A stretch of 64,000 nt of DNA. Origin: Anaerolineaceae bacterium. GTDB taxonomy: Bacteria > Chloroflexota > Anaerolineae > Anaerolineales > Anaerolineaceae. Location: assembly GCA_039683035.1 (NCBI GenBank), contig JBDKSE010000020.1:165158-229157 (forward strand), written 5' to 3'. This document shows positions 1 through 64,000 of the stretch, piece by piece. A program made the position numbers and the translations under genes. Within the stretch, counting starts at the first letter, position 1. Each line of letters starts with the position of its first letter. Under the pieces are notes generated by a model. That model ran no database searches, had not been told where the DNA came from, and saw only the letters and a program-made list of their open reading frames with translations.

Positions 1-501
1 ATCCCGTATATCGACGGCGACGCCTATTACTGGTCATCGGTCAACCCTGATACCTACACTGGATATGCAGACAAACTCGCAAAAATGGGCGCTGCAGTGC
101 ATGCCGCCAAAGGGTTATGGATCGCTCCGGCAGCACCCGGATTCGATGCCCGCCTGGTGGGTGGAACCTCGACGGTGGACCGCAACAGCGGAGATACCTT
201 CCGCACGCAGATCAACACTGCCCTGGCGTCGGAGCCCGATGCGCTGGGTATCATCAGTTGGAACGAGTTCAGCGAGAATTCGCACATTGAACCTTCGGTC
301 AACTTTGGATCCACCTACCTGGATGTGCTCAGCCAGATCAATCAACTGCCTGCTCCGACCATCGGCGAGTTCGACTCGAGCGAGCAGGCAGCCGTAATTC
401 CGACCAACATCTTTCAATCCCGTACTGCAGCCCTGGCTGCGGTTGGCATCCTCTTTGTGGGATCCGTTGTTTTGATCCTTTTCAGAAGGAAAAGAAATTA
501 A
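1..501 (+). CDS. C-terminal part of a GH99-like exported protein with a C-terminal membrane anchor; the 5' end lies outside the window
   Basis: Frame 1 is open from base 1 (IPYIDGDAYYWSS...) to the stop at 499-501. The block ISWNEFSENSHIEPS parallels TTFNEWGEGTAVE in the C-terminal half of the 3659-5551 protein. The protein ends in a hydrophobic helix followed by RRKRN. Confidence 0.55.
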   Translation: MPYIDGDAYYWSSVNPDTYTGYADKLAKMGAAVHAAKGLWIAPAAPGFDARLVGGTSTVDRNSGDTFRTQINTALASEPDALGIISWNEFSENSHIEPSVNFGSTYLDVLSQINQLPAPTIGEFDSSEQAAVIPTNIFQSRTAALAAVGILFVGSVVLILFRRKRN

Positions 502-552
502 CAGGAGGGGTGGTTTGTGTTCGGGCATCTGCCCGGGTAAAGAAGGTGTGAA

Positions 553-3500
553 ATGAAACAGATGAAGTGGTTTGCGATGATTGTTCTCAGCCTGGTCTTT
601 GCGCTGGCTCCGCTTTCGAATGCAGTTTCTTTCGTACAGGCAGCAGCGGCGTGCAGCACCAGTTCCCCTTCCAGCGTGTATAGCGTGACCGTCTGCATCA
701 CCAGCCCGGCTGGCGGTGCGTCACTGACGGGTGACGCTTCTGTCACCGCAACAGTGAGCGTCAGCGGCACCAATCCAGGCATCAGGCGGGTGATCTTTAA
801 CTTAAACGGCAACTACCTGCTGACCGATTATCAAAGCCCTTACGCATTTACGCTGCCCACCACCAAATGGACTGACGGGAGTTACACGCTTGCCGCGTCA
901 GCTTTGATGCGCGATGGGTTTACCTCCAGCCAGGCCACGGAACCGGTCAACTTTGCCAATGGTATCAACAAGCCGTATGTAAACAAGAATACATTCACTC
1001 CCTCAAGTGGAACGACCCCGGCAAGCGGATCGCCATTTGTGGTGGCTGCCGGAGGGGATGGAGCCAGCGGCGAAACCGCATCGACGAATGTCTCCAATCT
1101 GATCAACACGCTTCAACCCAACCTGTTCCTCTACCTGGGGGATGTATACGAGAAGGGCAGCGTATCTGAGTTCTATAACTGGTACGGTACCAGCACGACC
1201 AATTTCGGCCGCCTGCGGGCGATCACCAATCCGACGGTCGGCAACCATGAGTATGAAAAGGGGGCTGCTCCCGGATACTTTGACTATTGGAACAATGTGC
1301 CCAATTATTACAGCTACAACGCCGGAGGCTGGCATTTTATCAGCTTGAATTCGAATTCTTCGGTCGTGGCCACGAGTGCCACTTCCGCCCAGTATGCCTG
1401 GCTGCAGCAGGACCTGACAGCCAATAGTCAGGTTTGCACCATCGTGTATTACCATCACCCCCTTTACAACGTCGGACCGGAGGGTCCTGCCACCTCGATG
1501 ACCGATATGTGGAAATTGATGGCTCAATACGGGGTCTCAATCGTCGTCAACGGGCATGACCACGATTATCAGCGTTGGGTACCCCTGGACGGGAACGGCA
1601 ATCCATCACCCAATGGCATCACAGAATTTGTTGCCGGTGCTGCGGGACACGGTGTGCAGACGATCGTCAACTCTGACGCGCGGGTGGCTTATTCCAATTC
1701 CACCAACCCGGGCGGGTTTGGGGTACTTCTTCTGAAGCTCAATGCCAGCGGCGCAAGTTTTCAATATATCAACACTGGCGGAACGGTGCTGGATTCGGGA
1801 GTCATCCCCTGCGCGAAGAGCGGGCCGGACACCCAGGCCCCCACCGTACCAGGCAATTTCTCAGCCAGCGCAGTCAGCGCCACGCAGGTCAATTTGAGCT
1901 GGACCGTTTCCTCAGACAATGTCGGAGTGGCGGGATATACCATCTACCGCAATGCTGTTGCCCTTGCCAGTGTTAACGGCAGCACGCATGCCTACAGCGA
2001 TAACTCCGCCATGCCCGGTCAAACCTACCAGTTCAGCGTGGATGCCTACGATGCTGCAGGGAACCATTCAGCGCAAACCGCCGCAATCAGCGTGACCATG
2101 CCCCCCATGCCGGCTTCCATCACCATCTACCCGGTGGCAGATACGTACGTGAGCTCGTCCAGTCCCACTTCAAATTACGGCAGCGCCACCACCATCCGTT
2201 TGGATGGATCGCCGGATTTACACGGTTACCTGCGCTTCAATGTGCAGGGAACGGCGGGAACACCCATCACCAGGGCGACCTTGCAGCTTTATGCCAACAA
2301 CACTTCGAGCCTGGGGATTAGTGCGCTGCGGGTGGCAGATAATACCTGGGATGAGAAAAAGGTGACCTATAACAATGCTCCTATCCTGGGGAGCCTGATT
2401 TCCTCCTCGGGATCTTTTACATCAGGAGGTTGGGTGAGCCTGGATGTGACCGGCTATGTGATCGGCGACGGCGTTTACAGTTTCGGCTTAACCACACCCG
2501 GTACGACAACCCTGAGTTTCCCCAGCCTGAATTCGGGAGTCAACTATGCCCAGATCATTTTGAGTTTTTTGGCGGGTGACTTGACGCCTCCGTCCACCCC
2601 AACCGGGTTGACCGCATCAGCAACCGCCACCCCGCTGCAGGTCAGCCTGTCATGGACTGCGTCCACGGACAATGTGAGTGTGACAGGCTACACGGTCTAC
2701 CGCGGCGGCAATTCCATAGCGACTGTAAACGGAACGACCACGACGTTTACCGACATGGTTCCTGCACCAGGGATCTACAGTTATACCGTTGACGCCTTTG
2801 ATGCAGCGGGCAATCATTCCAGCCAATCCACCGCTGCTCCCATTACTTTCGCTGATGTTACTCCACCCAGCGTTCCGAATAATTTCTCTGCTGCGGCAGT
2901 CAGTGCCACACAGGTGAACCTGGCGTGGACGGCTTCAACGGATGATGTGGGGGTTGCAGGGTATACCGTCTACCGCGACGGAGCCGTTCTCACATCGCTT
3001 GCTGCCTCCTCCCTGTCGTTTTCTGACACCAGCGTTTCCGCCAGCACTTCCTACTCCTATGCCGTGGACGCTTTTGATGCTGCTGGAAATCACTCCGCAG
3101 CCACAACAGCAATCACGGTGACCACGCCCAGCCTGCCGGCCAGCCTGACCTTCACACCGGATGCGGATGCTTATGTCAACTCAGGGTCACCAGACACCAA
3201 TTACGGATCATCCACCTCGCTGAGGGTGGATGCCTCGCCCACGGTGAACAGTTATCTGCGGTTCACCGTCCAGGGGCTTGGAGGTCGTACGATATCCAGG
3301 GCGCGACTCTTGATCTATGCCACGAGCAGTTCCAGCCAGGGGCTGACCGGGTGGAGCGTGGCAGACACCACCTGGGGCGAGAAGACCATCACCTTTAACA
3401 ACGCTCCTGTTTTGGGAACCAGCCTCGGAACCACGCCAGCAGTGGTGGGCGGCACCTGGATGACTTTGGATATCACTGGATACATCACTGGCGAAGGAAC

Positions 3501-3600
3501 ATTCAGCTTCGGAGTATCCACGCCCGGATCCACAGCCATCAGCCTCGCCTCGCGTGAATCCGGCGCCAATTCGCCGCAGTTGATCATCGACCTGAATTGA
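553..3600 (+). CDS. Secreted multidomain metallophosphoesterase with three FN3 modules and two CBM96/DNRLRE-like modules
   Basis: Signal peptide MKQMKWFAMIVLSLVFALAPLSNA. Calcineurin-like phosphoesterase motifs GDVYEKG, GNHEYE and GHDHDYQRW. Three FN3-like units (...VNLSWT.S.DNVGVAGYT.YR...). Two repeats of the pattern PVADTYVSSSSPTSNYGS...YLRFNVQG / PDADAYVNSGSPDTNYGS...YLRFTVQG. Confidence 0.8.
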   Translation: MKQMKWFAMIVLSLVFALAPLSNAVSFVQAAAACSTSSPSSVYSVTVCITSPAGGASLTGDASVTATVSVSGTNPGIRRVIFNLNGNYLLTDYQSPYAFTLPTTKWTDGSYTLAASALMRDGFTSSQATEPVNFANGINKPYVNKNTFTPSSGTTPASGSPFVVAAGGDGASGETASTNVSNLINTLQPNLFLYLGDVYEKGSVSEFYNWYGTSTTNFGRLRAITNPTVGNHEYEKGAAPGYFDYWNNVPNYYSYNAGGWHFISLNSNSSVVATSATSAQYAWLQQDLTANSQVCTIVYYHHPLYNVGPEGPATSMTDMWKLMAQYGVSIVVNGHDHDYQRWVPLDGNGNPSPNGITEFVAGAAGHGVQTIVNSDARVAYSNSTNPGGFGVLLLKLNASGASFQYINTGGTVLDSGVIPCAKSGPDTQAPTVPGNFSASAVSATQVNLSWTVSSDNVGVAGYTIYRNAVALASVNGSTHAYSDNSAMPGQTYQFSVDAYDAAGNHSAQTAAISVTMPPMPASITIYPVADTYVSSSSPTSNYGSATTIRLDGSPDLHGYLRFNVQGTAGTPITRATLQLYANNTSSLGISALRVADNTWDEKKVTYNNAPILGSLISSSGSFTSGGWVSLDVTGYVIGDGVYSFGLTTPGTTTLSFPSLNSGVNYAQIILSFLAGDLTPPSTPTGLTASATATPLQVSLSWTASTDNVSVTGYTVYRGGNSIATVNGTTTTFTDMVPAPGIYSYTVDAFDAAGNHSSQSTAAPITFADVTPPSVPNNFSAAAVSATQVNLAWTASTDDVGVAGYTVYRDGAVLTSLAASSLSFSDTSVSASTSYSYAVDAFDAAGNHSAATTAITVTTPSLPASLTFTPDADAYVNSGSPDTNYGSSTSLRVDASPTVNSYLRFTVQGLGGRTISRARLLIYATSSSSQGLTGWSVADTTWGEKTITFNNAPVLGTSLGTTPAVVGGTWMTLDITGYITGEGTFSFGVSTPGSTAISLASRESGANSPQLIIDLN

Positions 3601-3658
3601 GTTTGTTTTCTCTTTTCCGTCCCGATCTTTCCATCAAAAGGTTGGGAGAGGTTATTTC

Positions 3659-5551
3659 ATGAAAAAATTGCTGCCGTTCATTGTCATCATGATGCTGCTG
3701 GCAGGGTGTGTACAGGGTGCGCAGCTCGCTCCTTCTGGAAGCGGGGCAGCCAGTACCCTGAACACGCCTGCATCTCCATCCATTGGAGCAACGCCAACTC
3801 CGACCACGGGTACACCGTCAGTCGGGAGCAAGGTTCCTGCCTTTGACCATATTGTCCTGATCATCCTGGAGAACCAGGACTTTCAGAACATCATCGGCAA
3901 TTCCAAAATGCCGCAGATCAATGCACTGGCACAGCAGAATGTGCTTCTGACCAATTATTATGCCGTCACCCATCCCAGCCTGCCCAATTACATTGCCCTG
4001 GTCAGCGGCAGCACCCAGGGGATCACCTCCGACTGCACAGATTGTTATGTCAACCAGCCCAACCTGGCAGACCTGATTGAAGCCAGCGGGCGCACCTGGA
4101 AAACCTACCAGGAAGATATGCCCGCCCCCTGCACACTGGGGAATGCCGGAAATTACGCCCAAAAACACAACCCCTTCATTTACTTTGACGCCATCCGCAA
4201 CGATAAAACCCGCTGCGACCGCAGCATTGTCCCGTTGACACAACTGGAATCCGACCTTGCTGCCAACCTGTTACCCAACTTCTCCTTTATCATGCCCAAC
4301 CTGTGCAATTCAGGTCACGATTGTTCCATGGATGTGGTGGACAATTGGGTGGGAGCCATGGTGGGTAAATTGCAGACTTCTCCAGCTTTGGGCAAAAACA
4401 GCCTCATCATCATCACCTATGACGAGGGAGGCAAGGACAGCACCGGCAGCTGCTGCAGTATCGGTAAAAAAGGAGGCGGTCAGGTGGCGACCATCCTGAT
4501 CTCTCCGGAAGCACGAGCGAAATTTGCAGATTCCACAGCGTATTCGCACTACTCGCTGCTGAAAACCATCCTTACCGCATGGAATTTAAAGCCCCTGGGG
4601 GAGACTGCCAAAGATGCCAATCCGGTCATTGAAGCGCCATGGAACAAACAAACGGGAGCCGTCCAACCCACGCCGGCAAAGCTTAATCCCGAGGTTGCTT
4701 CGGCCTATCAGACTACGGATCCCCCCAAGGGATCGTCGCTCGCCTTTCCCATTCGGGCGGCATTTTACTATCCCTGGTTCCCGGAAGCCTGGAAGCAAAG
4801 CGGCATGGACCCTTTTACTCATTACCAGCCCACGGCCGGTTTCTACAGCCAGGATGATGTGGCAGTGTTCCAGGCACAGATCAGCGCCATGCAATACGGC
4901 AAAATCGAGGCTGGCATTTCCTCCTGGTGGGGGCAGGGCACACCAACTGATAAACGCTTCCCTTTTCTGTTGGCTGAAGGTGAAAAAACCGGATTCTACT
5001 GGGCGGCTTATTACGAGCAGGAAGGGTACCAGGACCCACCCGTAACCGCCATTCAATCGGATCTGGCATACCTGCAGAAACAATACGCCTCGTCCAAAGC
5101 CTATCTCAAGGTCGATGGGCGGATGGTGGTCTTTGTCTACGCGGACAGCAACGACCGCTGCAGCATGGTGGACCGCTGGGTCAAGGCCAACACGGTCAAC
5201 GCCTACCTGGTTTTGAAAGTCTTTCCTGGTTATCATTCCTGCACCAGCCAACCGGACGGTTGGCATCAATACGCACCAGCCACAGCGGAGAAACCGGTTG
5301 GCAAAAGCAGTTACACCATCAGCCCCGGCTTTTGGAAGGCGGGTGTGAGCCAACCGGATCTACCACGAGATTTGCAGCGCTGGAATTCCGATATCCGCGC
5401 CATGATGGCTTCCGATGCTCCCTGGCAGTTGGTCACCACCTTCAATGAGTGGGGAGAAGGTACGGCGGTTGAAGGCGCACAGGAATGGCAAAGCCCCTCG
5501 GGGTATGGACTCTACCTGGACGCGCTCCATAATGATGGAAAAACACCTTAG
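3659..5551 (+). CDS. Lipoprotein fusing an AcpA/phospholipase-C-type phosphoesterase domain to a GH99-like domain
   Basis: Lipobox LLAGC. N-terminal half FDHIVLIILENQDFQNIIG...THPSLPNYIALVSG matches the phosphoesterase family. C-terminal half RAAFYYPWFPEAW...HYQPTAGFYSQDD...TTFNEWGEGTAVE is GH99-like. Confidence 0.75.
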   Translation: MKKLLPFIVIMMLLAGCVQGAQLAPSGSGAASTLNTPASPSIGATPTPTTGTPSVGSKVPAFDHIVLIILENQDFQNIIGNSKMPQINALAQQNVLLTNYYAVTHPSLPNYIALVSGSTQGITSDCTDCYVNQPNLADLIEASGRTWKTYQEDMPAPCTLGNAGNYAQKHNPFIYFDAIRNDKTRCDRSIVPLTQLESDLAANLLPNFSFIMPNLCNSGHDCSMDVVDNWVGAMVGKLQTSPALGKNSLIIITYDEGGKDSTGSCCSIGKKGGGQVATILISPEARAKFADSTAYSHYSLLKTILTAWNLKPLGETAKDANPVIEAPWNKQTGAVQPTPAKLNPEVASAYQTTDPPKGSSLAFPIRAAFYYPWFPEAWKQSGMDPFTHYQPTAGFYSQDDVAVFQAQISAMQYGKIEAGISSWWGQGTPTDKRFPFLLAEGEKTGFYWAAYYEQEGYQDPPVTAIQSDLAYLQKQYASSKAYLKVDGRMVVFVYADSNDRCSMVDRWVKANTVNAYLVLKVFPGYHSCTSQPDGWHQYAPATAEKPVGKSSYTISPGFWKAGVSQPDLPRDLQRWNSDIRAMMASDAPWQLVTTFNEWGEGTAVEGAQEWQSPSGYGLYLDALHNDGKTP

Positions 5552-5708
5552 GGGGATTCTGGGCTAATGGTACGCTAGAAGTTATTTCCTTTATACAAGT
5601 CTTCGTAGATGAGAATTTTTGTTTTGTGGCACAATGAAAGGAGCGGGCATTCTTTTTCCGCTCCTTGCCTTAAGTTATCTCGTCTACCTCAGGGAACAGG
5701 ATTCAGGG

Positions 5709-6857
5709 ATGGACAAACCTATCAGGAAGATCATACTCGCACCGGATTCCTTCAAAGGCACGCTATCTGCCGCGCAGGTTTGCGGTTTGCTTAAGGCGGT
5801 CGTACTGAAGTATTTTCCTGAATGCGAAGTCAAAACCTTTCCAATGTCGGATGGCGGAGAGGGATTCCTGGATGCCATGCTGCTGGCTGCAGGCGGCAAA
5901 AAGACCAGGATCCGGGTGACCGGCCCCCTGGGCAGCGAGATCGATGCTGACTACGGCGTGCTGGCGGATGGCAGGGTAGTGATCGAAATGGCGGCTGCCT
6001 CGGGACTGACATTGTTGGGAGAGCATAACCGCGATGCGTTCAATGCCACCAGCTACGGTACGGGTCAGCTCATGCGGCAAGCTTTGCTGCAGGGGCACCG
6101 TGATCTGATCATCGGGCTGGGGGGCAGTGCCACCGTGGATGGCGGCGCAGGGGGGGCCGCTGCGCTCGGGGTCAGTTACCGGGATACAAAGGACAACGAG
6201 ATTCGTTCGGGAGCCGGTTTGATTTCTTTGACCCACATCGACCTTACTCAGATGGAGCCCGGTTTGAGAGATGCGAAGATCACATTTGCTGTCGATGTCA
6301 CCAACCCGCTGTACGGTGAAAACGGTGCTGCGAGGATCTTCGGACCCCAGAAAGGAGCTTCCCCTGACCAGGTGTTCCTGCTCGACAGGGGATTGGAGAA
6401 TCTTGGCAGGTTGTTGGAAAAGAGAACCGGTTTGGATCTTCAGAAGTTGCCGGGGTCGGGCGCTGCGGGGGGCCTGGCATCGCCATTTGTGGCTTTTGCC
6501 GGAGCAAAGATTGAAAGTGGAATTCAAATGGTGATGGATGCTTATCATCTCGATGCCGAACTGGAGAATTGCGACCTGGTGATCACGGGTGAAGGATGCA
6601 CAGACGCTCAGAGCGTGATGGGCAAGGTCCTTTCAGGTATTGGAAACAGGGGGTTGAGCAGGAAGGTGCCGGTGATTGCCATATCAGGAATGATTGCTGA
6701 CGGGTACCAGGCAGTCTACGGTCAGGGTATCAGCGCGGTGTTTTCCACGGTCCGCAGCGCTGATGATTTGATAGATATTTCAGAAAACGTGGAAGCCAGG
6801 TTGCAGAGCACCGCAGAGGATGTACTGCGGTTGATCAAAGACCTATGGGGAAAATAG
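5709..6857 (+). CDS. Glycerate kinase
   Basis: ILAPDSFKGTLSA, FPMSDGGEGF, LIIGLGGSATVDGG and ITGEGCTDAQS are typical of glycerate kinase. I chose the start at MDKPIRK (ATG 5709) because the longer ORF from 5619 runs through a strong hairpin at 5638-5666. Confidence 0.85.
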   Translation: MDKPIRKIILAPDSFKGTLSAAQVCGLLKAVVLKYFPECEVKTFPMSDGGEGFLDAMLLAAGGKKTRIRVTGPLGSEIDADYGVLADGRVVIEMAAASGLTLLGEHNRDAFNATSYGTGQLMRQALLQGHRDLIIGLGGSATVDGGAGGAAALGVSYRDTKDNEIRSGAGLISLTHIDLTQMEPGLRDAKITFAVDVTNPLYGENGAARIFGPQKGASPDQVFLLDRGLENLGRLLEKRTGLDLQKLPGSGAAGGLASPFVAFAGAKIESGIQMVMDAYHLDAELENCDLVITGEGCTDAQSVMGKVLSGIGNRGLSRKVPVIAISGMIADGYQAVYGQGISAVFSTVRSADDLIDISENVEARLQSTAEDVLRLIKDLWGK

Positions 6858-6984
6858 ATGCTATACTTAAGGCATACGGGGGGAAAACGCATTTAAACCT
6901 GCTGCCATTTGATCCTCAATAAGACACCCTCATCCTTTCAATGGGAGGATCAATCGTCGACTCATCTGGAGGAATAGGAAGCAC

Positions 6985-8139
6985 ATGAAAGTTCTTGTGA
7001 CCAACCAGAGCATTAAGTACTACTCCGGTTCTGAAATAAACGCAGTGCAAATCTGTGAAGCATTGAAAAGTCGGGAAATTGAAGCGGATATCGGGACTTT
7101 TATTTTTGGAAGTCCCTTGAGTCAGGTTGTGTCCAAAAAGGGGATCAAGGTGATCAATCTTCTGGATGCTTTTGACGAACCCCTCAATTACGACCTCGTT
7201 TGGGCGCATCATGCTCCTACACTCGCAGAGCTGCTTTATAAAAAGAACATTTCCGACACGAAGATCGTCTTCAGCAGCCTTAGCCCGATTGTTCCTTTGG
7301 AATGCGTTCCTGTTTTTCATCAGGATATTCACTACTTTCTTTCCCATAGCAACGAGAATTTCAAGGTGATGATCAGGGACGGAGTTGCAGCAGAAAAGAT
7401 CCACTACTTTCCCAATTATGTGCCGGAAAAATTCTTTTCAATGGCGAGAACCGCGCACAACCCGGTCATACGCACGGTTGCGGTGATTTCAAACCATGTC
7501 CCCGCCGAGGTGAGGGATTTTGCAGGCATTGCGCGGAGCAATAATATCCATGTGACTTTCTACGGATTCGAAGATAAACAGGCATATGTAGACGAAAACT
7601 TGTTGCTGAAATATCACCTGGTGATCAGCATTGGAAAGACTGTTCAATACTGCCTCGGATTGAAGATCCCTGTTTATATCTATGATCATTTTGGCGGTCC
7701 CGGTTACTTGACTGGGGAAAACTATGAATTCTCAGAAGTGAACAATTTCTCAGGGAGAAAATCTGAAATTATCCGGAATGGAGCAGAACTCTTTGAAGAT
7801 ATTGTTACGGGTTATCCGAAAAACCTGGGCCTCCTTGATGAGCTCTTTGAGCGTTGTCATAGGGACTTTTGCCTGGAGAGCAATCTTGACAAATTGTTGA
7901 GCGACGTTAAGGGTATTCCAGTGACCAATATAAAAACGTTCAGGAGCAGGAACACCCTTGCAGAAAGAGTCTATGCTTCATATCTTGAATTGCAGCGGAA
8001 AAATCTTCATCTTCATAATGTTGTGAAGGCAAAAGATGAGGAAATAGACAACACGATCTCGGCATACACCAACACTGTAAGCTGGAAAATTACGGAACCC
8101 TTGAGAAAGGTGCGAGTCCTTTTTCGAAAGAAGGTATAA
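6985..8139 (+). CDS. Low-GC glycosyltransferase-like (GT-B-like) protein with a coiled-coil and a SWKITEPLRK tail; function uncertain
   Basis: 384-aa ORF with GGAGGAATAGG upstream. It is visibly AT-richer than both flanks. It has N- and C-terminal Rossmann-like halves (KVLVTN...; RTVAVISNHVP...IPVYIYD). The C-terminal motif TVSWKITEPLRK resembles tails seen on polysaccharide-biosynthesis proteins. Confidence 0.5.
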   Translation: MKVLVTNQSIKYYSGSEINAVQICEALKSREIEADIGTFIFGSPLSQVVSKKGIKVINLLDAFDEPLNYDLVWAHHAPTLAELLYKKNISDTKIVFSSLSPIVPLECVPVFHQDIHYFLSHSNENFKVMIRDGVAAEKIHYFPNYVPEKFFSMARTAHNPVIRTVAVISNHVPAEVRDFAGIARSNNIHVTFYGFEDKQAYVDENLLLKYHLVISIGKTVQYCLGLKIPVYIYDHFGGPGYLTGENYEFSEVNNFSGRKSEIIRNGAELFEDIVTGYPKNLGLLDELFERCHRDFCLESNLDKLLSDVKGIPVTNIKTFRSRNTLAERVYASYLELQRKNLHLHNVVKAKDEEIDNTISAYTNTVSWKITEPLRKVRVLFRKKV

Positions 8140-8191
8140 CCCGCAGGTATTCTCAAAAACCTGTAATGCTTTGAGTCTTCATTGAAAGTGC

Positions 8192-8222
8192 AACTGCCTG
8201 CTTTTTATGCAGGCAGTTTTTC
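8192..8222. terminator. Bidirectional intrinsic terminator between convergent genes
   Basis: Stem AACTGCCTGC / GCAGGCAGTT with loop TTTTTAT, followed by a T-run. It lies between the stop at 8139 (+) and the stop at 8254 (-). Confidence 0.65.
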
Positions 8223-8253
8223 TATGAATTTTATTGTAGCAAATCCAGCCGTT

Positions 8254-10608
8254 TTACTTCAATCCCAGTTTGCAGGCGGTGCTGGAACCCTCTTTGCGCA
8301 GATCCTTGCCAATGAGCACGCGTTCGAGGTTGGCCGGCAGGCTGCGGATGCGGCGTCCTGTGGCGTTGGTGATGGCGTTGAGAATTGCCGGTGCAGCCGG
8401 CACCAACCCGGTCTCACCCAGGTTCTTTGCACCAAAGGGCCCAGGAGAAAAGGGCTTTTCGACAAACGCTCCGGTGATATCCGGCACATCCAAAGCCGTG
8501 GGGATGAGGTACTCGTCAAAGTTTGTGGCCTGCAGGTAGCCGTTGTCAAAATCCACCCGCTCCATCAACGCGTAACCCAAACCCTGGGTGATGCCGCCGT
8601 AAAGTTGACCGTAAGCGCCTTGCGGGAAGATCACCTTGCCGGTGTTGTGCACTGCCCAAAAACGGGTCACTTCCACTTTGCCGGTGCCGGTATCCACCGT
8701 CACCTCTGCCACCTGTGCGCCGTAATGGTAGGCAAAATAGGGTTTGCCCTGACCCTTTTCCATGGACCAGCGGATTTCTGGAGCGCTCCAGCGTCCGCGG
8801 CTGGTGAGGGTCAACCCTATCCTGCGAGCGTGGTCCACCACGTTCTCGAAGCTGACAGGCTCTTCCCTGGGGCTCACAAAGAGTTCGCCGTCGCGGATCA
8901 GCGATTCGGGTGTACACCCAAGCAGGTCTGCTGCAGCCTCGTTGAGCAGGTTTGCCAGTTGCTCGGCGGTCACCCGGGTGGCGTTGCCTCCCAGCACAGT
9001 GGCGCGGGATGCCACCGTAGGACCTGAATCCTGCGAATTGTCGGTATCCGGCCGCGGCATGACGATTCGGCCGGGGTTAACTCCCAGCACCTCGGCGGCA
9101 ATGAGGGTGAAAGCCGTGCGCGACCCGGTGCCGTAGTCTGTCAGCCCAGAAGTGAGGGTAATGCTGTAGTCGGGGTTGATCTCGAGTGTACCCACGGCAA
9201 AGTCAGCGCCCTCTGCACCGAGCGAAATGCCGTGAAAGACCGCTGCCACCCCCATACCCTTGCGGATTTCGCCAGGGTGGCTCGGGTGAGAATTCTGTTT
9301 CAGGTATTCGGGGTAAAGCACATCCCAGTTGGAGAGCCTGCGCACCTGTTCCAGGCATTCCGCCAGGGCAACGTCGTCTCCCAGTTTTTGACCGTGAGCG
9401 GTGGTGTCGCCGGGGCGCAGGCAGTTTTGCAATCGCAGGTCGATTGGGTCGCGCTTCAGCCTGAGGGCAAGCTCATCCATGGCTTCTTCGATGGCGAAAC
9501 ACACCTCGGCATTGCCGAACCCGCGGAAGGCGCCGGAATAGCCGTTGTTGGTGTAGACCACGTCCGTATCCACAGTGCAGGCATCGTAGCGGTAGGGTCC
9601 CATGGCGTGAATACTGGAGCGCCAGGCGGTGAAGGGTGTGATGCTGGAGTAACCGCCGCTGTCGACAGTGGCATGTATCCGGCTGGCGCGCAGTCTGCCG
9701 TTGGTATCGGCGCCGATTTGCAGGTGCATTTGCATAGCATCGCGTTTGTAGGAAGCGATCATCGACTCTTCACGCGGGAGCACCATTTTGACCGGACGTC
9801 CCGTGACCAATGCCAGTTTCGCTGCCTGGGCGGAGAGCTGATACATGGTGTCGTCCTTGCCGCCAAAAGCGCCGCCCACCGGCGGCTGGATGACCCGCAC
9901 GTTGTCTTCGCTCAAACCCAGGGTCTTGACCATGTTGGCGCGGTTGAGGAAGGGGCTCTGGCAGCTTGCGTAGACCGTCACCCCCGTCTTTTCCGGCCAG
10001 GGCACGGCAAAGACGCCCTCCGGTTCGAGGTAGGCGTGTTCCTGGTGCATGGTGGTGTATTCCTCGTCGAGGATCACCGGGCATTGCGCCAGTTCGTCCT
10101 GTGCATCCCCTTTGCGGACGATATATTGGGTCAGCAGGTTGCCGCGCGGCATTTCAACGGCATCATTCGGGGTTTCACCAATGACTGGAGCCTTGGGGCT
10201 GAGGGCTTCCTGCATGTTGAAGACCGCCGGCAGCTCCTCGAGTTCGACAATCAGCGTGTCCATGGCGAGCTGCAGCGCGGTCTCGTTTTCTGCGGCGATG
10301 CTGGCGATCCCGTCGCCCACATAGCGCACACGGTCATATGCCAGCATGAACATATCCGCCAGGGGATATCCGAACCGGCCGTGGTCGATAAAATCTTCGC
10401 TGGTGATCACTGCCAACACGCCGGGTATTTTGAGTGCGGCAGAGGCATCGATGCGCTTGATGCGCGCATGCGGCAGAGCGCTGCGGAAGGTACGCGCCAC
10501 CAGCATGTCTGGCAGCGAATAATCAGCCACATACTTGGCTGTGCCCAGCACCTTTTCGAGGGCATCCACCCGGTCGGCAGGCTTGCCAACAAAGGCATAA
10601 TCAGGCAT
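8254..10608 (-). CDS. Xanthine dehydrogenase/aldehyde oxidase family molybdopterin-binding large subunit
   Basis: 784 aa. N-terminus GKPADRVDALEKVLGTAKYVADY...HARIKRID and an overall XDH-family large-subunit pattern. Its start overlaps the stop of the 2Fe-2S subunit gene by 8 nt. Confidence 0.9.
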   Translation of the reverse strand: MPDYAFVGKPADRVDALEKVLGTAKYVADYSLPDMLVARTFRSALPHARIKRIDASAALKIPGVLAVITSEDFIDHGRFGYPLADMFMLAYDRVRYVGDGIASIAAENETALQLAMDTLIVELEELPAVFNMQEALSPKAPVIGETPNDAVEMPRGNLLTQYIVRKGDAQDELAQCPVILDEEYTTMHQEHAYLEPEGVFAVPWPEKTGVTVYASCQSPFLNRANMVKTLGLSEDNVRVIQPPVGGAFGGKDDTMYQLSAQAAKLALVTGRPVKMVLPREESMIASYKRDAMQMHLQIGADTNGRLRASRIHATVDSGGYSSITPFTAWRSSIHAMGPYRYDACTVDTDVVYTNNGYSGAFRGFGNAEVCFAIEEAMDELALRLKRDPIDLRLQNCLRPGDTTAHGQKLGDDVALAECLEQVRRLSNWDVLYPEYLKQNSHPSHPGEIRKGMGVAAVFHGISLGAEGADFAVGTLEINPDYSITLTSGLTDYGTGSRTAFTLIAAEVLGVNPGRIVMPRPDTDNSQDSGPTVASRATVLGGNATRVTAEQLANLLNEAAADLLGCTPESLIRDGELFVSPREEPVSFENVVDHARRIGLTLTSRGRWSAPEIRWSMEKGQGKPYFAYHYGAQVAEVTVDTGTGKVEVTRFWAVHNTGKVIFPQGAYGQLYGGITQGLGYALMERVDFDNGYLQATNFDEYLIPTALDVPDITGAFVEKPFSPGPFGAKNLGETGLVPAAPAILNAITNATGRRIRSLPANLERVLIGKDLRKEGSSTACKLGLK

Positions 10609-11083
10609 GGGATTTCCCCTCCTGACGATTCTTGGCGGTTACCTCGATGGCGTCCACGATCTGCTGGTATCCCGTACAGCGGCACAAATTACCGGCAATC
10701 GCCTCGCGGATTTCGTATCTTGAGGGTTGGGGGTTGTTTGCCAGCAGGGCTTCACCTGCCAGTACCATGCCTGGCGTGCAGAATCCGCACTGGACAGCCC
10801 CGTACTGGATGAATGCCTGCTGCAGATCGCTGGGACTGCCGTCGGGTTGGCAGACACCTTCGATGGTGACCACGCTGCGTCCGTCTGCCTGGGCAGCCAG
10901 GACAAGGCACGAATTCACCAGCCTGCCGTCCAGCAGCACCGAACAGGCGCCGCATTCTCCAATGCCGCAACCCATTTTGGTACCGGTCAAACCCAAAAAA
11001 TCCCGCAGCAATGTAAGAAGCGGGGTATCGGCGGGGGCTTCAACCTCAGTCCATTGGCCGTTAAGCGTAAAGTTGATCTTCAT
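10601..11083 (-). CDS. (2Fe-2S)-binding small subunit of the XDH-family enzyme
   Basis: CGIGECGACSV and CGFCTPGM...NLCRCTGY cysteine clusters. ATGA overlap with the upstream FAD subunit gene. Confidence 0.9.
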   Translation of the reverse strand: MKINFTLNGQWTEVEAPADTPLLTLLRDFLGLTGTKMGCGIGECGACSVLLDGRLVNSCLVLAAQADGRSVVTIEGVCQPDGSPSDLQQAFIQYGAVQCGFCTPGMVLAGEALLANNPQPSRYEIREAIAGNLCRCTGYQQIVDAIEVTAKNRQEGKSHA

Positions 11084-11949
11084 ACCGCCTCCCCCATTTT
11101 GAAGACCTGCCCCAGCACCCGTTCAGTCATGGCAGTGAGGGCGGGTATCTTGAATTCGGAAGACCAGCGGTACCCCGAAAGCCGGATCATTTCTTCAACG
11201 GTTTTCTGGGCGGCGGCGGCAAACAATTCAGCCGCGGGATTTTGATCCAGGAGAATGGCTTCCACCGCAGCCAGCCTTTCAATGCGCGGAGTAGCCGAGC
11301 CGGTAACGAATCGCGCTTCGATGATCCTTCCCTGCGGGTTTTGTCTGCCCAGGGCGGCCACCGTCAGCCGCGAAATGGCCATGGCATTGCGCCGCCCGAG
11401 CTTGAGAAAGGCACTGCGGCTGCCTTTGGGTGGAATGGGATAGCTGATTGAAACAAGCAACCCGCCCTGGGGAAGGATGGTGCGGTTGGGTTTGACCACC
11501 AGGTCACTCACAGGGAGGATCATGTCACCCTGCGGGGTAAGTATGTGAGCGGCAGCATCCAGGCAAATGAGAGCAGGGAGTGAATCGGCGCAGGCAGCAG
11601 CGTTGATCACATTGCCGCCCAGCGTTCCCATGTTGCGGATCTGTACCGCCCCCACGCTGCGGCAGGCTTGCGTCAGCACTGCGGCTGTCGAAGCAATCAG
11701 CGGCGATTCGATCACTTCACTGAAGGAGGCGGCTGCTCCGATGAACACCCGTTCATTCTGTTCCTCAATGGCATGCAGTTCTGGAAGGAGCGAAACATCC
11801 ACCAGGCGGTCGCAATAATGCGGGTCGTGCCGCAGGATAAGCAAAATATCGGTGCTGCCCGCCAGGACGCGGTTCTTCAAACCGGGTTCATTCAGCAGAT
11901 GGACTGCCTCATTCACCGATCCTGCGCGGATATAACTGAATTTCTCCAT
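11080..11949 (-). CDS. FAD-binding (CO dehydrogenase flavoprotein-like) medium subunit of the XDH-family enzyme
   Basis: FSYIRAGSVNEAV...GSTDILL...GTLGGNV pattern. I chose the start at ATG 11949, which is preceded by GGAGAGAG; the ORF extends to 11979. Confidence 0.85.
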   Translation of the reverse strand: MEKFSYIRAGSVNEAVHLLNEPGLKNRVLAGSTDILLILRHDPHYCDRLVDVSLLPELHAIEEQNERVFIGAAASFSEVIESPLIASTAAVLTQACRSVGAVQIRNMGTLGGNVINAAACADSLPALICLDAAAHILTPQGDMILPVSDLVVKPNRTILPQGGLLVSISYPIPPKGSRSAFLKLGRRNAMAISRLTVAALGRQNPQGRIIEARFVTGSATPRIERLAAVEAILLDQNPAAELFAAAAQKTVEEMIRLSGYRWSSEFKIPALTAMTERVLGQVFKMGEAV

Positions 11950-11999
11950 GGGCTCTCTCCGATAACTTCTTTCTACCAATAATTCACGGCAAACTCAAA

Positions 12000-13556
12000 T
12001 CAGTGCTGCATGGCTTCGCTCATTGAGATGCCGGCCATCATCAATCCAATCTGCTCCTGGGTTGCCTGGTTGCGTTCGACGATGCCCATGATGCGTCCTT
12101 CATAGAGCACGGCGATCCGGTCTGAGAGTTCGATGATCTCGTCCAGGTCCTCGGAGATGAGCAGGATCGCGGTTCCTTCTGCGCGCTGCTGGAGCAGGCG
12201 CTGGTGAATGTACTCTGTGGCGCCGATATCCACCCCGCGGGTGGGCTGTGCAGCCAGCAAGAGCTTGGGTTTACGCGAAAGCTCGCGAGCCATGATCAAC
12301 TTCTGGATATTACCACCGGATAGGTTCTTGATGGGGGTATCCAGAGAGGGGGTTTTAACGCTGAAACTCTGTACCAGCGATACAGCAAAATCCTTCATCC
12401 TTGCAAAATCCAGGAATATGCCGTGGGTGAAACCGGGCGAAGCATGATCGTGCAGAAATATATTTTCTTCTACCGAAAATTCACGTATGGCGCCGTCGCG
12501 CATACGCTCTTCTGGAATGTAAGCCAGACCCGCATCAACGCGATCTTTGACACCCATGGATGTGGTATCCATGCCGTCTATCAGGATCGTACCTGCTGTG
12601 ACTCTGCGTACTCCTGCCAGGCATTCTGCCAGTTCGCGTTGCCCGTTGCCCGAAACCCCCGCCAGTCCGACGATTTCGCTGGAGTGGATCTGCAAGTCGA
12701 TACCGCGCAGGGCTTCAGTGCCGCGGTCGCCCATTGCCTTCATGCCTTGTATTTCCAGGCATACGGGACCGCTCTTCAAAGGTTGGGGTGCAAGCGGACG
12801 GACCTCGCGTCCGACCATCATTTTGACCAGTTCATTTTTGTTGACTTCGTTTGTATTACGGGTGCCAATCACCCGTCCGTCGCGCAGCACGGTCACCCGT
12901 TGGCTGATGGCAAGTACTTCGTTCAATTTGTGCGAGATGAACACGAGAGCATGGCCGTCTTTAGCCATTTGTTTGAAGGTGTTGAAGAGATCATCCACTT
13001 CCTGCGGGGTGAGCACCGCGGTAGGCTCATCCAGGATAATCAAACTTGCACCGCGATAGAGGGCTTTGATGATTTCCACCCGCTGCTGCTCGCCCACTGA
13101 AAGCTGCCAAATATAGTTGGAGGGATCCACTTTCAAGCCGTAAAGTTTGGATAGTTGGTCAATCCGTTTGGATACCCGATCGAGATCCTTGAGCGGTTCA
13201 CGGGTGGATTTCAATCCCAGGGCAACATTTTCGGCGACGGTCAGCGTGGGAACCAGCATGAAATGTTGGTGGATCATGCCGATACCGGCGGCAATGGCGT
13301 CAGCCGGGGAATTGAAGGAAACGACCCTGCCATTGATCTTGATCTCACCGCCGTCGGGCTTGTACAACCCGTAAAGCTGACGCATGAGTGTGCTCTTACC
13401 GGCGCCGTTTTCTCCGAGCAGGGCATGCACCTCGCCCTGGTTGATATCAAAGCAAACGCAGTCATTCGCCAGCACGCCGGGAAATGTCTTGGTGATATCG
13501 CACATTTCCATGCGCTGGATCTTGATCGCTGCGTTTGCTGTGATATCAGATGTCAT
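12000..13556 (-). CDS. Two-domain ABC transporter ATP-binding protein (nucleoside/sugar CUT2-type)
   Basis: Two Walker A / signature sets ([17 protein letters not shown]; [15 protein letters not shown]) in 518 aa. Confidence 0.9.
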
Positions 13557-13628
13557 CCATAAACCTCAAACAAATGTGCAACAGAATTCTCAATCAGGGA
13601 CGTGCTGTCCCAAAAGATCAAATTCAGG

Positions 13629-13654
13629 CAGGGGCGATTCATGAATCGCCCCTG
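13629..13654 (-). promoter_or_regulatory. Intercistronic perfect palindrome/hairpin between the SBP and ATPase genes
   Basis: CAGGGGCGATTCA/TGAATCGCCCCTG, a 13-nt perfect inverted repeat in the 123-nt spacer downstream of the binding-protein gene. Confidence 0.45.
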
Positions 13655-13679
13655 CTTCGTGACGATCACAAACGTTGAT

Positions 13680-14672
13680 CTATGGTTCGACTTTCACAGC
13701 ACCCGAAATGATATCGGCGATGGCTTTGTCACCCACGGCTTTGACATCCGCGGGGAGCGCATACCCCGAATTGTAGGCAATCTTCAAGCCGTCATTTGAA
13801 AGATGCAGGGTATAGGTCTTGCCGCCCAGCGTGCCCGCCTTGTTGGAGGCAATGATCTCGCGCAGCATGCCGGTCCAGTCATACACCTGGCTGGCGACCA
13901 CCAGGTTGGGAGCCAGGGAGGCCTGATCCTGCTGGGTGCCGAACCAGAGCACATTGCCAGCATCCTTGGCAGCGCCGATGGAACCGACCACCGATTGCGA
14001 TGAACCAGTGAGGATATCTGCGCCGGCTGCAATGTGGGTTTTCGCTGCTTCGGTCATCAAGGCGACATCCGAGAAGGAGCCCGTCCAGGTCTTGGAAACC
14101 TTGATGGTTGGATCGACAGCAGCCACGCCCTGCACAAAGCCGTCGATATAGGTCTTGGCATCGCCCACTTCCACAGGTCCGGTCACGCCAATGGTCTTGG
14201 ACTTGGTCAACTTGGCAGCCAGCACGCCGTTCACATAGCCGCCCTCTTCAGCAGCCGCGGTGTAGGCATACACATTCGGCATGCCAAAAGTATTGACGTC
14301 AGTTCCCCAGGCAAATGTGGTTTTGGGGAAATCCTTGGCAATTTCCTGCACCGAAGATCCGTATTGCGAACCGTGGGCGATGACCACGTCAAAGCCCTGG
14401 CTGGCGTAATCGCGAATGGCGGTGGCAGCATCCGGGACATTGAACATGTTCTCGGAGTATTTGATCTCCAGGGCAGCTTCGCCCCCCATCTCCTTTTGGA
14501 TGGTGACCAGGGCGTTCCACATCGACTGGCTGAATGCCATGTCGGTGGTGGCGCTGGGCATGACCACCGCAATTCGGAAAGCCTTGGCCTGGGTCGGCGC
14601 TGCTGTGGGTGCCGCGCAGGCGGAGACCAGTACAGCCAGCAACAACAAGACAACCAACGATCGTTTGAACAT
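13680..14672 (-). CDS. BMP-family (PnrA/Med-like) ABC transporter substrate-binding lipoprotein, probably nucleoside-binding
   Basis: Lipobox LVSAC. FRIAVVMPSATTDMAFSQSMW...GFDVVIAHGSQY...FGT pattern of the basic-membrane-protein family. Confidence 0.9.
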   Translation of the reverse strand: MFKRSLVVLLLLAVLVSACAAPTAAPTQAKAFRIAVVMPSATTDMAFSQSMWNALVTIQKEMGGEAALEIKYSENMFNVPDAATAIRDYASQGFDVVIAHGSQYGSSVQEIAKDFPKTTFAWGTDVNTFGMPNVYAYTAAAEEGGYVNGVLAAKLTKSKTIGVTGPVEVGDAKTYIDGFVQGVAAVDPTIKVSKTWTGSFSDVALMTEAAKTHIAAGADILTGSSQSVVGSIGAAKDAGNVLWFGTQQDQASLAPNLVVASQVYDWTGMLREIIASNKAGTLGGKTYTLHLSNDGLKIAYNSGYALPADVKAVGDKAIADIISGAVKVEP

Positions 14673-14710
14673 TTTCTTCCTCCTTAATAGATGGATGGAA
14701 CCGGCAGGAT

Positions 14711-15643
14711 TTAACTTTCACCTCTTTCAAACGGTTTGTTCAACGCCGCTGGCTGTCGGCCGCGATTGGTGGTAATGGCCAGGGCAGCGATGGTCAAGAG
14801 ATAGGGTAGCATGATTGCCACATCGGAAGGAATTTTGACGCCCAGCACCTGAACCCAGAGCTGGAAAGCGTTCACGATGCTGAAGAGCATCGCACCCCAC
14901 AGAACACCCACCGGACGCCAGCCGCCAAAATATACCAACGCCACGGCGATGAAGCCCTGTCCGGCAGTCAGATTATCCTGGAAAAGATTAAGCAGCGAAA
15001 TGGAGAGCGATGCGCCGGCAATTCCTGCCAGTATTGCTCCCAGGCATACGCTGACGTAGCGCACACGGTCCACACTGACACCCAGCGAGTCGGCTGCGGC
15101 AGGGTTCTGACCGACGGATTTGATCTTCAGCCCCCAGGTGGTTTTTTCCAGTACCCACCAGGCAATGGGCACCAACAGGAAGGCGCCGTAGACCAACAGG
15201 CTTTGATTGAAGAAGATTTTTCCCAGGAAGGGAATGTCGCCCAACAGCGGGATCTTGACCGGTTGAAAACCTGTGACAGTCTTGACTGTGCCAATGGTCG
15301 TTTTGAAAAGCAGGCTCGAAAGCCCCAACCCGAACATGTACAACCCGATGCCGCTGATGCCCTGCTCAGCCTTGAGCGTGACGCTGATAAAGGACATGAG
15401 CAAGCCCATCAGCAGTCCCACAATGATGGCAGCCAGCAGCCCCAGCCAGAGATTGCCAGTATGTAGAACGACAAAAAAAGAAGCATAAGCGCTGACCAGC
15501 ATGATGCCGTCTACACCCAGGTTGAGAACCCCGGAGCTTTGGGCAAAGGTCTCGCCGATGGCTGCATAGAGGTAGGGCGTGGCCAGCCGGATGGCGGATG
15601 TGAGGATGCCGACGATCACGCTGACTTGAAGGAGCTCGCTCAT
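14711..15643 (-). CDS. ABC transporter permease (BMP-type system)
   Basis: Polytopic membrane protein. ATG 15643 forms an ATGA overlap with the stop of the upstream permease gene; the ORF-track start at 15706 would lie inside that gene. Confidence 0.85.
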   Translation of the reverse strand: MSELLQVSVIVGILTSAIRLATPYLYAAIGETFAQSSGVLNLGVDGIMLVSAYASFFVVLHTGNLWLGLLAAIIVGLLMGLLMSFISVTLKAEQGISGIGLYMFGLGLSSLLFKTTIGTVKTVTGFQPVKIPLLGDIPFLGKIFFNQSLLVYGAFLLVPIAWWVLEKTTWGLKIKSVGQNPAAADSLGVSVDRVRYVSVCLGAILAGIAGASLSISLLNLFQDNLTAGQGFIAVALVYFGGWRPVGVLWGAMLFSIVNAFQLWVQVLGVKIPSDVAIMLPYLLTIAALAITTNRGRQPAALNKPFERGES

Positions 15644-16764
15644 AACTGCCCTTCCCCCTTCTTCATCGCTGCGATCTGCCTTTTTGCCGTCCAGCGTCTC
15701 GTCCAAAGCGCCGAACCGACCACGAATAGCACCACCAATCCAAGAATGGCGCTGATGAGTGAATTGGGCACCTGCACTGCGCGCTGCATGCTGTCACCGC
15801 CCACCAACAGGGCGCCAAAAAGAATGGATGCCGGGATCGTACCCAGGGGGTGAAGCCCACCAAACAGAGCAGCCACGATCCCAGAAAATCCGTAACCACC
15901 AGTAATCCCTTCCAACAGCCGGTGCTGCACTCCAAGCACCTCGATCGCACCTGCGATACCGGAAAACCCACCCGCAAGGGTCAACGCCAGCGCCTGGTTG
16001 AAAGGCACGTTGATACCGGAAAACCGGGCTGCTTCAGGATTGAACCCAACAGCGCGAATGCGGTAACCCAGCGTGGTGCGCCAGAGAAAAATATAAACCA
16101 GCACAGCCAGCACCACTGCGATCAACGAGCCGGCGTGCAGCAGGGTTTGCGGTACGAGCCGCACGAGCCAGACCTGTTCTGGCAGACGCTCAGATTGGGC
16201 GAGATAGGTCCCGGCAGTCACTCCGGCTGGGTCCATCAGAACCGAACGGATGAGCAGGTTCATCGTTTGAATGGCGATGGCGTTCATCATCACCGTGCTG
16301 AGTATCTCATTGACTTTCAAACGGGCTTTGAGAATGCCGGGGATAAAACCCCAGGCTGCGCCGGCTGCAAACCCAACGATGAGGGTGGTGGGGAGCAGGA
16401 TCCATCCTGGCCAGGTACGGAAGGTCAGCGGCCACCAGGTGGCCGCGATGGCACCGGCGATAATCTGGCCTTCGCCACCGATATTGATCACGCTGGCGCG
16501 GAAGGCAATGCAAATACCAAGCCCCACCAAAAGGAGGGGCGTGGCTTTGACAAGAGTTTGGGTGATTCCTGAAGCGCTGCCGAAGGCACCTTTGACCAGT
16601 TCGGCATAAGCGGTCAGCGGGTTGACCTTGAGGATGATCAACATGATTGCGCCGATCAGGAGCGCCATGAGTATTCCCGCAAGCGGCAAAAGGAGATTCA
16701 CGAAAATGCCCGCCCAATCGATGCGGTGGGTCCTGGCTGTTTTCTCGTTCACCTCAAGCGGCAT
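15640..16764 (-). CDS. ABC transporter permease (BMP-type system)
   Basis: 374-aa polytopic membrane protein and first gene of the operon. CAGGAG lies upstream of the ATG. Confidence 0.85.
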   Translation of the reverse strand: MPLEVNEKTARTHRIDWAGIFVNLLLPLAGILMALLIGAIMLIILKVNPLTAYAELVKGAFGSASGITQTLVKATPLLLVGLGICIAFRASVINIGGEGQIIAGAIAATWWPLTFRTWPGWILLPTTLIVGFAAGAAWGFIPGILKARLKVNEILSTVMMNAIAIQTMNLLIRSVLMDPAGVTAGTYLAQSERLPEQVWLVRLVPQTLLHAGSLIAVVLAVLVYIFLWRTTLGYRIRAVGFNPEAARFSGINVPFNQALALTLAGGFSGIAGAIEVLGVQHRLLEGITGGYGFSGIVAALFGGLHPLGTIPASILFGALLVGGDSMQRAVQVPNSLISAILGLVVLFVVGSALWTRRWTAKRQIAAMKKGEGQL

Positions 16765-16877
16765 AAACGGAACTCCTGCGGGCGATGCAATCAGTTATAA
16801 ATATTCTGAGTTATATGCTTGATTCCGATCTTGAAATGGAAGATGATGACAAATTGAACAGGAAAAGATGTAATAAG

Positions 16878-16905
16878 AGTATACAAACAAATCTTGAGAT
16901 GTCAA
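16878..16905 (-). promoter_or_regulatory. Sigma-70-like promoter of the nucleoside-ABC/XDH operon
   Basis: On the minus strand TTGACA-16 nt-TATACT, about 115 nt upstream of the start at 16764. Confidence 0.45.
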
Positions 16906-16985
16906 AACCCCAAGGCCATGAATTTCGGAAGATTGGGTTTGCGAAACGAACACAATTGCATGTGAAACGTCACACTGAGGGTATC

Positions 16986-17023
16986 AAAAGAATTGCCCCG
17001 ATGGTCAAAACCGACCACCAGGG
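16986..17023 (-). terminator. Probable intrinsic terminator of the protease gene
   Basis: Minus strand CCCTGGTGGTC-GGTTTT-GACCATCGGGG (11 bp including two G-U pairs), followed by CAATTCTTTT. Confidence 0.4.
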
Positions 17024-17051
17024 CAGCACTGAATCATGGGTAGATGCGATT

Positions 17052-18239
17052 TTAGTTGGAGCCAAGTGTAACGTTCACCGTCTGTTGTTTTCCATCTCGC
17101 AGGATGGTGAGCGCGACTTTCTGGCCGACCTCGGTGGAATTGAACAGGTACGAGACCAGATCTTCGTAGGTTTTCAATGACCGCCCGTCCACAGCAGTGA
17201 TCACATCGCCCGCGGTGACGGTGACCAAACCGGGGCGCGCCATTTGCTGGCTGCTGCTGATGATACCAGCCTTGTCTGCGGGTCCGCCAGGGGTGAGATC
17301 AACCACCAGCACGCCTTGCAGGGTGGTATCCAGCCCAACTTCACTGGCTACCACCGGTGTGAGGGTGGTACCTGTCAAACCCAGGCTGGGATGGGCATAA
17401 CTACCCTTACTGATCAAAACCGGAACCACTTTCTGGACGATTTTTGCGGGAATGACAAACCCGACCCCCGAATTGGAATTGGTGTTGGATTGGATGGCGG
17501 AGGTCACGCCAATGACCTCGCTGTTGCCGTTGACCAGTACCCCTCCCGAATTCCCCGGATTGATGGCAGCATCGGTCTGGATGATATCCGGAATGGTGTA
17601 CGAGCTTGAGGAGAACGGGTTGGAAGCATCGACGGTAAGGCTGCGGGAAAGCGCGCTGACGATCCCCTGGGTCATGGTACCCGAAAGCCCGTACGGGTTG
17701 CCGATGGCGATGACCAGGTCACCCACCTGCACCAGGCTGGAATCTCCAATGGCGACCGGGCGGAGCGCCGCTTTCGATGCATCCACCTGGATGACTGCCA
17801 GGTCGGAAGCAGGATCGGTGCCAATCACCTTTGCAGTGAGAGCATCACCCGTGGCAAACACCACCGTGATTTGGGACGCGCCATCCACCACGTGGTTATT
17901 GGTGACAATATGTCCCTGTAGGTCCCACACAAAACCGGATCCTTCACCAGTCACCAGCGATCGACCCACCGATTGGACGGTCTGGATATTAACCACAGAG
18001 GGATTCACATTTTGATAGATTTCCTGGAAGGTGGTTTGGATCTGCGCAAAAACAGCAGAATTGACCGTTATGGTGGGCTGATATTGCGCCTGCTGAACGG
18101 ATCCGGAGGGGAGTGCGGCCGCCGCAGACGCGTTTGATTGGGTGGAGGAAGTGCTCGAAGTTTGACTGGCGGGTAACGCCATGCATCCAGCCAGAATGAG
18201 AATCAGGAATGGAACAAGCGCAAATGAAGCTTTTTTCAT
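17052..18239 (-). CDS. HtrA/DegP-family trypsin-like serine protease with a PDZ domain
   Basis: Lipoprotein-like leader MKKASFALVPFLILILAGC. Motifs TNNHVV, D.AV.Q and GNSGG, then a PDZ-like C-terminus (GDVITAVDG...). Confidence 0.85.
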   Translation of the reverse strand: MKKASFALVPFLILILAGCMALPASQTSSTSSTQSNASAAAALPSGSVQQAQYQPTITVNSAVFAQIQTTFQEIYQNVNPSVVNIQTVQSVGRSLVTGEGSGFVWDLQGHIVTNNHVVDGASQITVVFATGDALTAKVIGTDPASDLAVIQVDASKAALRPVAIGDSSLVQVGDLVIAIGNPYGLSGTMTQGIVSALSRSLTVDASNPFSSSSYTIPDIIQTDAAINPGNSGGVLVNGNSEVIGVTSAIQSNTNSNSGVGFVIPAKIVQKVVPVLISKGSYAHPSLGLTGTTLTPVVASEVGLDTTLQGVLVVDLTPGGPADKAGIISSSQQMARPGLVTVTAGDVITAVDGRSLKTYEDLVSYLFNSTEVGQKVALTILRDGKQQTVNVTLGSN

Positions 18240-18436
18240 CTTAAAGACCCCGGAAAGCTCTGGGGTTTCCGGGTCATCCTTTTCTTTGTACCATCCAGGG
18301 CACAAGACCCGATCACAGCTTTCCAAGCCTTATTCTAGGAGGCAATTTTGCAGAAATTGTGGTCTTTCTGTGCATAAATGTTACGGAGCCCCCGCCTGAT
18401 GTGAAACGAGGATGGAACACAACCAGGCTTGACTGG

Positions 18437-18465
18437 AGAAAAATCCCGGGAATGACTCCCGGGAT
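18437..18465 (-). terminator. Intrinsic terminator
   Basis: Perfect 9-bp stem ATCCCGGGA/TCCCGGGAT with a 5-nt loop, followed on the minus strand by TTTTT. It lies downstream of the stop at 18551. Confidence 0.65.
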
Positions 18466-18550
18466 GGATTCTTATGCTTGCTGATGGATGGAAACACAAT
18501 CCTGCCATCCAGGCTTGCGCCTGAAAACAACTGATTTATGGGAAAGACAC

Positions 18551-19072
18551 TTATCCTTTTTTCGATCTGCGCTCAGCCAACGCTTGTTGAGCTTTCTTGA
18601 TATTCGCGAGCCGGGCTTTGACTTGAGCTTCAGTGGGCTTGCTTTTTTCGGGGACATTCGGTCGGTCTTTGGCTTCGAAAACATCACCCAGTATGTGGCT
18701 GGGAACCGAACCCAGCGATTCAATCAGGTTGCGGGCATCTTCAGTATCTGCAACCAGATTATTCCCTTCAATGTGGGCATCCGTCTTGGCAATCAGCCAG
18801 GCCTGGGTATCCCACGATCCGCTGCTGCGTTTGCCTGCCAGCCGCAGGATATGCCCCGGTTCGCCGACATCCTGGTAGCGAAAGGTGACGAAATCATATT
18901 TCGCCCGCACATCGATGCGGAAGTAATCCCCTTCGCCTGTGGTACCAGGCTTGGCGCGTTTTCTACCCTCTGGCTGGGCTTTTGCCCTTTCCCTGGGGGT
19001 CATCTCCTGCCACTTTTGCTGCGCCTTTTTGATGTTTTCTTTTGCTGCTGCCTTTTGCTTGTCTGTCGCCAT
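18551..19072 (-). CDS. Conserved hypothetical lysine-rich protein with the NIKKAQQ motif duplicated at both termini
   Basis: I chose the start at MATDKQK (ATG 19072). N-terminal AKENIKKAQQKW and C-terminal LANIKKAQQAL flank a globular core (GEGDYFRIDVR...). Confidence 0.55.
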   Translation of the reverse strand: MATDKQKAAAKENIKKAQQKWQEMTPRERAKAQPEGRKRAKPGTTGEGDYFRIDVRAKYDFVTFRYQDVGEPGHILRLAGKRSSGSWDTQAWLIAKTDAHIEGNNLVADTEDARNLIESLGSVPSHILGDVFEAKDRPNVPEKSKPTEAQVKARLANIKKAQQALAERRSKKG

Positions 19073-19426
19073 CTTGTTTATCTCCTCTGCCTGTGATTCT
19101 CCTTGTGGAGATGAATTGGATCGAATTTTCTGGGCAAAGACCAATAATCAGGACGTTCTTTCAGACGTATCTACTTTTAGTGTACAGCAAAAGGAGTGTC
19201 AAAGTACAGCATGTTTTTTCGGTTCAGATCGAATTCGACAGCCTTTATCTATTCTTGAATGGTACTCCCCTGAAAGCGCAGGATTGCCTGCCGGGGGTGA
19301 ATGATTCGCAATTCATTGGCGGACCTTTTTCCAATCTACATAGACCTTTCATTGCACCTTCACAAGTTCTTCATATCCGGCGGTTAACATCGTATGCGTA
19401 ACAAAAAACAGTTCAAGGAGTAAAAA

Positions 19427-19924
19427 ATGAAAAAGATTGTGGTTTTGTTAGTGGTTGTTGCTGTTTTAGCCCTGGCTTTCACTCCGGCGAATTCGGTGTT
19501 TGCCAATTCGGGCAACGGTAATGGATTTGGCGGCAACGGGGCAGGATTGGCTGGACAGACCGGCTCGACCACCCCGATCAATGGAACCCTTCATGATTAC
19601 GTTATTGCCGCATACGCAGAAGCCCTGAACCTCTCCATCGATGAAATTGAAACCCGGCTGGCCAGCGGCGAAACTCTTTCGTCAATTGCCCTGTCGACCG
19701 GTTTGACAATCGATGAATTCAGAACCCTGGTTGCAGACGCGCGAACCTCAGCGCTTGCCGCTGCGGTGTCCGATGGTGTGATCACCCAGGCTCAGGCAGA
19801 TTGGATGACTTCACATATGGGCGGCGCCAATGCCCGCAGAATGGGTACCTCCAGTCAGTTTGGTGGTTTTGGTGGTGGAATGAGAAACTCGGCCCAGTGC
19901 CCCTATTATCAAACCGCCCAATAA
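19427..19924 (+). CDS. Small secreted protein, DUF2680-like
   Basis: RBS AAGGAG. Signal peptide MKKIVVLLVVVAVLALAFTPANSVFA. Gly-rich stretches and the block GVITQAQADWMTSHM. Confidence 0.55.
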   Translation: MKKIVVLLVVVAVLALAFTPANSVFANSGNGNGFGGNGAGLAGQTGSTTPINGTLHDYVIAAYAEALNLSIDEIETRLASGETLSSIALSTGLTIDEFRTLVADARTSALAAAVSDGVITQAQADWMTSHMGGANARRMGTSSQFGGFGGGMRNSAQCPYYQTAQ

Positions 19925-19944
19925 CTGATCCAGATATTGCAATG

Positions 19945-19970
19945 AAAGGCACCCTTCGTGGTGCCTTTTC
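19945..19970 (+). terminator. Intrinsic terminator
   Basis: AAAGGCACC-CTTCGT-GGTGCCTTT followed by TC. Confidence 0.6.
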
Positions 19971-20123
19971 AGCTTGTGAGAATCCAGGGTGTAAAGGGTT
20001 GGGGTCACCTAATTGCTGATGATACATCCAATTAATGAAGAAAAAATCCGGATGCAATTGATTGAATGTTGCTTTCGACGCCATTTACAGATATCCTGAA
20101 ATCACATTGAAAAAGCAGGTGTC

Positions 20124-20819
20124 ATGACGAAAAAGATCCTTGTGGTGGATGATGAACCGCAGATTGTGAAGGTACTGCAGCTTTACCTGGATCAGGCAGG
20201 GTTCCAGGTGGCGACTGCGATGGACGGCGACGAAGCGCTGGCGGTTTTTCGTCGGGAAAAGCCCGACTTCATCATTCTTGACCTCAACCTTCCGGGAATG
20301 GATGGACTGGATGTGTGCAAAGCCATCCGCAAGGATTCGAACGTTCCCATCCTGATGCTTACTGCACGCGTCGAAGAGGCAGACCGCCTGGTGGGACTGG
20401 AGCTTGGTGCCGATGATTACGTGGTCAAACCCTTCAGCCCGCGTGAGGTGGTGGCTCGTGTGCGCACCATTTTCCGCCGCTCTGAAGCTTCTCCTGTGGA
20501 GGGGGAAGTCGTGAGAGTCGGAGATCTGGAGATTGATCTTGGTTCGCACACGGTGCTTGAAGCAGGAAGTGCGATCGATCTGACGCCCACTGAATTCAAC
20601 ATTTTGATCACTCTCGCGCGAAACCCCCGAAGGGTTTTCTCGCGGCTTCAAATCATGGAACAATCGCAGGGCGATGCATATGAGGGATACGAGCGGACCA
20701 TCGATGCCCATATCAAGAACCTGAGGATGAAACTGGAACCCGATCCCCGCAAACCCAAATATATCCAAACTGTTTTTGGCGTGGGGTACAAGCTGGAAGT
20801 GGCGGGCGATGAAAAATAG
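20124..20819 (+). CDS. OmpR-family response regulator (canonical receiver)
   Basis: ILVVDDE, ILDLNLPGMDG, LMLTA and VKPF receiver motifs, plus a winged-helix C-terminus (IQTVFGVGYKL). Confidence 0.9.
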   Translation: MTKKILVVDDEPQIVKVLQLYLDQAGFQVATAMDGDEALAVFRREKPDFIILDLNLPGMDGLDVCKAIRKDSNVPILMLTARVEEADRLVGLELGADDYVVKPFSPREVVARVRTIFRRSEASPVEGEVVRVGDLEIDLGSHTVLEAGSAIDLTPTEFNILITLARNPRRVFSRLQIMEQSQGDAYEGYERTIDAHIKNLRMKLEPDPRKPKYIQTVFGVGYKLEVAGDEK

Positions 20820-22263
20820 TCTGCTCTTCAAATTGCTCGGTGCGTTTCTAATTGTCATCGCCATGGGCGCACTGGTAATGACATGGCTCACCAGCCGTGC
20901 CACGGAAAAGGCTTTTTCCCTGTATACCACCCGTAACGGGCAATATTGGGCTGAAATCCTTTCACCTTCGCTTGCTGACTTCTATCTCAATAAGAACAGT
21001 TGGCAGGGGGTGGCAGCTTACCTTCAAACATTTTCCGGCGTGAATATGAACATGGGCGCCGGGGGGATGATGGGACAGGGCAGGGGGTTTGGAAAAGGCT
21101 CGACAAACGGGAACGCGGTCATGTCGATGTCCGGCCAAAGGTTGATCCTGGCAGATGCCGCAGGAACAGTCATTGCCGATACCGGGGGAAGCCTGATTGG
21201 AAATCTGCTTGAGCCGGGGACGCTTTCGAGTGGCGCGCCGATTCTCGCCAATGGAGAGCAGGTGGGCACCCTCGTTGTCACCCCCGACACACTCGTGGCA
21301 GGCACCCCCGCCAGTGACTTCTTAACTTCCGTGAACAAGGCGATCATGAGTTCGGCAGGAATTGCTGCCGTTCTTGCCTTGATCATCGGGGCACTGCTTT
21401 TCTTGCAGATCATTTCTCCGGTGAGAAAGCTGAACCAGGCGGCTGCTGCCATTACCGCGGGTGACTTGGATCAGCGTGTGAGCATAAAGAGTCAGGATGA
21501 ACTGGGCGATCTCGGCAGCTCATTCAACCGCATGGCGGAAAGCCTTTCGAAGGCGGAAGATCAGCGAAAGAACATGATCGCCGACGTGGCTCATGAGCTG
21601 CGAACCCCCCTGGCAGCAATGCAGGGAACTCTCGAGGGAATCCAGGACGGTTTGATGCCTTTCGACCGGGAGCAGGTCGATTCACTGCTGGCTGAAACCA
21701 CCCTCCTTACGCGCATGGTTGGCGATTTGAGGTTGTTATCGCTGGCTGATGCGGGTGAACTTGTGCTTGAAAAACGCATGACATCCCCCGGCAGTCTGTT
21801 TGAGTCAATCGTCGAGCGCGCCGGGTCTCTTGCCCAGGTCAAAGGAATTAGCCTCAACCTATCTCTTCAACCTGATTTGCCCTCCATTTGGGTCGATCCC
21901 GACCGCATCACCCAACTGGTGAACAATCTGATCACCAATGCGTTGCGTTACACCCCCAGGAACGGCGAGATCAGGCTCAACGTGGCACACGCCGAAGGCG
22001 ATTCCTCTCTTCAGGTTTCTATCACCGATACCGGGCGCGGGATCGATGCCAGGGATCTGCCCTATGTCTTTGACCGGTTCTATCGGGCTGAAAAGTCACG
22101 CTCGCGGTCAAGCGGCGGCTCAGGCCTGGGTCTGGCCATTGTCAGGCAACTCGTCGAAGCGCACGGGGGAAAAGTGACAGCCGAAAGTCCCGTCTTCACC
22201 AGAGAAGACGGAACACGCTATGGAACAAGGATCAGCTTTTCGTTGCCATTGGGCGGAAATTAA
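20809..22263 (+). CDS. HAMP-domain sensor histidine kinase
   Basis: ATG 20809 overlaps the regulator stop. Two TM segments, HAMP, H-box ADVAHELRTPL, N-box NLITNALRYT and G-boxes DTGRGI / GGSGLGLAI. Confidence 0.9.
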   Translation: MKNSLLFKLLGAFLIVIAMGALVMTWLTSRATEKAFSLYTTRNGQYWAEILSPSLADFYLNKNSWQGVAAYLQTFSGVNMNMGAGGMMGQGRGFGKGSTNGNAVMSMSGQRLILADAAGTVIADTGGSLIGNLLEPGTLSSGAPILANGEQVGTLVVTPDTLVAGTPASDFLTSVNKAIMSSAGIAAVLALIIGALLFLQIISPVRKLNQAAAAITAGDLDQRVSIKSQDELGDLGSSFNRMAESLSKAEDQRKNMIADVAHELRTPLAAMQGTLEGIQDGLMPFDREQVDSLLAETTLLTRMVGDLRLLSLADAGELVLEKRMTSPGSLFESIVERAGSLAQVKGISLNLSLQPDLPSIWVDPDRITQLVNNLITNALRYTPRNGEIRLNVAHAEGDSSLQVSITDTGRGIDARDLPYVFDRFYRAEKSRSRSSGGSGLGLAIVRQLVEAHGGKVTAESPVFTREDGTRYGTRISFSLPLGGN

Positions 22264-22300
22264 CCGCCTTCATATCGAAATCCGTAACAAACTTTGATCA

Positions 22301-22334
22301 ACCCCGCATCTTTCTCAGACATGCAGGGTTTTTG
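22301..22334 (+). terminator. Probable intrinsic terminator separating the two-component genes from the PKS
   Basis: ACCCCGCAT...ATGCAGGGT (9 bp, one mismatch) followed by TTTTT. Confidence 0.4.
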
Positions 22335-22511
22335 CATCATATGAACGATTTCCATTTTGACCATTTCGTTACTTGATGTTACTGGAAACCTTATTGGTAA
22401 ACGTGTAATCCCGCCCTGAAAGAATTGAATAGCTGCACACATCCCGGGAGGATAATTGCGCCTCACCGGAGGGTATTTCTATTTCTGAAACAGACACGGA
22501 GGTTCTTTGAA

Positions 22512-25500
22512 ATGAAGAATGGGAAAATGATTGCGATCGTTGGCATGGGCGCCCTGCTGCCCGATGCTTTTGATGTTCCTTCATTCTGGAACAATGTCGT
22601 CAATGCGAGATACTCGGTGACAGAGGTCCCGGCTGATCGTTGGAACACGGACCTGTATTATGACCCCGATCATTCCGCAGTGGACAAGACTTATTCGAAG
22701 ATTGGCGCTTTTGTACGCGGCTACCAGTTTGATCCTCTGAAGAACGGTTTGATCATTCCTCCAAAGCTGCTTTCAGCGATGGATTTTACCCAGCAATGGG
22801 CGATCGCGGTGAGCCAGCAGGCGCTCAAGGATTACGGCTACCCTGAGCGCAAGCTCAACCCTGAACGGGTGGCGGTGATATTCGGCAACGCCAATGCCGG
22901 TGAATACCACTACCGTTCCACGTTCAGAATTCTCCTGCCGGAATACATCCAGGCATTGAAAGCCATCCCCGATTTTGAAAATCTTCCCGAACCGGTCAGG
23001 GAAGGGTTGATCAAGGGCTTCACCGAAAACATCCGCGCCAAGTCCCCTGCCATCAGCGAAGATACAATGCCGGGCGAGCTCTCGAACATCATCGCCGGGC
23101 GCGTTGCAAACATATTCAATTTCACCGGCCCCAATTTTGTCACCGACGCAGCCTGTGCCTCCTCGCTGGCAGCCATTCAAGCCGCCTGCCAGGGGTTGCT
23201 CGAGGAGAAATTCGATGCTGTGCTTACCGGCGGCATTGACAGGCATATGGGACCCGAGTCCTATATCAAATTCTGCAAAATTGGCGCGCTCAGCGCCGAC
23301 GGCAGCCGGCCGTATTCCGACGGGGCAAACGGCTTTGTGATGGGCGAAGGCGCCGTGGTCTTCCTGATGAAACGCCTGGAAGATGCCGAACGCGATGCTG
23401 ACCGGATCTACGCGGTCATCCGCGGCATCGGAGGAAGTTCCGATGGCAAAGGCAAGGGGATCACCGCGCCCAATCCGGCTGGTCAGCAACTGGCGATTTC
23501 ACGCGCCTGGCAGGATGCGCAGGTGGCTCCGCAGCAGGTTGGACTGGTGGAGGGGCACGGTACGTCCACCAAAGTGGGTGATGTGGCAGAGGTTGCCAGC
23601 CTGGATGCGATTTTTGGCCCGCTGGGTCTCAAGAACTCAAGCGTGGTGCTGGGTTCCATCAAGTCGAACATCGGGCACCTGAAAGGTGCTGCTGGTGCTG
23701 CCGGCTTGCTCAAGACGGTACTCGCCCTGCACCATCAAACCCTTCCCCCCACCGTCAATTTTGAGCGGCCGAATCCAAACATTGATTTTGCCCACCTGCC
23801 CTTCCGGGTGATCAATGCTGCCCAGGAGTGGCAGGTCAAAGAAGACGGGCACCGCATCGCCGGGGTGAGCGCCTTCGGCTTTGGCGGTACCAATTTCCAC
23901 GTGGTCATGGAAGAGTATTTCCCCGGTATCTCAGGCGATGAAACCGCTTCCCATACCGTGCCGGCGAAGATCGAAACAATGAGCCAGGCATCAATATCGC
24001 AGCCGTCTCCGCTCCCCCAGTCGACAGCACAAAGTCGCGAGGTTTCCGGTGTGGACGTAGACGCCGTCAGGGAATTCGTTCTTTCTGTGGTGGCTGAAAA
24101 AACCGGTTATCCCGTTGAAATGCTCGAGCTGGATCTGGATCTGGAAGCCGACCTGGGCATCGATACGGTCAAGCAGGCGGAGCTTTTCGCCACTGTCCGC
24201 ACTCACTACGATATTCCGCGGCGCGAGGACCTGAAACTCTCGGATTACAACACGCTGGCCAAGGTGGTGGGCTTTGTCACCGACGCACATGGCAGCGGGA
24301 AAACTGACGCAACCGTGAATGTGCAGGTCGAAAACGCAACCGCTGAACCTCCCTCGACTTTACCTGCGGCTTCACCCGCAATGACCGACGCTGTGCCGGA
24401 CGAACCGCTCAAGCCCTACCAGGGTTTGTTCTTCGCCTCGGCATCAGACATTCAGGCATTGCAGGCAATGGTGCAGCATCAGATTGCCGTCTTGAAATCA
24501 GGCGGCACCTATGAATCGCATTGTCCGTCCGGGCAGGAATTGGCCGGGCGTGAAAGGATCGCCATTGACTATGCCGCTGACGACGAACTGGTCAAGCGGC
24601 TGGAAAAGACACTCGAGGCGTTCAAGAACGATACTCCCAGCACCTGGAAAGCCATGCAGGCGCACGGCGTTTATCGCGGAAGCGGCAAGCCCGGCAAAGT
24701 GGCGTTCCTGTTCCCCGGGCAGGGCTCCCAGTATGTGAATATGCTGTTGGATCTGCGCGACACGGAACCCCTCGTCCGCGATACCTTTGACGAAGCAGAC
24801 AGGATCATGACCCCGATACTGGGGCGGCCGTTGACAAGCTTCATTTACACCAATGGAACCGATGAAGAACTCAAAAAAGCAGAACAGGAGCTGAAGAATA
24901 CTGCCATCACCCAGCCGGCTATGTTGACTGCCAATGTGGCAGTGATGCGTGTGCTCAACAAATACGGCGTGCATCCTGACATGGTGATCGGCCACAGCCT
25001 GGGAGAATATGCCGCGCTGGTTGCCGCAGGCGTGCTCAGCTTCGCCGAGGCGCTGGAAGTGGTCAGCGCCCGCGGGCGGGAGATGAGCAAGATCAAAGTG
25101 GAGGATCCGGGCTGCATGGCAGCCGTCTCGGCGCCGCTGGAAAAGGTACAGGAGATCATCCAATCCATTGACGGTTATGTGGTGATCGCCAATATCAACA
25201 GCCCTCTGCAATCCGTCCTGGGCGGCTCGACAGAAGCGATTGACAGGGCGATCGCTCTGTTCACTGAGGCGGGTTTCCAGGCGTCCAAAATCCCGGTCTC
25301 GCACGCTTTCCATACCAAAATCGTTGCACCCGCCAGTGAGCCGCTGCGTTCAGTCATCGCGCGCATGAACGTGCGGCGCCCGACTCTGCCGGTCGTCGCC
25401 AACGTCACCGGCGAACTCTACCCGGCGGACCGCGAAGCGATCCTGGACCTGTTGGCTGACCAGGTAGCTTCGCCGGTGCAGTTTGTCAAAGGCATGCAGA

Positions 25501-28500
25501 CCCTGTACCGTGAGGGTGTGCGGGTCTTCATCGAATCGGGTCCGAAGCGTGTTCTGAATGCATTAGCCCAGGACAACCTGAAGGACCTGACAGACGTGGC
25601 CATTATCGCCACGAATCACCCGCGCAAGGGAGGCAAGGCCAGCTTCAACGAAGCACTGTGTGGTATCTATGCTGCCGGAGTCCCTGCCACCAATGTGGCC
25701 AACGAATCCGCTCAGCTTGCAGAACCTGCCCGGGCAGATGAAGCTCATGCCCAACCGGGTTCATTCGACGGGACGCTCCCAATCACCGGCTCGGTGGTCA
25801 TCACAGGTGCAGGTCTTGGTTTGCCTGGGAAGAAGAACCATGTCTTCGATGATGACAACATCAATAAAATTCTTCGCGGTGAAATGCGGATTGAAGGCAT
25901 CGATGACAATTCGCGGCAGGCGATCCTGGAAAAGCACGTAACGCGTCTGGTTAAAAGCGACGCCGGAGCGGTCATGGAAGAGATTACCGACCTCGACAAG
26001 GTTGTCAAGCTCGCTGGTCAATCTGGTGAATTTGACCTGGCGGACGAGTTTGGGGTTCCAGAAGACAGAGTGGAAGCCCTGGACATATCTTCAAAGCTGG
26101 CGATTGCTGCAGGAATCGAAGCCTTGAGAGATGCAGGAATACCGCTGGTCATGTCCTATCGCAAAACCACAAAAGGCACGTGGCTTCCTGACCGATGGAA
26201 GCTGCCTGTATCGATGCGTGATGATACAGGGGTTATTTTCGGATCAGCTTTTCCGGGTTTGAACCGCATCGTTGAAGAATCTGACCGCTTCTACCAGGTG
26301 AAACTGCTTGAGCGGCAGCTCGAAGAGGTCAGATCATTGATGGAGGCCGTCAAGGCATCCGGGATATCTTCCGGAACCTCACTTCTTGAATATATGGAGT
26401 GCCATGCGGCAGATCTTGAAGCAAGGATTGGCGAGTCGGTCTACCAATTTGACCGCAGATATGTATTCCGTATTCTTGCGATGGGTCATTCGCAGTTTGC
26501 CGAATATATCGGCGCGCGTGGACCGAATACCCATGTCAACGCAGCCTGCGCGACGACTACGCACGCTTTATCAGTGGCGGAGGATTGGATCCGAACCGGA
26601 CGCTGCCGCCGTGTCGTGGTCATTTCGGGAGATGACGTAACGAAGGAAAATTCACTGGCGTGGATTGGCTCTGGCTTGTTTGCCAGCGGTGCTGCCACTA
26701 GTGAGGGAAACCTGCGTCTTGCTGCAATCCCCTTTGACAAACGGCGCAACGGCATGATCGTTGGTATGGGCGCTGCAGCTCTGGTGGTGGAGAGCGAGGA
26801 TGCAGCTCGGGAAAGGGGCGTGAGAGGAATTGGTGAAATCCTCTCCTCCGTCACCGCCAACAGCGCTTTTCATGGCACAAGGTTGGATGAATTGCATGTC
26901 AGCGAGATGATGGACCGACTTTTGCAAACTGCCGAAAGAAGGTTTGGAATCGACCGGCATGCCATTGCACACGAAACCGTCTTCATGTCGCACGAAACCT
27001 ACACACCGGCACGCGGCGGCAGTGCCAGCGCTGAAATTCATGCACTGCGCGCCTGCTTTGGCGAGCAGGCCAACCAGGTGATCATCGCCAATACCAAGGG
27101 CTTTACCGGGCACTCGATGGGGGTGGGCATTGAAGATGTGGTAGTCACCAAAGCCCTGGAAACCGGCATCGTTCCGCCCATTGCCCATATCCAGGACGGC
27201 TTTGAGCCGGATCCCGAACTGGGTGATCTGAACCTGTCAAAGGGCGGGGCTTATAACCCCCAATACTCTCTGCGGTTGGGCGCCGGCTTTGGATCACAAA
27301 TCGCCATGACCCTGGTACGCAGAATTCCGGGCGCCGGAGAGCGGATCGACCGCGAAAGGTACTCAAAGTGGCTGGCGAGCGTCAGCGGTCATGATCATGC
27401 GGAAACCGAGCGCGTCAACCGCACGCTGCGTATTAAAGATCAGGGTGTTCCGGCAAATGAGCCAGCGGCGTCCACCTGGCAATACGGGTATCTGCCCTCG
27501 CAATGGGCAATGTCTAGAATTACGGCATCTGAACCGAACCCCGTTGTGATGCCTGCCAGCGTACCCGTGCATTCCACGGAAGTTGAACCGAAGCCTTCTG
27601 AGACGCAAAGCATGCCGACCCCGGCAAGTTCGAGCCCGCAAAGCGAGGAGATCAAACGGCATGTGCTGGCAGAAGTCAGCGAGAAGACGGGTTATCCCGT
27701 CGAGATGCTGGATCTCGATCTGGACCTCGAAGCCGACCTGGGTATCGACACGGTCAAGCAGGCAGAGTTGTTTGCTGCCATTCGCACGCATTACGGTATT
27801 CCCCGCCGGGAGGACTTGATACTCGCCGATTACAACACGCTTTCCAGGGTGATCGGTTTTGTAGAGGAGAACCTGGGTGGTGCAGGGCAAGCCTTAATCG
27901 CTGAAGCAGCCCCTTCACCGATTGTCGCCCAGGATCAAGAGGTTGCTCCAACACCATCCGCCGAGACCGAGGCGATCAAAGCGCACGTGCTTTCCGTGGT
28001 CAGCGAGAAGACGGGTTATCCCACCGACATGCTGGATCTCGACCTTGATCTGGAAGCTGACCTGGGCATCGACACGGTCAAGCAGGCAGAGTTGTTTGCT
28101 GCCATCCGCACCCATTACGGCATTCCCCGCCGCGAAGATCTGATCCTTGCAGAGTACAACACACTGGCCAAAGTGATCGGCTTCGTGGAAGATGCTTTGG
28201 CTGCAACCAGCCAACAAGCCACTGACGCGGCAGACGGCACGGCAGCAGAGAACTCAGAAAAAGAGACTTCTGCAGCTGGTGAAGCAAGTGGGTCGTTGGC
28301 TTTCAGGGCCCCCGCACTGGTTTTGCTGCCCAAGACAGAACTCTGCCAGAAAACGGACGTGTTGCTTGCCAACCGGGAAGTGCTGATTGTCGCCAATTCA
28401 ACCAAGACAGGCAGCTCGCTTTCGAAAAAGCTGAAAGCTGCCAAAGCCAACCCTGTGATTGTGGATATTTCCACTGTGAAGGAAAAAGTGGAACAAATGG

Positions 28501-30794
28501 CGAAGGCCGGAACGCTGGCCGGAGTTTACTATCTCGCGGGGCTGGAAAGCACGTTTGATCTGCAATCCTCTCCCCGCGAGGCGTGGGTTCCACAGCGCTC
28601 ACAACTGCTCGACCCGCTGTTCGACCTGGCAAAGGTGCTTCCGGAATCCGCTTTCCTGGTCTGCGCTACATCGATGGGTGGTTTGCTGGGGTTCATCAAT
28701 AGCGAAAATCCGTCAGGTGGACTGGTCAGCGGATTCACCAAAGCCTTGAAGCGCGAGAGACCCGGTCAGTTGATCAAGGTGGTCGACTTCAGTTCCGCGG
28801 AGACACACCAGAACATCGCCGAAATCCTGGTCAAGGAGACAATGAACGATCCGGTGACCGTGGAAATTGGCTATGAAGGCGGATCACGGTTCTCGGTCAA
28901 GCTCAACGAAATGGATATGCAGGCGGTCAAAGAGACTACCCTGCCAAAAGGCTGCACCTTCGTTGTCAGCGGCGCCACCGGCGGCATCACTGCCCCCGTT
29001 CTGTTCGATCTTGCAAAAGCAACGCAGGGATCTTTCTACCTGTTGGGGCGGACGAAGCTACCCTCAAAAGAAGATGCCAACCTGCAGATGCTGAAGAATG
29101 ACCGGAATGCTTTCCGAAAGGAATTGCAGAAACGATCGCAGGAAAAGGGCGAGAAGGTGACGCCTGTGCAGCTCGATCAGAAGATCACGGCTCTGGAACG
29201 CGCGGCATCCATGATCGACTTGCTCGACTCCCTGCGTTCGACGGGGGCGGCGGCAAAATACATCCTCTGTGATGTGACTGATCCGCAGGATGTGGATGCG
29301 GCGGTCGCAGAAATCAAACACGCAACCGACCATGTGGATGTCTTCATCCACGCCGCGGGCATTGAAAAGAGCCGCAAGGTGGAAAGCAAGAGCGCAGAGG
29401 AATTCGAGCAGACTGTTGCAGTAAAAGTGGACGGTTTCCAATTCCTCTTCAAGGCATTGGAGAATGCCGGCAGGCTGCCTGGGTCAATCGTTTCCTTCTC
29501 TTCGGTGGCTGGCAGGTTTGGCAATGCAGGACAGACGGATTACAGCGCCGCAAATGATGCGCTTTCCAAACTGGCTTTCTGGCTGCCCTCACAGTATCCT
29601 GCGCTTCACTCGGTTTCGCTGGATTGGGGCGCCTGGGCTGAGGTGGGCATGGCGAGCCGGGGGAACATCCCGGCGTTGATGGAGCGCGCTGGCATTGAGA
29701 TGCTCAAGCCGGAAACAGCAGCTCCGATGGTCCGGCAGGCTCTTGAGCTGGGTCTATGCGGCGAGTATGTCGTCGCGGGCTCGCTCGGATCGCTGGATTC
29801 AGGCTGTCAGAACAACTGCGGCGTGGATGTCGAGACAGCCAACCAGGCGCTGCGCGCCGGAGATCCCATCCACAAGATGTTCAGTTCGGTGACCGCGTTC
29901 AGCGTGGAGCAGGGCATCCGGTTGGAAGCCGAGCTTGATCCCGCCCAGGAATTCTACTTGCACGATCACATGATCAATGGCATTCCGGTGCTGCCCGGAG
30001 TGATGGGCATCGAGGGGTTCTCGGTTGCCGCAAAGCATATCGCTTCGGTGCTGGGATCGAATCACGCTCCCTTCGAAGTAAGCCGCCTGGAAAACGTGCA
30101 ATTTCTGGCGCCCTTCAAGTTTTACGGCAACAAGGCGCGCACCATCCAATGGAACGCGGTCGCCTTCCGCACCCTCGAAGGAATCAGGGTCGAAGCCAGG
30201 CTGGAATCGGATGTGACCCGCAGAAATGGCGGAGTCGAGCATATGCTGCACTTCACCGGAACGGTCTTTCTTACTCCAGACGTACCGGCAGAAGAGCAGA
30301 TGGTCAAACCGCCGAAGTGGAATCAAAAGAACTCTGTCTCATCCGACGACATTTACAAGCTGTTCTTCCACGGCCCGTCTTTCCAGGTGCTGGAATCGGC
30401 CCAACTGAGCAACGGGAAAGTGCTTGGTAAATTCAACAAGAAGGTGGTTGAAATTGCCGCCGATGACCCCGCGCTGTTTGCAACCCCGCTGCTCATCGAA
30501 ATGTGTTTCCAGACCGCAGGCTTGTACCAGGCAGGAGCTACCGGCGTGCTGGCGCTTCCGCAATCCGTTGGGTCGCTCAAGCTCTTCAAACGACCGCTCA
30601 ACGGCGTGGCGATTTTCGCCGAGGTGAACCCGCGCATGGAAGGCGAGTCTTATGTCTTTGACGCCAGGGTGGTGGATGCAAAGGGAAATGTCTTCCTCGA
30701 GCTGACGGATTACCGCACCTCTGCGCTGCCGTACCCCGCCGAACAGCAACTGGTGGAACCGCTGAAGAAGCTGGTCCCGCTGGCTGGAGACTGA
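22512..30794 (+). CDS. PfaA-like iterative type I polyketide/fatty-acid megasynthase, KS-CP-AT-KS-CP-CP-KR-DH
   Basis: 2760 codons from ATG 22512, with GGAGG 9 nt upstream. Catalytic motifs are listed in the domain features below. The ORF-track start at 22425 adds 29 non-conserved residues. Confidence 0.9.
   Translation: [2760 protein letters not shown]
22527..23925 (+). other. Domain: ketosynthase 1 (Cys-His-His intact)
   Basis: [11 protein letters not shown] (Cys codon 23154-23156), [23 protein letters not shown] and [10 protein letters not shown]. Confidence 0.85.
24051..24290 (+). other. Domain: carrier protein 1 (PfaA-ACP-like, Thr at the expected Ser site)
   Basis: [34 protein letters not shown]; the Thr codon ACG is at 24165-24167. 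Confidence 0.75.
24690..25570 (+). other. Domain: acyltransferase (malonyl-type)
   Basis: [17 protein letters not shown] (Ser codon 24996-24998) and SHAFHT. Confidence 0.85.
25780..27320 (+). other. Domain: ketosynthase 2 (Cys-His-His intact, so not a CLF)
   Basis: [12 protein letters not shown] (Cys codon 26547-26549), [18 protein letters not shown] and GAGFGSQ. Confidence 0.75.
27645..28199 (+). repeat. Tandem duplication encoding carrier proteins 2 and 3 (units about 27645-27875 and 27966-28199)
   Basis: Long near-identical DNA runs, for example gagaagacgggttatccc...ggatctcga...gacacggtcaagcaggcagagttgtttgctgcca in both units. Period is about 320 nt. Thr codons are at 27750-27752 and 28074-28076. 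Confidence 0.85.
28290..29790 (+). other. Domain: ketoreductase (structural plus catalytic subdomains)
   Basis: [10 protein letters not shown] Rossmann motif near 28960 and [20 protein letters not shown] (Tyr codon 29541-29543). Confidence 0.8.
29880..30780 (+). other. Domain: PKS-type (double hot-dog) dehydratase
   Basis: HxxxGxxxxP motif as [10 protein letters not shown] (His codon 29967-29969). The position is C-terminal, as in PfaA. Confidence 0.75.
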
Positions 30795-30848
30795 ATCAGA
30801 ATTGGAGGCTCTCCCCGGGGATGATTCCATTTCCGGGGAGGAAAAAAT

Positions 30849-31559
30849 ATGACAATCTATTGGACATACACATCCATTCAGTCGATCTTTGACTTGTTTC
30901 CGGCAGGGGAGTTGCGAGACCTGCTGGGAAAAGACGAGCAAGCCTATCTTGATCATCTGCGGTTTGAAAAACGCCGCCGGGAATGGCTGGCGGGCAGACT
31001 GGCGCTCAAAGCCTTATTGATTGAATCCTTCCAAAACCTTGCTTCGAGAAGATTCAATCAATTGCAGATACTGAAAGAGGAAGGGGGGGCTCCGCGTCTC
31101 GCATTGGATGAGGGGGAAACTCCCATCCCGATTTCGCTCAGTCATTCCAATGGATCTATCTTTTGCGCCTGTTCCACCGGCCAGTCCCCCATAGGTGTGG
31201 ATTTGGAGCTGATCGAGGAACGCTCCCAGGCGTTCATCAGCGATTATTTTACGCCTGAAGAAATCAGCCAGGTCGAACGGCATACACCGCAAAAACGATC
31301 CCTGTATTCCACCCTGGTTTGGAGTGCCAAGGAAGCTGTCTTGAAGGCCCTTTCCATTGGCTTGAAGATGGATACCCGCAGGATCAATGTGAATCCGGAA
31401 TCCACTTCGTTTGAAGCAGGGTGGAAAATTCCCTGCAGCCCGGTTTTGATTCGGCAAAAAGAATCTCTGCGCCTTTTGTGGCGCAGAGAGGGTTCCTTCG
31501 TTCTGACGGTGTGCTTCGATGGTGCTCTATCCGTTGATTTTCGCCGGATCCTTATTTAG
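30849..31559 (+). CDS. Sfp-type 4'-phosphopantetheinyl transferase (PfaE-like)
   Basis: RBS GGAGG. Motifs WLAGRLALKAL, SLSHSNG, GVDLE and WSAKEAVLKAL. Confidence 0.85.
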   Translation: MTIYWTYTSIQSIFDLFPAGELRDLLGKDEQAYLDHLRFEKRRREWLAGRLALKALLIESFQNLASRRFNQLQILKEEGGAPRLALDEGETPIPISLSHSNGSIFCACSTGQSPIGVDLELIEERSQAFISDYFTPEEISQVERHTPQKRSLYSTLVWSAKEAVLKALSIGLKMDTRRINVNPESTSFEAGWKIPCSPVLIRQKESLRLLWRREGSFVLTVCFDGALSVDFRRILI

Positions 31560-33189
31560 CCATATTTTCTGACGGCTTAATGTTGGCGATCTGGCTGGCA
31601 AAGCGGATCCCCTGGGCTTCGAGGGTTCGAATGCGCCACAGATAGGCTGCGCCCTGCAGAAGCTGCATGGATACATCCACAACCTGGCGGTTCTCAGGTT
31701 TTTCCAGATAGGTGTTCCTTGCCCAGTCGTTGAATGCGCCCATGGATGGACCGCACCAGATCTGGTAGTCCATCTCGCGCCCTTTTTCACCAATGCTTGC
31801 CCAGCGCGAAGACAAACCCAAATACCAGCGGAAGATGAGCGCCATCTTGTCTTTGGGCTTTTTATTCGCGCGTTCGATCTGCTTGGGGTCGCGCTCGCTG
31901 AAGAATTTCACGCATTCGTTCCAGACGGAGTCCAGGCTCTGCTTGAAGATCGTTGATTCCAGCTTTTCACGCTCGGCAGGGGGGATTTCATCGATGGATT
32001 CGTATCTTTGATAAATCTCGTACAGCTTCAGACCGCGCATGGCAAACATGGTCCCGCGTTTGAGCACCTGCACCTTGACGCCCATTTCGAACATATCGCT
32101 GGCGGGAGCCATGGCAACGTCGGTGGTTTCCATCTGCGAAAGGAGAGCTTTGCTGTGAGCCGAGGCTCCAGATTCCACGCACCCCTGATTGACGGACCCG
32201 GTGGTGACGTAGGCCGCCCCCATCATGAACGCCGCCAGCGCGGCTGCCGGGGTCGCAATCCCTCCGGCTGCGCCGATCCTCGTCATTTGGGCAAACTGAT
32301 ACTTTTCCTGCAGGGTATCTCTCAGCTGGATGATTGCGGGCAGGATGCTCACCAGCGGGCGGTTATCGGTATGTCCGCCTGAATCGGCTTCAACCGTCAC
32401 ATCGTCTGCCATGGGCACGAATTGGGCGAGCCGGGCTTGATCGGCGGTCACCTTGCCCTCTGCCAGGAGTTGATTGACCATATTTTGATCGGCAGGCTGA
32501 AGGAATTTTTGCGCGACTTCCTTGCGCGAGACCTTGGCGATGATGCGGTGGTTGATCTTCACTGTACCGTCAGCGCCCTGCGATAATCCGGTCAGGCGGT
32601 ACCAGACCAGGTTGGGGGTCAGGGTCAGGTAAGCCGAAGCTTCGATGGCGCGGATGCCGTGCTGGATGTACAACTCCGCGGTTCTGGCTTCCAAAGCCGG
32701 TTCAAAGGGGCTGTTGATCAGGTTGAACAGGTAGGGGCTGTCGCCCAGTTCGGTCCGGATGCGGTCGATTGCTTTTTCCACGCGGGTTGGAAGGCAGCCG
32801 CCTGCACCAAAGGATCCCATCAAGCCTGCCCTGCCAAGCGCGATCACCATCTCTTCCGAGGAGATCCCATTGGCCATCGACCCGGCGTAAAGCGGGTATC
32901 TTGTTCCATAGGTTGTCTTGAACGCTGGATCCCCTAGATCAGTGGGCTCCAGTTCAGGGCAAAAACCGAACATTTGAAAACCATTATTTGACGTCGCTCC
33001 CGCCGCTCCTTCATGGGCGGTGAAATATTCGCCGTTTTTTCGCAAAAGGTAAAAAGGCCTGTCCAGTCTCAACAGGGCAGCGCACAACAAATCGGCGGTC
33101 GCTGGTTCGGGTATACCGTTATTTGCCCATCCAAACCCGGCAGTCTGACCAGGATGCAAAGCCCTGACCAAAGGTTCTTGTGAATTCAA
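31552..33189 (-). CDS. pfaD: PfaD-family FMN-dependent enoyl reductase (trans-acting ER)
   Basis: 545 aa. LGDPAFKTTYGTRYPLYAGSMANGISSEEMVIALGRAGLMGSFGAGG and ...EADSGGHTDNRP... are typical of PfaD. TTG start at 33189 with GGAGGT 5 nt upstream. Confidence 0.9.
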   Translation of the reverse strand: MNSQEPLVRALHPGQTAGFGWANNGIPEPATADLLCAALLRLDRPFYLLRKNGEYFTAHEGAAGATSNNGFQMFGFCPELEPTDLGDPAFKTTYGTRYPLYAGSMANGISSEEMVIALGRAGLMGSFGAGGCLPTRVEKAIDRIRTELGDSPYLFNLINSPFEPALEARTAELYIQHGIRAIEASAYLTLTPNLVWYRLTGLSQGADGTVKINHRIIAKVSRKEVAQKFLQPADQNMVNQLLAEGKVTADQARLAQFVPMADDVTVEADSGGHTDNRPLVSILPAIIQLRDTLQEKYQFAQMTRIGAAGGIATPAAALAAFMMGAAYVTTGSVNQGCVESGASAHSKALLSQMETTDVAMAPASDMFEMGVKVQVLKRGTMFAMRGLKLYEIYQRYESIDEIPPAEREKLESTIFKQSLDSVWNECVKFFSERDPKQIERANKKPKDKMALIFRWYLGLSSRWASIGEKGREMDYQIWCGPSMGAFNDWARNTYLEKPENRQVVDVSMQLLQGAAYLWRIRTLEAQGIRFASQIANIKPSENMAK

Positions 33190-33298
33190 TCGACACCTCC
33201 ATGCTGATATAGGTTAACAACCCTGAAGGCAGCGTTTTGTTGCACGTTTTGCATGAAGAGCAACCATCAATTTTGTGGACCGGGAAACCGGACAGGCA

Positions 33299-33332
33299 TA
33301 AAGAAAGCCGGGAGATGAGTGATTCTCCCGGC
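33299..33332 (-). terminator. Intrinsic terminator of the small membrane-protein gene
   Basis: Perfect stem GCCGGGAGA/TCTCCCGGC, followed on the minus strand by TTTCTTT. Confidence 0.65.
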
Positions 33333-33359
33333 ATCTCAAGAACGGATCTGGCTGAAGGA

Positions 33360-33569
33360 CTAAACGCCCAGGTACTTCAACAGCGCCATCACCAGGAATA
33401 CGGGCCAGACAAGGGCTTTGAGCAATCCCAGCACCCCCAGGCCGAAGGTCGTTGCCTGTCCGATGAAGTAAATGGCTGCGCCGATGAAGCCAAGCCCGTA
33501 AACGGCGTCGCCGCCGCCGCGATGATGAATTGTTCTTACCGGTCGAACTACAGCGGGTTGTTCAGACAT
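33360..33569 (-). CDS. Small (69 aa) two-TM membrane protein
   Basis: YGLGFIGAAIYFIGQATTFGLGVLGLLKALVWPVFLVMALL. It is followed by a terminator. Confidence 0.55.
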   Translation of the reverse strand: MSEQPAVVRPVRTIHHRGGGDAVYGLGFIGAAIYFIGQATTFGLGVLGLLKALVWPVFLVMALLKYLGV

Positions 33570-33697
33570 TTCATTCTCCTTTGTCGATTTCTACATTCAT
33601 ATACGTATGAACGTATGCGGGGTTGTGCGAACCCTCCGCCGGAGAATGACCGGATAGATAGACTGAAATCAATGAAACTGGATCGCCCGGTAAGTAT

Positions 33698-34039
33698 CTA
33701 CTCCTCCCATTCGAATCTTCGCGGCTCCGGGCAGATCTCGATCTGCTGATCCGCTTCCAGCGAATAAATCGGAACTGAATCAGGGAAGAGGATCACGCCG
33801 CCGGCCGGCAGGCGTTTTTCCCTGAGGATGGCAGCGAACACCAGCTGCTCGTCTTCTGAAAGCACCGGGTCCAGCCCGCGTCTCCGGGCAATGAACTTCG
33901 GCGCGATCGGAAAGCCGTCCAACTCAATTTTGGCGGGCAATTTCCCATTGGAGCGTATGTATTCTACGATTTGAGGCCTGGAGGCGTAAACCACGGCGGT
34001 GAATCTCAATTCCTGTTCGGTGTACTTGTGCAGTTTCAT
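33698..34039 (-). CDS. Hypothetical protein (113 aa)
   Basis: ATG 34039 with AAGGAG 7 nt upstream. The ORF-track N-terminal extension to 34243 has no RBS and an Arg-rich, GC-artefact composition. Confidence 0.55.
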   Translation of the reverse strand: MKLHKYTEQELRFTAVVYASRPQIVEYIRSNGKLPAKIELDGFPIAPKFIARRRGLDPVLSEDEQLVFAAILREKRLPAGGVILFPDSVPIYSLEADQQIEICPEPRRFEWEE

Positions 34040-34397
34040 TTTGAATCTCCTTAAGATGCATGAATCCGGCTTGCGAGAAGCCAAAGGTGCGCTGCACCAG
34101 GGGAGATTATTTTGGGGGCGAAAAGGGAAGGAAGCCCGGTTAAAACAAAAACGGAGCTGTTTTTCGAGAGGATCTTCTCGCGCATCGAGACGCTTGCGTC
34201 TCAGGCACCGATGCCGTCTCCAGGCCGGTTGCCAGTCCGCCAACGGCGGACATTCCTGATGTACTTTTGTTTATACGAAAAAGGAGGGGGGAAGTCAAGA
34301 GGGGAGGGATTTGATGTATTGATAAGCAATTGTTAAGGTTTGAGAACAAAAGGTTCTGTATACTATATGACATGGGGGATTAATTAGTAGACCTCGT

Positions 34398-34422
34398 AAT
34401 TACTAATAGAGCCTATTAGAAT
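34398..34422 (+). repeat. Left copy of the bipartite direct repeat AATTACTAAT-N7-ATTAGAAT
   Basis: aattactaat at 34398-34407 and attagaat at 34415-34422. The same two blocks recur at 36497-36515. The reverse complement attagtaat is at 34621-34629. Confidence 0.5.
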
Positions 34423-34831
34423 CCAACTATTTTGTTAAATTGTCATCAAGGAATAATATTTTGTTTACTGTACTAAAGGATTCACAAATTGCCATTGAAG
34501 CTAATTCAATTTAGGCTGGCTTGAATTTTCGAAATTGCTTAGCCTGTATACAAATAAGTGAATGATTATAAAAACTTCTATGTTACGGAACGATCTTAAA
34601 AGACTCAAAAGTATCATTGGATTAGTAATAATAAGCCATTCTTTGTGAAGATTTCCAATGAATATATGCTCATTTTCGAATTTTTGAGAGGAAGAAAGTC
34701 AAGACTTCGCCGTTGTTCAACAAATGCAAAGTCTGATTTTTGAGCTCTCCAAACCTTCTGCAACTTAACTATTGATCTAGCCCCAATTTACTCCGCGAGA
34801 AAATTACCATATCAAGAGGATTATCCTAAAT

Positions 34832-35602
34832 ATGACTGATGAGAATTTCTTTTCAAATCCAGAGCCACTACTCGCAACGCTCGCCAACCTTTTTGCTTCC
34901 TCTGGAGCTGCGCGTGAAGTTGCTGTTCTAGCAAATTCAACAGCGAGAATCAAACAAACTAGTTATGATAATTGGAATGGCGGGACCTATGGGTATTCAT
35001 TATTCTTGCAGATACCTAATTGGCTCTACAATCAAGTAATTAGCGAAATTGAGAGTATCGAGAAATCTCTCTCTGAGAAGGCAAATCTGCTCTCAAGAGG
35101 TAATGAGAATGAGTTTTTAGAAAGAGTATACGTAACTCCGCAAATTGCAGATGATAATGAATGGAGGGAAAAAGCAAAAGCTTGGTTATCAGGTGATGGG
35201 ATTTCTAATCAAGGACGTGTTCATTCGGACAATATTCCATCAAGGACAATGGATGGCTTGTTATTTAGATCCCAACCAGAAATATTTTTATACATTGCAC
35301 TTAAATCATCTGGAGTTTCATTCGCTCCATTAGCAGTATTTATTCGCGGGGGAGAGAGCTACAAAAGAATTGAACCTGACTTCTTTATTGTAAAGGATGG
35401 CATTTCCTTGGTAGTTGAAGTTGATGGGGACACTGTCCATCATGAAACCCCTGTTGAAGCTCACTCAAGAACATCCATGCTTGTTTATGAAGGGGTTCAT
35501 ATTGAGAGGGTTAGGGCAAGCGAATGTGAATCACAGTTTTTAGCAAACGCTTGTGCGAAGAAAATTATGACCGTAATTGAGAAATTAAAATCTACTCGCT
35601 AA
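34832..35602 (+). CDS. Unknown N-terminal domain fused to a DUF559/Vsr-like PD-(D/E)xK endonuclease domain
   Basis: The C-terminal 110 aa, FRSQPEIFLYIALKSSGVSF...RIEPDFFIVKDGISLVVEVDGDTVHH...YEGVHIERVRASE, follow the (P)DF...hhVEhDG..H...R pattern of DUF559/Vsr-like nucleases. I did not recognise the N-terminal 140 aa or so. Confidence 0.55.
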   Translation: MTDENFFSNPEPLLATLANLFASSGAAREVAVLANSTARIKQTSYDNWNGGTYGYSLFLQIPNWLYNQVISEIESIEKSLSEKANLLSRGNENEFLERVYVTPQIADDNEWREKAKAWLSGDGISNQGRVHSDNIPSRTMDGLLFRSQPEIFLYIALKSSGVSFAPLAVFIRGGESYKRIEPDFFIVKDGISLVVEVDGDTVHHETPVEAHSRTSMLVYEGVHIERVRASECESQFLANACAKKIMTVIEKLKSTR

Positions 35603-35719
35603 AAAATTTTTTGCAACAGATGTATTACTACACTACATCAGGTTTGTTTTGACGTGTCACCACTGTTGAAAATTAAAGCACCGTAAGCCAAATCTTAAAT
35701 TAGGAAAACGGGAGCATTT

Positions 35720-36496
35720 ATGATCGAGAGGAAATCACAAAATAGAAGAAGAATCTTCATACGGGCCAAAGATAAGGTATGCCAGATTTTCAGTTTTAAA
35801 CAATCTGCTGATGGATCAATATATTGTTCATCATCGGATTTCGATGATGCGAATTGGTTTAGTGCAGTATTAACAGAAATTGGACCTCAACTAGTAACAA
35901 CTGAGCCAGTTGGGGAGGGAAAGATAAGCTTTCACGGGTCTGGCATGGTAGCGATCCGACCAAATGACGATCCAAAAGGACACCGATTAATAATTAAAGG
36001 TAATAATTTATTTAACAAAATGGAGGAAAAAGTTGGCATCCGCCATCTCTTTACAATTTTCTCGAAAGAACCGAAGTATCAACCGACATCTTCCCCCATT
36101 TTTAATCGTGATGGTGATTATTGCATAGAAGCGAACGAAGAATTAAAGCCATTCGTGTTAGTTTTCTTTGCTGCACCACAAGGGCTATCGATCAGTTTCC
36201 AATTCAATCTGCACATGGATGACATGATAAATATACCAAACGATTTTTTGGGACTTAATGGTTTTAGTCTTCGGTACCATGATATTCTTTGGTTTGCATA
36301 TCGGACAAACCATATGGAAAAGTGGCCCAAACAAGCTCAAGTAGTCTATCATGATGGTTATTCATTTCCAATTTTTATTGGAACTGGATTAGGTATAGGC
36401 AGATGGGAGTTCCGACAGCCTCTGTATTCCTTAAACGGTAATAATCTTGAAATAATATGCAATCGAAATTACTCTGATGATTATTCAAACCCTTGA
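35720..36496 (+). CDS. Hypothetical protein (258 aa), no recognisable domain
   Basis: ORF with GGGAG 6 nt upstream of the ATG. It has the same strand and AT-rich composition as the nuclease-fusion gene, and there is no terminator hairpin in the 117-nt spacer. Confidence 0.55.
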   Translation: MIERKSQNRRRIFIRAKDKVCQIFSFKQSADGSIYCSSSDFDDANWFSAVLTEIGPQLVTTEPVGEGKISFHGSGMVAIRPNDDPKGHRLIIKGNNLFNKMEEKVGIRHLFTIFSKEPKYQPTSSPIFNRDGDYCIEANEELKPFVLVFFAAPQGLSISFQFNLHMDDMINIPNDFLGLNGFSLRYHDILWFAYRTNHMEKWPKQAQVVYHDGYSFPIFIGTGLGIGRWEFRQPLYSLNGNNLEIICNRNYSDDYSNP

Positions 36497-36515
36497 AATT
36501 ACTAATCATTAGAAT
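36497..36515 (+). repeat. Right copy of the bipartite direct repeat AATTACTAAT-N1-ATTAGAAT
   Basis: It starts immediately after the TGA of the 35720-36496 ORF, with aattactaat at 36497-36506 and attagaat at 36508-36515. Confidence 0.5.
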
Positions 36516-36532
36516 TAATCCTTAGCGGAGTA

Positions 36533-36608
36533 CGTAGGGTTCGCCGCTGACGCACCATTTTGCCAGGCACCGTTCAGGTGGTGCGTTCACTTTTGAACGC
36601 ACCCTACG
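36533..36608 (+). other. GC-rich structured element at the right islet border
   Basis: Outer pairing CGTAGGGT (36533-36540) with ACCCTACG (36601-36608). Perfect hairpin GGTGCGTTCA-CTTT-TGAACGCACC (36580-36603). A third related copy, TGACGCACC (36548-36556), could pair alternatively with 36580-36589. Confidence 0.35.
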
Positions 36609-36726
36609 GCTGCCTGCACTCGACTTTCCTTACCAATTCAAAGCAATTGTCTATACATTTGGGAACCCAAGGACCCTATAATGTTCGTAACGTAAGCCTT
36701 TCCTCAGCGAATCATGGAGGTGTTGG

Positions 36727-37134
36727 ATGAATCTGCAGGCGGTTTTGCCAGAACTCAACATTTGGGCAATCCTGGTGGCCATGCTGGTGCATACTGTAAT
36801 AGGATTGGCCTGGTTTCAGAAGGGGATATTCGGCAATGCATGGTCTGCGCTGACGGGAGCAAGTTTGAATCCGTCAACGAAGTGGATCCCTGCCGGTTTG
36901 ATTGGGCATCTGATCATGGTTTTTGTGCTGGCGATCATCATTCGACTGGCAAATGCCACCACGCTGCTTGAAGGCGCACTCATCGGCGCCATCGCATGCA
37001 TCGGTTTTATGGCTACACTGGAAGCCGGCGAGCTGATCTGGGAGAAGATACCATTCAAGCTTTACTTGATCCGGATCGGGAATCAATTGATCGGGATGAT
37101 GGTCAGCGGAGCGATTTTGGCTGTGTGGAGATAA
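36727..37134 (+). CDS. DUF1761-family membrane protein
   Basis: NIWAILVAMLVHTVIGLAWFQKGIFGNAWSALTG N-terminus and four hydrophobic segments. Confidence 0.7.
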   Translation: MNLQAVLPELNIWAILVAMLVHTVIGLAWFQKGIFGNAWSALTGASLNPSTKWIPAGLIGHLIMVFVLAIIIRLANATTLLEGALIGAIACIGFMATLEAGELIWEKIPFKLYLIRIGNQLIGMMVSGAILAVWR

Positions 37135-37238
37135 TGCGCGACAATACAAACGACGATCAAAGCGGTAAAAAGCAAACCTCAGTTGGTCTGTCCCTTCATG
37201 TGAGGCTACATCTCATTTTCCCCCATTAAATAAAAAAG

Positions 37239-37311
<73 letters not shown>

Positions 37312-37360
37312 ATTGCGCAATCGATTATAACCGAAAAATCCCGCACCTGCCAGAGTTTTT

Positions 37361-38287
37361 CTACGGGCAGGTGACCGTCATATTTGCCACGCTCGGGAAG
37401 AGCTGGTGGTTGGGGGCATCGATGTACACTTGGATGGTGCCTGCCGTGGTGCCGGGCACCTGCAGCGAATAGGACGGGGTGGTCTTGGTGCCGGCTTCGC
37501 TGAAGCTGAGTTCCAGCGTGGGCGAATTGCCCAGTGGGGTGACGAAGTAATAAGTCACCTTGCCGGCTGCGGTGGCGGTGATGGTCGCCGCCAGGTCGAT
37601 GGCTACCGGGCACACACCCGACCAGGTGGCGGGGTAGGCTGCCGGGACGGCGTTGGTCACGGCAAAGGTCTGCTGCACCACGATGACCACGGTGAACGCG
37701 GAACTCGATTCGGGTCCGATGCCGAAATTGGTGCCGGTGGCGGTTTGCAGCATCCAGTTGCCCTTGTAGGTCTTGGGAATGGAGGGGGCGGTCAAATCCA
37801 CCGAAACGTCAATGGTCTGACCCGGCGCCACGGTCTCGTCGAGTGTCTTGGAAGCCGGTCCGCTCATCGAATCGCCGCTGACGAACACCAGTTTGAAATT
37901 CGACGCCCAGGTACCCGTGCCGTCATTGCGCAGGCGCCAGGTCTTCTTGAAGGTCTTTCCGGGCTCGATGACCGTGTTATCCGGGATGGTCACATCGGTG
38001 ATGAAACCCACCTTGAAGGTCGGTTGGGGGGTATTGGTCGCCTGGGGGGCGGTTTCGGTCGTCCCCGCGGTGGGGGCAGCCAGGGTAAGCGTGGGGGTGG
38101 GTGCGTTGGGTGACAGGTTGGATGCAAGCTGGGTCTGCATGGCAGAAACGGTCTGCGCCACGGCGGTTTGATTGTTGCCCACGGCGGGAGTCACATTTTT
38201 GCCGAGCGGCAGGTTGCAGGCGGCCAGCAGCATGATGACGACCAGGAATACCGTAGAGAACTGGATGATTTTTCGCATGAATCTCAC
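37361..38287 (-). CDS. Secreted/lipoprotein with an NBR1-like Ig-fold domain
   Basis: Leader ...VVIMLLAAC. FITDVTIPDNTVIEPGKTFKKTWRLRNDGTGTW...GQTIDVSVDLTAP...GNWMLQ matches the NBR1 (N_BRCA1_IG-like) pattern. Confidence 0.65.
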   Translation of the reverse strand: MRFMRKIIQFSTVFLVVIMLLAACNLPLGKNVTPAVGNNQTAVAQTVSAMQTQLASNLSPNAPTPTLTLAAPTAGTTETAPQATNTPQPTFKVGFITDVTIPDNTVIEPGKTFKKTWRLRNDGTGTWASNFKLVFVSGDSMSGPASKTLDETVAPGQTIDVSVDLTAPSIPKTYKGNWMLQTATGTNFGIGPESSSAFTVVIVVQQTFAVTNAVPAAYPATWSGVCPVAIDLAATITATAAGKVTYYFVTPLGNSPTLELSFSEAGTKTTPSYSLQVPGTTAGTIQVYIDAPNHQLFPSVANMTVTCP

Positions 38288-38384
38288 CTGGAATGATGCG
38301 TTTTCTTAAGAGGGTTCACACCCCCATTATAGGAGGGTTTGGAAAGCTGCACAATAGACCCCCGGACAAGTGGCAGGAAACTGG

Positions 38385-39008
38385 TTACTTATATCTGGAA
38401 AACCACTTCTTGAAAGGCGGCAGGCGCAGCAGCATCAAGATTGCCCAGATGATCAATCCGAGCAGGGGAAAGAACACCTCGCCTCGCAATTGAAACAGAT
38501 TGCCCTTCTTGAGCAGCGCAAAATGCAGCAGCGCCAGCAGCGACGCCAGGTAGACGAAGCGGTGGATGCGCCTCCAGTTGCGCTTGAGCCGCAGCTTCCA
38601 ACCGTCGGTGGAGGTCAGTGCCATGGTGCCGAGGATCAACAACGAGATCGATCCCAGCCACAAAGCCTTGTTTCCCAGGATGGTCCTGACGACCAGGTTG
38701 AAATCAAAAGCATAGTCCAATCCCAGGAAGATCAGGAAATGAGCCGCAGCGTAGTAAAAGGAGTACAACCCGGTGATACGGCGGTACTTGACCCCGCGGT
38801 TGAACCCGGTGATGATCCTGAGCGGAGTGAATATGAGCGAAAGCAGCAGCAGCGCGACGGCGATATCCCCGGTGCGCCGTTCGAGGATCTGGACGGGGTC
38901 CGGACCCAATTTTCCCTGTATGTAAAGGAATGCCAGGATCGACGCCGGGACAAGGCAGAGCAGGTTCACTGCCAGGCGGTCAAAGCGGCGCAGATCCTGG
39001 AACTTCAT
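38385..39008 (-). CDS. msrQ: Methionine sulfoxide reductase heme-binding membrane subunit MsrQ (YedZ)
   Basis: Ferric-reductase-like six-TM protein with conserved His in YSFYYAAAHFLIF and IHRFVYL. It lies immediately downstream of msrP. Confidence 0.85.
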   Translation of the reverse strand: MKFQDLRRFDRLAVNLLCLVPASILAFLYIQGKLGPDPVQILERRTGDIAVALLLLSLIFTPLRIITGFNRGVKYRRITGLYSFYYAAAHFLIFLGLDYAFDFNLVVRTILGNKALWLGSISLLILGTMALTSTDGWKLRLKRNWRRIHRFVYLASLLALLHFALLKKGNLFQLRGEVFFPLLGLIIWAILMLLRLPPFKKWFSRYK

Positions 39009-39980
39009 CTAGAAATTGGCTTTCAGATCCATGCCTTCATACAGCGGCGCCACCTCGGAGTAACCGTTGAAGAGCAGGGTGGGACGGCGGCCAGCTTCGC
39101 CCAACCTTCGCTCGGAGTACTGCGTCCAGCGCGGATGGGGAACATCGGGGTTGACGTTGGAATAGAAGCCGTATTCATCGGGGGCGGTGGTATTCCAGAA
39201 GGTGGGCGGTTGATCTTTCACCGCTTCGATCTTGACAATGGATTTGACGCTTTTGAAGCCGTACTTCCAGGGCACGACGATCCGCAGCGGGGCGCCGTCC
39301 TGCTTGGGCAGAGGCTGACCGTACAACCCGCTGACCAGCAGGGTGAGATCGTGATTGGCTTCGTCCAACCGCAAGCCTTCATCATAGGGCCATTTGAAGA
39401 ACGAATCGTTTTGTCCAGGCATCTGGGCGGGACGAAGCACGGTGGTAAACGCGATGTACCTGGCTTCCGGCTGCACGCCCACATCTTTCAGCAGGCGGTT
39501 TAGCGGGAATCCCTCCCAAGGCACCACAATGGACCAACCCTCCACGCAGCGCATGCGGTAGACGTGTTCTGAGGCGGGGTAATTCTGAATGATCTCATCG
39601 GCGGACAGTGTGACAGGTTTATCGACGAGACCGCCAATTTCCACCGTCCACGGTTCGGTCTGGAAACCGGATACCAGGTCTGCCACGGCACCCTTATCCT
39701 GCGAAAACTCATAGAAGTTGTTGTAGTGGGTGATGGTGTCGAGGGGGGTCTCCACGTCGGGAGGGGGTGTTGGCGTAAGGGTGGCCGTTTCGGCGCCCGT
39801 GGTGGGATTTCCCGGGGGAGTCACGCCGCAGGCTGCCAGAGCAGCGGTGACGCCCATCATTGCAGAGAGGCGCAGGAATTTGCGCCGCGAAAAATAAAGC
39901 TTTTCAGGTGTAATCTCATCTTTCAGAGGAGAAACCAAATTATCCTTCATGGCAACTTCCCTGTCTGTTTTTTCAGACAA
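39009..39980 (-). CDS. msrP: Periplasmic molybdopterin-dependent methionine sulfoxide reductase MsrP (YedY)
   Basis: Tat-type leader SRRKFLRLSAMMGVTAALAAC. YNNFYEF, YRMRCVEGWS and LRIVVPWKYGFKS are sulfite-oxidase-family motifs. Confidence 0.85.
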   Translation of the reverse strand: MSEKTDREVAMKDNLVSPLKDEITPEKLYFSRRKFLRLSAMMGVTAALAACGVTPPGNPTTGAETATLTPTPPPDVETPLDTITHYNNFYEFSQDKGAVADLVSGFQTEPWTVEIGGLVDKPVTLSADEIIQNYPASEHVYRMRCVEGWSIVVPWEGFPLNRLLKDVGVQPEARYIAFTTVLRPAQMPGQNDSFFKWPYDEGLRLDEANHDLTLLVSGLYGQPLPKQDGAPLRIVVPWKYGFKSVKSIVKIEAVKDQPPTFWNTTAPDEYGFYSNVNPDVPHPRWTQYSERRLGEAGRRPTLLFNGYSEVAPLYEGMDLKANF

Positions 39981-40051
39981 TATTGATCATAATATAGCAC
40001 GGCAGCGGGGGGAATGCATGAAGGAAGATTAATAATCCATCAAATGGACGG

Positions 40052-41272
40052 TCAGGCGATTTTCCGCATGAAGGGTTTGAACAGGTAAATGGCGATTGCC
40101 AGCACCCCGAGAATTCCTGCGCCGATAAAGGCAGCCACGGGTTCGTTGATGCGGTCCGCGATCAGACCCATAAACAGGCTGCCCAGGGTTTGACCTCCAG
40201 CCAGGATCAGAGCGTAAATGCTCATGACCCTGCCGCGCATCTCGTCACTGGTGTTTGCCTGGATGAGACCGTTGGCGATGTTAACCACCATGATCAAGCT
40301 CAACCCCATGAAGGCGATCATCAACAGAGAGAATGGCAGCCAGCGTGCCATGCCAAAGAGAAGCACCGAAATGGGAAGCAGGATGGAGCCCAAAGTCCAG
40401 ATTTTCCCCCTGTACCCTCTTGAGGCAACGGTGGCAAGAACCAGTCCGCTGATGAGTGAACCTACGCCGCGTGCTGAAAGGAGCAATCCATTGGTGGTTA
40501 CATTGCCGTGGAGCACGTCCACCGCCCACGCCGGTGCAAGCACCAGGATCCCAAAGCCAAATGCTGAACAGATAAATAAACTGACGAAAAGAAGCTTCAT
40601 GGAATCGCTGGAAAACGCGGCTTTAACGCCCTCTTTCAACTCAATGATGGGAGACATGTGATCGGTACGAAGCTGCACTTTGATGCGCATCAACAGCAAT
40701 GCCGCGATCACTGCAATGAATGAGATGGCATTGATGGTAAAACACCAGGCAGGACCCAGCCAGGCGTAGACCAAACCTGCCACGGCAGGTCCTGTGACCA
40801 CACCGAGGTTGAACATGGTGGCGTTCAGGGCAATGGCATTGGTGAGATCTTTACGCTCCACCAGTTCGGCGACGAACGCCTGCCTGCCGGGCATGTCGAA
40901 GGCGTTGGCGATGCCCAGCATGAATGCCAGGGCGATGATATGCCACGGCTGCACAGTATGGGTGAAGGTGAGCACTGCCAGGATGGATGCTAGCACCATC
41001 ATGGTGGATTGGGTGATGATCAACAGCGTGCGCTTGGGGATGCGGTCGGCTATGACCCCGCCGTAGAGGGTCAGCAGCCAGGTGGGAATACCGGAAGCAA
41101 AGCTGACATAGCCCAGAAAGGCTGCGGAATGGGTGAGGTCGAAAATTAAAAACCCCTGCGCCGTGGATTGCATCCAGGTGCCGATCAAAGACACCAATTG
41201 CCCCATGAACCATAGACGGTAGTTGGGGTGCTGAAGCGCGGCAAAAGTATCTTTGAGGTGGCTGGCGATCAT
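40052..41272 (-). CDS. MFS transporter (EntS/MFS_3-like)
   Basis: 406 aa, about 12 TM segments. N-terminus NYRLWFMGQLVSLIGTWMQ is typical of this subfamily. Confidence 0.8.
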   Translation of the reverse strand: MIASHLKDTFAALQHPNYRLWFMGQLVSLIGTWMQSTAQGFLIFDLTHSAAFLGYVSFASGIPTWLLTLYGGVIADRIPKRTLLIITQSTMMVLASILAVLTFTHTVQPWHIIALAFMLGIANAFDMPGRQAFVAELVERKDLTNAIALNATMFNLGVVTGPAVAGLVYAWLGPAWCFTINAISFIAVIAALLLMRIKVQLRTDHMSPIIELKEGVKAAFSSDSMKLLFVSLFICSAFGFGILVLAPAWAVDVLHGNVTTNGLLLSARGVGSLISGLVLATVASRGYRGKIWTLGSILLPISVLLFGMARWLPFSLLMIAFMGLSLIMVVNIANGLIQANTSDEMRGRVMSIYALILAGGQTLGSLFMGLIADRINEPVAAFIGAGILGVLAIAIYLFKPFMRKIA

Positions 41273-41413
41273 GCAATGACTTCCACAGAGGGATCATTTT
41301 GTTATATCACAACTCCAGAATCCAGCCCAATCAGGTTAAATTCCGAATGAGAGCATCCTTACAAAATCCTTAAATTGCTTGATTTTGTCGCGGAAGCTGT
41401 CTACACTGCAAAT

Positions 41414-41863
41414 ATGCTCAAAAAGCGCTTTATCGCGGCGTTGTGTTTAGTCTTGGTGATTGCCGGATGCACCACCAAAACACAGACGCCACAAGAAGGT
41501 CTGACCACAACGCAGCCCGCACTCGCGGAATCCGGCAGCAGTTCAGGGAATGCGTTGAATCCGCCGGCAAACACGCCGGGTCAGGATACCGTCGAGGTCC
41601 TACCCCAAAGCCCGCTTCAACTGCTCATTGACAACCCCAAAGATGGCGACACCGTCACATCACAAGATGTGACCATCACAGGTCGAACCGCTCCAGGCGG
41701 CGTGGTGAGTATTGATGATCAATTCACCGTCGCCGACCAGAACGGGGCTTTCAGCCTGGCTGTGCATCTCGATTCGGGACTGCAGATGATCACAGTGGAA
41801 GCGAGCAACAATAGCGGGGAGGATGTAATTGTCACGCTCAGTGTCGATATTCAACCTGAGTGA
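41414..41863 (+). CDS. Lipoprotein, function unknown (Ig-like C-terminal part)
   Basis: MLKKRFIAALCLVLVIAGC lipobox. I chose ATG 41414 over the longer ORF start. Confidence 0.55.
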   Translation: MLKKRFIAALCLVLVIAGCTTKTQTPQEGLTTTQPALAESGSSSGNALNPPANTPGQDTVEVLPQSPLQLLIDNPKDGDTVTSQDVTITGRTAPGGVVSIDDQFTVADQNGAFSLAVHLDSGLQMITVEASNNSGEDVIVTLSVDIQPE

Positions 41864-41877
41864 AAAGGAGTAAAAAG

Positions 41878-42663
41878 ATGAAGAAAAGCATTCTGTACAT
41901 GGGTTTGTTGCTGGCCATTGTGTTGGCGATGACGGCTACCACCGTTCTGGCGGCACCGGATATTTCCATGAAACCCAAGAAAACACCGGCCCCCCAGGGA
42001 ACGGAAGTGACTGCCACCGAGGTGACTCCGGCACCGCACGGCAATTCGGAGCAACACCGCAATAACCAGAACAATCAAAATGAGAAAAACGGCAAGGCGA
42101 ACTTCCGCGGCGTGGTAGTGACATCTGATGCCACCAGCCTGACCCTTGAACTCAAGGACGGCACGCAGCAGGTGATCATGATGGATGAGAATACGGTCAT
42201 CAAGTATCCCACCCATTTCAACCCCGCGGCGACTGAAGAACCCACCGCCACTGAAACAGCCACGGCTACTGAAGCCGCCACCGAAACCGTAACTGCGACC
42301 GTAACCCCCACGGGTCCGCTCGCCGGACTGCAGGTGATGGTGAAAGCCGTCAAGCAGACCGATGACAGCTTCCTGGCGCTGAAGATCATGGTCATCCCCG
42401 GCAAGCCCGTAAAACAGCAGCATGTTGGCGAAGTGACTGCCTACACTGAGGGCAGCTCCATCACCATCAAAGCCAAGGACGGCAAGGAATACACATTCGA
42501 GATCTCAACCACCACCAAGATCCTGCCTGAAGGCTCAACGATCAAAGTTGGCGATATGGTCACCGTGATCATGCCGCGTGTTTTGACCGGTCAGCCAATG
42601 GTAGCAGCCGGGATCGTTCTGCATGGTGTTGAAACCGGTACTGAAAGTGAATCTGGCGATTAG
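41878..42663 (+). CDS. Secreted protein with two DUF5666-like beta modules
   Basis: RBS AAAGGAG before ATG 41878. Signal peptide MKKSILYMGLLLAIVLAMTATTVLA. Repeated pattern FRGVVVTSDATSLTLELKDG.. / VGEVTAYTEGSSITIKAKDG... Confidence 0.55.
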   Translation: MKKSILYMGLLLAIVLAMTATTVLAAPDISMKPKKTPAPQGTEVTATEVTPAPHGNSEQHRNNQNNQNEKNGKANFRGVVVTSDATSLTLELKDGTQQVIMMDENTVIKYPTHFNPAATEEPTATETATATEAATETVTATVTPTGPLAGLQVMVKAVKQTDDSFLALKIMVIPGKPVKQQHVGEVTAYTEGSSITIKAKDGKEYTFEISTTTKILPEGSTIKVGDMVTVIMPRVLTGQPMVAAGIVLHGVETGTESESGD

Positions 42664-42715
42664 GATCGTAACTGCGTAACTGGCAGTTAATTTTGAAGTT
42701 CAATTGAGCATAATC

Positions 42716-42757
42716 GACCTGCTCCCGGTGATTTTCACCGGGAGCAGGTCTGTTTTC
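42716..42757 (+). terminator. Strong intrinsic terminator
   Basis: 16-bp perfect stem GACCTGCTCCCGGTGA/TCACCGGGAGCAGGTC, followed by TGTTTT. Confidence 0.8.
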
Positions 42758-42768
42758 GCTGAGATCGC

Positions 42769-42797
42769 TTGACTATCTGTCATGGATTGTGTAGAAT
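42769..42797 (+). promoter_or_regulatory. Near-consensus sigma-70-like promoter
   Basis: TTGACT (42769-42774), 17 nt, TAGAAT (42792-42797). Confidence 0.55.
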
Positions 42798-42831
42798 CTC
42801 TTTATCTAATTCTTGAAAGGAGGTAACGGTG

Positions 42832-42900
42832 ATGAAGAAACTTGTATTTGCCCATGTCTGGGAACTTTGCCGCGCGCCTCTTGAGGGAAGGGTATTGTAG
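42832..42900 (+). CDS. Candidate 22-codon small ORF / leader peptide MKKLVFAHVWELCRAPLEGRVL
   Basis: AAGGAGGT ends 8 nt before ATG 42832; TAG at 42898-42900. The ORF is bracketed by the promoter above and a terminator-like hairpin below. It is too short for the ORF track. Confidence 0.35.
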   Translation: MKKLVFAHVWELCRAPLEGRVL

Positions 42901-42923
42901 GTTTCATACCCGATGATGATCCT

Positions 42924-42957
42924 GCCACAGGTGCGCTGCATCTGTGGCTTTTGTTTT
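42924..42957 (+). terminator. Terminator/attenuator-like hairpin upstream of the RIO kinase gene
   Basis: GCCACAG-11 nt-CTGTGGC followed by TTTTGTTTT. It ends 43 nt before ATG 43000. Confidence 0.45.
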
Positions 42958-42999
42958 AAGCCTGTTTGTTCATTCGTTTTTGAAATGTGATGGAAGAAA

Positions 43000-44022
43000 A
43001 TGAATTCTTTGTTGAACATAGATTTTGATGATGAAATGGATTTCGAGCACGATCTGCCGCGTGTACGCAATATGTCCAAAGGCCGCAAAACCGCGGATCA
43101 TTTTGTACACAAGGCGGTGATGGTCAACCGGGTACGGAAAGTCTCGATTAACGACGATCTGGATAAGTTCACCTATCAACCTTCGCGCCACGAGAGCCAA
43201 TGGTTGATGAGCTCGCTGGGCGAGTTCTATGAATTACGCTGGTTTGATGACATCCTGCGGATGGTGAAGGGCGGCAAAGAAGCCTCCGTTTACCAGGTAA
43301 GAGCCAATACCAATGTGGGCGTTCCCTACCTGGCGGCCAAGGTATACCGGCCGCGGCAGTTCCGCAATCTGAAGAAGGACCACCTGTACCGCGAGGGAAG
43401 GTCGCAGTTGGAGAACGACGGCAAGGTGATTCTGGATGACGGCATGCTGCATGCCATGCAGAAGAAAACCTCCTACGGCATGGAACTGCTCCACGAATCC
43501 TGGCTGGGCAGCGAATTCAAGACTATGAAAATCCTCGCCGAAGCTGGAGCCGACATTCCAAAACCTTACGCGAGCGGTAAGAATGCCATCCTGATGGATT
43601 TCATCGGTGATGAGGACGCTGCAGCGCCTTCGCTGAATTCGATTGCGCTCTCCTTTACCGAAGCCAGGGAACTCTTCCAGCGGGTGATCTTCAATATCGA
43701 GATTTGCCTGGAGCATCGAAGGATCCATGCAGATCTCTCTGCCTACAATATCCTTTACTGGGAGGGGAGGATCACGTTGATCGACTTCCCCCAGGCGATC
43801 GACCCCGACGAGAACCACAACGCTTACGCCATCTTTCAACGCGACGTGCGGCGGGTTTGCGAGTACTTTACCGCCCAGGGGGTGGAGTCGAACCCCGAGA
43901 GACTGGCAAAGTCGATGTGGCTTGCGAGAGGCAGGTCCACCGCTCCTGAGGTCGATCCGCATTTCCTTGACCCTGAGAAAGCGGAAGACCGCAAAGCCTG
44001 GGAAAAACAGAAGCAAGCTTAA
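43000..44022 (+). CDS. RIO-type atypical serine protein kinase
   Basis: GGKEASVYQV (P-loop-like), AAKVYR, HADLSAYNILY and LIDFPQA match the RIO1-family catalytic motifs. Confidence 0.8.
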   Translation: MNSLLNIDFDDEMDFEHDLPRVRNMSKGRKTADHFVHKAVMVNRVRKVSINDDLDKFTYQPSRHESQWLMSSLGEFYELRWFDDILRMVKGGKEASVYQVRANTNVGVPYLAAKVYRPRQFRNLKKDHLYREGRSQLENDGKVILDDGMLHAMQKKTSYGMELLHESWLGSEFKTMKILAEAGADIPKPYASGKNAILMDFIGDEDAAAPSLNSIALSFTEARELFQRVIFNIEICLEHRRIHADLSAYNILYWEGRITLIDFPQAIDPDENHNAYAIFQRDVRRVCEYFTAQGVESNPERLAKSMWLARGRSTAPEVDPHFLDPEKAEDRKAWEKQKQA

Positions 44023-44135
44023 TGCAAATGCCCGGTGATATCCCCGCCGGGCATTTTGGATATAATACACTCAATCTTAACCCCTCAACAATAAGAGGCG
44101 CGTTTTTCATTGATTGGAAGGATGATCCAGCAATC

Positions 44136-44471
44136 ATGTTCAGCAGGTTCGCAGCCCAATTCCTGGGTTTGATCTTTTCCAAAGCGGACTTTTTGGTGCC
44201 ATTCAGAAAGCATGCCTCCAATGAATTCTGGCTGGCAATCCGGCACCCGAAGCCAGTTTATCCGGTACATTTCCTGATTCTTCCCCGGAAGGGCTGGAAG
44301 GATGTTTTCCAAATACCCCTGGAAGACCCGCAAATCGCGGCGGCGCTGCTGCAAATCACTTCTTCATTGATCCGGAATGAACGGCTGGATGAAAACCAAT
44401 GCCGGCTGGTGATCAACGGGGGCGGCTTTCAAATAGCACCGCTGGTGCACGCCCACCTCATCAGCGGATGA
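44136..44471 (+). CDS. HIT-family-like protein (degenerate histidine triad)
   Basis: LAIRHPKPVYPVHFLILPRKG and the C-terminal LVHAHLISG. The start is set at MFSRF (44136), and the ORF could extend to 44022. Confidence 0.55.
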   Translation: MFSRFAAQFLGLIFSKADFLVPFRKHASNEFWLAIRHPKPVYPVHFLILPRKGWKDVFQIPLEDPQIAAALLQITSSLIRNERLDENQCRLVINGGGFQIAPLVHAHLISG

Positions 44472-44500
44472 ACCAAAATCCAATGCGGGCAGGACCAGAT

Positions 44501-45040
44501 ATGACAGAATCCCTGGATTTTATATTCAAACGCCGCAGCATCCGCAAATTTACCGACCGACCCATTTCTGAGGAAGATCTCACCCTGCTTCTTCAGGCAG
44601 GCATGGCAGCTCCCACTGCCATGAATGTGCGTCCCTGGGAGTTTGTGGTTGTGACCGACAGAGAAATCATCCAACAGCTTCGCGACAGCCTGGTCTTCGG
44701 CAAGCACGATCCGGCTGCGGTGATCGCAGTATGCGGCAACACACGGTTCTCAAACGCAAAGGCGGCGAACCGCTTTTGGGTGCAGGATTGCAGCGCAGCC
44801 ATGGAAAATATCCTGCTTGCGGCAACCGCCCTGGGTTTTGGCTCGGTATGGGTTGGGGTTCACCCGGTGACACTGTTCGTCAAACGCGTGTCTGAGGTGC
44901 TCAACCTGCCCGCTAGCATCACCCCGCTGGGATTGATCTACCTGGGGTATCCGGCCGAGCAAAAAGAACCCCGTACGCAGTATGATGCCCGCAAGGTTCA
45001 CTGGCAGCAATACGGCAAGGGCAATGGGGGCAGCAATTGA
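44501..45040 (+). CDS. Nitroreductase-family protein
   Basis: FKRRSIRKFTDRPISEEDL...AAPTAMNVRPWEF... Confidence 0.85.
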   Translation: MTESLDFIFKRRSIRKFTDRPISEEDLTLLLQAGMAAPTAMNVRPWEFVVVTDREIIQQLRDSLVFGKHDPAAVIAVCGNTRFSNAKAANRFWVQDCSAAMENILLAATALGFGSVWVGVHPVTLFVKRVSEVLNLPASITPLGLIYLGYPAEQKEPRTQYDARKVHWQQYGKGNGGSN

Positions 45041-45519
45041 TGTGTACCGTGGACAAGGAGTCCGGCGTGGAAATTACTTATTCGGAAATGAGAATCTTCG
45101 ATTTCGAAGAAATCCTGGCGCTCTGGCAGCGCTGCGAAGGCATCGGGCTTTCTAAAGCGGATGAGCGCGGTCCAATGGAATTGTTTTTGAATCAAAATCA
45201 GGGGCTTTGTCACGTTGCGAGCATGGATGGCAGGATTGTGGGTACTGTGTTATGCGGTTGCGACGGACGCCGTGGGTATTTGTATCACCTGGCGGTGGAA
45301 GCCGCAGCCAGGCGCAGGGGAATCGGCAGGGCGTTGGTTGACCTCAGCCTGGCTGAACTCTCCCGAAGGGGGATTCAGAAGTGCCACCTGATGGTGTTTG
45401 CGAGCAACCTGGAAGGTCAGGCTTTTTGGTCGCGGATTGGATGGATTCACCGGCCGGAGATCCTGCCCATGTCCATCGATACTGTTGCTGCTTCCAGTTC
45501 AGGGTCATGCCCATGCTGA
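45040..45519 (+). CDS. GNAT-family N-acetyltransferase
   Basis: ATG 45040 overlaps the preceding stop (TGATG). YLYHLAVEAAARRRGIGRALV is the acetyl-CoA-binding motif. Confidence 0.8.
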   Translation: MCTVDKESGVEITYSEMRIFDFEEILALWQRCEGIGLSKADERGPMELFLNQNQGLCHVASMDGRIVGTVLCGCDGRRGYLYHLAVEAAARRRGIGRALVDLSLAELSRRGIQKCHLMVFASNLEGQAFWSRIGWIHRPEILPMSIDTVAASSSGSCPC

Positions 45520-46118
45520 ACGCGTTTTTTCACCGTTTGAAAAGATGGTTGCCACTTCTGATTTTGCTGACAACGCTGGCAGGTCTTCTTTCCGCCTGCG
45601 AGCGGCCTGCCACCATCAGCAGTTGGCAGCCCATCGAAACAGCGCGTGCATTTCGGACCCAGACAGCAGCAGCCACCGGTGCCTTCCCAACTCCTACGGT
45701 GCCGGAAAGCACGACCACTGCAGAACCTCCCCTTCCCACGCCTTCCGCCCTTCCTTCAGTGCTGCCCAAATCTGCAAAAGGCTACGAGCTTTATTCCTGG
45801 CAAAACGGCTCCGATTGGAACTTCACCCTGATCACCGGAACCAACCGTACCAAGTCGTTTGATGAGATCATCGCGCCCGGAAACACGCTTTCCAGCGACG
45901 GCTTTATCAAACTTTCTGTCACCGGTATCGAAGAGATAAAGATTGTGCTTTCGCTGCTGCCTGCGGGTGAGCAGGTTTTTTGGGTGGGCATGGACCTCGC
46001 CGGGCAGGTTCCCAGCGGCACGGTCTATCTCACTTTTCCCGCCCAAAGCGTGATCGACGATCTCTCCCGGTTTTGCGCGAAACGCAAAATTACCCTTCAG
46101 CTCTTAAAAGAACCCTGA
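45513..46118 (+). CDS. Lipoprotein, function unknown
   Basis: MLNAFFHRLKRWLPLLILLTTLAGLLSAC lipobox. The start overlaps the GNAT stop; ATG 45507 is an alternative. Confidence 0.55.
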   Translation: MLNAFFHRLKRWLPLLILLTTLAGLLSACERPATISSWQPIETARAFRTQTAAATGAFPTPTVPESTTTAEPPLPTPSALPSVLPKSAKGYELYSWQNGSDWNFTLITGTNRTKSFDEIIAPGNTLSSDGFIKLSVTGIEEIKIVLSLLPAGEQVFWVGMDLAGQVPSGTVYLTFPAQSVIDDLSRFCAKRKITLQLLKEP

Positions 46119-46127
46119 AAGGACGCC

Positions 46128-47129
46128 ATGATCTCAAGTGACCTTCCCCTGATTGACCTGCACCACCACCTGGACGGCAGCGTGCGGCTTGAAACCATCC
46201 TCGATGTGGGATTGAAATACAACCTGCCGCTGCCCGCCACAACCCTGGAGGGACTGCGCCCGTACGTGCAGGTCTCGGTGCCCAAGCCGGGAGTGATGGC
46301 GTTCATCGAGAAATTCGAATGGATGGTGGGTATCCTGGTGGATTACGATATTTGCCGCAGGGTAGCCTATGAGGTGGTCGAGGATGCCGCTCGAGAAGGC
46401 ATGGATTACGTCGAATTGCGCTACAGCCCCTGGTTCATGGCATCGGCGCATGGGTTGGATCCGCGCGGTGTGATCGAAGCAGTGACTGACGGGCTGCGTT
46501 CGACTGAACGGGCGTTCAACATCAAGGTCAACCAGCTTGGTATTCTCAGCCGGCATTACGGACCTGAAATAGCCTGGAAGGAACTGGACTGCCTGCTCGC
46601 ATTCAAGGATGAGATCACCGGGCTCGACCTGGCAGGGGATGAAGCCAATTTTCCCGGCAGTCTTTTCATGGAGCACTTTACGAAAGCCCGGGATGCCGGC
46701 TGGCACATCACCGTTCACGCGGGTGAATCGGCGGGGGCACAAAGCATCTGGCAGGCGATCGACGGGCTGGGGGCGGAACGCATCGGTCACGCGGTACATG
46801 CACCTGAAGACCCCGCCCTGATGGATGCGCTGCGAGAGCGTGGCTTCGGTATTGAATGCAATCTCACCAGCAATGTGCAGACCAGCACGGTTGCCGATTA
46901 CGCTGCCCACCCGTTGAAGCAGTTCCTGGAACAGGGTTTGCTGGCGACGATCAACACCGATGACCCGGGGATCAGCGCCATTGACCTGCACTACGAGTAC
47001 GAGCAGGCGGCACCGCGTGCCGGTTTGACCCCCGCGATGATCCGCCAGGCGCAGATGAATGCCCTGGAAACCGCTTTTCTATCCCCGGAGGAGAAGAGAA
47101 TCCTGCTGAACAAAAAACAACATCAATGA
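46128..47129 (+). CDS. add: Adenosine deaminase
   Basis: LIDLHHHLDGS, ITVHAGE, IGHA and TINTDDPG metal-binding and catalytic motifs. Confidence 0.9.
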   Translation: MISSDLPLIDLHHHLDGSVRLETILDVGLKYNLPLPATTLEGLRPYVQVSVPKPGVMAFIEKFEWMVGILVDYDICRRVAYEVVEDAAREGMDYVELRYSPWFMASAHGLDPRGVIEAVTDGLRSTERAFNIKVNQLGILSRHYGPEIAWKELDCLLAFKDEITGLDLAGDEANFPGSLFMEHFTKARDAGWHITVHAGESAGAQSIWQAIDGLGAERIGHAVHAPEDPALMDALRERGFGIECNLTSNVQTSTVADYAAHPLKQFLEQGLLATINTDDPGISAIDLHYEYEQAAPRAGLTPAMIRQAQMNALETAFLSPEEKRILLNKKQHQ

Positions 47130-47230
47130 TCGATCCTGTCTGGCGGCGTTCCGGCACCAGACACCCGTCGACGGGAATCGTCAGCACCTCCGCTGTGCTA
47201 TAATGCAAAAAGATTCATACAAATTACAAT

Positions 47231-48178
47231 ATGAAATTTCTTATAACCGGTGCAGCAGGTTTCCTCGGATCAGCTCTCGCCAACAGACTGGCGGGAGAGG
47301 GGCATGCCGTGGTGGGCCTGGACGATTGCTCCACGGGCGACCCGCGGTCGCTGGATGCCAGCGTCAAATTCGTCCGCGGAGACGTAAATGACCGTCCCAG
47401 GCTGTGGACGCTGCTGCAGGATGTGGATTGTGTGTATCACCTTGCGGCGAGGGTAATCGTGCCGGAATCGGTGCTTTACCCCCGTGAATACAATCAGGTG
47501 AACGTCAGCGGCACAGTAACGCTCATGGAAGCCATGCGCGATGTGGGCGTCCACCGCGTGGTGTTCATCTCCTCGGGTGCTGTTTACGGCAATCAGGAGC
47601 AGCAGCCGGTTCGAGAAGACGCCATCCCCGATCCCCGTTCGCCTTATGCAGTGTCCAAACTCGCCGCAGAGTACTACGTCAAGACTATTGGCTCGTTGTG
47701 GAACATCGAAACGGTGTGCCTGCGGGTGTTCAATGCGTATGGTCCCGGTCAGCGCCTGCCGCCGGTGCATTCCCCGGTCATCCCCAGCTTCCTAAGGCAG
47801 GCCTGGGAAAATGGCACCATCGTCATTCACGGCAACGGCTCGCAAACCCGCGATTTTGTCTACCTCGAAGATGTCATCAATGCCATGCAGGCGGCAGCCA
47901 CCGCTCCCGGCATCGACCGCATGACCATTAATATTGCTAGCGGCACCGAGATCAGCATGCGCGAACTGGCGCGCCTGACCGTCGAGGTGACCGGAGGACA
48001 CCCGGAGATCATCTACAATCCGCGCAATGCTGGCGGGCTGGCGCGCCTGTGCGGAGATATCACCCTGGCGCGTGAGAAATTGGGATACCAACCCCGAACA
48101 GGATTACCCGAAGGGTTGAAGCTGACCATGGAGTACGAACTCAATCCCAGGGCGCTTGATCAAAAAGAAGAAGTCTAG
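47231..48178 (+). CDS. NAD-dependent sugar epimerase/dehydratase (extended SDR, GalE-like)
   Basis: ITGAAGFLGS Rossmann motif and the catalytic YAVSK. Confidence 0.85.
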   Translation: MKFLITGAAGFLGSALANRLAGEGHAVVGLDDCSTGDPRSLDASVKFVRGDVNDRPRLWTLLQDVDCVYHLAARVIVPESVLYPREYNQVNVSGTVTLMEAMRDVGVHRVVFISSGAVYGNQEQQPVREDAIPDPRSPYAVSKLAAEYYVKTIGSLWNIETVCLRVFNAYGPGQRLPPVHSPVIPSFLRQAWENGTIVIHGNGSQTRDFVYLEDVINAMQAAATAPGIDRMTINIASGTEISMRELARLTVEVTGGHPEIIYNPRNAGGLARLCGDITLAREKLGYQPRTGLPEGLKLTMEYELNPRALDQKEEV

Positions 48179-48242
48179 GCAGAATCCTGGTCACCCATCC
48201 AATCCGGCGAGAGCCGGATTTCCATTTATGTATAATAGCGGT

Positions 48243-48821
48243 ATGAATGTCCTACCCTGTGATTTCTATCTTCCGTCCGCTCCCGATGTGGCGCGGAATT
48301 TGTTGGGAATGATCCTGGTGCGGGAGATCGGCGGGCAGCGCGTTTCAGGCAGGATCATCGAAGCCGAAGCATACAATGGAGAAGCTGACCTGGCCTGTCA
48401 TGCCCGCAGCGGAAAGACCGACCGAAATGCGGTAATGTACGGTCCGCCGGGCAGAGCATACGTGTATTTCACTTACGGCATGCACTGGTGTCTGAACGCT
48501 GTTACCGGCGCAGAAGGCAGTCCGGCAGCCGTGCTCATCCGTGCGCTCCAGCCTTTGGAAGGGTTGGAGATCATCGCCAGGAACCGGCCGGGAGTGGCGG
48601 AAAAGGACTGGACGAATGGACCCGCAAAGCTGTGCCGGGCATTGGAAATTGACAGGGCAATGTACGGTGCGGTGATGTGTTCCGACGCATCCTCCTTGCG
48701 CATCGAACCCGGCGAACCCGTTTCAGATGCGCAGGTGATCGTTTCTCCGCGTGTGGGCATTCAGTATGCACCGGAACCCTGGCTCAGCATGCCCTGGCGG
48801 TTTCGCACCTTGCCGGAATGA
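48243..48821 (+). CDS. DNA-3-methyladenine glycosylase (AAG/Mpg family)
   Basis: FYLPSAPDVARNLLGMILV...GRIIEAEAY...D.ACHA..G.T.RN..M.GPPG.AYVY..YG pattern. ATG 48228 is an alternative start. Confidence 0.8.
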   Translation: MNVLPCDFYLPSAPDVARNLLGMILVREIGGQRVSGRIIEAEAYNGEADLACHARSGKTDRNAVMYGPPGRAYVYFTYGMHWCLNAVTGAEGSPAAVLIRALQPLEGLEIIARNRPGVAEKDWTNGPAKLCRALEIDRAMYGAVMCSDASSLRIEPGEPVSDAQVIVSPRVGIQYAPEPWLSMPWRFRTLPE

Positions 48822-48896
48822 ACCTACTTTGACTACGGACGCCGGTTTCTCCCATATCAGCAAAATCGCGGACGAGAAAGATGGTATAAACAAATC

Positions 48897-49577
48897 ATGA
48901 ACAATCCCACCGAAATTTCCAATTCACGCCAGTCGGTGATCATTTACGGAGGAGGCGGTCACGCCAAATCTGTGATCGATCTGATCCATGCGGAAGGCAA
49001 GTGGTCGATTGCGGGCATTGTGGATGACAGGCTTGACCCCGGGAGTGCCATTTTGGGAGTGCCTGTACTCGGTGGAGCATCCATTCTTCGCTCCCTGCAT
49101 GAGCGTGGAATTCAGCACGCGGTAAACGCGGTTGGCGGAATTGGGGATCCTGCCTCGCGGGCGTCAGTGTTTGAGCGCCTGCGCAGCGAGGGATTCGCTC
49201 TTCCCACCGTTGTACATCCTCACGCATTCATCGAACCCAGTGCCAGGGTGGCAGACGGCTGCCATCTGCTTTACGGCGTCTATGTGGGCAGTGATTCGCG
49301 TATTGGCTTTGGCTGCCTGCTCAACAGCGGGGTGATCCTTTCGCATGATTGTGTGCTCGGAGACTACGTCAATCTCTCTCCGGGCGCCATTCTGGCGGGC
49401 GCAGTCACCATTGGCGACCGGGCTCAGGTGGGTATGGGGGTCACCATCAACCTTGGGCTGCATATCGATGCGGGTGCCCGGCTGGGCAACAGTGCGGTGA
49501 TCAAAGCAGACGTTCCCGAAAATGCCGTAGTGCACGCCGGCGAGATCTGGCCGCATCCCGTGCACCTGCACGAATAA
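48897..49577 (+). CDS. NeuD/PglD-family sugar N/O-acyltransferase (left-handed beta-helix)
   Basis: VIIYGGGGHAKSVIDLI N-terminal Rossmann-like part, followed by hexapeptide repeats. Confidence 0.8.
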   Translation: MNNPTEISNSRQSVIIYGGGGHAKSVIDLIHAEGKWSIAGIVDDRLDPGSAILGVPVLGGASILRSLHERGIQHAVNAVGGIGDPASRASVFERLRSEGFALPTVVHPHAFIEPSARVADGCHLLYGVYVGSDSRIGFGCLLNSGVILSHDCVLGDYVNLSPGAILAGAVTIGDRAQVGMGVTINLGLHIDAGARLGNSAVIKADVPENAVVHAGEIWPHPVHLHE

Positions 49578-49602
49578 ATTCTCCCATCAAACGGCAGGAC
49601 TC

Positions 49603-50916
49603 ATGGCGCCAAAGACCAAACCATCCTCTACTCCTGAAACGCGGGATTCACAGACGCTCAAAGACGCCCGGGCGGTGCTGCGGGGAAAAAGCAAGAAGGG
49701 CAAGTTAGCCAGTCTGTTGCCTTTCCTGGGACCGGCATTTATCGCCAGCGTGGCGTATGTCGATCCGGGCAACTTTGCCACGAACATCGCAGGAGGCGCC
49801 CAGTTCGGGTATACCCTTCTCTGGGTGATCGTCGCCAGCAACCTGATGGCCATACTCATCCAATCGCTCTCAGCCAAACTGGGCATCGCCAGCGGCATGA
49901 ACCTGGCAGAGCAATGCCGGGCGCACTTCAAACCCTGGTTTGTGAAATTCCTGTGGGTGCTGATGGAACTGGTGGCCATGGCGACCGACCTGGCGGAATT
50001 CCTGGGGGCGGCCATTGGATTCAACCTTCTGCTGGGCATTCCCTTGTGGGTGGCGGGTATTTTGACAGGGATCACCACCTTTATCATCCTGGGTTTGGAA
50101 CGCAAGGGGTTCCGTCCGTTGGAAGCAGTGATCTCGGCGATGGTCGGGGTGGTGGCGATCAGTTATGTAGTGGAAACCATCATTGTCAAGCCGAACTGGG
50201 GGGATGTGCTGTATCATGCTGTTGTCCCATCCTTTAGTGGATCGGAAAGCGTACTGCTGGCAGCAGGTATCCTGGGTGCGACAGTGATGCCGCACGCCAT
50301 TTACCTGCACAGCGCTTTGATGCAGGGCAGGGTGGTGGTCAAGAAGCCGAAGGAGATGAGGCGGCTCTTTCATTTCGAACAGATCGATATCCTCATCGCC
50401 ATGGGCATGGCAAGCCTGATCAACGGCGCCATGCTGGTGATGGCAGCATCCACTTTCCACGCCCAGGGAATGACGCATATCGGTACGCTCGAGCAGGCAT
50501 TCATCACCCTTCAACCGTTGATGGGCAAGGCATCGCAGTACGTCTTTGGTATTTCGCTTCTGGCTTCCGGGCTATCCAGCGCTTCGGTGGGTACCATGGC
50601 GGGGCAGGTGATCATGGCGGGTTTCCTGCACTGGGAGATCCCGGTATGGATCCGGCGCATGGTGACGATGGTGCCGTCGATGATCGTGATCGCGGTTGGC
50701 CTGGATCCCACCCGGACGCTGGTGATCAGCCAGGTACTTTTAAGTTTTGGACTGCCTTTTGCGGTGATCCCGCTGGTCATGTTCACCAGCAAGAAAGAGA
50801 TCATGGGGGTGCTCGTGAACCGCAAGTTCACCACATACCTGGCGTGGGGAGTAACGCTGGTCATATTGGTGTTGAACCTATATCTTCTCTACTCCACTTT
50901 CTTCGGAGGTCGATAA
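49603..50916 (+). CDS. mntH: Nramp-family divalent metal (Mn2+/Fe2+) transporter
   Basis: LGPAFIASVAYVDPGNFATNI and GATVMPHAIYLHS are Nramp signatures. Confidence 0.9.
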   Translation: MAPKTKPSSTPETRDSQTLKDARAVLRGKSKKGKLASLLPFLGPAFIASVAYVDPGNFATNIAGGAQFGYTLLWVIVASNLMAILIQSLSAKLGIASGMNLAEQCRAHFKPWFVKFLWVLMELVAMATDLAEFLGAAIGFNLLLGIPLWVAGILTGITTFIILGLERKGFRPLEAVISAMVGVVAISYVVETIIVKPNWGDVLYHAVVPSFSGSESVLLAAGILGATVMPHAIYLHSALMQGRVVVKKPKEMRRLFHFEQIDILIAMGMASLINGAMLVMAASTFHAQGMTHIGTLEQAFITLQPLMGKASQYVFGISLLASGLSSASVGTMAGQVIMAGFLHWEIPVWIRRMVTMVPSMIVIAVGLDPTRTLVISQVLLSFGLPFAVIPLVMFTSKKEIMGVLVNRKFTTYLAWGVTLVILVLNLYLLYSTFFGGR

Positions 50917-51821
50917 TGTTCAAACATCTCCTCGTCCCATTGGACGGTTCAGTTTTAGCGGAAGCTGCGCTGCCGCTGGCGGTGGAACTCAGTCAGAAGC
51001 TGGGTGCAGAAGTGACCCTGCTGCATGTGATTGAAAAGAATGCTCCGCAGGAAGTGCACGGTCAACGGCACCTGACACATGAGGAAGATGCGAGGGCGTA
51101 TCTTGAGAACGTGGCGGCATCCAAATTTGCTCCAGGGACCAAAATCAGCTTCCACGTTCATACCGACGAGGTCAGCCGGGTGGCAGCCAGTATTGTTGAG
51201 CATAGCGGAGAATTTGCCCCCGACCTGATCATCCTCAGCGCACACGGTGAAGGCGGGATCCATGATTTCATGGTCGGAAGCATCCCCCAGCAGGTGATTG
51301 CCGGTGCGCCCATCCCTGTGCTGCTCTTGCAGCCGCAGGAAAACGAGGTCATGGAACCGCATGAGATCAGGAAGGTGGTTTCAGCGTTGGACGGCAAAGC
51401 GGATCACGACGCCAGCCTCGATGTCGCTGCCGCGCTTTCCAAAGCACTGGGAGCAGATCTTCACCTGGTTCGGGTGGTGCCGACGCTCGCAACCCTCAAA
51501 GCCCGGGAGGCGGCTTCAGGTACGCTGCTGCCCGCCACCACCAGTGCCATTCTCGAGATCGAGGAGGAGAGCGCGGTGGATTACCTGGATGAAAAACTGA
51601 ACCTGTTGAAAACCATGGGGATCCTTGCCAGTGCTGAAGTGGAGCGCGGCGACCCTGCCCAGGAAGTAGTAAAATCAGCCACAAACCAAAAAGCTGACAT
51701 GATCGTATTGGGAACGCATGGAAAGAAGGGAATGGATGCCCTTTGGGCGGGCAGTGTTGCGCCGCTGATCGTAAACCGCACCCATTTACCCATCCTGCTT
51801 GTCCCGGTTCGGAGGGATTGA
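50916..51821 (+). CDS. Tandem universal stress protein (two UspA domains)
   Basis: ATG 50916 overlaps the mntH stop (TAATG), with GGAGG upstream. MFKHLLVPLDGS...; two G.HG..G... ATP-binding-type motifs (SAHGEGG, GTHGKKG). Confidence 0.85.
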   Translation: MFKHLLVPLDGSVLAEAALPLAVELSQKLGAEVTLLHVIEKNAPQEVHGQRHLTHEEDARAYLENVAASKFAPGTKISFHVHTDEVSRVAASIVEHSGEFAPDLIILSAHGEGGIHDFMVGSIPQQVIAGAPIPVLLLQPQENEVMEPHEIRKVVSALDGKADHDASLDVAAALSKALGADLHLVRVVPTLATLKAREAASGTLLPATTSAILEIEEESAVDYLDEKLNLLKTMGILASAEVERGDPAQEVVKSATNQKADMIVLGTHGKKGMDALWAGSVAPLIVNRTHLPILLVPVRRD

Positions 51822-52339
51822 TGTTCAAAAAACCTGCCACACCTGCACCGTCGGTTAACAACGCCCCCATTGAACGGGTGACATCAGTGCTTGGACCCGG
51901 CATCCTTTGGACGGGCAACCTGGGCGGCAAGGGCGGCATCCGCATTGAAGGCACTTTTGAAGGGGAGATCAATATCCGCGGGTTGGTGGTGGTGGGAGAG
52001 ACCGGAAAAGTCACCTGCAAGAATTTGCGCGCCAATACCGTGGTGATTGCCGGATCTCTCAAGGGCAATGTGACATCCGAGAAACTCGAGATCCGTTCCA
52101 CCGGCAGGGTTTGGGGGGATGTGGTCACCATTGCCTTTTCCACCGAGGAAGGAGCTTTCCTGCGCGGACAGGTGCGTATGGAAGAGAAAGTGGAACTCGA
52201 ATCACCTTTGGAAAAAGAAACTCCTGGGGTTGATTTGGGGCAGGACTTATCCACCCCGGGGGGAGAGCCGCTCAATCCGCTGCCTGATCTCAAGGACAAG
52301 GGCAGAAAAGTAGCCCGAGAGGAAGACCGTGGATCTTAA
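51821..52339 (+). CDS. Bactofilin (polymer-forming cytoskeletal protein)
   Basis: ATG 51821 overlaps the usp stop. Repetitive beta-helix pattern IEGTFEGEINIRGLVVVGETGKVTCKNLRANTVVIAGSLKGNV. Confidence 0.8.
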   Translation: MFKKPATPAPSVNNAPIERVTSVLGPGILWTGNLGGKGGIRIEGTFEGEINIRGLVVVGETGKVTCKNLRANTVVIAGSLKGNVTSEKLEIRSTGRVWGDVVTIAFSTEEGAFLRGQVRMEEKVELESPLEKETPGVDLGQDLSTPGGEPLNPLPDLKDKGRKVAREEDRGS

Positions 52340-53078
52340 ATTCTGGTTGGGATACCTGAGTGAGTGGCTGGGTGCGATCGCTGTGGTGATGATCGCAGGA
52401 ATCAGCCCGTTGTTAAAGAAGGTCCGCGCGTTGGGCTTTCGCTACCCCAATCGCGAGGCGACCTATGCTTTGTCGATGTTTGCGGTGGTCTATATCATCG
52501 CGTTTCAGTACTTTTCGGGGGAGCTGCTGCGCTTTCTGCGAGAGTTTGCCGCTGTATTTCCCGGCGGCGAAGTTGCCCAGCGCATGCTGCTGGCTGTGAT
52601 AGCGCTGATTCCATTCGTTGCCGCAGTGGCATTCCGAGGTCAACCTTTGCGCAGCATGGGGTGGCAAAAGGAAAATCTACGCGGCGGGTTGATCGTGGGA
52701 TTGCTGCTGATGGTGGTGGTATTGTTCCTGCGCGGCAAATTCGGTCCGCTGCTCAAAGGCGTCTCTCCGGAGCAGGCGGGGCTTCTGCCGGTATGGCTGA
52801 TTTATGCTTTCGCCGAGGAAACCATTTTTCGCGGGTACATTCAACTCCGGCTGGATGCCTTTTTGGGACAGAAATGGGGCTGGCTGGCTGCGGCAGGGTT
52901 ATTTCTGCTCTGGCAGTTGCCCGGCCGATTGTGGCTCTTTCCTGCCGCACAGATCTGGCAGCCGATCGTCATTGCAGCCGTCCAGGGTCTGCTTTGCGGT
53001 TGGGTCATGAAAAAGACCAACCATGTAGCTGCCTCTGCGCTTTACCGTGCATTTGCCGGCTGGCTTCTCGTGATTTAG
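52329..53078 (+). CDS. CPBP-family (CAAX-protease-like) intramembrane glutamic endopeptidase
   Basis: FAEETIFRGY motif and multiple TM segments. GTG start at 52329 overlaps the bactofilin gene by 11 nt. Confidence 0.7.
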   Translation: MDLKFWLGYLSEWLGAIAVVMIAGISPLLKKVRALGFRYPNREATYALSMFAVVYIIAFQYFSGELLRFLREFAAVFPGGEVAQRMLLAVIALIPFVAAVAFRGQPLRSMGWQKENLRGGLIVGLLLMVVVLFLRGKFGPLLKGVSPEQAGLLPVWLIYAFAEETIFRGYIQLRLDAFLGQKWGWLAAAGLFLLWQLPGRLWLFPAAQIWQPIVIAAVQGLLCGWVMKKTNHVAASALYRAFAGWLLVI

Positions 53079-53105
53079 CAATTCAAACCATTCCGGAGTA
53101 AGAAT

Positions 53106-54875
53106 ATGCGCCTTTCGCGGTTGTTCAGTCAAACTCTGCGTGAAGCACCCGCAGATAGCGAGGTTGCCAGTCACCAGTTGCTGGTGCGGGCGGGGTTTAT
53201 CCGCCAACTGGGGGCTGGAATTTTCACGTCGCTTCCCCTGGCGCAGAAATCGATCCAGAAGATCACTGCCATCATGCGCGAGGAGATCAACGCCATCGGC
53301 GGGCAGGAAATCAGCATGCCTGTCGTCCAGCCTGCCGACGTGTGGAAGGAGACCGGACGCTGGTACCAGATCGGCAGCGAAATGGGGCGCTTCGTCGACC
53401 GCGCCGGACACGATATGGTGCTGGCGATGACCCACGAAGAGGTGGTCGCTGATCTGGTGCGCGGCATTGTGCGCAGCTACCGTCAACTGCCCGCTTTGAT
53501 CTATCACATTCAGACCAAGTGGCGCGATGATCCCCGTCCGCGCGCGGGATTGATCCGTGTGCGCGAGTTCACCATGCTCGACAGCTACAGCCTCGACCGC
53601 GACAATGCCGGATTGGATGCCCAATACCAGGCGCACTTTGATGCCTATTTTCGCATCTATCAGCGCTGCGGATTGCCCGTGGTGGCGGTACAGTCGGATA
53701 CGGGCATGATGGGCGGCAAGATGGCGCACGAATATATGTACCTCACCCCCATTGGTGAAGACAGCCTGCTCTTTTGCAGTAATTGCGGCTACAGCGCCAA
53801 CCGCCAGGTTGCCAGGACGCGAAAACCTGTTACCACAGTCGAATCCATGCTGCCGGTGGAAAAGGTTCCCACACCCCATGCCAGCACCATCGATGAGCTG
53901 GCGGCTTTCCTGAGCATCCCCGCTTCCCGGACAGCCAAGGCCGTATTTCTGATGGCGACCATTGAAAATGACCGGGGGGAAGAAGAGAATTCCCTGGTTT
54001 TTGCCGTTGTGCGCGGCGATTTTGAGGTCAACGAGACCAAGCTGGCAAATCTGCTTCACGCCAAAGAGCTGCGCCCGGCGGTCGAGGAGGAAATCCGCGC
54101 CGTGGGTGCGGTTCCCGGATATGCTTCCCCGGTTGGGTTGAACGGAGTGAGGGTGATCGTGGACGAATTGGTACCCCTCAGCGCCAACCTGGTGGCGGGA
54201 GCGAACGAGGAAGGCTTCCACCTGCGAAACGTGAATTTTAGGCGCGACTTCACCGCTGAAACTGTTTCGGATATCACCTCGGCGAATGAGGGCGATGCCT
54301 GCCCCAATTGCGGACACCCCATGCGGTTGAGCCGCGGCGTGGAAGTGGGAAACATCTTCAAGCTGGGCACCCGTTATTCCGACGCGCTCGGCTGCACCTA
54401 CCTGGACGAGAACGGTTCCAGCCTGCCGGTGGTGATGGGTTCTTACGGCATTGGCGTGGGTCGTCTGCTGGCCTGCGTTGCCGAGGAGCATCACGATGAA
54501 CGCGGCTTGATCTGGCCGGTGAGCATCGCGCCGTACCCGGTGCACCTGGTGATGCTGCAGGGCAGGACGACGGATCTTGCCCCTGTCATGCAAACTCTCG
54601 AAACTGAACTCAATGACCGAGGACTCGAACCGCTGGTGGATGATCGCGCGGAATCCGCCGGGGTGAAATTCAACGACGCAGACCTGATTGGACTGCCGCT
54701 GCGGATCGCGCTCAGCGAGCGGGCGCTCAAGCAGGGGGGCGTGGAATTCAAACTTCGCGGCGGCGGAGATTCCTTCATTGTTCCGCTGGAACAGGCGGCA
54801 GAACGTGCAGGTCAGATCCTCAGGGAGCTTGAAACCCTGGACCCGCAGACACCAACAATCAAAGGTACAATCTAA
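53106..54875 (+). CDS. proS: Proline--tRNA ligase (bacterial type with editing insertion)
   Basis: MRLSRLFSQTLREAPADSEVASHQLLVRAGFIRQLGAGIF, class II motifs and a 589-aa length. Confidence 0.95.
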   Translation: MRLSRLFSQTLREAPADSEVASHQLLVRAGFIRQLGAGIFTSLPLAQKSIQKITAIMREEINAIGGQEISMPVVQPADVWKETGRWYQIGSEMGRFVDRAGHDMVLAMTHEEVVADLVRGIVRSYRQLPALIYHIQTKWRDDPRPRAGLIRVREFTMLDSYSLDRDNAGLDAQYQAHFDAYFRIYQRCGLPVVAVQSDTGMMGGKMAHEYMYLTPIGEDSLLFCSNCGYSANRQVARTRKPVTTVESMLPVEKVPTPHASTIDELAAFLSIPASRTAKAVFLMATIENDRGEEENSLVFAVVRGDFEVNETKLANLLHAKELRPAVEEEIRAVGAVPGYASPVGLNGVRVIVDELVPLSANLVAGANEEGFHLRNVNFRRDFTAETVSDITSANEGDACPNCGHPMRLSRGVEVGNIFKLGTRYSDALGCTYLDENGSSLPVVMGSYGIGVGRLLACVAEEHHDERGLIWPVSIAPYPVHLVMLQGRTTDLAPVMQTLETELNDRGLEPLVDDRAESAGVKFNDADLIGLPLRIALSERALKQGGVEFKLRGGGDSFIVPLEQAAERAGQILRELETLDPQTPTIKGTI

Positions 54876-54878
54876 TTT

Positions 54879-56066
54879 ATGGCTGAATCCGATCTTTTCG
54901 ATGTTCCAATGTCGTCCCCCGATATCACCGACGCAGAGCGTGAAGCGGTGATGAAGGTACTTCACACTCCCAATCTGAGCATTGGGCCGCAAATCGGTGC
55001 CTTTGAAAGAAGTGTGGCTGATTACGTCGGCGCGAAGGAAGCAGTGGGGGTGAATTCGGGTACCGCCGGGCTGCATTTATGCGTGCGCGCAGCAGGCATC
55101 GGCAGCGGCGACCTGGTGATCACCACGCCCTTCTCCTTTGTGGCTTCGGCAAATGTGATCTTGTATGAGAACGCCATCCCGGTATTCGTCGATGTCGATC
55201 CGCTCACCGGTAATATCCGCCCGGATCTGGTTGCGGAAGCTGCCCGGGACTTTGCGGCGGGCGGAGAGGCAGCCATCAAATGGCTGCCTGCCAAGGGCGC
55301 TGAACATGCGGGCAGGCTCAAAGCCGTACTGGCGGTGGACGTCTTCGGTCAGCCGGCTGATTTTGACGCCCTGCGCAAGACCACAGATCGGTACGACCTG
55401 ACCCTGATCGAGGATTCCTGCGAGGCGCTGGGAGCAAAATACAAGGACCGTTTTGCCGGCACTTTGGGTGACTACGGCGTGTTCGCTTTTTACCCCAACA
55501 AGCAGATCACCACCGGCGAAGGCGGCTTGATCGTGACCGACCGGTCGAAGGAAGCTTTATTCATGAAAGGCCTCCGCAGTCAGGGGCGCGCACCGGGAGA
55601 TACCTGGCTGCAGCACACCTACCTGGGTTACAACTACCGACTGGATGAGATGAGCGCTGCCCTGGGTGTTGCCCAGATGGAGCGCATCGAGGAGCTGCTT
55701 CAGAAACGCCAGCAGGTGGCAGACTGGTACGGCGAGCGGTTGTCAGAGATCCAGGGAGTCATGCCTCCGCAGTTGGTTCCTGAGACCACCCGGGTGAGCT
55801 GGTTCGTTTATGTTGCCCGCTTTGACCCCGCGCTTAACCGCGATCAAATTGCCAGACGGCTGACCGAAAAGCGCATTCCGGTGCGTCCGTACTTCCTGCC
55901 GATCCATTTGCAGCCGTATATGGTTGAGCGATTCGGTTTTCAGCCCGGCGACTTCCCGGTGACCGAAGACCTGGGCAATCGTGGACTGGCGCTGCCGTTC
56001 TCCGGCAAAATGACTGAAGGACAGGTCGATTTTGTGTGCCGGGCTTTGCGCGAGTCCCTTCGCTAA
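54879..56066 (+). CDS. DegT/DnrJ/EryC1/StrS-family PLP-dependent sugar aminotransferase
   Basis: P.I...E..AV..VL......GP....FE......G.......NSGTAGLHL, then FYPNKQITTGEGG (PLP lysine). Confidence 0.9.
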   Translation: MAESDLFDVPMSSPDITDAEREAVMKVLHTPNLSIGPQIGAFERSVADYVGAKEAVGVNSGTAGLHLCVRAAGIGSGDLVITTPFSFVASANVILYENAIPVFVDVDPLTGNIRPDLVAEAARDFAAGGEAAIKWLPAKGAEHAGRLKAVLAVDVFGQPADFDALRKTTDRYDLTLIEDSCEALGAKYKDRFAGTLGDYGVFAFYPNKQITTGEGGLIVTDRSKEALFMKGLRSQGRAPGDTWLQHTYLGYNYRLDEMSAALGVAQMERIEELLQKRQQVADWYGERLSEIQGVMPPQLVPETTRVSWFVYVARFDPALNRDQIARRLTEKRIPVRPYFLPIHLQPYMVERFGFQPGDFPVTEDLGNRGLALPFSGKMTEGQVDFVCRALRESLR

Positions 56067-56075
56067 TCGGGATCA

Positions 56076-56987
56076 ATGAACGCCATCAGAAGATTCACGC
56101 CGAACAAACGCCGCGGGACGATCCTGCACTCCGTCCTGCTGGCGTTTTTGGCGGGGGTGATCGGGTTTCTCTTCTGGCTGGCATTTCAACAGGCTGCCCG
56201 CGGACTGCTTTTTCTTTACCTCATCATCGGCGTGGTTTTAATGGTGCCATTTGGAGTACTGGGGTATAGGCTCTATGCCTTGTTGAACGCCAGCTACACC
56301 ATCGATCGCGACCGCCTGAGCATCCGCTGGGGGCTGCGTGTCGAAGAAATTCCGCTTCCCGAAATCGAATGGGTCCGCCCGCTGGATGAGCTGGGAGAGC
56401 CGCTGTCTGCCCCGCTGTTGTCGATGCCGGGAGCCTTTCTGGGCTCGGTCCGGAGCGCCAACCTGGGTGAGGTCGAGTTCATGGCTTCCGAGATGGCGGA
56501 AGCGGTTGTGGTTGCATCGAATCGCATTATCGTCGTGGTATCTCCTGAAAAGCCGGCAGAATTAGTACGCGCCTTCCAGGATGCCGCCGAAATGGGCAGC
56601 CTGATCACACCGGAACCGCGGTCGTCACACCCGGGGGCATATGTCTTCAACGTTTTCAAGGACCGCCCGGCGTTGATGCTGCTGATCGGCCTAACGGTCA
56701 GTGCAGCAGCTTTGACCGTACTCGATGCTCTCCTAGTACTGGGACGCGAGACCATTTCGCTGGGGTTCGCCTCTAACGGCAGCCTGCTGGAACCCGTCCC
56801 TGCCTCCTACTTGCTGCTGCTCCCGGTGCTGGGGCTGATCATCTATGTGATCGACCTGGCAGCCGGGCTGTTCTTTTTCCCCCGCAGCAACAAACAACTG
56901 GCGGCTTATGCGATATGGGCAGCCGGCATCCTGACCACGCTTTTACTCATCGCCGCTTCCCTGATCCTCTATTTTTCCGCAGGATAA
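56076..56987 (+). CDS. Membrane protein with a bacterial PH-like (DUF304-type) domain
   Basis: Two N-terminal TM segments, YTIDRDRLSIRWGLRVEEIPLPEI, and additional C-terminal TM segments. Confidence 0.55.
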   Translation: MNAIRRFTPNKRRGTILHSVLLAFLAGVIGFLFWLAFQQAARGLLFLYLIIGVVLMVPFGVLGYRLYALLNASYTIDRDRLSIRWGLRVEEIPLPEIEWVRPLDELGEPLSAPLLSMPGAFLGSVRSANLGEVEFMASEMAEAVVVASNRIIVVVSPEKPAELVRAFQDAAEMGSLITPEPRSSHPGAYVFNVFKDRPALMLLIGLTVSAAALTVLDALLVLGRETISLGFASNGSLLEPVPASYLLLLPVLGLIIYVIDLAAGLFFFPRSNKQLAAYAIWAAGILTTLLLIAASLILYFSAG

Positions 56988-56992
56988 CCGGC

Positions 56993-57832
56993 ATGAGCCC
57001 TATCCCAGATCTTCCGCAAATCGTCCTGGGGGCCGCCCTGGCGCTTGCGGTTGTGATGGGGGCTTTTGCCGCCCGCGCATTGACCTTTTCCGGTGCGGCT
57101 GCGGCGTTTATTTTGGGCACGCTGGTCTTCGGCTTCGGCGGACTCCCCTGGGCGGTTCTGCTGCTCACTTTCTTTATCAGTTCAAGCCTTCTTTCGCTGC
57201 TCTTCAAACGTCGCAAGTCGGCGGGCGGAATGGAGAATGAAAAGGGATCCCGAAGGGATGCCTGGCAGGTGCTTGCCAACGGGGGGATCGCCGGTTTGAT
57301 GGCGTTGATCAGTTGGCGGTTCCCGAATTCGATCATCCCCTGGCTGGCAGGCGCGGCCGCACTGGCAGCCGCCAATGCCGACACCTGGGCGACAGAATTG
57401 GGCACCCTGAGCCGAAAGGATCCTGTTCTCATTACCACGGGTAAAAGTGCTTTGAGGGGTACTTCTGGAGCGGTCAGCCTAATTGGTATTGCAGCATCCA
57501 CCGCAGGAGCGGTGCTGATTGCAGCGGTTTTTTGGATTCCGGCTCATTTTTTTGGCAGCAACTGGTCCGCAGGGCAGTATCTTTGGCTGACGTTCGCGGT
57601 CTGCATGGGAGGGTTGGCAGGCAGCCTGGTGGATTCACTCCTCGGGGCGACCCTGCAGGCGGTTTATTACTGCCCGGTGTGTCAGAAAGAGACGGAGCAG
57701 CATCCGCTCCACCATTGCCATACGCAGACGACCCTTGTCCGCGGGTTGAATTGGTTGAATAACGACTGGGTGAACTTCTTCTGCACTTTGTCTGGTGCGC
57801 TGATAGCTCTTATTTTCTACATTCTCATTTAG
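56993..57832 (+). CDS. DUF92 (TMEM19-like) integral membrane protein
   Basis: NADTWATELGTLS......TSGAVSLIG...SLLGATLQ pattern. A CxxC...HHCH cluster lies near the C-terminus. Confidence 0.7.
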   Translation: MSPIPDLPQIVLGAALALAVVMGAFAARALTFSGAAAAFILGTLVFGFGGLPWAVLLLTFFISSSLLSLLFKRRKSAGGMENEKGSRRDAWQVLANGGIAGLMALISWRFPNSIIPWLAGAAALAAANADTWATELGTLSRKDPVLITTGKSALRGTSGAVSLIGIAASTAGAVLIAAVFWIPAHFFGSNWSAGQYLWLTFAVCMGGLAGSLVDSLLGATLQAVYYCPVCQKETEQHPLHHCHTQTTLVRGLNWLNNDWVNFFCTLSGALIALIFYILI

Positions 57833-57847
57833 CTCAAGGGTCTGATA

Positions 57848-59095
57848 TTGAAATCCTCACCATTGCGGCTTTACCTGATCTACAGTTTCAGCTCCTCCCT
57901 GTTTTATCAACTGATCTTCACCGTGAACATGCTTTATTACATCCTGGTCGCCAGGCTCGACCCGCTGCAGCTTGTGCTGGTTGGGACGGCGCTTGAGGTT
58001 TCAGTTTTCCTGTTCGAGGTCCCCACCGGAGTGGTTGCCGACAGTTTCAGCCGAAGGATGTCAGTGATTATCGGAGTCTTTATCATCGGAGCGGGGTATA
58101 TCCTGAACGGTCTATTTCCTGTATTTGGTACGATCGTGCTGGCACAGGTTCTATGGGGACTGGGATACACCTTCACCAGCGGTGCGCTTCAGGCGTGGAT
58201 TAGCGATGAAATCGGGGAGCAGGAATCAGCGCATGCATTCCTTCGGGGAAGCCGCACGGAACAATGGGGAGGTTTGCTTGGGGTGGTGCTGAGCATTGGA
58301 CTGGCCGCGTTCTCGCTTCGCGCACCCATTTTGATCGGCGGTGGATTGTTCGTTGCCCTGGGGATTTATCTTCTGCTGCGCATGCCTGAGACCGGGTTCA
58401 AACCCCTTTCGATGGAACAGCGGAATGGGTGGAATCACCTGGCGTCCACATTCAAACAGGGGCTTGCGATGGTGAAATTACGCCCCGCGCTGATCGCCAT
58501 TCTCGGTGTTGGATTTCTTTTCGGCATGTACAGCGAGGGCTATGACCGCCTGTGGACGGCGCACCTGGTGGATTCATTTACCTTCCCCATGATTCCGGGA
58601 CTGGATCATTTGGCGGATCCAGCGGAATTCAACCTGGTGATCTGGTTCGGCGCTTTGAAAGCAGCGGTAATGATCCTTTCCGCATTGGCGCTTTCTTTGA
58701 TTGAAAAACGCCTGCACCATCCCAGGATGAACGCATTGATCACCAGCCTGATTCTTTGCAGCGGGGTGCTCGTTTTGTGCCTGCTTGGTTTTGCCCTGGC
58801 ACAAAATCTGACGTTGATGCTGATCCTGGTGGCGTTGATCGGGATGATCCGGGAAGTCATCAACCCCATTTACACCGCATGGGTTAACCAGAAGTTGGAT
58901 TCCTCAGTGAGGGCTACGGTCATTTCACTGAGCAGCCAGGTGGATGCGATTGGACAGATTGCCGGGGGACCGGTGGTGGGTATGATCGCCAAAAGCGCTT
59001 CCATTTCCTCTGGGTTGTTGGCTTCTGGACTAATTCTTGCACCCGTTTTGGTATTGCTTGGTTTGCAGCGGAATCGGGAAGAATTGTCCGACTAA
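57848..59095 (+). CDS. MFS transporter
   Basis: 415 aa, about 12 TM segments. TTG start at 57848, taken from the ORF track. Confidence 0.75.
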   Translation: MKSSPLRLYLIYSFSSSLFYQLIFTVNMLYYILVARLDPLQLVLVGTALEVSVFLFEVPTGVVADSFSRRMSVIIGVFIIGAGYILNGLFPVFGTIVLAQVLWGLGYTFTSGALQAWISDEIGEQESAHAFLRGSRTEQWGGLLGVVLSIGLAAFSLRAPILIGGGLFVALGIYLLLRMPETGFKPLSMEQRNGWNHLASTFKQGLAMVKLRPALIAILGVGFLFGMYSEGYDRLWTAHLVDSFTFPMIPGLDHLADPAEFNLVIWFGALKAAVMILSALALSLIEKRLHHPRMNALITSLILCSGVLVLCLLGFALAQNLTLMLILVALIGMIREVINPIYTAWVNQKLDSSVRATVISLSSQVDAIGQIAGGPVVGMIAKSASISSGLLASGLILAPVLVLLGLQRNREELSD

Positions 59096-59245
59096 AACCT
59101 TACCCACACATTACAGATTTGAAATGAAGGTTTACTGCAGATCAAAAGACGTATAATTTAGATCATGTAGAGTCCGGTTTCGGGGGCTTTATTCTAGTTT
59201 TTGTTCTCTTAATTGCATTGGAGTTCTAAATTGAAGGAACAGCGG

Positions 59246-59749
59246 ATGCTATTTCACGGTAAGGGGCGCCAACGCGGTCAGGCGATGGTGGAACTCGCCA
59301 TGGTCCTGCCCCTTTTCCTGCTCCTCCTGGTGGGAATCATGGAGGTCGCCAGGATTGTATTCATTTATAACGCTGTATATACTGCCAGCCGGGAAGCAGC
59401 CCGATATGGAGCCTCCACCGGCCCAAACGCGAGCGGTGTGCCCCGCTACAATGACTGCAATGGTATGCGCGCTCAGGCAAAGAAAACCGGGATTCTCGCG
59501 CAGCTCACTGATGCGAATATCACAATTTCATACGACGGCGGTCCGGACAGCCTGGGCAATACCGTGTCCAAGGGCGGCTGCCCTGCCGCGCCCAACACCT
59601 TGACGTTGGGTGACCGGGTGGTGGTAAGCATTAGCAAAACCTACACCACCCTGGTCCCGATTACCGGATTCAGTTTTCCAATCACCTCCACCACCGGCCG
59701 TACATTGATCAAGGACCTGGATGTCAACTGGAATCCACCGAGTCCATAA
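59246..59749 (+). CDS. TadE-like pilus/pseudopilus assembly protein
   Basis: GQAMVELAMVLPLFLLLLVGIMEVARI N-terminal TadE motif. Confidence 0.75.
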   Translation: MLFHGKGRQRGQAMVELAMVLPLFLLLLVGIMEVARIVFIYNAVYTASREAARYGASTGPNASGVPRYNDCNGMRAQAKKTGILAQLTDANITISYDGGPDSLGNTVSKGGCPAAPNTLTLGDRVVVSISKTYTTLVPITGFSFPITSTTGRTLIKDLDVNWNPPSP

Positions 59750-59768
59750 AGGATTAAGGCAGTCATCC

Positions 59769-60221
59769 ATGAAATCCACCGCATTTCAAAAAAGGGAAAA
59801 GGGTCAAAGTCTGATGGAGCTTGCCATCAGCCTGATCCTGTTGCTGCTCATTCTGGCCGGGATCGTGGACCTGGGGAGGGCTGTTTATACTTTGATGGCG
59901 CTGCAGGATGCTGCAGAAGAGGGTTTGGTCTATGGCGTGGCATTCCCCCGCGAATGCGCAAACATTGAAAACCGGGTGCGATATAACATTTCGGGGGTTC
60001 ACCCGGAAGACACCGTCGTAACAATTTATATCAAGAATAGTTCTGGAGTACCTGTAACATGTTCCACCATCGGCTCCGCAGATGTGGTTGCGGGGCGCGA
60101 AATGCTGATCGAGGTGACGCAGGCATTTCAGATTACCATGCCATTCCTGGGTGCGGTCACCGGTCAAACTATTCCATTGAAAGCAACTGCAAACGGCGTG
60201 CTGCTCAGACCACAGCCGTAA
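59769..60221 (+). CDS. TadE-like protein (second copy)
   Basis: GQSLMELAISLILLLLILAGIVDLGRA N-terminal TadE motif. Confidence 0.75.
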   Translation: MKSTAFQKREKGQSLMELAISLILLLLILAGIVDLGRAVYTLMALQDAAEEGLVYGVAFPRECANIENRVRYNISGVHPEDTVVTIYIKNSSGVPVTCSTIGSADVVAGREMLIEVTQAFQITMPFLGAVTGQTIPLKATANGVLLRPQP

Positions 60222-60237
60222 GGTGCAGGAGGCGGAT

Positions 60238-61557
60238 ATGAAACAAAAAACAAAAACTTCTGCTACCAGGGAAACGGGACAAATCCTGGTGATCCTTGCC
60301 CTGGCGATTGTTGCCATTATTGCTTTCGCAGGGTTGGCGATTGATGGAAACCGGATTTATCATTCACGCCGCGTAAATCAAAGCACTGCAGATTCTGCCG
60401 CCCTGGCTGGTGCCGGAGCGGCTGCTCAATACGTCAAAAGCCAACAATACGCGATTTTCAAATGCGAAGTGCCCATCAACACGCTTTCGGCCCAGGCATC
60501 TGATCGCGGGATCACCGCCGCGGTGGCCTCGGCGTTGCAGGATAATGTCACCCTGCGGCGTTATGACCTGAGCACGAACAACGGCGTCACGTCCGTTTGT
60601 GCTTCCGATGGGAAACGCGTTTACCTGGATATTATCGTTCGAGTGACGACCCAAACCCCCACGACTTTGATGACGCTTCTTGGTATCAATTCGGTCAAGA
60701 CATCCGCGACTGCCACTGTCCGCATCTACCCCGTGCAATCAGCAGCCTACGGTAATGCGTTGGCATCACTCAAGCATACTTGCGGGCCTGATGGCGGTAT
60801 TGCCTTTGGCGGTACCAGCAATGTGGATATCAAACAGGGTGGTGTTTTTTCGAATTCTTGTATTGTTCCCAACGGTGGTCCGACCGTCAAAGTGGAGAAT
60901 GGGGAAATCTTTTATTATTACACATTCGGGTATACCCCCATTGCCAGTATCACGCCCAATCCCTCCCCGACCACGGATCGGCTCGGCGACGACTTGATTC
61001 CAGCGCCTGTATGCCCGAACACGTCTTACAGTAACGCCTCGGGCTCTTCAGGAACAAAAGACCCTGGCAATTATACCGATCTCTCGGTCAAATCCAATGA
61101 TACCCTGACAATGAAACCGGGTTTGTATTGCTTGAAGGGAACATTCTCGGTCAATGCCAATGCCAAAGTCATAGCCAACGGCGTAACACTGTACTTTATC
61201 AACGGTGCGCCAGACTTCAACGGTTCTGCCATCCTGACGCTTTCTGCACCTCCCTCGTGCCCCAGCAAGAACTGCCCTGCCCAGGGTGTGCCGCCAGCGG
61301 TTCCCGGTTTGCTGATCTACGTGGACAAGACGAACTCCAGCACCATCACCCTCAACGGTACTTCTACAAACGATTACCAGGGCACAATTTATGCACCTTC
61401 GTCACTGGTAAAAATCAACGGTACCTCTGATTCCAAGACCATGTACACCCAGATCATTTCGCGCGAGATCCTGATTGACGGCAAGGCAAACCTGCTGATG
61501 GATCAACTCAGTGACGACCAATTCAAGTATGAATCCTCAATGGAGTTCTTGAAATAA
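60238..61557 (+). CDS. TadG-like (putative Flp-pilus assembly, N-terminal TadG motif) large secreted protein
   Basis: RBS AGGAGG. GQILVILALAIVAIIAFAGLAIDGNRIY, followed by a Ser/Thr/Asn-rich beta-type region. Confidence 0.65.
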   Translation: MKQKTKTSATRETGQILVILALAIVAIIAFAGLAIDGNRIYHSRRVNQSTADSAALAGAGAAAQYVKSQQYAIFKCEVPINTLSAQASDRGITAAVASALQDNVTLRRYDLSTNNGVTSVCASDGKRVYLDIIVRVTTQTPTTLMTLLGINSVKTSATATVRIYPVQSAAYGNALASLKHTCGPDGGIAFGGTSNVDIKQGGVFSNSCIVPNGGPTVKVENGEIFYYYTFGYTPIASITPNPSPTTDRLGDDLIPAPVCPNTSYSNASGSSGTKDPGNYTDLSVKSNDTLTMKPGLYCLKGTFSVNANAKVIANGVTLYFINGAPDFNGSAILTLSAPPSCPSKNCPAQGVPPAVPGLLIYVDKTNSSTITLNGTSTNDYQGTIYAPSSLVKINGTSDSKTMYTQIISREILIDGKANLLMDQLSDDQFKYESSMEFLK

Positions 61558-61570
61558 TACCCATAAACAG

Positions 61571-61603
61571 AAAAGAGCTGGCCGCAAAGCCAGCTCTTTT
61601 TTT
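61571..61603. terminator. Bidirectional intrinsic terminator
   Basis: AAAAGAGCTGGC-CGCAAA-GCCAGCTCTTTT followed by a T-run. It lies between convergent genes. Confidence 0.8.
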
Positions 61604-61628
61604 GTGTTGTTACGTCAGGACCAGGTCA

Positions 61629-62309
61629 CTAACCATGGTGACCGTTCGAACTGTCGACATCCAGCCGGTAGCCAACACCGCGGATGGTCTTGATATACCT
61701 GGGGTGCCGCGGATTCTCTTCCACTGCCTGCCTAAGCCAGCTCATGTGTACATCCAGAGAACGGGTATCCCCGGTATAATCCGTTTCCCAGGCTTCGCGG
61801 AATAGTCTTTCACGCTCGATCACTTCACCTGGATGTTCCAGAAGGATCTTGAACAAAATCATCAAGCGGGGAGTCAAGCGGATCTGGTGTTCATCCACCA
61901 TCACCCGCCGTTGTTCCACGTCCAACTGGAAAGGTCCGGCAGCAAGTGTGGCATTGTTTTCCACAGGCAGCAGATGGCGTATGCGGTTGACCAGTTTCTG
62001 CATGGTGAAAGGAAGCGGCAACACGAGATCGGCGCCGTAATTACCATTGGGGTCAACTTCCGGTCGAATTACCAGAATGATCGGCAGGTTTGTAGCTTTT
62101 TCGTGAAGTGATTGGCAAATGCGTTTCCCCGAGGTTCGCATGGAGGAGGAATCGATCACAGCCAGGTCTGGAATTCCCATCTCAAAGTGAGCCAGTGCCG
62201 CTGAACCGCTCGGAACACTTTCGACCATAAAGCCTTTCTTGATCAATCCAGCAGTGAAAGATTGATGGTCGGCGTGTTTACCTTCGATTAAAAGAATTCT
62301 AGGTTTCAT
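61629..62309 (-). CDS. Orphan OmpR-family regulator with an atypical (degenerate) receiver domain
   Basis: Winged helix IKTIRGVGYRL. The receiver has the acceptor Asp (AVIDSS), but EG replaces the DD/DE pair, LVIR replaces the conserved Thr/Ser position and LPLPF replaces KPF. Confidence 0.8.
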   Translation of the reverse strand: MKPRILLIEGKHADHQSFTAGLIKKGFMVESVPSGSAALAHFEMGIPDLAVIDSSSMRTSGKRICQSLHEKATNLPIILVIRPEVDPNGNYGADLVLPLPFTMQKLVNRIRHLLPVENNATLAAGPFQLDVEQRRVMVDEHQIRLTPRLMILFKILLEHPGEVIERERLFREAWETDYTGDTRSLDVHMSWLRQAVEENPRHPRYIKTIRGVGYRLDVDSSNGHHG

Positions 62310-62614
62310 CGCTTGAATTTTTCCACGCTTTTCAAGAAATTGTCAACTTGCAAAAATGATGTTCGATTGTACAGAAAAACCAATGCCTAATTAATGTTCG
62401 TGAGTCAAGCAACGCCAGCCTTGCCGATCGAGATCTCCTACGACCCCGCTGAGTGTGATCCATCATATGCTGCAGTTGATTGACAGTGACTCTTTTCCGA
62501 TGGTCTGGAACGATGTTCGCTTATTATACACCATCTTAAAAAACGCAAGACTCAAATTTACGCAATTCAAAATATTCTTAAAAACTCGCTGAAATTCGGT
62601 AAATCTCCCCTTTG

Positions 62615-62643
62615 TTGCATCCACTTTCTGCCCGTGTTAGAAT
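62615..62643 (+). promoter_or_regulatory. Sigma-70-like promoter upstream of the DUF151 gene
   Basis: TTGCAT-17 nt-TAGAAT, 43 nt upstream of ATG 62686. Confidence 0.4.
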
Positions 62644-62685
62644 TATGCAGAGTACCGAAAGAGGTGGCTGAGTTGGGAGATACAC

Positions 62686-63318
62686 ATGCCTGAAATGGTC
62701 GAAGTCATGATCGATAGCGTACGGGTCAGCCTGACCAATCAACAGCGGATCATCCTGCTGCGTGAGTTGGGGGGCGAAACCTTTTTGCCGATCTGGGTTG
62801 GACCATACGAAGCGGAAGCCATCACCATTGCGCTTCAGGAAATTGAGATCTCCCGCCCGCAAACTCATGATCTGTTGATCTCGGTATTCAGTCATCTGAA
62901 CGCGCGTTTGGTCCGAGTGGAAGTGACCGAATTGCGCGGCGATGTGTTCTATGGAAATCTGGTGCTTGAGGTCAATGGCGGGCAATTGAATATCGATACA
63001 CGCCCATCGGATGCCATTGCGCTGGCAGTGAGGGCACACGCTCCCATATTTGTCAGCAAGAGCATCCTGCTCGAAGCGGGAATAACGCCTGAAAAGGAAA
63101 TCAAACCTGAAAATCAAAAAGCTGATAAAGGCGGAGATTCCACATCTGCCCCGCAGGCTGAAGAGCCGGAATCCACAGAAAGACTTTCAGTGTTTGAAGA
63201 TTTCCTTCAGAATCTCGACTTGGGTGATATGAGCGATACGCCGGGCGATGAGGATTCACCCGACAAACCGCAGGATGAACCGCCGGATTCCGGCGATACC
63301 CCGAAGAAAAAGAAATAA
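62686..63318 (+). CDS. Bifunctional nuclease family (DUF151/BFN) protein with an acidic, Lys-terminated tail
   Basis: LPIWVGPYEAEAI...RPQTHDL...VEVTELRGDVFYG......IDTRPSDAIALAVR..APIFV. Confidence 0.8.
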   Translation: MPEMVEVMIDSVRVSLTNQQRIILLRELGGETFLPIWVGPYEAEAITIALQEIEISRPQTHDLLISVFSHLNARLVRVEVTELRGDVFYGNLVLEVNGGQLNIDTRPSDAIALAVRAHAPIFVSKSILLEAGITPEKEIKPENQKADKGGDSTSAPQAEEPESTERLSVFEDFLQNLDLGDMSDTPGDEDSPDKPQDEPPDSGDTPKKKK

Positions 63319-63381
63319 ATTGGAGACTTTTGTACGACCTTTTACCCTCTTCATTGACTGCCAGAAAAGATCGGATGAAGG

Positions 63382-64000
63382 ATGATGACTGATTTTCCGC
63401 CGTTAGATGATAATTCCACCGCTGAAATCCAGACCCAGCCTAACAGCCGCGAGGCGGAAGAGGCGGTGTTGGGTTCCGTATTGATCTACCCCGAGGCTTA
63501 CCTCGACGTTGCGCAGATCCTGCAATTGGACGATTTTTATATCATCCGCAACCAGTGGATCTGGGAGACCTTTACCCGTCTGCACGAAACGCGTTCACAG
63601 ATCGATGTGCTCACGGTATCCAGCGATCTGGAAGAACACAACCGGTTGACCGAGGTGGGGGGGCAATCCTACCTGCTCTCCCTGGTCAATCAGACCCCCA
63701 CAGCTCTTCACGCCGAGGCTTACGCCAAGATCGTTGCCCAAAATTCGATCCGGAGGAAGATGCTCGGCGCGGCCAACGATCTTGCCAAACTGGCCTACGA
63801 CCAGGAAAAGACCGTTGAGACGATCATCGACGAAGCGGAAAAATCCATCTTTGGGTTGAGCGAACGGCGAGTGCGGCATGACATCGAACCCATTGCCACG
63901 GTATTGTCGCATTATTATGACCGCATCGGAGACCTGTCGCAGCGCGATGAAGAGATTTTCGGCGTTCCCACTGGACTGATGGACCTGGACCGGCTTCTGG
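63382..64000 (+). CDS. dnaB: Replicative DNA helicase DnaB, N-terminal part; the 3' end lies outside the window
   Basis: Frame open from ATGATG 63382 to the window end. PNSREAEEAVLGSVLIYPEAY...GGQSYLLSL....PTALHAEAYAKIV......R and GVPTGLMDLD are DnaB N-terminal and linker motifs. Confidence 0.9.
   Translation, partial: MMTDFPPLDDNSTAEIQTQPNSREAEEAVLGSVLIYPEAYLDVAQILQLDDFYIIRNQWIWETFTRLHETRSQIDVLTVSSDLEEHNRLTEVGGQSYLLSLVNQTPTALHAEAYAKIVAQNSIRRKMLGAANDLAKLAYDQEKTVETIIDEAEKSIFGLSERRVRHDIEPIATVLSHYYDRIGDLSQRDEEIFGVPTGLMDLDRLL

Follow-up and report, generated by a model that had tools for sequence, protein, structure and literature searches.

Canonical polyunsaturated fatty acid (PUFA) synthases consist of PfaA (KS-MAT-ACPn-KR-DH), PfaB (AT), PfaC (KS-CLF-two FabA-like DH), PfaD (ER), and PfaE (PPTase). 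In their catalog of pfa-like secondary lipid synthases, Shulse and Allen (2011; PLoS One 6:e20146, PMC3098273) describe a further class, Type R, in which a single pfaA homologue with the order KS-MAT-"CLF"-ACP(3-6)-KR is followed by a PPTase gene. This class was reported for Koribacter, Solibacter, Elusimicrobium, and Roseiflexus, and the Koribacter cluster carries a carboxylase gene between synthase and PPTase. Type R organisms are not listed there among the organisms without a type II fatty acid synthase (FAS II).

We analyzed 64,000 nucleotides of DNA from an Anaerolineaceae bacterium MAG, referred to here as the window (64 kb). Pfam scans of essentially all sizeable open reading frames showed that its lipid-related genes are only three, namely, a synthase gene, a PPTase gene, and a gene for a PfaD-family ER (Table 1). 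The synthase reading frame spans 22425..30794 on the plus strand, and its ATG at 22512 is preceded by GGAGG, 9 nt upstream. The protein is identical to NCBI MEN6572626.1, an entry annotated as "SDR family NAD(P)-dependent oxidoreductase" and nothing more. The PfaD-family gene is convergent with the PPTase gene, with an 8-nt overlap. The same scans found in the 64-kb window (i) no second KS/AT gene and no acyltransferase gene, the sole AT being the domain within the synthase, (ii) no FabA-like dehydratase, and (iii) no thioesterase, reductase, or condensation release domain. The statement of the initial annotation that PfaB, PfaC, a FabA-type DH, and a release domain are lacking thus holds for the window.

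Table 1. Positions of the three lipid-related genes and of the synthase domains in the window
Feature	Coordinates	Strand	Residues and remarks
Synthase gene	22512..30794	+	2760 aa, KS1-CP-AT-KS2-CP-CP-KR-DH
KS1, PfaA-type ketosynthase	22530..23924	+	aa 7-471; Pfam ketoacyl-synt + Ketoacyl-synt_C
Carrier domain 1	24072..24281	+	aa ~521-590; between KS1 and KS-AT linker; PP-binding; Thr552
Acyltransferase (AT)	24705..25634	+	aa 732-1041; Acyl_transf_1, 170 bits; FabD/PfaA-MAT-like
KS2, divergent FabF-like ketosynthase	25791..27440	+	aa ~1094-1643; insertions totaling ~130 aa, two long helices among them
Carrier domain 2	27663..27866	+	aa ~1718-1785; PP-binding; Thr1747
Carrier domain 3	27987..28187	+	aa 1826-1892; PP-binding; Thr1855
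Ketoreductase (KR)	28956..29642	+	aa 2149-2377; Pfam KR, 111 bits
Dehydratase (DH), PKS-type double-hotdog	29883..30743	+	aa 2458-2744; PKS_DH_N + PS-DH matches
PPTase gene	30849..31559	+	236 aa, predicted 4'-phosphopantetheinyl transferase
PfaD-family FMN enoyl reductase gene	31552..33189	-	TIGR02814, 650.8 bits (cutoff, 449.25)

Domain annotation with Pfam, with matches well above chance, bore out the order KS-CP-AT-KS-CP-CP-KR-DH proposed from the sequence, and all motifs quoted for the 2760-codon frame lie at the residues given for them. KS1, AT, KR, and DH each had the PfaA model (TIGR02813) as their best-scoring match. The whole synthase reached 1011.4 bits against this model (cutoff, 1010.1), a score summed over 5 separate stretches, the order being broken by the extra KS and the relocated carrier. 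KS1 (C215 in DAACASS, H349 in EGHGTST, and H389 in KSNIGH) matched model positions 9-471 with 423 bits as its top NCBIfam hit and fell below the cutoff of the fabF model TIGR03150 (225.2 bits versus 493.75); its closest PDB matches are KS domains of modular and trans-AT PKSs, and its triad is kept in 197-198 of 198 family members. The AT carries S829 (GHSLGEY) and H934 (SHAFHT) and scored 228 bits with the fabD model TIGR00128, below the cutoff of 260.9. The KR, whose structural subdomain begins near aa 2000, has the motifs GATGGIT and YSAAND (Y2344), its region aligning to PfaA model positions 1879-2338, and the DH has H2486 in HMINGIPVLP (HxxxGxxxxP).

KS2 retains C1346 (NAACATT), H1494 (SHETYTP), and H1534 (GFTGHS), and the Cys/His/His/Lys set is kept in 224-225 of 225 family members, the Cys in 224. 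FabF is its closest match by sequence, profile, and fold, although its score with TIGR03150 (131.6 bits) lies under the equivalog cutoff of 493.75. In a Foldseek search of the PDB with the AF2 model (pLDDT, 80.3), the best 46 matches were all FabF or mitochondrial KAS, and the actinorhodin KS/CLF followed at ranks 47-49; the PfaC KS-CLF structure 6riw was absent among the 60 of 72 PDB sequence matches listed. KS2 shares with FabF (KAS II) the complete fold and the Cys-His-His-Lys catalytic set and differs from it by an identity of only ~22%, by its insertions, and by being embedded in a megasynthase. A chain length factor (CLF/KS-beta) has lost the active-site Cys, most often to Gln, and is paired with a neighboring active KS; such a role was considered for KS2 and rejected, given the presence of C1346 and the first ranks of FabF-type folds. 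Judged by its residues, KS2 is a catalytically complete ketosynthase and not a CLF, as the initial annotation had proposed.

All three carriers contain the motif DLGIDTV, with Thr at the position where the Ser for phosphopantetheine attachment is expected (Thr552, encoded by ACG at 24165; Thr1747, at 27750; and Thr1855, at 28074). This is the most unusual feature of the synthase and had been overlooked in the initial annotation. The Thr of carrier 3 aligns with the Ser of PigH and of AcpP-type ACPs, for which structures are solved; in the AF2 model of this carrier (pLDDT, 91.5), for which the best structural matches among type II ACPs reached TM values of up to 0.84-0.88, it opens helix II. 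The residue is conserved throughout the family. Thr was found in 405/405 carrier motifs of the 120 closest homologues, in ~335 motifs versus 12 among 150 diverse representatives, and in 215 of 216 carriers from 81 loci, the remaining one having Ser; the codons ACC, ACG, ACA, and ACT are all used. The rare exceptions carry Ser at exactly the same position, so that the hydroxyl is retained, and the surrounding motif is nearly invariant. The carriers are also the most conserved part of the synthase (76% versus 43% mean column identity). In all acyl carrier proteins known to us, Ser holds the swinging arm, and phosphopantetheinylation of Thr is, to our knowledge, not an established modification. 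Known PPTases are Ser specific, and Ser-to-Thr ACP mutants are poor substrates or nonsubstrates for them. We nevertheless consider the carrier Thr the predicted attachment site. It is a previously unreported feature of this Type R-like family; the accessible text of Shulse and Allen (2011, PMC3098273) contains no mention of it that we could find.

A homologue of the PPTase lies 3' of the synthase in every locus with sufficient downstream sequence and is fused to the synthase C terminus in two relatives (P0181 and P0161). The initial annotation was right that a PPTase gene is present, but its label "Sfp-type" is loose: the protein is a divergent, two-lobed member of the ACPS superfamily that scored 60.8 bits with the HetI model (cutoff, 370) and has as top PDB sequence matches the PPT domain of fungal FAS. 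The assignment of the convergent gene as a PfaD-type ER was borne out (Table 1). Synthase, PPTase, and PfaD genes are syntenic in 12 Anaerolineae-type loci (the window and 11 others), and two relatives (P0155 and P0230) have an NMO/PfaD-like region as an N-terminal fusion to the synthase; the adjacent PfaD-family protein serves the synthase as its ER in trans. A PfaD gene beside the synthase is specific to Anaerolineae, whereas other phyla have an ACAD-EtfAB-FeS module in its place. The two occurred together in none of 43 full-flank loci (Fisher P = 2.9e-5, uncorrected for phylogeny), a mutual exclusion that fits a nonorthologous displacement of the ER step. Furthermore, acetyl-CoA carboxylase genes, for malonyl-CoA supply, are recurrently linked to the synthase and take two forms. 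In Acidobacteriota, Actinomycetota, and Verrucomicrobiota, the gene that separates synthase and PPTase encodes a BC-BCCP-central-CT carboxylase in a single chain of ~1,900 aa; in six Anaerolineae loci (L005, L006, L008, L009, L040, and L048), CT-BC-BCCP genes are found directly upstream of the synthase. Across 80 loci, the only recurring neighbors were carboxylase, ER-type, and PPTase genes; no conserved tailoring, transport, or release genes were found beside the synthase in these loci, no PfaC-like or FabA-like gene within 10 kb of it, and no discrete ACP gene in any flank examined. An acyl-CoA-ligase-like gene is located 3' of the PPTase gene in Solirubrobacterales-type loci (L077).

The noncanonical architecture described in the initial annotation is not singular. 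The KS2 type occurs at E<1e-30 in 633 clusters (50% identity), 183 genome loci were found for the synthase family, and the core was cataloged as Type R in 2011 (PMC3098273). Full-length homologues are present in Anaerolineae, Acidobacteriota, Actinomycetota, Verrucomicrobiota, Gemmatimonadota, Bacteroidota, and Myxococcota. The constant scaffold KS1-AT-KS2-(CP)n-KR-DH is common to more than 180 full-length members; on it the carriers are mobile, with copy numbers from 1 to 6. The carrier reported between KS1 and AT is indeed there, but it is one of many permutations across the family, and the KS-CP-AT order is not mechanistically special. Several observations suggest that the family corresponds to the uncharacterized Type R of Shulse and Allen (2011): (i) the Type R scaffold is present in the window synthase, with 3 carriers, one of them relocated, and a PPTase gene downstream; (ii) full-length homologues in MAGs of Solibacteraceae, Bryobacteraceae, and Acidobacteriaceae, taken in place of the named Type R strains, are 45-54% identical; and (iii) the acidobacterial full-length homologues, which share 45-50% identity with the window protein and close relatives of which are named Candidatus Korobacteraceae, have a Koribacter-like carboxylase insertion between synthase and PPTase. 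A literature search found no biochemical data on any member of the synthase family.

The set of activities is full, with KS, AT, CP, KR, and DH in cis and ER and PPTase encoded next to them. From this domain content, the conserved active sites and partners, and the gene fusions, it is probable that the three genes form a self-contained, iterative, fully reducing type I FAS-like system that belongs to the Pfa-related Type R family. The scheme that follows draws on domain content and family knowledge for Thr modification, division of labor between the KS domains, product, release, and physiological role. The dedicated PPTase would convert the three carriers to their holo forms, with phosphopantetheine on Thr552, Thr1747, and Thr1855, and the FabD-like AT would load malonyl, and probably also the starter, from CoA. 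KS1 and KS2 would perform priming and extension, probably each for its own chain lengths or stages. Every cycle would then be finished by KR, the PKS-type DH, and, in trans, the PfaD ER, giving a saturated or largely saturated chain. A FAS without release domain is not anomalous, since acyltransferases can draw directly on acyl-carrier thioesters and the AT can also off-load them; either route, the former with acyltransferases encoded elsewhere, would make a thioesterase unnecessary here. Because linked carboxylase genes recur and tailoring genes are absent, the synthase may supply bulk membrane acyl chains in Anaerolineae, a reading to which we give somewhat less than even chances. The window itself speaks against it, as no carboxylase genes are linked to the synthase there, and two active KS domains are a point against a simple saturated product. 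That Shulse and Allen did not count the Type R organisms among those without FAS II argues that, in these species at least, the synthase is accessory and not the housekeeping FAS.

The most serious alternative is a secondary lipid synthase in the sense of Shulse and Allen, in which FAS II is kept for the membrane and a specialized lipid is made here. Candidate products include a very-long-chain or hydroxylated precursor, a diol/alkyl-chain precursor, and a storage or envelope lipid, and enzymes encoded elsewhere would receive the chain. Tandem carriers are typical of PUFA-type synthases, two KS domains suggest a specialization in chain length, and the ligase-like gene of L077 suggests release as free acid followed by reactivation. 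The 2011 catalog placed the family among pfa-like secondary lipid clusters and did not describe its members as FAS II deficient. The missing conserved tailoring, transport, or release genes, the carboxylase linkage in two forms, which points to a high malonyl-CoA flux, and the broad conservation in Anaerolineae (57-75% identity), beside unrelated nonlipid genes, weigh against this alternative, which we hold to be possible but rather unlikely. A reduced PUFA or polyene synthase, with PfaB, PfaC, or FabA-type partners encoded elsewhere in the genome, would agree with the adjacent PfaD gene and with the PfaA matches of KS1, AT, KR, and DH and of the whole protein, which narrowly exceeds the PfaA cutoff. 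However, PfaC-like and FabA-like genes are absent both from the window and from the 10 kb around the synthase in the 80 loci, the expected CLF position holds a FabF-like KS with an intact active site, and PUFA production is not known from many of the hosts, which are strict anaerobes or live in soil; we regard this explanation as very improbable.

A different objection concerns the carriers, which might be structural or docking modules without phosphopantetheine, the synthase using a discrete Ser-type ACP in trans or CoA thioesters. The Ser specificity of known PPTases and the absence of a canonical-site Ser from all carriers of the synthase would be explained in this way. It is nonetheless improbable, since the synthase is always found with a dedicated PPTase gene, in some relatives as a fusion, copy numbers of 1 to 6 resemble those of functional tandem ACPs, Ser is the only substitution seen for the Thr of the near-invariant motif, the model shows a canonical ACP fold in which Thr begins helix II, and no flank contains a discrete ACP gene. 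Returning to the type I FAS-like reading, its most far-reaching form combines the first O-phosphopantetheinyl-threonine carriers, with a coevolved PPTase, a distinct bacterial type I FAS, and a role as the main membrane lipid FAS of Anaerolineae and possibly other phyla; this combination we put forward only tentatively. If true, there would be an acyl-carrier system using Thr in place of Ser, the first of its kind, and the synthase, its ER (PfaD or ACAD/ETF/FeS), and the linked acetyl-CoA carboxylase would represent an unrecognized kind of bacterial type I FAS.

Compared with the known systems, the locus is closest to Type R, with which it shares KS, MAT, a second KS-like domain, tandem ACPs, and KR in one pfaA-like gene and the PPTase gene after it. 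It differs in (i) the carrier moved between KS1 and AT, (ii) a PKS-type DH, which is family-wide and not listed in the 2011 description, (iii) the Cys-His-His KS in place of the domain called "CLF," and (iv) the adjacent PfaD ER gene. With PfaA-E of Shewanella, Moritella, and Photobacterium, it has in common KS1, MAT, KR, and DH that match the PfaA model in order, tandem carriers with an LGID-x-hydrophobic-K motif, and a PfaD-family ER with a dedicated PPTase. In contrast, PfaB and PfaC (KS-CLF-two FabA-like DH) are lacking in the window, an extra FabF-like KS follows the AT, and the carriers have Thr instead of the Ser of the LGIDS motif; a methylene-interrupted PUFA is therefore not expected as product, in agreement with the initial annotation, which had judged a classical PUFA unlikely. 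Neither the animal (KS-MAT-DH-ER-KR-ACP-TE) nor the fungal alpha/beta FAS order is matched. The window synthase also differs from type I FAS in origin (PfaA-type KS/KR/DH plus a FabF-like KS) and in its two KS domains, multiple mobile carriers, ER in trans, and lack of a TE. It shares with type I FAS the predicted mode of action and the gathering of the full reductive cycle in one system and, with the fungal and Corynebacteriales enzymes (FMN ER, MPT, and integral PPT), an FMN TIM-barrel-type ER and a PPTase, either of which is fused to the synthase in some relatives, the window PPTase having the fungal PPT domain as its top sequence match in the PDB.

The synthase is encoded by a long ORF of the window (22425..30794, +), in which an ATG at position 22512, with GGAGG 9 nt upstream, opens a reading frame of 2,760 amino acids. 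Pfam scans of the entire protein and of seven pieces of it gave the domain order KS-CP-AT-KS-CP-CP-KR-DH (KS, ketosynthase; CP, carrier domain), as put forward in the initial annotation, whose motifs for KS1, AT, KS2, KR, and DH were all found in this protein. The AT is FabD-like (228 bits to the fabD profile). The PPTase gene and the convergent PfaD-type gene that had been placed behind the synthase are both present, and the claim that the cluster contains no FabA-type DH, PfaC, PfaB, or release domain holds across the 64-kb window, in which a Pfam scan of essentially all sizeable ORFs detected no second KS/AT, FabA-like DH, thioesterase, or acyltransferase.

Features of the synthase, its partner genes, and carboxylase genes at related loci (L numbers are genome loci of related synthases)
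Feature	Position	Strand	Residues or properties	Basis
KS1	aa 7-471		C215, H349, H389	Pfam
Carrier 1 (PP-binding)	aa ~521-590		T552 in DLGIDTV	Pfam
AT	aa 732-1041		S829, H934	Pfam
KS2 (divergent)	aa ~1094-1643		C1346, H1494, H1534	Pfam
Carrier 2	aa ~1718-1785		T1747 in DLGIDTV	Pfam
Carrier 3	aa 1826-1892		T1855 in DLGIDTV	Pfam
KR	aa 2149-2377		GATGGIT, Y2344	Pfam
DH (PKS-type)	aa 2458-2744		H2486 in HxxxGxxxxP	Pfam
PPTase gene	30849..31559	+	236 aa, ACPS superfamily	
PfaD-family gene	31552..33189	-	convergent; 650.8 bits vs PfaD family model	
Single-chain carboxylase genes	L013:19250-24997; L077:18566-24172; L057:17328-22967			
CT/BC/BCCP genes	L005:6395-9986; L009:6176-9817; also L006, L008, L040, L048			

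Among essentially all remaining sizeable ORFs of the 64 kb, Pfam recognized nothing related to lipids; the neighbors include a two-component system, an HtrA-type protease, ProS, sugar-modifying enzymes, Tad pilus proteins, a purine/molybdopterin dehydrogenase cluster that includes an ABC importer, and Nramp and MFS transporters. The two-component system (20124-22263) pairs a HAMP histidine kinase with an OmpR-type response regulator and immediately precedes the synthase, in the same orientation. It was rejected as a cluster member, since its position is not kept in related Anaerolineae loci; elsewhere, this position is occupied by genes for an acetyl-CoA synthetase (L024), a Ser/Thr kinase (L042), or a DEAD-box helicase (L044). 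Because this neighborhood is unconserved, a regulatory link to the synthase is doubtful. No regulatory RNA was found upstream of the synthase, the sole Rfam match in the window being one tRNA, and promoter and terminator scans remained at background level. A low-GC stretch (34000-37311; 39% versus about 55%) adjoins tRNA-Lys(CTT) (37238-37311, -) and contains two ORFs without a Pfam match (34832-35602 and 35720-36496); it may be a small integrated element.

The window synthase is identical to MEN6572626.1 at NCBI, from an Anaerolineaceae MAG, whose sole annotation is "SDR family NAD(P)-dependent oxidoreductase." Its best 120 database matches are all full-length, share the same Pfam set, and show 52 to 75% identity; all named sources among them are Anaerolineae-type Chloroflexota, two of these being the cultured species Anaerolinea thermolimosa (WP_062190512.1) and Longilinea arvoryzae (WP_075074776.1). 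The KS2 region by itself, as query of an exhaustive phmmer search, retrieved 633 clusters (50% identity) at E<1e-30, and a scan of one genome per species yielded 183 synthase loci. Their hosts belong to the Chloroflexota, Gemmatimonadales, Verrucomicrobiia, Polyangiaceae, Saprospiraceae/Lewinellaceae, Acidobacteriota (Bryobacteraceae, Solibacteraceae, and Terriglobales), and Actinomycetota (Solirubrobacterales, Acidimicrobiales, Ilumatobacteraceae, and Nanopelagicales). The passages on Type R secondary lipid synthases in Shulse and Allen 2011 (PMC3098273) describe a single pfaA homologue with the order KS-MAT-CLF-ACP(3-6)-KR and a PPTase gene behind it; the hosts are Koribacter, Solibacter, Elusimicrobium, and Roseiflexus, and the product is given there as not known; in Koribacter, an acetyl-CoA-carboxylase gene lies between synthase and PPTase. 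The acidobacterial loci retrieved here show exactly this Koribacter-like arrangement, and close relatives are labeled Candidatus Korobacteraceae. Judged by these passages, the window synthase fits the Type R family as a PfaD-coupled variant with a relocated carrier, and the family is real, widespread, and was catalogued bioinformatically in 2011. The initial annotation had considered the architecture singular, which the 183 loci, the 633 KS2 clusters, and the match to Type R do not bear out. In the literature searched, we found no biochemical characterization of the synthase family, the 2011 study being the sole relevant paper.

Homologues of 2,700 to 3,200 amino acids bear pipeline names such as "SDR family NAD(P)-dependent oxidoreductase," "malonyl CoA-acyl carrier protein transacylase," or "KR domain-containing protein." Because of these generic names, the family is effectively invisible to metabolic reconstructions, and lipid synthesis in abundant hosts, namely, Anaerolineae, Acidobacteriota, and many soil Actinomycetota, is therefore probably misread. 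An Anaerolineae genomics paper is silent on lipid synthesis. One locus (L070:819-17261), on a contig binned as a Thermoplasmatota archaeon, encodes a 3,309-aa synthase, with one of four carriers Ser (TCG) and three Thr, and a 2,142-aa carboxylase-like protein; this occurrence could be due to mis-binning or to horizontal transfer into an archaeon.

When the six window domains were mapped on more than 180 full-length members, a constant KS1-AT-KS2-(CP)n-KR-DH scaffold emerged, on which one to six carriers occupy sites behind KS1, AT, or KS2 or at the N terminus. Of the arrangements sampled, that of the window synthase occurs most often (41 proteins). Since carrier sites vary on a fixed scaffold, this mapping indicates that the carrier between KS1 and AT is one permutation of mobile, linker-tethered carriers rather than a special order. 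Some larger members (3,500 to 4,000 aa) have an extra KS1-like pair. KS1 is of the PfaA type (423 bits over PfaA model positions 9 to 471). As for KS2, its Cys, both His, and Lys are kept in 224 to 225 of 225 members; its PDB sequence matches are overwhelmingly of the FabF, FabB, and KasA type among the 60 of 72 matches listed, which do not include the PfaC KS-CLF entry 6riw; and the profile it matches best is fabF (131.6 bits, far under the equivalog cutoff). Its AlphaFold model (pLDDT 80.3, pTM 0.82) shows the FabF fold in full, with insertions totaling about 130 aa, and the top 46 Foldseek matches are FabF or mitochondrial KAS, actinorhodin KS/CLF appearing only at ranks 47 to 49. On catalytic residues, PDB matches, profile, and model fold, we rejected KS2 as a CLF or PfaC-type KS, so the earlier claim that it is not a CLF stands. 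Its 260-aa N-terminal region was likewise rejected as a separate domain, since the model forms a single FabF fold with helical insertions. Given the PfaA-type KS1 and the retained catalytic residues and FabF fold of KS2, both ketosynthases are predicted to be active.

The phosphopantetheine-bearing serine of carrier proteins is among the most invariant residues in biochemistry, and O-phosphopantetheinyl-threonine is, to our knowledge, not an established modification. All three window carriers have a Thr in their DLGIDTV motif, which HMMER aligns on the phosphopantetheine Ser of solved ACPs (PigH, DLGVDSI/DLGIDSV; AcpP-type, DLGADSL). Carrier 3 is modeled with confidence (pLDDT 91.5) as a canonical ACP of four helices in which Thr is the first residue of helix II, and its best type II ACP matches have TM scores of 0.84 to 0.88 (rmsd, about 1.5 Å). 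Thr was found in 405 of 405 motifs of the 120 closest homologues; across 150 diverse representatives, ~335 Thr versus ~12 Ser occupied the attachment position (one protein all-Ser, one mixed); and, at the DNA level, 81 loci spread over at least seven phyla encoded 215 Thr (107 ACC, 89 ACG, 14 ACA, and 5 ACT) and 1 Ser. The sole replacement tolerated thus retains the hydroxyl. Since Thr is kept even though Ser is only one transversion away, the codon data clearly show that Thr itself is under purifying selection. No other part of the synthase is as well conserved as the carriers (76% versus 43% mean column identity). The window PPTase is divergent (HetI, 60.8 bits; cutoff, 370); its best PDB matches are the PPT domain of fungal FAS, and Sfp was not among its PDB sequence matches at E<0.01. 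In the literature searched, we found no report of Thr-type carrier proteins or the DLGIDTV motif; the one Thr-carrier match, a ladderane FabF preprint, concerns a KS cysteine instead. Fixed Thr in at least seven phyla, together with an own PPTase, poses the testable questions of whether the arm sits on Thr and why; possible reasons are orthogonality to host AcpS and AcpH or chemical stability.

A PPTase homologue is located downstream of the synthase wherever enough sequence is available. At Anaerolineae-type loci (12, including the window), a convergent PfaD gene follows 0 to 3 kb beyond the PPTase, whereas loci of other phyla and a few Chloroflexota lack PfaD and have a 550- to 590-aa acyl-CoA-dehydrogenase (ACAD)-like gene directly upstream on the same strand, usually preceded by genes for EtfB, EtfA, and a 705-aa FeS/CCG oxidoreductase. 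An FeS/CCG-EtfB-EtfA-ACAD operon is seen at L013:3946-9567 as well as at L012, L026, L032, L047, L057, L077, and ~40 other loci. Among 43 loci with full flanks, 23 had ACAD only, 11 PfaD only, 9 neither (several being frameshifted nanopore MAGs), and none both (Fisher P = 2.9e-5, kinship ignored). We infer that this alternation reflects non-orthologous displacement of the enoyl-reduction step; the upstream operon may encode an ETF-dependent enoyl-carrier reductase or, alternatively, a desaturating dehydrogenase. Some family proteins (P0155 and P0230) have a ~700-aa NMO/PfaD-like region fused at the synthase N terminus, and others (P0181 and P0161) have the PPTase fused at the C terminus; these fusions independently support a partnership of synthase, enoyl reductase, and PPTase. 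The fused members come close to an all-in-one polypeptide, ER-KS-AT-KS-CPn-KR-DH-PPT. The gene for a single-chain eukaryote-like acetyl-CoA carboxylase (BC-BCCP-ACC_central-CT; 1,850 to 1,916 aa) separates synthase and PPTase in Acidobacteriota, Actinomycetota, and Verrucomicrobiota, and at six Anaerolineae loci, the synthase is immediately preceded by genes for a carboxyltransferase (514 to 528 aa), biotin carboxylase, and BCCP. No carboxylase gene is present in the window itself. Across related loci, the synthase has no recurrent thioesterase, PfaC-like, tailoring, or transport gene beside it. An AMP-binding (acyl-CoA ligase-like) gene behind the PPTase in Solirubrobacterales-type loci (L077:24891-26510) hints at free-acid release and re-activation in this lineage.

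In the mechanism that we propose, the dedicated PPTase would attach the arm to the three carrier Thr, the FabD-like AT would load malonyl, and priming and elongation would fall to KS1 and KS2; each cycle would then be finished by the KR, the PKS-type DH, and PfaD acting in trans, giving a saturated acyl chain. This chain may leave by acyltransferases encoded elsewhere or via the AT, and the emphasis previously laid on unexplained release was not upheld. The carboxylase linkage, the lack of tailoring genes, and the unrelated, non-lipid neighborhood tentatively suggest a bulk (housekeeping) role in fatty-acid synthesis. This role is somewhat less likely than not, and one in secondary lipid synthesis is slightly less likely still; in favor of the latter, Shulse and Allen, in the passages concerned, do not count Type R organisms among those without FAS II (PMC3098273). 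A search with Escherichia coli AcpP against all ORFs of 80 loci matched only the synthase's own carriers and is uninformative on FAS II. If the synthase is the main FAS, as under the bulk role, it would extend the few known bacterial pathways to membrane fatty acids by another route, and the alternation of PfaD with ACAD/ETF would, if true, represent a novel way of handling enoyl reduction.

Taken together, the sequences suggest that the locus is noteworthy for family-wide traits, namely, (i) Thr carriers with a private PPTase, (ii) two predicted-active ketosynthases, (iii) alternative enoyl reductase modules, and (iv) carboxylase linkage. Of the initial annotation, the description, the view that a classical PUFA is an unlikely product, and the reading of KS2 are retained, and the singular architecture and the stress on release are not. 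The synthase is Pfa-related and yet differs from canonical PUFA synthases in having no PfaB, PfaC, FabA-type DH, or carrier Ser. It falls outside the animal and fungal/CMN FAS families, but its predicted way of working is that of a type I FAS.

What the first reader, a model, noticed from the sequence alone, without database searches (positions are those of the whole stretch)
24051..28199. All three carrier domains have Thr instead of the phosphopantetheine-accepting Ser
Seen in sequence: the three carrier domains align closely with PfaA ACP repeats (EKTGYP.EML.LD.DLEADLGID-x-[IV]K). Each reads DLGIDTVKQAELF. The Thr codon is ACG at 24165-24167, 27750-27752 and 28074-28076.

Established knowledge: in ACP/PCP domains the residue after the (L)GxD is the Ser that receives 4'-phosphopantetheine. 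Ser-to-Thr changes in E. coli ACP have been used to produce non-modifiable protein.

Inference: three independent copies, one of them well diverged at DNA level, keep Thr, so this is selected rather than a sequencing error. Either the adjacent dedicated PPTase accepts Thr, or these domains work without the prosthetic arm.
Basis: partly seen in the sequence, partly recalled or inferred. Interest (0 to 1): 0.68.

Follow-up and report, generated by a model that had tools for sequence, protein, structure and literature searches.

The report
Carrier domains with threonine, not serine
A giant lipid-building enzyme carries threonine where every known acyl carrier protein has the serine that holds its swinging arm; the swap is fixed across a large, many-phylum enzyme family that always travels with its own arm-attaching enzyme, which points to an undescribed protein modification.

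Summary
One 2,760-aa PfaA-like megasynthase (22512-30794, +) has three carrier domains that each read DLGIDTVKQAELF, with ACG Thr codons at 24165, 27750 and 28074. Sequence alignment to solved ACPs and an AlphaFold model (pLDDT 89.7, helix II starts at the Thr) put this Thr at the position of the phosphopantetheine-accepting Ser.

It is not a local oddity. In 66 related loci from at least 8 phyla, 215 of 216 carrier domains have Thr, using all four Thr codons. Wider searches added several hundred more Thr domains (samples overlap) and only one further mixed array.

The KS, AT, second KS, KR and DH catalytic residues are all conserved. A PPTase with intact catalytic residues is linked in every locus that extends far enough, and these PPTases form their own clade.

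The cluster matches the uncharacterised "Type R secondary lipid synthase" of Shulse and Allen (2011). I found no paper that mentions the Thr.

Best reading (about 0.7): the Thr is phosphopantetheinylated by the co-evolved PPTase. This would be a new acceptor residue for a universal modification. It has not been tested experimentally.

The parts
22512..30794 (+). PfaA-like iterative megasynthase, 2,760 aa: KS1-CP1-AT-KS2-CP2-CP3-KR-DH. The mechanical ORF starts at TTG 22425; the likely start is ATG 22512.
   Evidence: (TIGR02813 PfaA scores 1011.4 bits against a cutoff of 1010.1)
22530..23921 (+). KS1 domain. Active Cys212 (DAACASS), plus His in EGHGT and NIGH.
   Evidence: Cys/His/His conserved in 32-34 of 34 full-length relatives
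24051..24305 (+). Carrier domain 1, inserted between KS1 and AT. Motif DLGIDTVKQAELF at 24150-24188.
24165..24167 (+). Thr552 codon (ACG) at the canonical phosphopantetheine-acceptor position of CP1
24705..25634 (+). Malonyl-type acyltransferase domain (GHSLG, HAFH)
   Evidence: Ser and His conserved 34/34
25899..27581 (+). Second ketosynthase-like domain, called 'CLF' in the Type R description. It keeps Cys1346 (NAACATT) and both His. Boundaries are approximate.
   Evidence: (Cys, His, His conserved 34/34)
27645..27890 (+). Carrier domain 2. Motif at 27735-27773.
27750..27752 (+). Thr1747 codon (ACG), the first residue of helix II in the AF2 model
27969..28214 (+). Carrier domain 3. Motif at 28059-28097.
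28074..28076 (+). Thr1855 codon (ACG) at the acceptor position of CP3
28956..29642 (+). Ketoreductase domain (catalytic Tyr in DYSAAN)
   Evidence: Tyr conserved 34/34
29883..30743 (+). PKS-type dehydratase domain (HxxxGxxxxP)
   Evidence: His conserved 33/34
30849..31559 (+). Dedicated Sfp/HetI-type 4'-phosphopantetheinyl transferase, 236 aa. It belongs to the clade that accompanies Thr-type carriers.
31552..33189 (-). PfaD-family trans-acting enoyl reductase, convergent with the PPTase and overlapping it by 8 bp
   Evidence: TIGR02814 scores 650.8 bits against a cutoff of 449; conserved beside the synthase in the Anaerolineae-type loci

Best explanation
The three domains are working acyl carrier domains of an iterative PUFA-synthase-like lipid megasynthase. 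Their 4'-phosphopantetheine arm is attached to a threonine hydroxyl, not a serine hydroxyl.

Proposed mechanism: the PPTase encoded next door (30849-31559) transfers phosphopantetheine from CoA onto Thr552, Thr1747 and Thr1855 at the N-terminus of helix II. It belongs to a distinct clade that has co-evolved with these carriers. The holo-domains then carry malonyl and growing acyl thioesters between KS1, AT, KS2, KR and DH in cis and the PfaD enoyl reductase in trans.

What is shown: the position of the Thr, its fixation across the family, the intact catalytic residues, and the PPTase linkage and separate clade.

What is inferred: that the Thr is actually modified. A further inferred consequence is that requiring Thr makes priming depend on the dedicated PPTase, so these carriers would be insulated from AcpS or Sfp-type enzymes that need Ser. 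A Thr phosphodiester might also be chemically more stable.
For: (1) Position. The Thr aligns to the acceptor Ser of solved ACPs. It is the first residue of helix II in a confident ACP-fold model. The flanking Asp and Val are invariant, and no other Ser is conserved.

(2) Selection on Thr itself. In 66 loci, 215 domains have Thr and 1 has Ser, with codons ACC 107, ACG 89, ACA 14 and ACT 5, although Ser is one base change away. Overlapping samples from the protein searches add more: 122 Thr in 120 hits, 426 Thr domains in the best 150 representatives, and 344 Thr against 0 Ser. Thr stays while the helix-II residues after it vary: VKQAE, VKQVE, VKQVD, VKQVA, VKQAT, IKQAQ, ITQIE.

(3) Sister families carry the same motif with Ser: DSVKQAE in 37 metagenome stretches, plus DSIKRVEI and DSIKKAQL arrays. 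So Thr occupies a true acceptor site.

(4) Two arrays mix one Ser domain with Thr domains, L070 and P0339.

(5) The synthase needs a thiol arm. The KS1 Cys/His/His, AT Ser/His, KS2 Cys/His/His, KR Tyr and DH His are conserved in 32-34 of 34 full-length relatives. The window holds no other carrier domain.

(6) PPTase. One is linked in 52 loci, and 4 of 4 remote PPTase homologues sampled sit beside Thr-type synthases. The Mg and base residues are kept (Sfp H90, D107, E109, E151, K155). In a held-out profile test, Thr-linked PPTases score 191-308 bits, Ser-linked ones 64-83 and Sfp 50. The signature E131/R133/F137/R181/D183/R185/W200 is absent from all 10 Ser-linked PPTases.
Against: There is no experimental evidence of any kind, and no holo-protein mass is available. 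I know of no natural Thr acceptor for phosphopantetheine. Ten literature searches found none. From memory, E. coli ACP S36T is not modified by AcpS. Ser and Thr almost never mix, which shows they are not interchangeable here; that would also fit a Thr-specific role unrelated to the arm. In the two mixed arrays the lone Ser domain could be the only true carrier. The Ser-linked PPTase comparison set is small (10 sequences from a few families). I could not model the PPTase-carrier complex, so no pocket change that would fit the Thr methyl group has been identified.
Confidence: 0.7

Rival explanations
1. The Thr domains are never modified. They act as structural, docking or regulatory ACP-like modules, and the enzyme takes its substrates on a discrete Ser-type ACP (for example the housekeeping AcpP) or as CoA thioesters. 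On this view the linked PPTase serves some other carrier.
For: Ser-to-Thr is the classic way to make a non-modifiable ACP (from memory: E. coli S36T). No Thr acceptor was found in the literature. Two arrays keep one Ser-type domain in first position.
Against: More than 99% of arrays have no Ser domain at all. Arrays of 2-5 tandem copies with an invariant D-T-V-K-Q core across phyla look like working PUFA-type carriers. A dedicated PPTase stays linked to the synthase even when the cluster has no other acceptor. A non-modifiable dummy would tolerate Ala, Gly or Asn at this position, yet only Thr is seen.
Confidence: 0.13
2. The Thr carries a different modification, or the PPTase uses a donor other than CoA, so the carrier arm is not plain phosphopantetheine.
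For: The PPTase clade is well separated from Sfp, which scores 50 bits against 191-308 bits for clade members, and it has its own conserved charged residues.
Against: The PPTase keeps the canonical CoA/Mg motif residues (GxDxE, WxxKEAxxK). KS, AT, KR and DH are standard thioester-handling domains. Nothing else in the cluster suggests an alternative cofactor.
Confidence: 0.05
3. Thr is a neutral or nearly neutral substitute that ordinary PPTases accept well enough, so it has no special meaning.
For: Thr and Ser both offer a hydroxyl group, and two mixed arrays exist.
Against: Neutrality predicts frequent Ser/Thr mixing. The observed ratio is 215 to 1 in 66 loci, with heavy synonymous turnover at the Thr codon. 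Sister families are just as strictly Ser-only. The PPTase clade co-varies with the carrier type.
Confidence: 0.07
4. The Thr is a sequencing, assembly or alignment artefact, or another residue is the real acceptor.
For: None found.
Against: The same codon position holds in three copies that are 72-80% identical in DNA, and in hundreds of independent assemblies. Sequence and structure alignments agree on the position. No other Ser is conserved within the domain.
Confidence: 0.01

Closest known systems
Tandem ACP domains of PfaA in bacterial PUFA synthases (pfaABCDE; motif LGIDSIKRVEIL)
   Same: Same fold. Same N-terminal EKTGYP...LDLEADLGID context, tandem arrangement, PfaA-like host protein with PfaD and an Sfp-type PPTase nearby.
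   Different: The acceptor is Thr, not Ser. Helix II reads TVKQAE, not SIKRVE. The host protein has a second full KS and one carrier domain moved to between KS1 and AT. There are no PfaB, PfaC or FabA-type DH genes.
'Type R' secondary lipid synthase cluster of Shulse and Allen 2011 (PMC3098273): KS-MAT-CLF-ACP(3-6)-KR plus a downstream PPTase, in Koribacter, Solibacter, Elusimicrobium and Roseiflexus; product unknown
   Same: Single pfaA homologue with this domain order, followed by a PPTase. The same phyla appear among the relatives, Acidobacteriota and Chloroflexota.
   Different: The paper never mentions the acceptor residue: the words serine and threonine each occur 0 times. Here the 'CLF' keeps Cys/His/His, a DH domain is present, and the Anaerolineae form adds PfaD and relocates one ACP. 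I did not check directly that the named Type R strains carry Thr.
Engineered Ser-to-Thr acceptor mutants of E. coli ACP (S36T), used as non-modifiable apo-ACP
   Same: Same substitution at the same structural position.
   Different: Those are laboratory mutants that AcpS does not modify (from memory, not checked with these tools). Here Thr is the natural, fixed state, paired with its own PPTase clade.
Sfp/HetI/PfaE-type (group II) phosphopantetheinyl transferases
   Same: ACPS and 4PPT_N domains, about 236 aa. Conserved His, GxDxE and WxxKEAxxK residues, and encoded in the cluster.
   Different: A separate clade. Sfp scores 50 bits on the clade profile, against 191-308 for members. Clade-specific residues sit at Sfp positions 112 (Glu), 114 (Arg), 118 (Phe), 162 (Arg), 164 (Asp) and 166 (Arg). 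The best NCBIfam hit, HetI, is far below its cutoff (60.8 against 370).

Membership tests
Acyl/peptidyl carrier protein (Pfam PP-binding, PF00550) | Four-helix ACP fold and profile match | tested here: met
   PF00550 matches three stretches at 71.8 bits against a cutoff of 20.8. AF2 pLDDT is 89.7. Foldseek TM is 0.77-0.84 to AcpP, AntF and Thermotoga ACP.
Acyl/peptidyl carrier protein (Pfam PP-binding, PF00550) | Conserved Ser at the N-terminus of helix II (the D-S-L/I/V motif) as the phosphopantetheine acceptor | tested here: not met
   That position holds Thr in all three domains and in 215 of 216 domains of 66 related loci.
Acyl/peptidyl carrier protein (Pfam PP-binding, PF00550) | Covalent 4'-phosphopantetheine on the domain (holo form) | not testable with these tools
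   Needs mass spectrometry of protein co-expressed with the 30849-31559 PPTase.
PfaA (TIGR02813) of PUFA synthases | Whole-protein profile score above the curated cutoff | tested here: inconclusive
   1011.4 bits against a cutoff of 1010.1, spread over five stretches. This is borderline.
PfaA (TIGR02813) of PUFA synthases | Works within a pfaABCD set (PfaB AT; PfaC KS-CLF with FabA-type DH domains; PfaD ER) | tested here: not met
   Only PfaD and a PPTase are adjacent. No PfaB or PfaC genes or FabA-like DH were found among the neighbouring ORFs or large ORFs scanned in the window.
Type R secondary lipid synthase (Shulse and Allen 2011) | One pfaA homologue, KS-MAT-CLF-ACP(3-6)-KR, followed by a PPTase gene | tested here: met
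   The domain order is KS-[CP]-AT-KS2-CP-CP-KR-DH with a PPTase 55 bp downstream. There are two variations: one CP sits before the AT, and the CLF-position domain keeps an active-site Cys.
Sfp-type (group II) PPTase | ACPS-superfamily domain pair with the Mg/CoA and catalytic-base residues (Sfp H90, D107, E109, E151, K155) | tested here: met
   PF01648 scores 63.1 bits, and PF17837 gives a weak hit. All five residues are present in the window protein and are 88-100% conserved in 52 linked PPTases.
Sfp-type (group II) PPTase | Transfers phosphopantetheine to a carrier-protein Ser | not testable with these tools
   The only carriers in the cluster have Thr. An enzyme assay is required.

The most novel reading that the evidence does not exclude
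O-(4'-phosphopantetheinyl)-L-threonine is a natural, previously undescribed post-translational modification. A Thr-adapted PPTase clade installs it on the carrier domains of a very widespread but uncharacterised lipid megasynthase family found in Chloroflexota, Acidobacteriota, Actinomycetota, Myxococcota, Gemmatimonadota, Verrucomicrobiota, Bacteroidota and one archaeal MAG. Together the PPTase and its carriers would form a priming system orthogonal to the Ser-specific AcpS and Sfp enzymes.
Probability: 0.6. Interest if true: 0.82.

Novelty: new variant of a known kind. Interest (0 to 1): 0.72.

Why it matters
As far as I know, every carrier protein of fatty-acid, polyketide and non-ribosomal peptide synthesis described so far holds its arm on a serine. 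Annotation rules, PTM databases and protein-engineering tags are built on that assumption. Here a whole family breaks the rule: hundreds of 50%-identity protein clusters, common in soil and sediment bacteria, each keeping a private PPTase.

If the Thr is modified, three things follow. The chemistry of phosphopantetheinylation gains a second acceptor residue. A natural orthogonal PPTase/carrier pair becomes available for site-specific protein labelling and for insulating engineered pathways. Heterologous expression of these clusters with Sfp or host AcpS would be expected to fail unless the cognate PPTase is supplied.

If the Thr is not modified, a catalytically complete megasynthase works without tethered carriers, which would be even stranger.

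Either outcome can be tested directly with one co-expression and one mass spectrum. A cultured strain that carries the system is available: Anaerolinea thermolimosa IMO-1 (locus L024).

Tried and rejected
(1) Another Ser as the acceptor. Rejected: the only other Ser residues in the domains are not conserved even among the three window copies, and the family alignment has no invariant Ser.

(2) A Ser-type carrier hidden elsewhere in the window. A six-frame motif scan found only the three Thr domains.

(3) Stand-alone Thr-type ACP genes. The short 65-140 aa hits looked like discrete ACPs. The one I checked (P0001) is a frameshift fragment of a full megasynthase in a long-read MAG.

(4) Literature. 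All ten full-text searches found nothing on a Thr acceptor. They covered motif strings, phrases for phosphopantetheinyl-threonine, the DSL motif and Type R. The 'DST motif' papers concern the residue after the Ser, not the acceptor.

(5) PDB sequence search with the PPTase. It returned only AcpS and fungal FAS PPT domains, not Sfp. I therefore added the Sfp sequence by hand after checking it against 1QR0 and 4MRT.

(6) Naming cultured Type R strains. The third homologue search returned only fragments of 750 aa or less without organism names, so I could not confirm Thr in Roseiflexus, Solibacter, Koribacter or Elusimicrobium.

(7) Modelling the PPTase-carrier complex. No multimer tool was available, and only window sequences may be submitted, so this was not possible.

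(8) The rest of the window. It is ordinary chromosome with no further lipid genes and only one tRNA.


Full report
**What is in the window**

ORF 22425-30794 (+), with a likely ATG start at 22512, encodes a 2,760-aa protein. Pfam and NCBIfam give the domain order KS, carrier domain, malonyl-type AT, a second KS-like domain, two carrier domains, KR and a PKS-type DH. The PfaA subfamily model TIGR02813 scores 1011.4 bits, just above its cutoff of 1010.1.

A 236-aa ACPS-superfamily PPTase follows 55 bp downstream (30849-31559, +). A PfaD-family enoyl reductase lies convergent to it (31552-33189, -; TIGR02814 at 650.8 bits). The neighbouring ORFs are a response regulator, a histidine kinase and proteins with no family match. 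The rest of the window is ordinary chromosome with one tRNA-Lys.

**Checking the observation**

The three carrier domains each read DLGIDTVKQAELF. The Thr codons are ACG at exactly 24165-24167, 27750-27752 and 28074-28076.

- phmmer against all PDB chains aligns this Thr to the acceptor Ser of both PigH ACPs (DLGVDSIALAE and DLGIDSVSVA), Thermotoga ACP and other ACPs.
- An AlphaFold2 model of carrier domain 2, built on a 46-sequence alignment, has mean pLDDT 89.7. Its helices span 2-15, 36-50 and 66-78, so helix II begins at the Thr (residue 36).
- Foldseek matches canonical ACPs at TM 0.77-0.84 and rmsd 1.4-1.6 A.
- The three copies are 72-80% identical in DNA and share no other conserved Ser.

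A structure-aware alignment therefore does not move the acceptor position to another residue.

**How general it is**

A genome-collection scan with the whole protein returned 80 loci. They come from Chloroflexota, Acidobacteriota, Actinomycetota (Solirubrobacterales, Acidimicrobiia), Myxococcota, Gemmatimonadota, Verrucomicrobiota, Bacteroidota and one Thermoplasmatota MAG. The closest relatives reach 63% identity and include the cultured Anaerolinea thermolimosa IMO-1.

In the 66 loci (window included) that reach the carrier region, 215 of 216 carrier domains have Thr. The codons are ACC 107, ACG 89, ACA 14 and ACT 5. The single Ser (TCG) is in L070. Every Thr codon is one base away from a Ser codon, so heavy synonymous turnover with almost no change to Ser means purifying selection for Thr itself.

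The protein searches give further counts, in samples that overlap:

| Search | Thr domains | Ser domains |
|---|---|---|
| Best 120 hits to one carrier domain | 122 | 0 |
| Third homologue search | 344 | 0 |

An exhaustive profile search of 1.84 billion representatives found 7,028 proteins at E<=1e-3 and 1,710 at E<=1e-30. The best 150 break down as follows:
- About 115 are Thr-only proteins holding 426 Thr domains.
- 34 are Ser-only proteins: canonical PfaA DSIKRVEI arrays and a DSIKKAQL family.
- One is mixed (P0339).

Within the Thr class the helix-II residues after the Thr vary (VKQAE, VKQVE, VKQVD, VKQVA, VKQAT, IKQAQ, ITQIE), but the Thr does not.

A metagenome scan for the Ser version, G[IV]D-S(TCN)-VKQAE, found 37 stretches. 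All readable ones were in other PKS-like families with Ser-only arrays. The same motif context thus exists with a normal Ser acceptor in sister families. This is further evidence that the Thr sits on a true acceptor site.

In the only two mixed arrays, L070 and P0339, a diverged first domain has Ser and the later domains have Thr.

**Is the enzyme otherwise functional?**

In 34 full-length relatives aligned with the window protein, the catalytic residues are conserved in 32-34 of 34:
- KS1 Cys, His and His
- AT Ser and His
- KS2 Cys, His and His
- KR Tyr
- DH His

This machinery is catalytically complete and handles thioesters, so it needs a thiol arm. The window holds no other carrier domain. 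The second KS-like domain is labelled CLF in the published description of this cluster type, but here it keeps an active-site Cys.

**The PPTase**

A homologue of the window PPTase lies immediately downstream of the synthase, or a few kb from it, in every locus that extends far enough. That is 52 PPTases in total. In L070 it is fused to the synthase.

I sampled four remote PPTase homologues (33-39% identity) from the protein database on long contigs. All four sit beside Thr-type synthases.

Aligned with Sfp (sequence checked against 1QR0 and 4MRT), the linked PPTases keep the catalytic and Mg/CoA residues: Sfp H90, G105, D107, E109, W147, K150, E151 and K155. They also share clade-specific residues at Sfp positions 112 (Glu, 98%), 114 (Arg), 118 (Phe, 98%), 162 (Arg), 164 (Asp, 96%) and 166 (Arg, 96%).

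I built a profile from half of them and scored the remainder:

| PPTase group | Score (bits) |
|---|---|
| Held-out Thr-linked PPTases | 191-308 |
| Ten PPTases linked to Ser-type DSVKQAE arrays | 64-83 |
| Sfp | 50 |

The seven-residue signature E131/R133/F137/R181/D183/R185/W200 is exact in 37 of 52 Thr-linked PPTases and absent from all ten Ser-linked ones.

**Interpretation**

The best-supported mechanism is that the Thr hydroxyl receives 4'-phosphopantetheine from CoA through the dedicated PPTase, and that the holo-domains then work as ordinary tandem PUFA-type carriers.

The anatomy, the selection on Thr and the PPTase co-variation are shown. The modification itself is inferred. Strict Thr-only and Ser-only arrays argue that the two residues are not interchangeable for their respective PPTases. 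This suggests an orthogonal priming system, possibly one that insulates this synthase from the housekeeping AcpS. That last point is speculation.

The main rival is that the domains are deliberately non-modifiable and the enzyme uses a discrete ACP or CoA esters. That reading struggles to explain three things:
- only Thr is ever seen at this position, never Ala, Gly or Asn;
- the domains come as 2-5 highly conserved tandem copies;
- a private PPTase is retained even though the cluster has no other acceptor.

I put Thr phosphopantetheinylation at about 0.7.

**Comparison with what is known**

The cluster matches the 'Type R' secondary lipid synthase of Shulse and Allen (2011, PMC3098273). That type is a single pfaA homologue, KS-MAT-CLF-ACP(3-6)-KR, followed by a PPTase. 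It was reported in Koribacter, Solibacter, Elusimicrobium and Roseiflexus, and its product is unknown. The paper contains neither the word serine nor threonine.

Ten full-text searches found no report of a Thr acceptor, of this motif, or of phosphopantetheinyl-threonine. The library lacks most subscription journals, so prior notice elsewhere cannot be excluded.

The domains meet the fold criterion of the carrier-protein family but fail its defining acceptor-Ser criterion. The host protein is borderline for PfaA, and the cluster lacks the PfaB and PfaC partners. I rate the finding as a new variant of a known kind.

**Other context**

- In Acidobacteriota and Actinomycetota, the synthase is flanked by ETF subunits, an acyl-CoA dehydrogenase and a eukaryote-like multidomain acetyl-CoA carboxylase, with the PPTase after the carboxylase.
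- In Anaerolineae, PfaD takes the place of those reductase genes.
- The product of any of these systems is unknown.

Noticed in passing
window 25899-27581 (second KS-like domain; Cys1346 codon within 26538-26558): The domain described as a chain-length factor in the published Type R architecture keeps the full Cys/His/His triad, here and in 34 of 34 full-length relatives. The megasynthase therefore appears to have two catalytically competent ketosynthases.
   Followed up: partly
window 24051-24305; also L001, L002, L009, L014, L024, L038, L042, L044, L118, L119: In a subset of the Chloroflexota (Anaerolineae-type) loci, one or two carrier domains sit between KS1 and AT, not in the tandem array after KS2. 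Loci from the other phyla keep all carriers after KS2.
   Followed up: partly
L013 6082-25679 (also L026, L120, L121): In Acidobacteriota and Actinomycetota, the Thr-type synthase is flanked by ETF alpha/beta, an acyl-CoA dehydrogenase and a roughly 1,900-aa eukaryote-like multidomain acetyl-CoA carboxylase, with the PPTase after the carboxylase. This looks like a self-contained module for malonyl-CoA supply and enoyl reduction. The PfaD of the Anaerolineae-type loci was not detected in them.
   Followed up: partly
L070 768-10742 (Thermoplasmatota MAG) and protein P0339: These are the only two arrays that mix acceptor residues: a diverged first carrier domain has Ser (DLGIDSVKQVEL, DLGVDSIKQAEA) and is followed by Thr domains. 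In L070 the PPTase is fused to the C-terminus of the synthase in one 3,325-aa ORF. Assigning such a cluster to an archaeal bin may reflect horizontal transfer or mis-binning.
   Followed up: partly
window 20124-20819 and 20776-22263 (+): An OmpR-type response regulator and a BaeS-like HAMP histidine kinase lie directly upstream of the megasynthase, on the same strand. Locus L119 also has a histidine kinase immediately upstream of its synthase. Whether these regulate the cluster is unknown.
   Followed up: no
window 33237-36496: Four ORFs of 170-258 aa next to the cluster (33237-33749 +, 33698-34243 -, 34832-35602 +, 35720-36496 +) have no Pfam match. It is unknown whether they are real genes or part of the lipid pathway.
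   Followed up: no
L122 4529-14941, and the short hits: Many database 'proteins' of 65-140 aa annotated as acyl carrier or phosphopantetheine-binding proteins may be fragments rather than discrete ACPs. In the one case checked (P0001 in L122), the 'protein' is a frameshift fragment of a Thr-type megasynthase in a long-read metagenome assembly.
   Followed up: partly
window 37361-38287 (-): A 308-aa ORF carries an 'Ig-like domain from next to BRCA1 gene' (PF16158, 95 bits), beside tRNA-Lys(CTT) at 37238-37311. It seems unrelated to the finding.
   Followed up: no

What the first reader, a model, noticed from the sequence alone, without database searches (positions are those of the whole stretch)
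34262..36520. AT-rich two-gene islet near tRNA-Lys: DUF559/Vsr-like nuclease fusion plus an orphan protein, a candidate novel defence or selfish module
Seen in sequence:
- Composition drops abruptly to roughly one-third G+C (by eye) between about 34262 and about 36520, inside a window that is otherwise well above 50%.
- The islet has a 570-nt AT-rich leader and two co-directional ORFs 117 nt apart, with no terminator hairpin between them.
- ORF1 (34832-35602) ends in RIEPDFFIVKDGISLVVEVDGDTVHH...HIERVRASE, the PD-(D/E)xK-type pattern of DUF559/Vsr-like endonucleases. This follows an N-terminal domain of about 140 aa that I cannot assign.
- ORF2 (35720-36496) has no motif I recognise.
- No integrase or transposase is present.
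- The 3' end of tRNA-Lys(CUU) faces the islet from 0.7 kb away.

Inference: this is a horizontally acquired nuclease-plus-partner cassette of the kind found in defence islands (effector nuclease plus sensor or immunity protein). No named system I know matches this pair.
Basis: partly seen in the sequence, partly recalled or inferred. Interest (0 to 1): 0.8.

Follow-up and report, generated by a model that had tools for sequence, protein, structure and literature searches.

The report
Two unrelated mobile orphan genes
The AT-rich islet is real, but its two genes are not a system: they are independent mobile single genes whose relatives travel as integron cassettes, one a likely one-protein anti-phage nuclease and the other a rare protein with no recognisable fold.

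Summary

ORF1 and ORF2 are never neighbours in about 26 ORF1 loci and about 20 distinct ORF2 contexts. This includes each gene's closest homologue. A syntenic relative (L129) has ORF2 at the same tRNA-Lys hotspot without ORF1.

ORF1 belongs to a large unannotated family found across phyla. It joins an unnamed N-terminal domain of about 120 aa (invariant YDNWNGGT) to a divergent DUF559/Vsr-type nuclease with its catalytic motif intact. Elsewhere the same N-domain is fused to TIR, HEPN (Abi_C) and other modules. In 13 of 58 such loci it has type I restriction-modification genes within 3 kb. I therefore read ORF1 as an AbiJ-style single-protein sensor-effector. This is inferred, not tested.

ORF2 belongs to a rare family (115 clusters), always solitary and never fused. 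Its model is confident and all-beta, with no convincing fold match.

Relatives of both genes are true integron cassettes flanked by attC sites. No attC was detected in the window.

Verdict: new variant of a known kind, moderate interest.

The parts
34268..36520 (.). AT-rich islet (36.9% G+C) in a variable hotspot between a riboswitch-led small gene and tRNA-Lys
   Evidence: Composition. The same hotspot in relative L129 carries different cargo.
34268..34831 (+). Non-coding AT-rich leader (33% G+C). Only its first ~35 nt (34283-34303) are shared with the syntenic relative L129; the rest is not conserved anywhere.
   Evidence: A degenerate second copy of the edge motif lies at 34688-34704 (D1).
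34832..35602 (+). ORF1, 256 aa: a solitary two-domain protein (N-domain + conserved linker + DUF559/Vsr-like nuclease)
   Evidence: The family has more than 1000 hits, with the listed full-length hits 53-80% identical across phyla. No conserved neighbour. AF2 gives two domains, pLDDT 80.6.
34832..35191 (+). ORF1 N-domain (aa 1-120), alpha/beta, unnamed. The invariant loop YDNWNGGT (aa 45-52) is at 34964-34987.
   Evidence: No Pfam, NCBIfam, PADLOC, PHROG or PDB sequence match. The motif is invariant across 18 proteins of five fusion classes. Fused elsewhere to TIR, Abi_C/HEPN with or without AbiJ_NTD3, and other modules. It evolves faster (45% mean pairwise identity) than the nuclease (75%).
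35192..35242 (+). ORF1 linker (aa 121-137, GDGISNQGRVHSDNIPS): predicted disordered yet 75% conserved, with invariant G121, N126, Q127, G128, S132 and N134
35243..35599 (+). ORF1 C-domain (aa 138-256): divergent DUF559/Vsr-type PD-(D/E)xK nuclease. Invariant residues are E150, E181-P-D183 (35372-35380), E196-V-D198-G-D-T-V-H203 (35417-35440), R213 and E225-R226.
   Evidence: Invariant columns. DUF559 hits are sub-threshold in 31/42 members and MTES_1575 in 19/42. There is a transitive link through a Nostoc plasmid protein that passes the DUF559 cut-off. The motif aligns to a bona fide DUF559 protein. Predicted alpha-beta-beta-beta-alpha-beta order.
35603..35719 (+). ORF1-ORF2 spacer, 117 nt, not conserved in any relative. 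It holds a weak 61-nt attC-like palindrome (35611-35671, TTGCAAC...GTTGAAA), which is not significant.
35720..36496 (+). ORF2, 258 aa: a solitary orphan from a rare all-beta family, no fusions, no convincing fold match
   Evidence: 64 homologue clusters. 115 representative clusters among 1.84 billion, with family members about 240-290 aa when complete. Invariant R11, Q28, D31, Y35, K68, H72, R108, H109, R130, D133, H187, Y194, T196 and W202. AF2 pLDDT 90.7, pTM 0.88. Foldseek PDB best E 0.15 with TM<=0.2; BFVD gave one weak hit.
36532..36610 (+). Nested inverted repeat / terminator-like element just after ORF2. The same element occurs twice in syntenic L129, once directly before its tRNA-Lys.
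37238..37311 (-). tRNA-Lys(CTT), which marks the right side of the hotspot. Its 3' end is not duplicated in the window.
34149..34267 (-). Candidate SAM-I/IV riboswitch that marks the left (native) edge of the islet. Not part of the islet.
   Evidence: Rfam score 41.0 bits against a gathering score of 41.1, E 2.6e-4, full-length match

Best explanation
The islet is a small variable hotspot next to tRNA-Lys that has collected two unrelated, independently mobile single-gene modules. Both gene families circulate elsewhere as integron gene cassettes. In this genome they lie outside any recognisable attC array.

ORF1 is a self-contained sensor-effector protein of the AbiJ architectural type. It has a fast-evolving N-terminal domain with an invariant YDNWNGGT loop. 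That domain is interchangeable between TIR, HEPN and restriction-endonuclease-fold effectors, and it is often found with type I restriction-modification genes. I infer that it senses an infection cue and holds the C-terminal Vsr/DUF559-type nuclease inactive until triggered. The nuclease would then cut DNA, of the phage or of the cell.

ORF2 is a separate cytoplasmic all-beta protein of unknown biochemistry. My best guess is that it is another stand-alone cassette-borne conflict gene (defence or toxin-like), not a partner of ORF1.

Shown: the composition, domain architecture, conserved catalytic motif, lack of co-occurrence, cassette status of relatives, and synteny with L129. Inferred: the sensing and autoinhibition role of the N-domain, nuclease activity, an anti-phage role, and any role for ORF2.
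For: Independence of the two genes:
- No co-occurrence in either direction, and none for the closest homologues.
- L129 is syntenic at the left edge, ORF2, the repeat element and tRNA-Lys, but lacks ORF1.
- Nucleotide similarity to relatives is confined to each coding sequence.
- No conserved neighbours or flanking small ORFs.

ORF1 architecture:
- The N-domain recurs with TIR (41 loci), DUF559-like (18), Abi_C/HEPN (7), an unknown helical module (7) and a possible Mrr-like module (2).
- 13 of 58 N-domain loci have type I R-M genes within 3 kb. Several show the order hsdM-hsdS-[N-domain protein]-hsdR with near-abutting genes.
- Among neighbours of ORF1 homologues, PADLOC found Gabija, PDC-S28, type III and type IIG restriction-modification genes.
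- The nuclease motif is invariant, with a DUF559 link.
- The published proposal that AbiJ-type N-terminal domains act as sensors or antitoxins for C-terminal toxins is in PMC3710099.

Cassette status:
- The ORF1 75% homologue in L001 sits 32 nt after one attC and 10 nt before the next, in a 9-attC array.
- ORF2 homologues lie between attC sites in L085/L086 and L108.
- Integron cassettes of unknown function have been reported to encode phage defence (bioRxiv 10.1101/2024.07.02.601719, abstract seen).
Against: - No experiment supports defence, and no PADLOC, Pfam or NCBIfam model covers either protein.
- ORF1's DUF559 match is below the Pfam cut-off (14.1 against 20.6 bits). Whole-chain Foldseek gave only spurious ribosomal-protein hits, and a PDB profile search found nothing.
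- ORF1-type loci themselves showed no type I R-M neighbours.
- The PADLOC neighbour scans had no control set.
- In this window the neighbours are housekeeping genes, not a defence island.
- No attC was detected in the window, so how the genes arrived here is unknown.
- The two genes could still be co-transcribed here, because no terminator lies between them.
- Nothing positive is known about ORF2's function.
Confidence: 0.6

Rival explanations
1. One reading: ORF1 and ORF2 form a two-gene defence or toxin-immunity cassette, with a nuclease effector plus a sensor or immunity partner.
For: The genes are co-directional and 117 nt apart, with no significant terminator between them, and they share low G+C. 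ORF2 homologues sometimes lie next to a TIR protein (L085) or an ordinary DUF559 protein (L087).
Against: They never co-occur elsewhere. Syntenic L129 has ORF2 without ORF1. Family sizes differ more than ten-fold. In cassette arrays each gene is its own attC-bounded cassette. The TIR and DUF559 neighbours lack the ORF1 N-domain.
Confidence: 0.05
2. ORF1 is not a defence gene. It is a selfish or housekeeping DNA enzyme: a homing-type Vsr-family endonuclease (like I-Bth0305I), a mismatch-repair nicking enzyme, or a solitary restriction-like enzyme whose N-domain simply binds DNA.
For: From general knowledge, the Vsr/DUF559 fold includes repair and homing enzymes. ORF1 is solitary, spreads horizontally and is strongly conserved. 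The conserved basic linker could be a DNA-binding arm.
Against: The same N-domain is fused to TIR and HEPN effectors that do not act on DNA. It sits with type I R-M genes, which argues for a regulatory or sensor role rather than DNA targeting. No intron, intein or disrupted host gene is present. No cognate methyltransferase is conserved nearby.
Confidence: 0.15
3. The islet is inert cargo: silenced or decaying ex-cassette genes with no current function in this host.
For: No attC or integron promoter context is present. The composition is strongly foreign. The leader is long and unconserved. The neighbours are housekeeping genes.
Against: Both ORFs are intact and full length with all family-invariant residues. 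The arrangement is identical in every contig that carries the exact ORF1 protein, from several sequencing runs. ORF2 is retained at the same site in a diverged relative at 79% nucleotide identity. Both genes have plausible ribosome-binding sites, by my reading of the sequence.
Confidence: 0.15

Closest known systems
AbiJ and the AbiJ-NTD architectural class (Anantharaman et al. 2013, PMC3710099)
   Same: A single polypeptide with a non-catalytic N-terminal domain that recurs in front of alternative toxin domains (HEPN, TIR, restriction-endonuclease fold), and an association with restriction-modification operons. Direct relatives of the ORF1 N-domain carry Abi_C (L022) or AbiJ_NTD3 + Abi_C (L059) and hit the PADLOC AbiJ model in the HEPN part.
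   Different: ORF1 has a DUF559/Vsr nuclease, not HEPN. Its N-domain matches none of the AbiJ_NTD models that registered in my Pfam scans; AbiJ_NTD3 occurs as a separate adjacent domain in L059. Identity with AbiJ-NTD1 or NTD2 could not be tested. No phenotype is known.
Vsr / DUF559 (PF04480) endonucleases
   Same: The motif order PD...E-x-D-G-x-x-H...R...G-x-x-x-E-R and the predicted alpha-beta-beta-beta-alpha-beta core. There is a transitive sequence link to a protein that passes the DUF559 cut-off.
   Different: ORF1 is below the Pfam cut-off. It carries a family-specific conserved linker and an extra N-domain, and it has no link to a cytosine methyltransferase or to repair.
Effector genes embedded in type I R-M operons (the PrrC arrangement; recalled from general knowledge)
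   Same: N-domain-TIR relatives sit between hsdS and hsdR, co-directional and near-abutting.
   Different: This was seen for the TIR, the possible Mrr-like and the unknown helical fusions, not for any DUF559-type (ORF1-type) locus, and not in this window.
Integron gene cassettes of unknown function that encode phage defence (bioRxiv 10.1101/2024.07.02.601719; PMC12614218)
   Same: Relatives of both genes are single-ORF cassettes bounded by canonical attC hairpins (RYYYAAC...GTTRRRY) in multi-cassette arrays.
   Different: The window copies have no detectable attC and lie in a tRNA-proximal hotspot. No integron integrase was seen. Defence activity is untested.
PADLOC candidate PDC-S66 and ThsB-like TIR proteins
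   Same: The TIR-fused relatives of the N-domain hit these models strongly in the TIR part.
   Different: The match does not convincingly cover the N-domain. ORF1 itself has no PADLOC hit.

Membership tests
DUF559 / Vsr-like PD-(D/E)xK endonuclease (PF04480) | Pfam model score at or above the gathering threshold | tested here: not met
   14.1 bits against 20.6, E 0.043, aa 191-247. 31 of 42 family members give sub-threshold hits, best E 7e-4.
DUF559 / Vsr-like PD-(D/E)xK endonuclease (PF04480) | Catalytic motif: P-D on strand 2, then E/D-x-D-G-x-x-H, then the R...G..V.R segment | tested here: met
   E181-P-D183, E196-V-D198-G-D-T-V-H203, R213 and E225-R226 are invariant in 42 sequences. They align to EVDGGQH...R...G..V.R of a bona fide DUF559 protein.
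DUF559 / Vsr-like PD-(D/E)xK endonuclease (PF04480) | Sequence homology to an accepted member | tested here: met
   tblastn of ORF1 aa 120-252 to a Nostoc plasmid 'endonuclease domain-containing protein' gives 29% identity, E 3e-6. That protein scores 21.0 against the 20.6 cut-off on DUF559.
DUF559 / Vsr-like PD-(D/E)xK endonuclease (PF04480) | Restriction-endonuclease-like fold confirmed by structure comparison | tested here: inconclusive
   The AF2 secondary-structure order fits. Whole-chain Foldseek against PDB gave only low-TM ribosomal-protein hits.
AbiJ-type NTD-effector single-protein abortive-infection systems | An N-terminal non-catalytic domain shared between proteins with different C-terminal toxin domains | tested here: met
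   Five C-terminal classes were found behind the same N-domain.
AbiJ-type NTD-effector single-protein abortive-infection systems | C-terminal AbiJ-family HEPN domain (Abi_C) | tested here: not met
   ORF1 carries a nuclease instead. Abi_C is present only in relatives L022 and L059.
AbiJ-type NTD-effector single-protein abortive-infection systems | The N-domain is one of the described AbiJ-NTD1 to NTD5 domains | tested here: inconclusive
   No Pfam hit falls on the N-domain. AbiJ_NTD3 is a separate adjacent domain in L059. I found no NTD1 or NTD2 model or sequences, and the paper's held supplement did not contain them.
AbiJ-type NTD-effector single-protein abortive-infection systems | Phage-resistance or abortive-infection phenotype | not testable with these tools
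   Needs cloning and phage challenge.
   Zero co-occurrence in either direction. The syntenic relative lacks ORF1.
Integron gene cassette | A single ORF bounded by attC sites (RYYYAAC...GTTRRRY imperfect hairpins) | tested here: not met
   Met for relatives: L001 for ORF1, and L085/L086 and L108 for ORF2. Not met in the window: the best hit of model R1 with filters off is 3.9 bits. R1 was built from two arrays only, so other attC types could be missed.
tRNA-targeted genomic island | An integrase gene and a direct repeat of the tRNA 3' end bounding the island | tested here: not met
   There is no second copy of the tRNA-Lys 3' end. No integrase was seen near the islet. A native DUF1761 gene lies between the islet and the tRNA. 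However, a relative has variable cargo next to the same tRNA.
Named anti-phage systems (PADLOC-DB v2.0.0) | A hit to any system protein model | tested here: not met
   No hit at E<=1 for either protein.

The most novel reading that the evidence does not exclude
The YDNWNGGT domain is a previously undescribed, widespread infection-sensing (possibly ligand-binding) module. It would gate at least three chemically different effectors (TIR, HEPN, restriction-endonuclease-fold nucleases). ORF1 would then be the founding example of a new single-gene DUF559-nuclease defence family spread by integrons. ORF2 would be a second, new-fold, cassette-borne defence or toxin protein.
Probability: 0.3. Interest if true: 0.65.

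Novelty: new variant of a known kind. Interest (0 to 1): 0.45.

Why it matters
If ORF1-type proteins protect against phages, they add a large family to the catalogue of single-protein defence systems. The family has more than 1000 sequence clusters across many phyla and is currently annotated only as 'hypothetical'. Its DUF559/Vsr effector is not represented in PADLOC.

The invariant YDNWNGGT loop, shared by TIR, HEPN and nuclease fusions, gives a concrete handle on what such proteins sense.

Close relatives of both genes are attC-bounded cassettes in Chloroflexi-type integrons. This fits the recent idea that integrons stockpile defence genes, and it points to environmental cassette arrays as a place to look for more.

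ORF2 is a small, confidently modelled protein with no convincing structural neighbour in the two libraries searched, so it is a candidate new fold.

For the scan itself, the lesson is that adjacency inside an AT-rich islet is not evidence of a system.

Tried and rejected
- Two-gene system: rejected by co-occurrence tests in both directions.
- Conserved small flanking ORFs (a hidden antitoxin): none found for either family.
- Pseudogene remnants or conserved RNA in the 564-nt leader: no similarity by blastn or tblastx, and no Rfam hit.
- tRNA-Lys as an att site: no duplicated 3' end.
- Clean empty site in pfaD-bearing relatives (76-77% identity): synteny breaks just upstream of pfaD in all three, so this was uninformative. 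They lack both genes.
- Internal duplication in ORF2: none.
- ORF2 remote homology: a profile search of 1.84 billion representatives found only the family itself, plus spurious immunoglobulin-repeat hits. PDB sequence hits to plant haemoglobins (E 0.025) were judged to be chance.
- ORF1 whole-chain Foldseek hits to ribosomal protein eS7, and an N-domain profile hit to a hibernation factor (E 0.03): low TM or weak, not accepted.
- The L085 attC sequence HMM finds only its own array.
- The L090 repeats end in GTTGGGC but do not fold as attC, so they are not counted as attC sites flanking the ORF1 homologue.
- The 61-nt attC-like palindrome between ORF1 and ORF2, and the 16-nt direct repeat at 34392 and 36491, are not distinguishable from chance.
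- Phage GenBank genomes: no homologue of either gene. Plasmids: one full-length ORF1 homologue and no ORF2 homologue.
Full report
**1. Observation**

The compositional islet is real. Positions 34268-36520 are 36.9% G+C, against 54.6% for the window and about 55.5% for either flank. This is the lowest 2.25-kb stretch in the 64 kb, 4.6 sd below the mean. Third-codon-position G+C is 0.32 in both ORFs, against 0.57-0.69 in neighbouring genes.

ORF1 (34832-35602, 256 aa) and ORF2 (35720-36496, 258 aa) are co-directional and 117 nt apart. The quoted nuclease-like motif is present. tRNA-Lys(CTT) lies at 37238-37311 on the minus strand, with its 3' end towards the islet.

Two details were not in the finding. 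A DUF1761 gene of native composition (36727-37134) separates the islet from the tRNA. The left edge abuts a candidate SAM-I/IV riboswitch on the minus strand (34149-34267; 41.0 bits against a gathering score of 41.1).

The 564-nt leader has no credible ORF and no relative anywhere in the fetched data. No significant hairpin separates the two ORFs, and terminator-like hairpins follow ORF2.

**2. Are the two genes a unit? No.**

ORF1 has more than 1000 database hits. The best 120 are full length and 53-80% identical, from Chloroflexi, Firmicutes, Proteobacteria, Cyanobacteria and Myxococcota among others. ORF2 has only 64 homologue clusters. An exhaustive profile search found 115 representative clusters among 1.84 billion proteins. 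Family members are about 240-290 aa when complete, and none carries an extra domain.

- ORF2 gave no tblastn hit in the 80 loci (up to ±8 kb flanks) fetched with ORF1.
- ORF1 gave no hit, even at E<=10, in 31 ORF2 loci representing about 20 distinct contexts.
- The closest homologues do not carry the partner either. The ORF1 homologues at 78% (L090) and 80% (P0002) have other neighbours, as does the ORF2 homologue at 78% (L129).
- Neither family has a conserved neighbour or a conserved small flanking ORF.
- Nucleotide similarity to relatives stops at the ends of each coding sequence.

The most telling case is contig L129, which is syntenic with the window. Its left end matches 34283-34303. Its ORF2 matches 35713-36499 at 79% nucleotide identity. 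Its last repeat element matches 36536-36610, and its right end matches the tRNA-Lys 3' end at 37235-37265. It has no ORF1 and no DUF1761 gene. Four other small genes follow its ORF2.

The site next to tRNA-Lys is therefore a hotspot with variable cargo, and ORF1 is a separate gain or loss from ORF2. Relatives found through pfaD (76-77% identity) lose synteny just upstream of pfaD and gave no clean empty site.

**3. ORF1**

AlphaFold2 gives two domains joined by a linker of low confidence (pLDDT 80.6, pTM 0.46).

*C-terminal domain (aa 138-256).* The predicted order is helix, three strands, helix, strand. The invariant residues are E150, E181-P-D183, E196-V-D198-G-D-T-V-H203, R213 and E225-R226. 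From my general knowledge of the family, this is the Vsr/DUF559 motif.
- The Pfam DUF559 match is below threshold for the window protein (14.1 against 20.6 bits).
- However, 31 of 42 family members hit DUF559 and 19 hit the MTES_1575 restriction-endonuclease model.
- A bona fide DUF559 protein aligns over the motif.
- A Nostoc plasmid 'endonuclease domain-containing protein' matches ORF1 aa 120-252 (E 3e-6) and itself passes the DUF559 cut-off.
- A fold-level test failed.

*Linker (aa 121-137).* It is predicted to be disordered, yet it is as conserved as the nuclease (75% mean pairwise identity).

*N-terminal domain (aa 1-120).* It is alpha/beta, has no match in Pfam, NCBIfam, PHROGs, PADLOC or PDB sequences, and evolves faster (45% mean pairwise identity). 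It is a mobile module.
- Among the 76 loci with a usable focal ORF and motif, it precedes TIR domains (41), the DUF559-type nuclease (18), Abi_C/HEPN with or without AbiJ_NTD3 (7), an unassigned helical domain (7) and a possible Mrr-like domain (2). One further locus holds only a fragment.
- The loop Y-D-N-W-N-G-G-T is invariant, or nearly so, in 18 aligned proteins spanning all five classes.
- In 13 of 58 such loci, type I restriction-modification genes lie within 3 kb. Several show the order hsdM-hsdS-[N-domain protein]-hsdR with near-abutting genes. The Hsd assignments were checked against solved structures.
- Among the neighbours of ORF1-type genes, PADLOC found Gabija, PDC-S28, type III and type IIG restriction-modification genes. 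This scan had no control set.
- ORF1-type loci themselves are not next to type I systems.

*Comparison with the literature.* This is the architecture that Anantharaman et al. described for AbiJ. In AbiJ, novel N-terminal domains recur in front of HEPN, TIR or restriction-endonuclease-fold toxins. The authors proposed that these domains sense phage components and restrain the toxin (PMC3710099).

I therefore read ORF1 as a single-protein sensor-effector whose effector is a Vsr/DUF559 nuclease. That reading is an inference from architecture and context. ORF1 is not a member of the AbiJ family proper, because it has no HEPN domain. The N-domain matches none of the AbiJ_NTD models that registered in my Pfam scans. 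Identity with AbiJ-NTD1 or NTD2 could not be tested.

**4. ORF2**

The family alignment has 26 invariant positions, many of them polar (R11, D31, Y35, K68, H72, R108, H109, R130, D133, H187, Y194). The AlphaFold2 model is confident (pLDDT 90.7, pTM 0.88) and all-beta, with about 20 strands.
- Foldseek found nothing in PDB (best E 0.15, TM<=0.2).
- Foldseek found one weak unnamed hit in BFVD (E 3e-4, TM 0.34-0.40).
- There is no internal repeat, no family-library hit, no homologue in the phage or plasmid collections, and one in IMG/VR.
- The gene usually has lower G+C than its surroundings.
- Its neighbours include scattered defence genes: type I restriction enzyme, PD-T4-3, PDC-S02, PDC-S33 and TIR.
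- In L101 it lies two genes downstream of hsdR.

Its function remains unknown. I commit only weakly to 'stand-alone conflict gene'.

**5. How these genes move**

*ORF2 relatives.* The flanks of ORF2 homologues led to an unexpected result. L085/L086 is an integron cassette array. It has 13 direct repeats of about 132 nt, each running from GCCCAAC to GTTGGGC and folding as an imperfect hairpin (best z -4.0). Each bounds one small gene. The 70% ORF2 homologue is one such cassette. L108 is another array, and its ORF2 homologue lies between two attC sites.

*ORF1 relatives.* I built a covariance model from 11 of these sites. It found nine attC sites in L001 (an Anaerolineales genome; E 6e-13 to 6.5e-4). 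The 75% ORF1 homologue there sits 32 nt after one site and 10 nt before the next, and the sites fold as canonical attC hairpins. Weaker hits lie next to ORF1 homologues in L002 and L018.

*The window.* It has no hit, even with filters off (best 3.9 bits). A 61-nt attC-like palindrome between the ORFs is not significant. No tRNA 3'-end repeat exists either.

So both families travel as integron cassettes. How they reached this site is unresolved. The attC model comes from two arrays only, so it gives a lower bound. Recent work reports that integron cassettes of unknown function encode phage defence (bioRxiv 10.1101/2024.07.02.601719 and PMC12614218; abstracts seen).

**6. Verdict**

It is wrong about the pairing.

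ORF1 is best described as a new variant of a known kind: an AbiJ-style single-protein sensor-effector with an unnamed N-domain and a DUF559/Vsr nuclease. ORF2 is an unrelated rare orphan with no recognisable fold.

My confidence that the two genes are independent is high (about 0.9). My confidence that ORF1 is a defence effector is moderate (about 0.55). For ORF2 I have no positive functional evidence.

**Limits**
- Gene calls in fetched loci were made with a simple longest-ORF rule.
- The PADLOC neighbour scans had no control set.
- E-values from the attC model are rough.

Noticed in passing
window 34149-34267 (minus strand); downstream ORFs 33701-34039 and 33360-33569 (minus): Candidate SAM-I/IV riboswitch (41.0 bits against a gathering score of 41.1, E 2.6e-4, full-length). 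It sits upstream of a 113-aa protein with no Pfam family and a 69-aa hydrophobic protein. The 181-aa TTG-start ORF listed at 33698-34243 is probably over-extended across the riboswitch.
   Followed up: partly
L034, L037, L042, L043, L045, L046, L051, L061, L062, L064, L065, L068, L074: Proteins carrying the ORF1 N-domain (mostly TIR fusions) have type I R-M genes within 3 kb. Several show the order hsdM-hsdS-[N-domain protein]-hsdR with near-abutting genes. This is the arrangement I recall for PrrC.
   Followed up: yes
L028, L029, L035, L051, L055, L060, L067 (about 350-370 aa); L054, L074 (315-331 aa): Two further C-terminal modules sit behind the same N-domain, and neither has a Pfam hit. 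One is helical and ends in ...LTHKRTA.... The other has a D...QVKKGK pattern that looks like an Mrr-type restriction-endonuclease motif; that is my reading only and was not tested.
   Followed up: partly
window 35192-35242 (ORF1 aa 121-137): The inter-domain linker is predicted to be disordered (pLDDT below 50), yet it is as conserved as the nuclease core (75% pairwise identity; invariant N126-Q127-G128, S132, N134). It may be a functional arm rather than a passive linker.
   Followed up: no
window 36532-36610; L129 2078-2140 and 3090-3164: A nested inverted-repeat element (about 75 nt, GGGTTCGCCGCTGACGCACC...GGTGCGTTCA...TGAACGCACCC) follows ORF2 in the window. It recurs after two genes in the syntenic contig L129, once directly before tRNA-Lys. 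It is not attC-like. It could be a REP-type element or a terminator.
   Followed up: partly
L129 1177-2995: In the syntenic relative, the hotspot holds four other small genes after ORF2 (135, 128, 73 and 182 aa). By eye, two look like small PD-(D/E)xK-type proteins and one looks GIY-YIG-like. None was tested against a family library.
   Followed up: no
L113 1703-1866, 3587-3700, 5814-5976; L096 3566-3599 and 6116-6149; upstream of the ORF2 homologue in L087: A second kind of repeat, different from attC, flanks ORF2 homologues and other small genes in three unrelated contigs. It reads TGTATGGCTATAAATTCCGCCCGG..., followed by a hairpin with a T-run and a TATAAT-like box. Its nature is unknown.
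   Followed up: no
L101 3919-8768: An ORF2 homologue lies two genes downstream of a type I hsdR gene. It is co-directional with gaps of 4 and 43 nt, and an unassigned 288-aa gene lies in between.
   Followed up: partly
window 34284-34300 and 34688-34704; 34392-34407 and 36491-36506: Short direct repeats lie inside or bracket the islet: a degenerate second copy of the left-edge motif GAGGGGGGAAGTCAAGA, and a 16-nt AATTACTAAT-containing repeat. They cannot be distinguished from chance in AT-rich DNA.
   Followed up: partly
window 30849-33189 and leftwards; L122-L125: A polyunsaturated fatty acid / polyketide-type cluster (pfaD, a phosphopantetheinyl transferase and, in relatives, a multidomain synthase of about 2660-2750 aa) lies just left of the islet. 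Synteny with relatives ends exactly at the pfaD upstream side.
   Followed up: partly
window 37361-38287 (minus strand): A 308-aa protein with an NBR1-type Ig-like domain (PF16158, E 3.9e-27) lies just beyond the tRNA.
   Followed up: no
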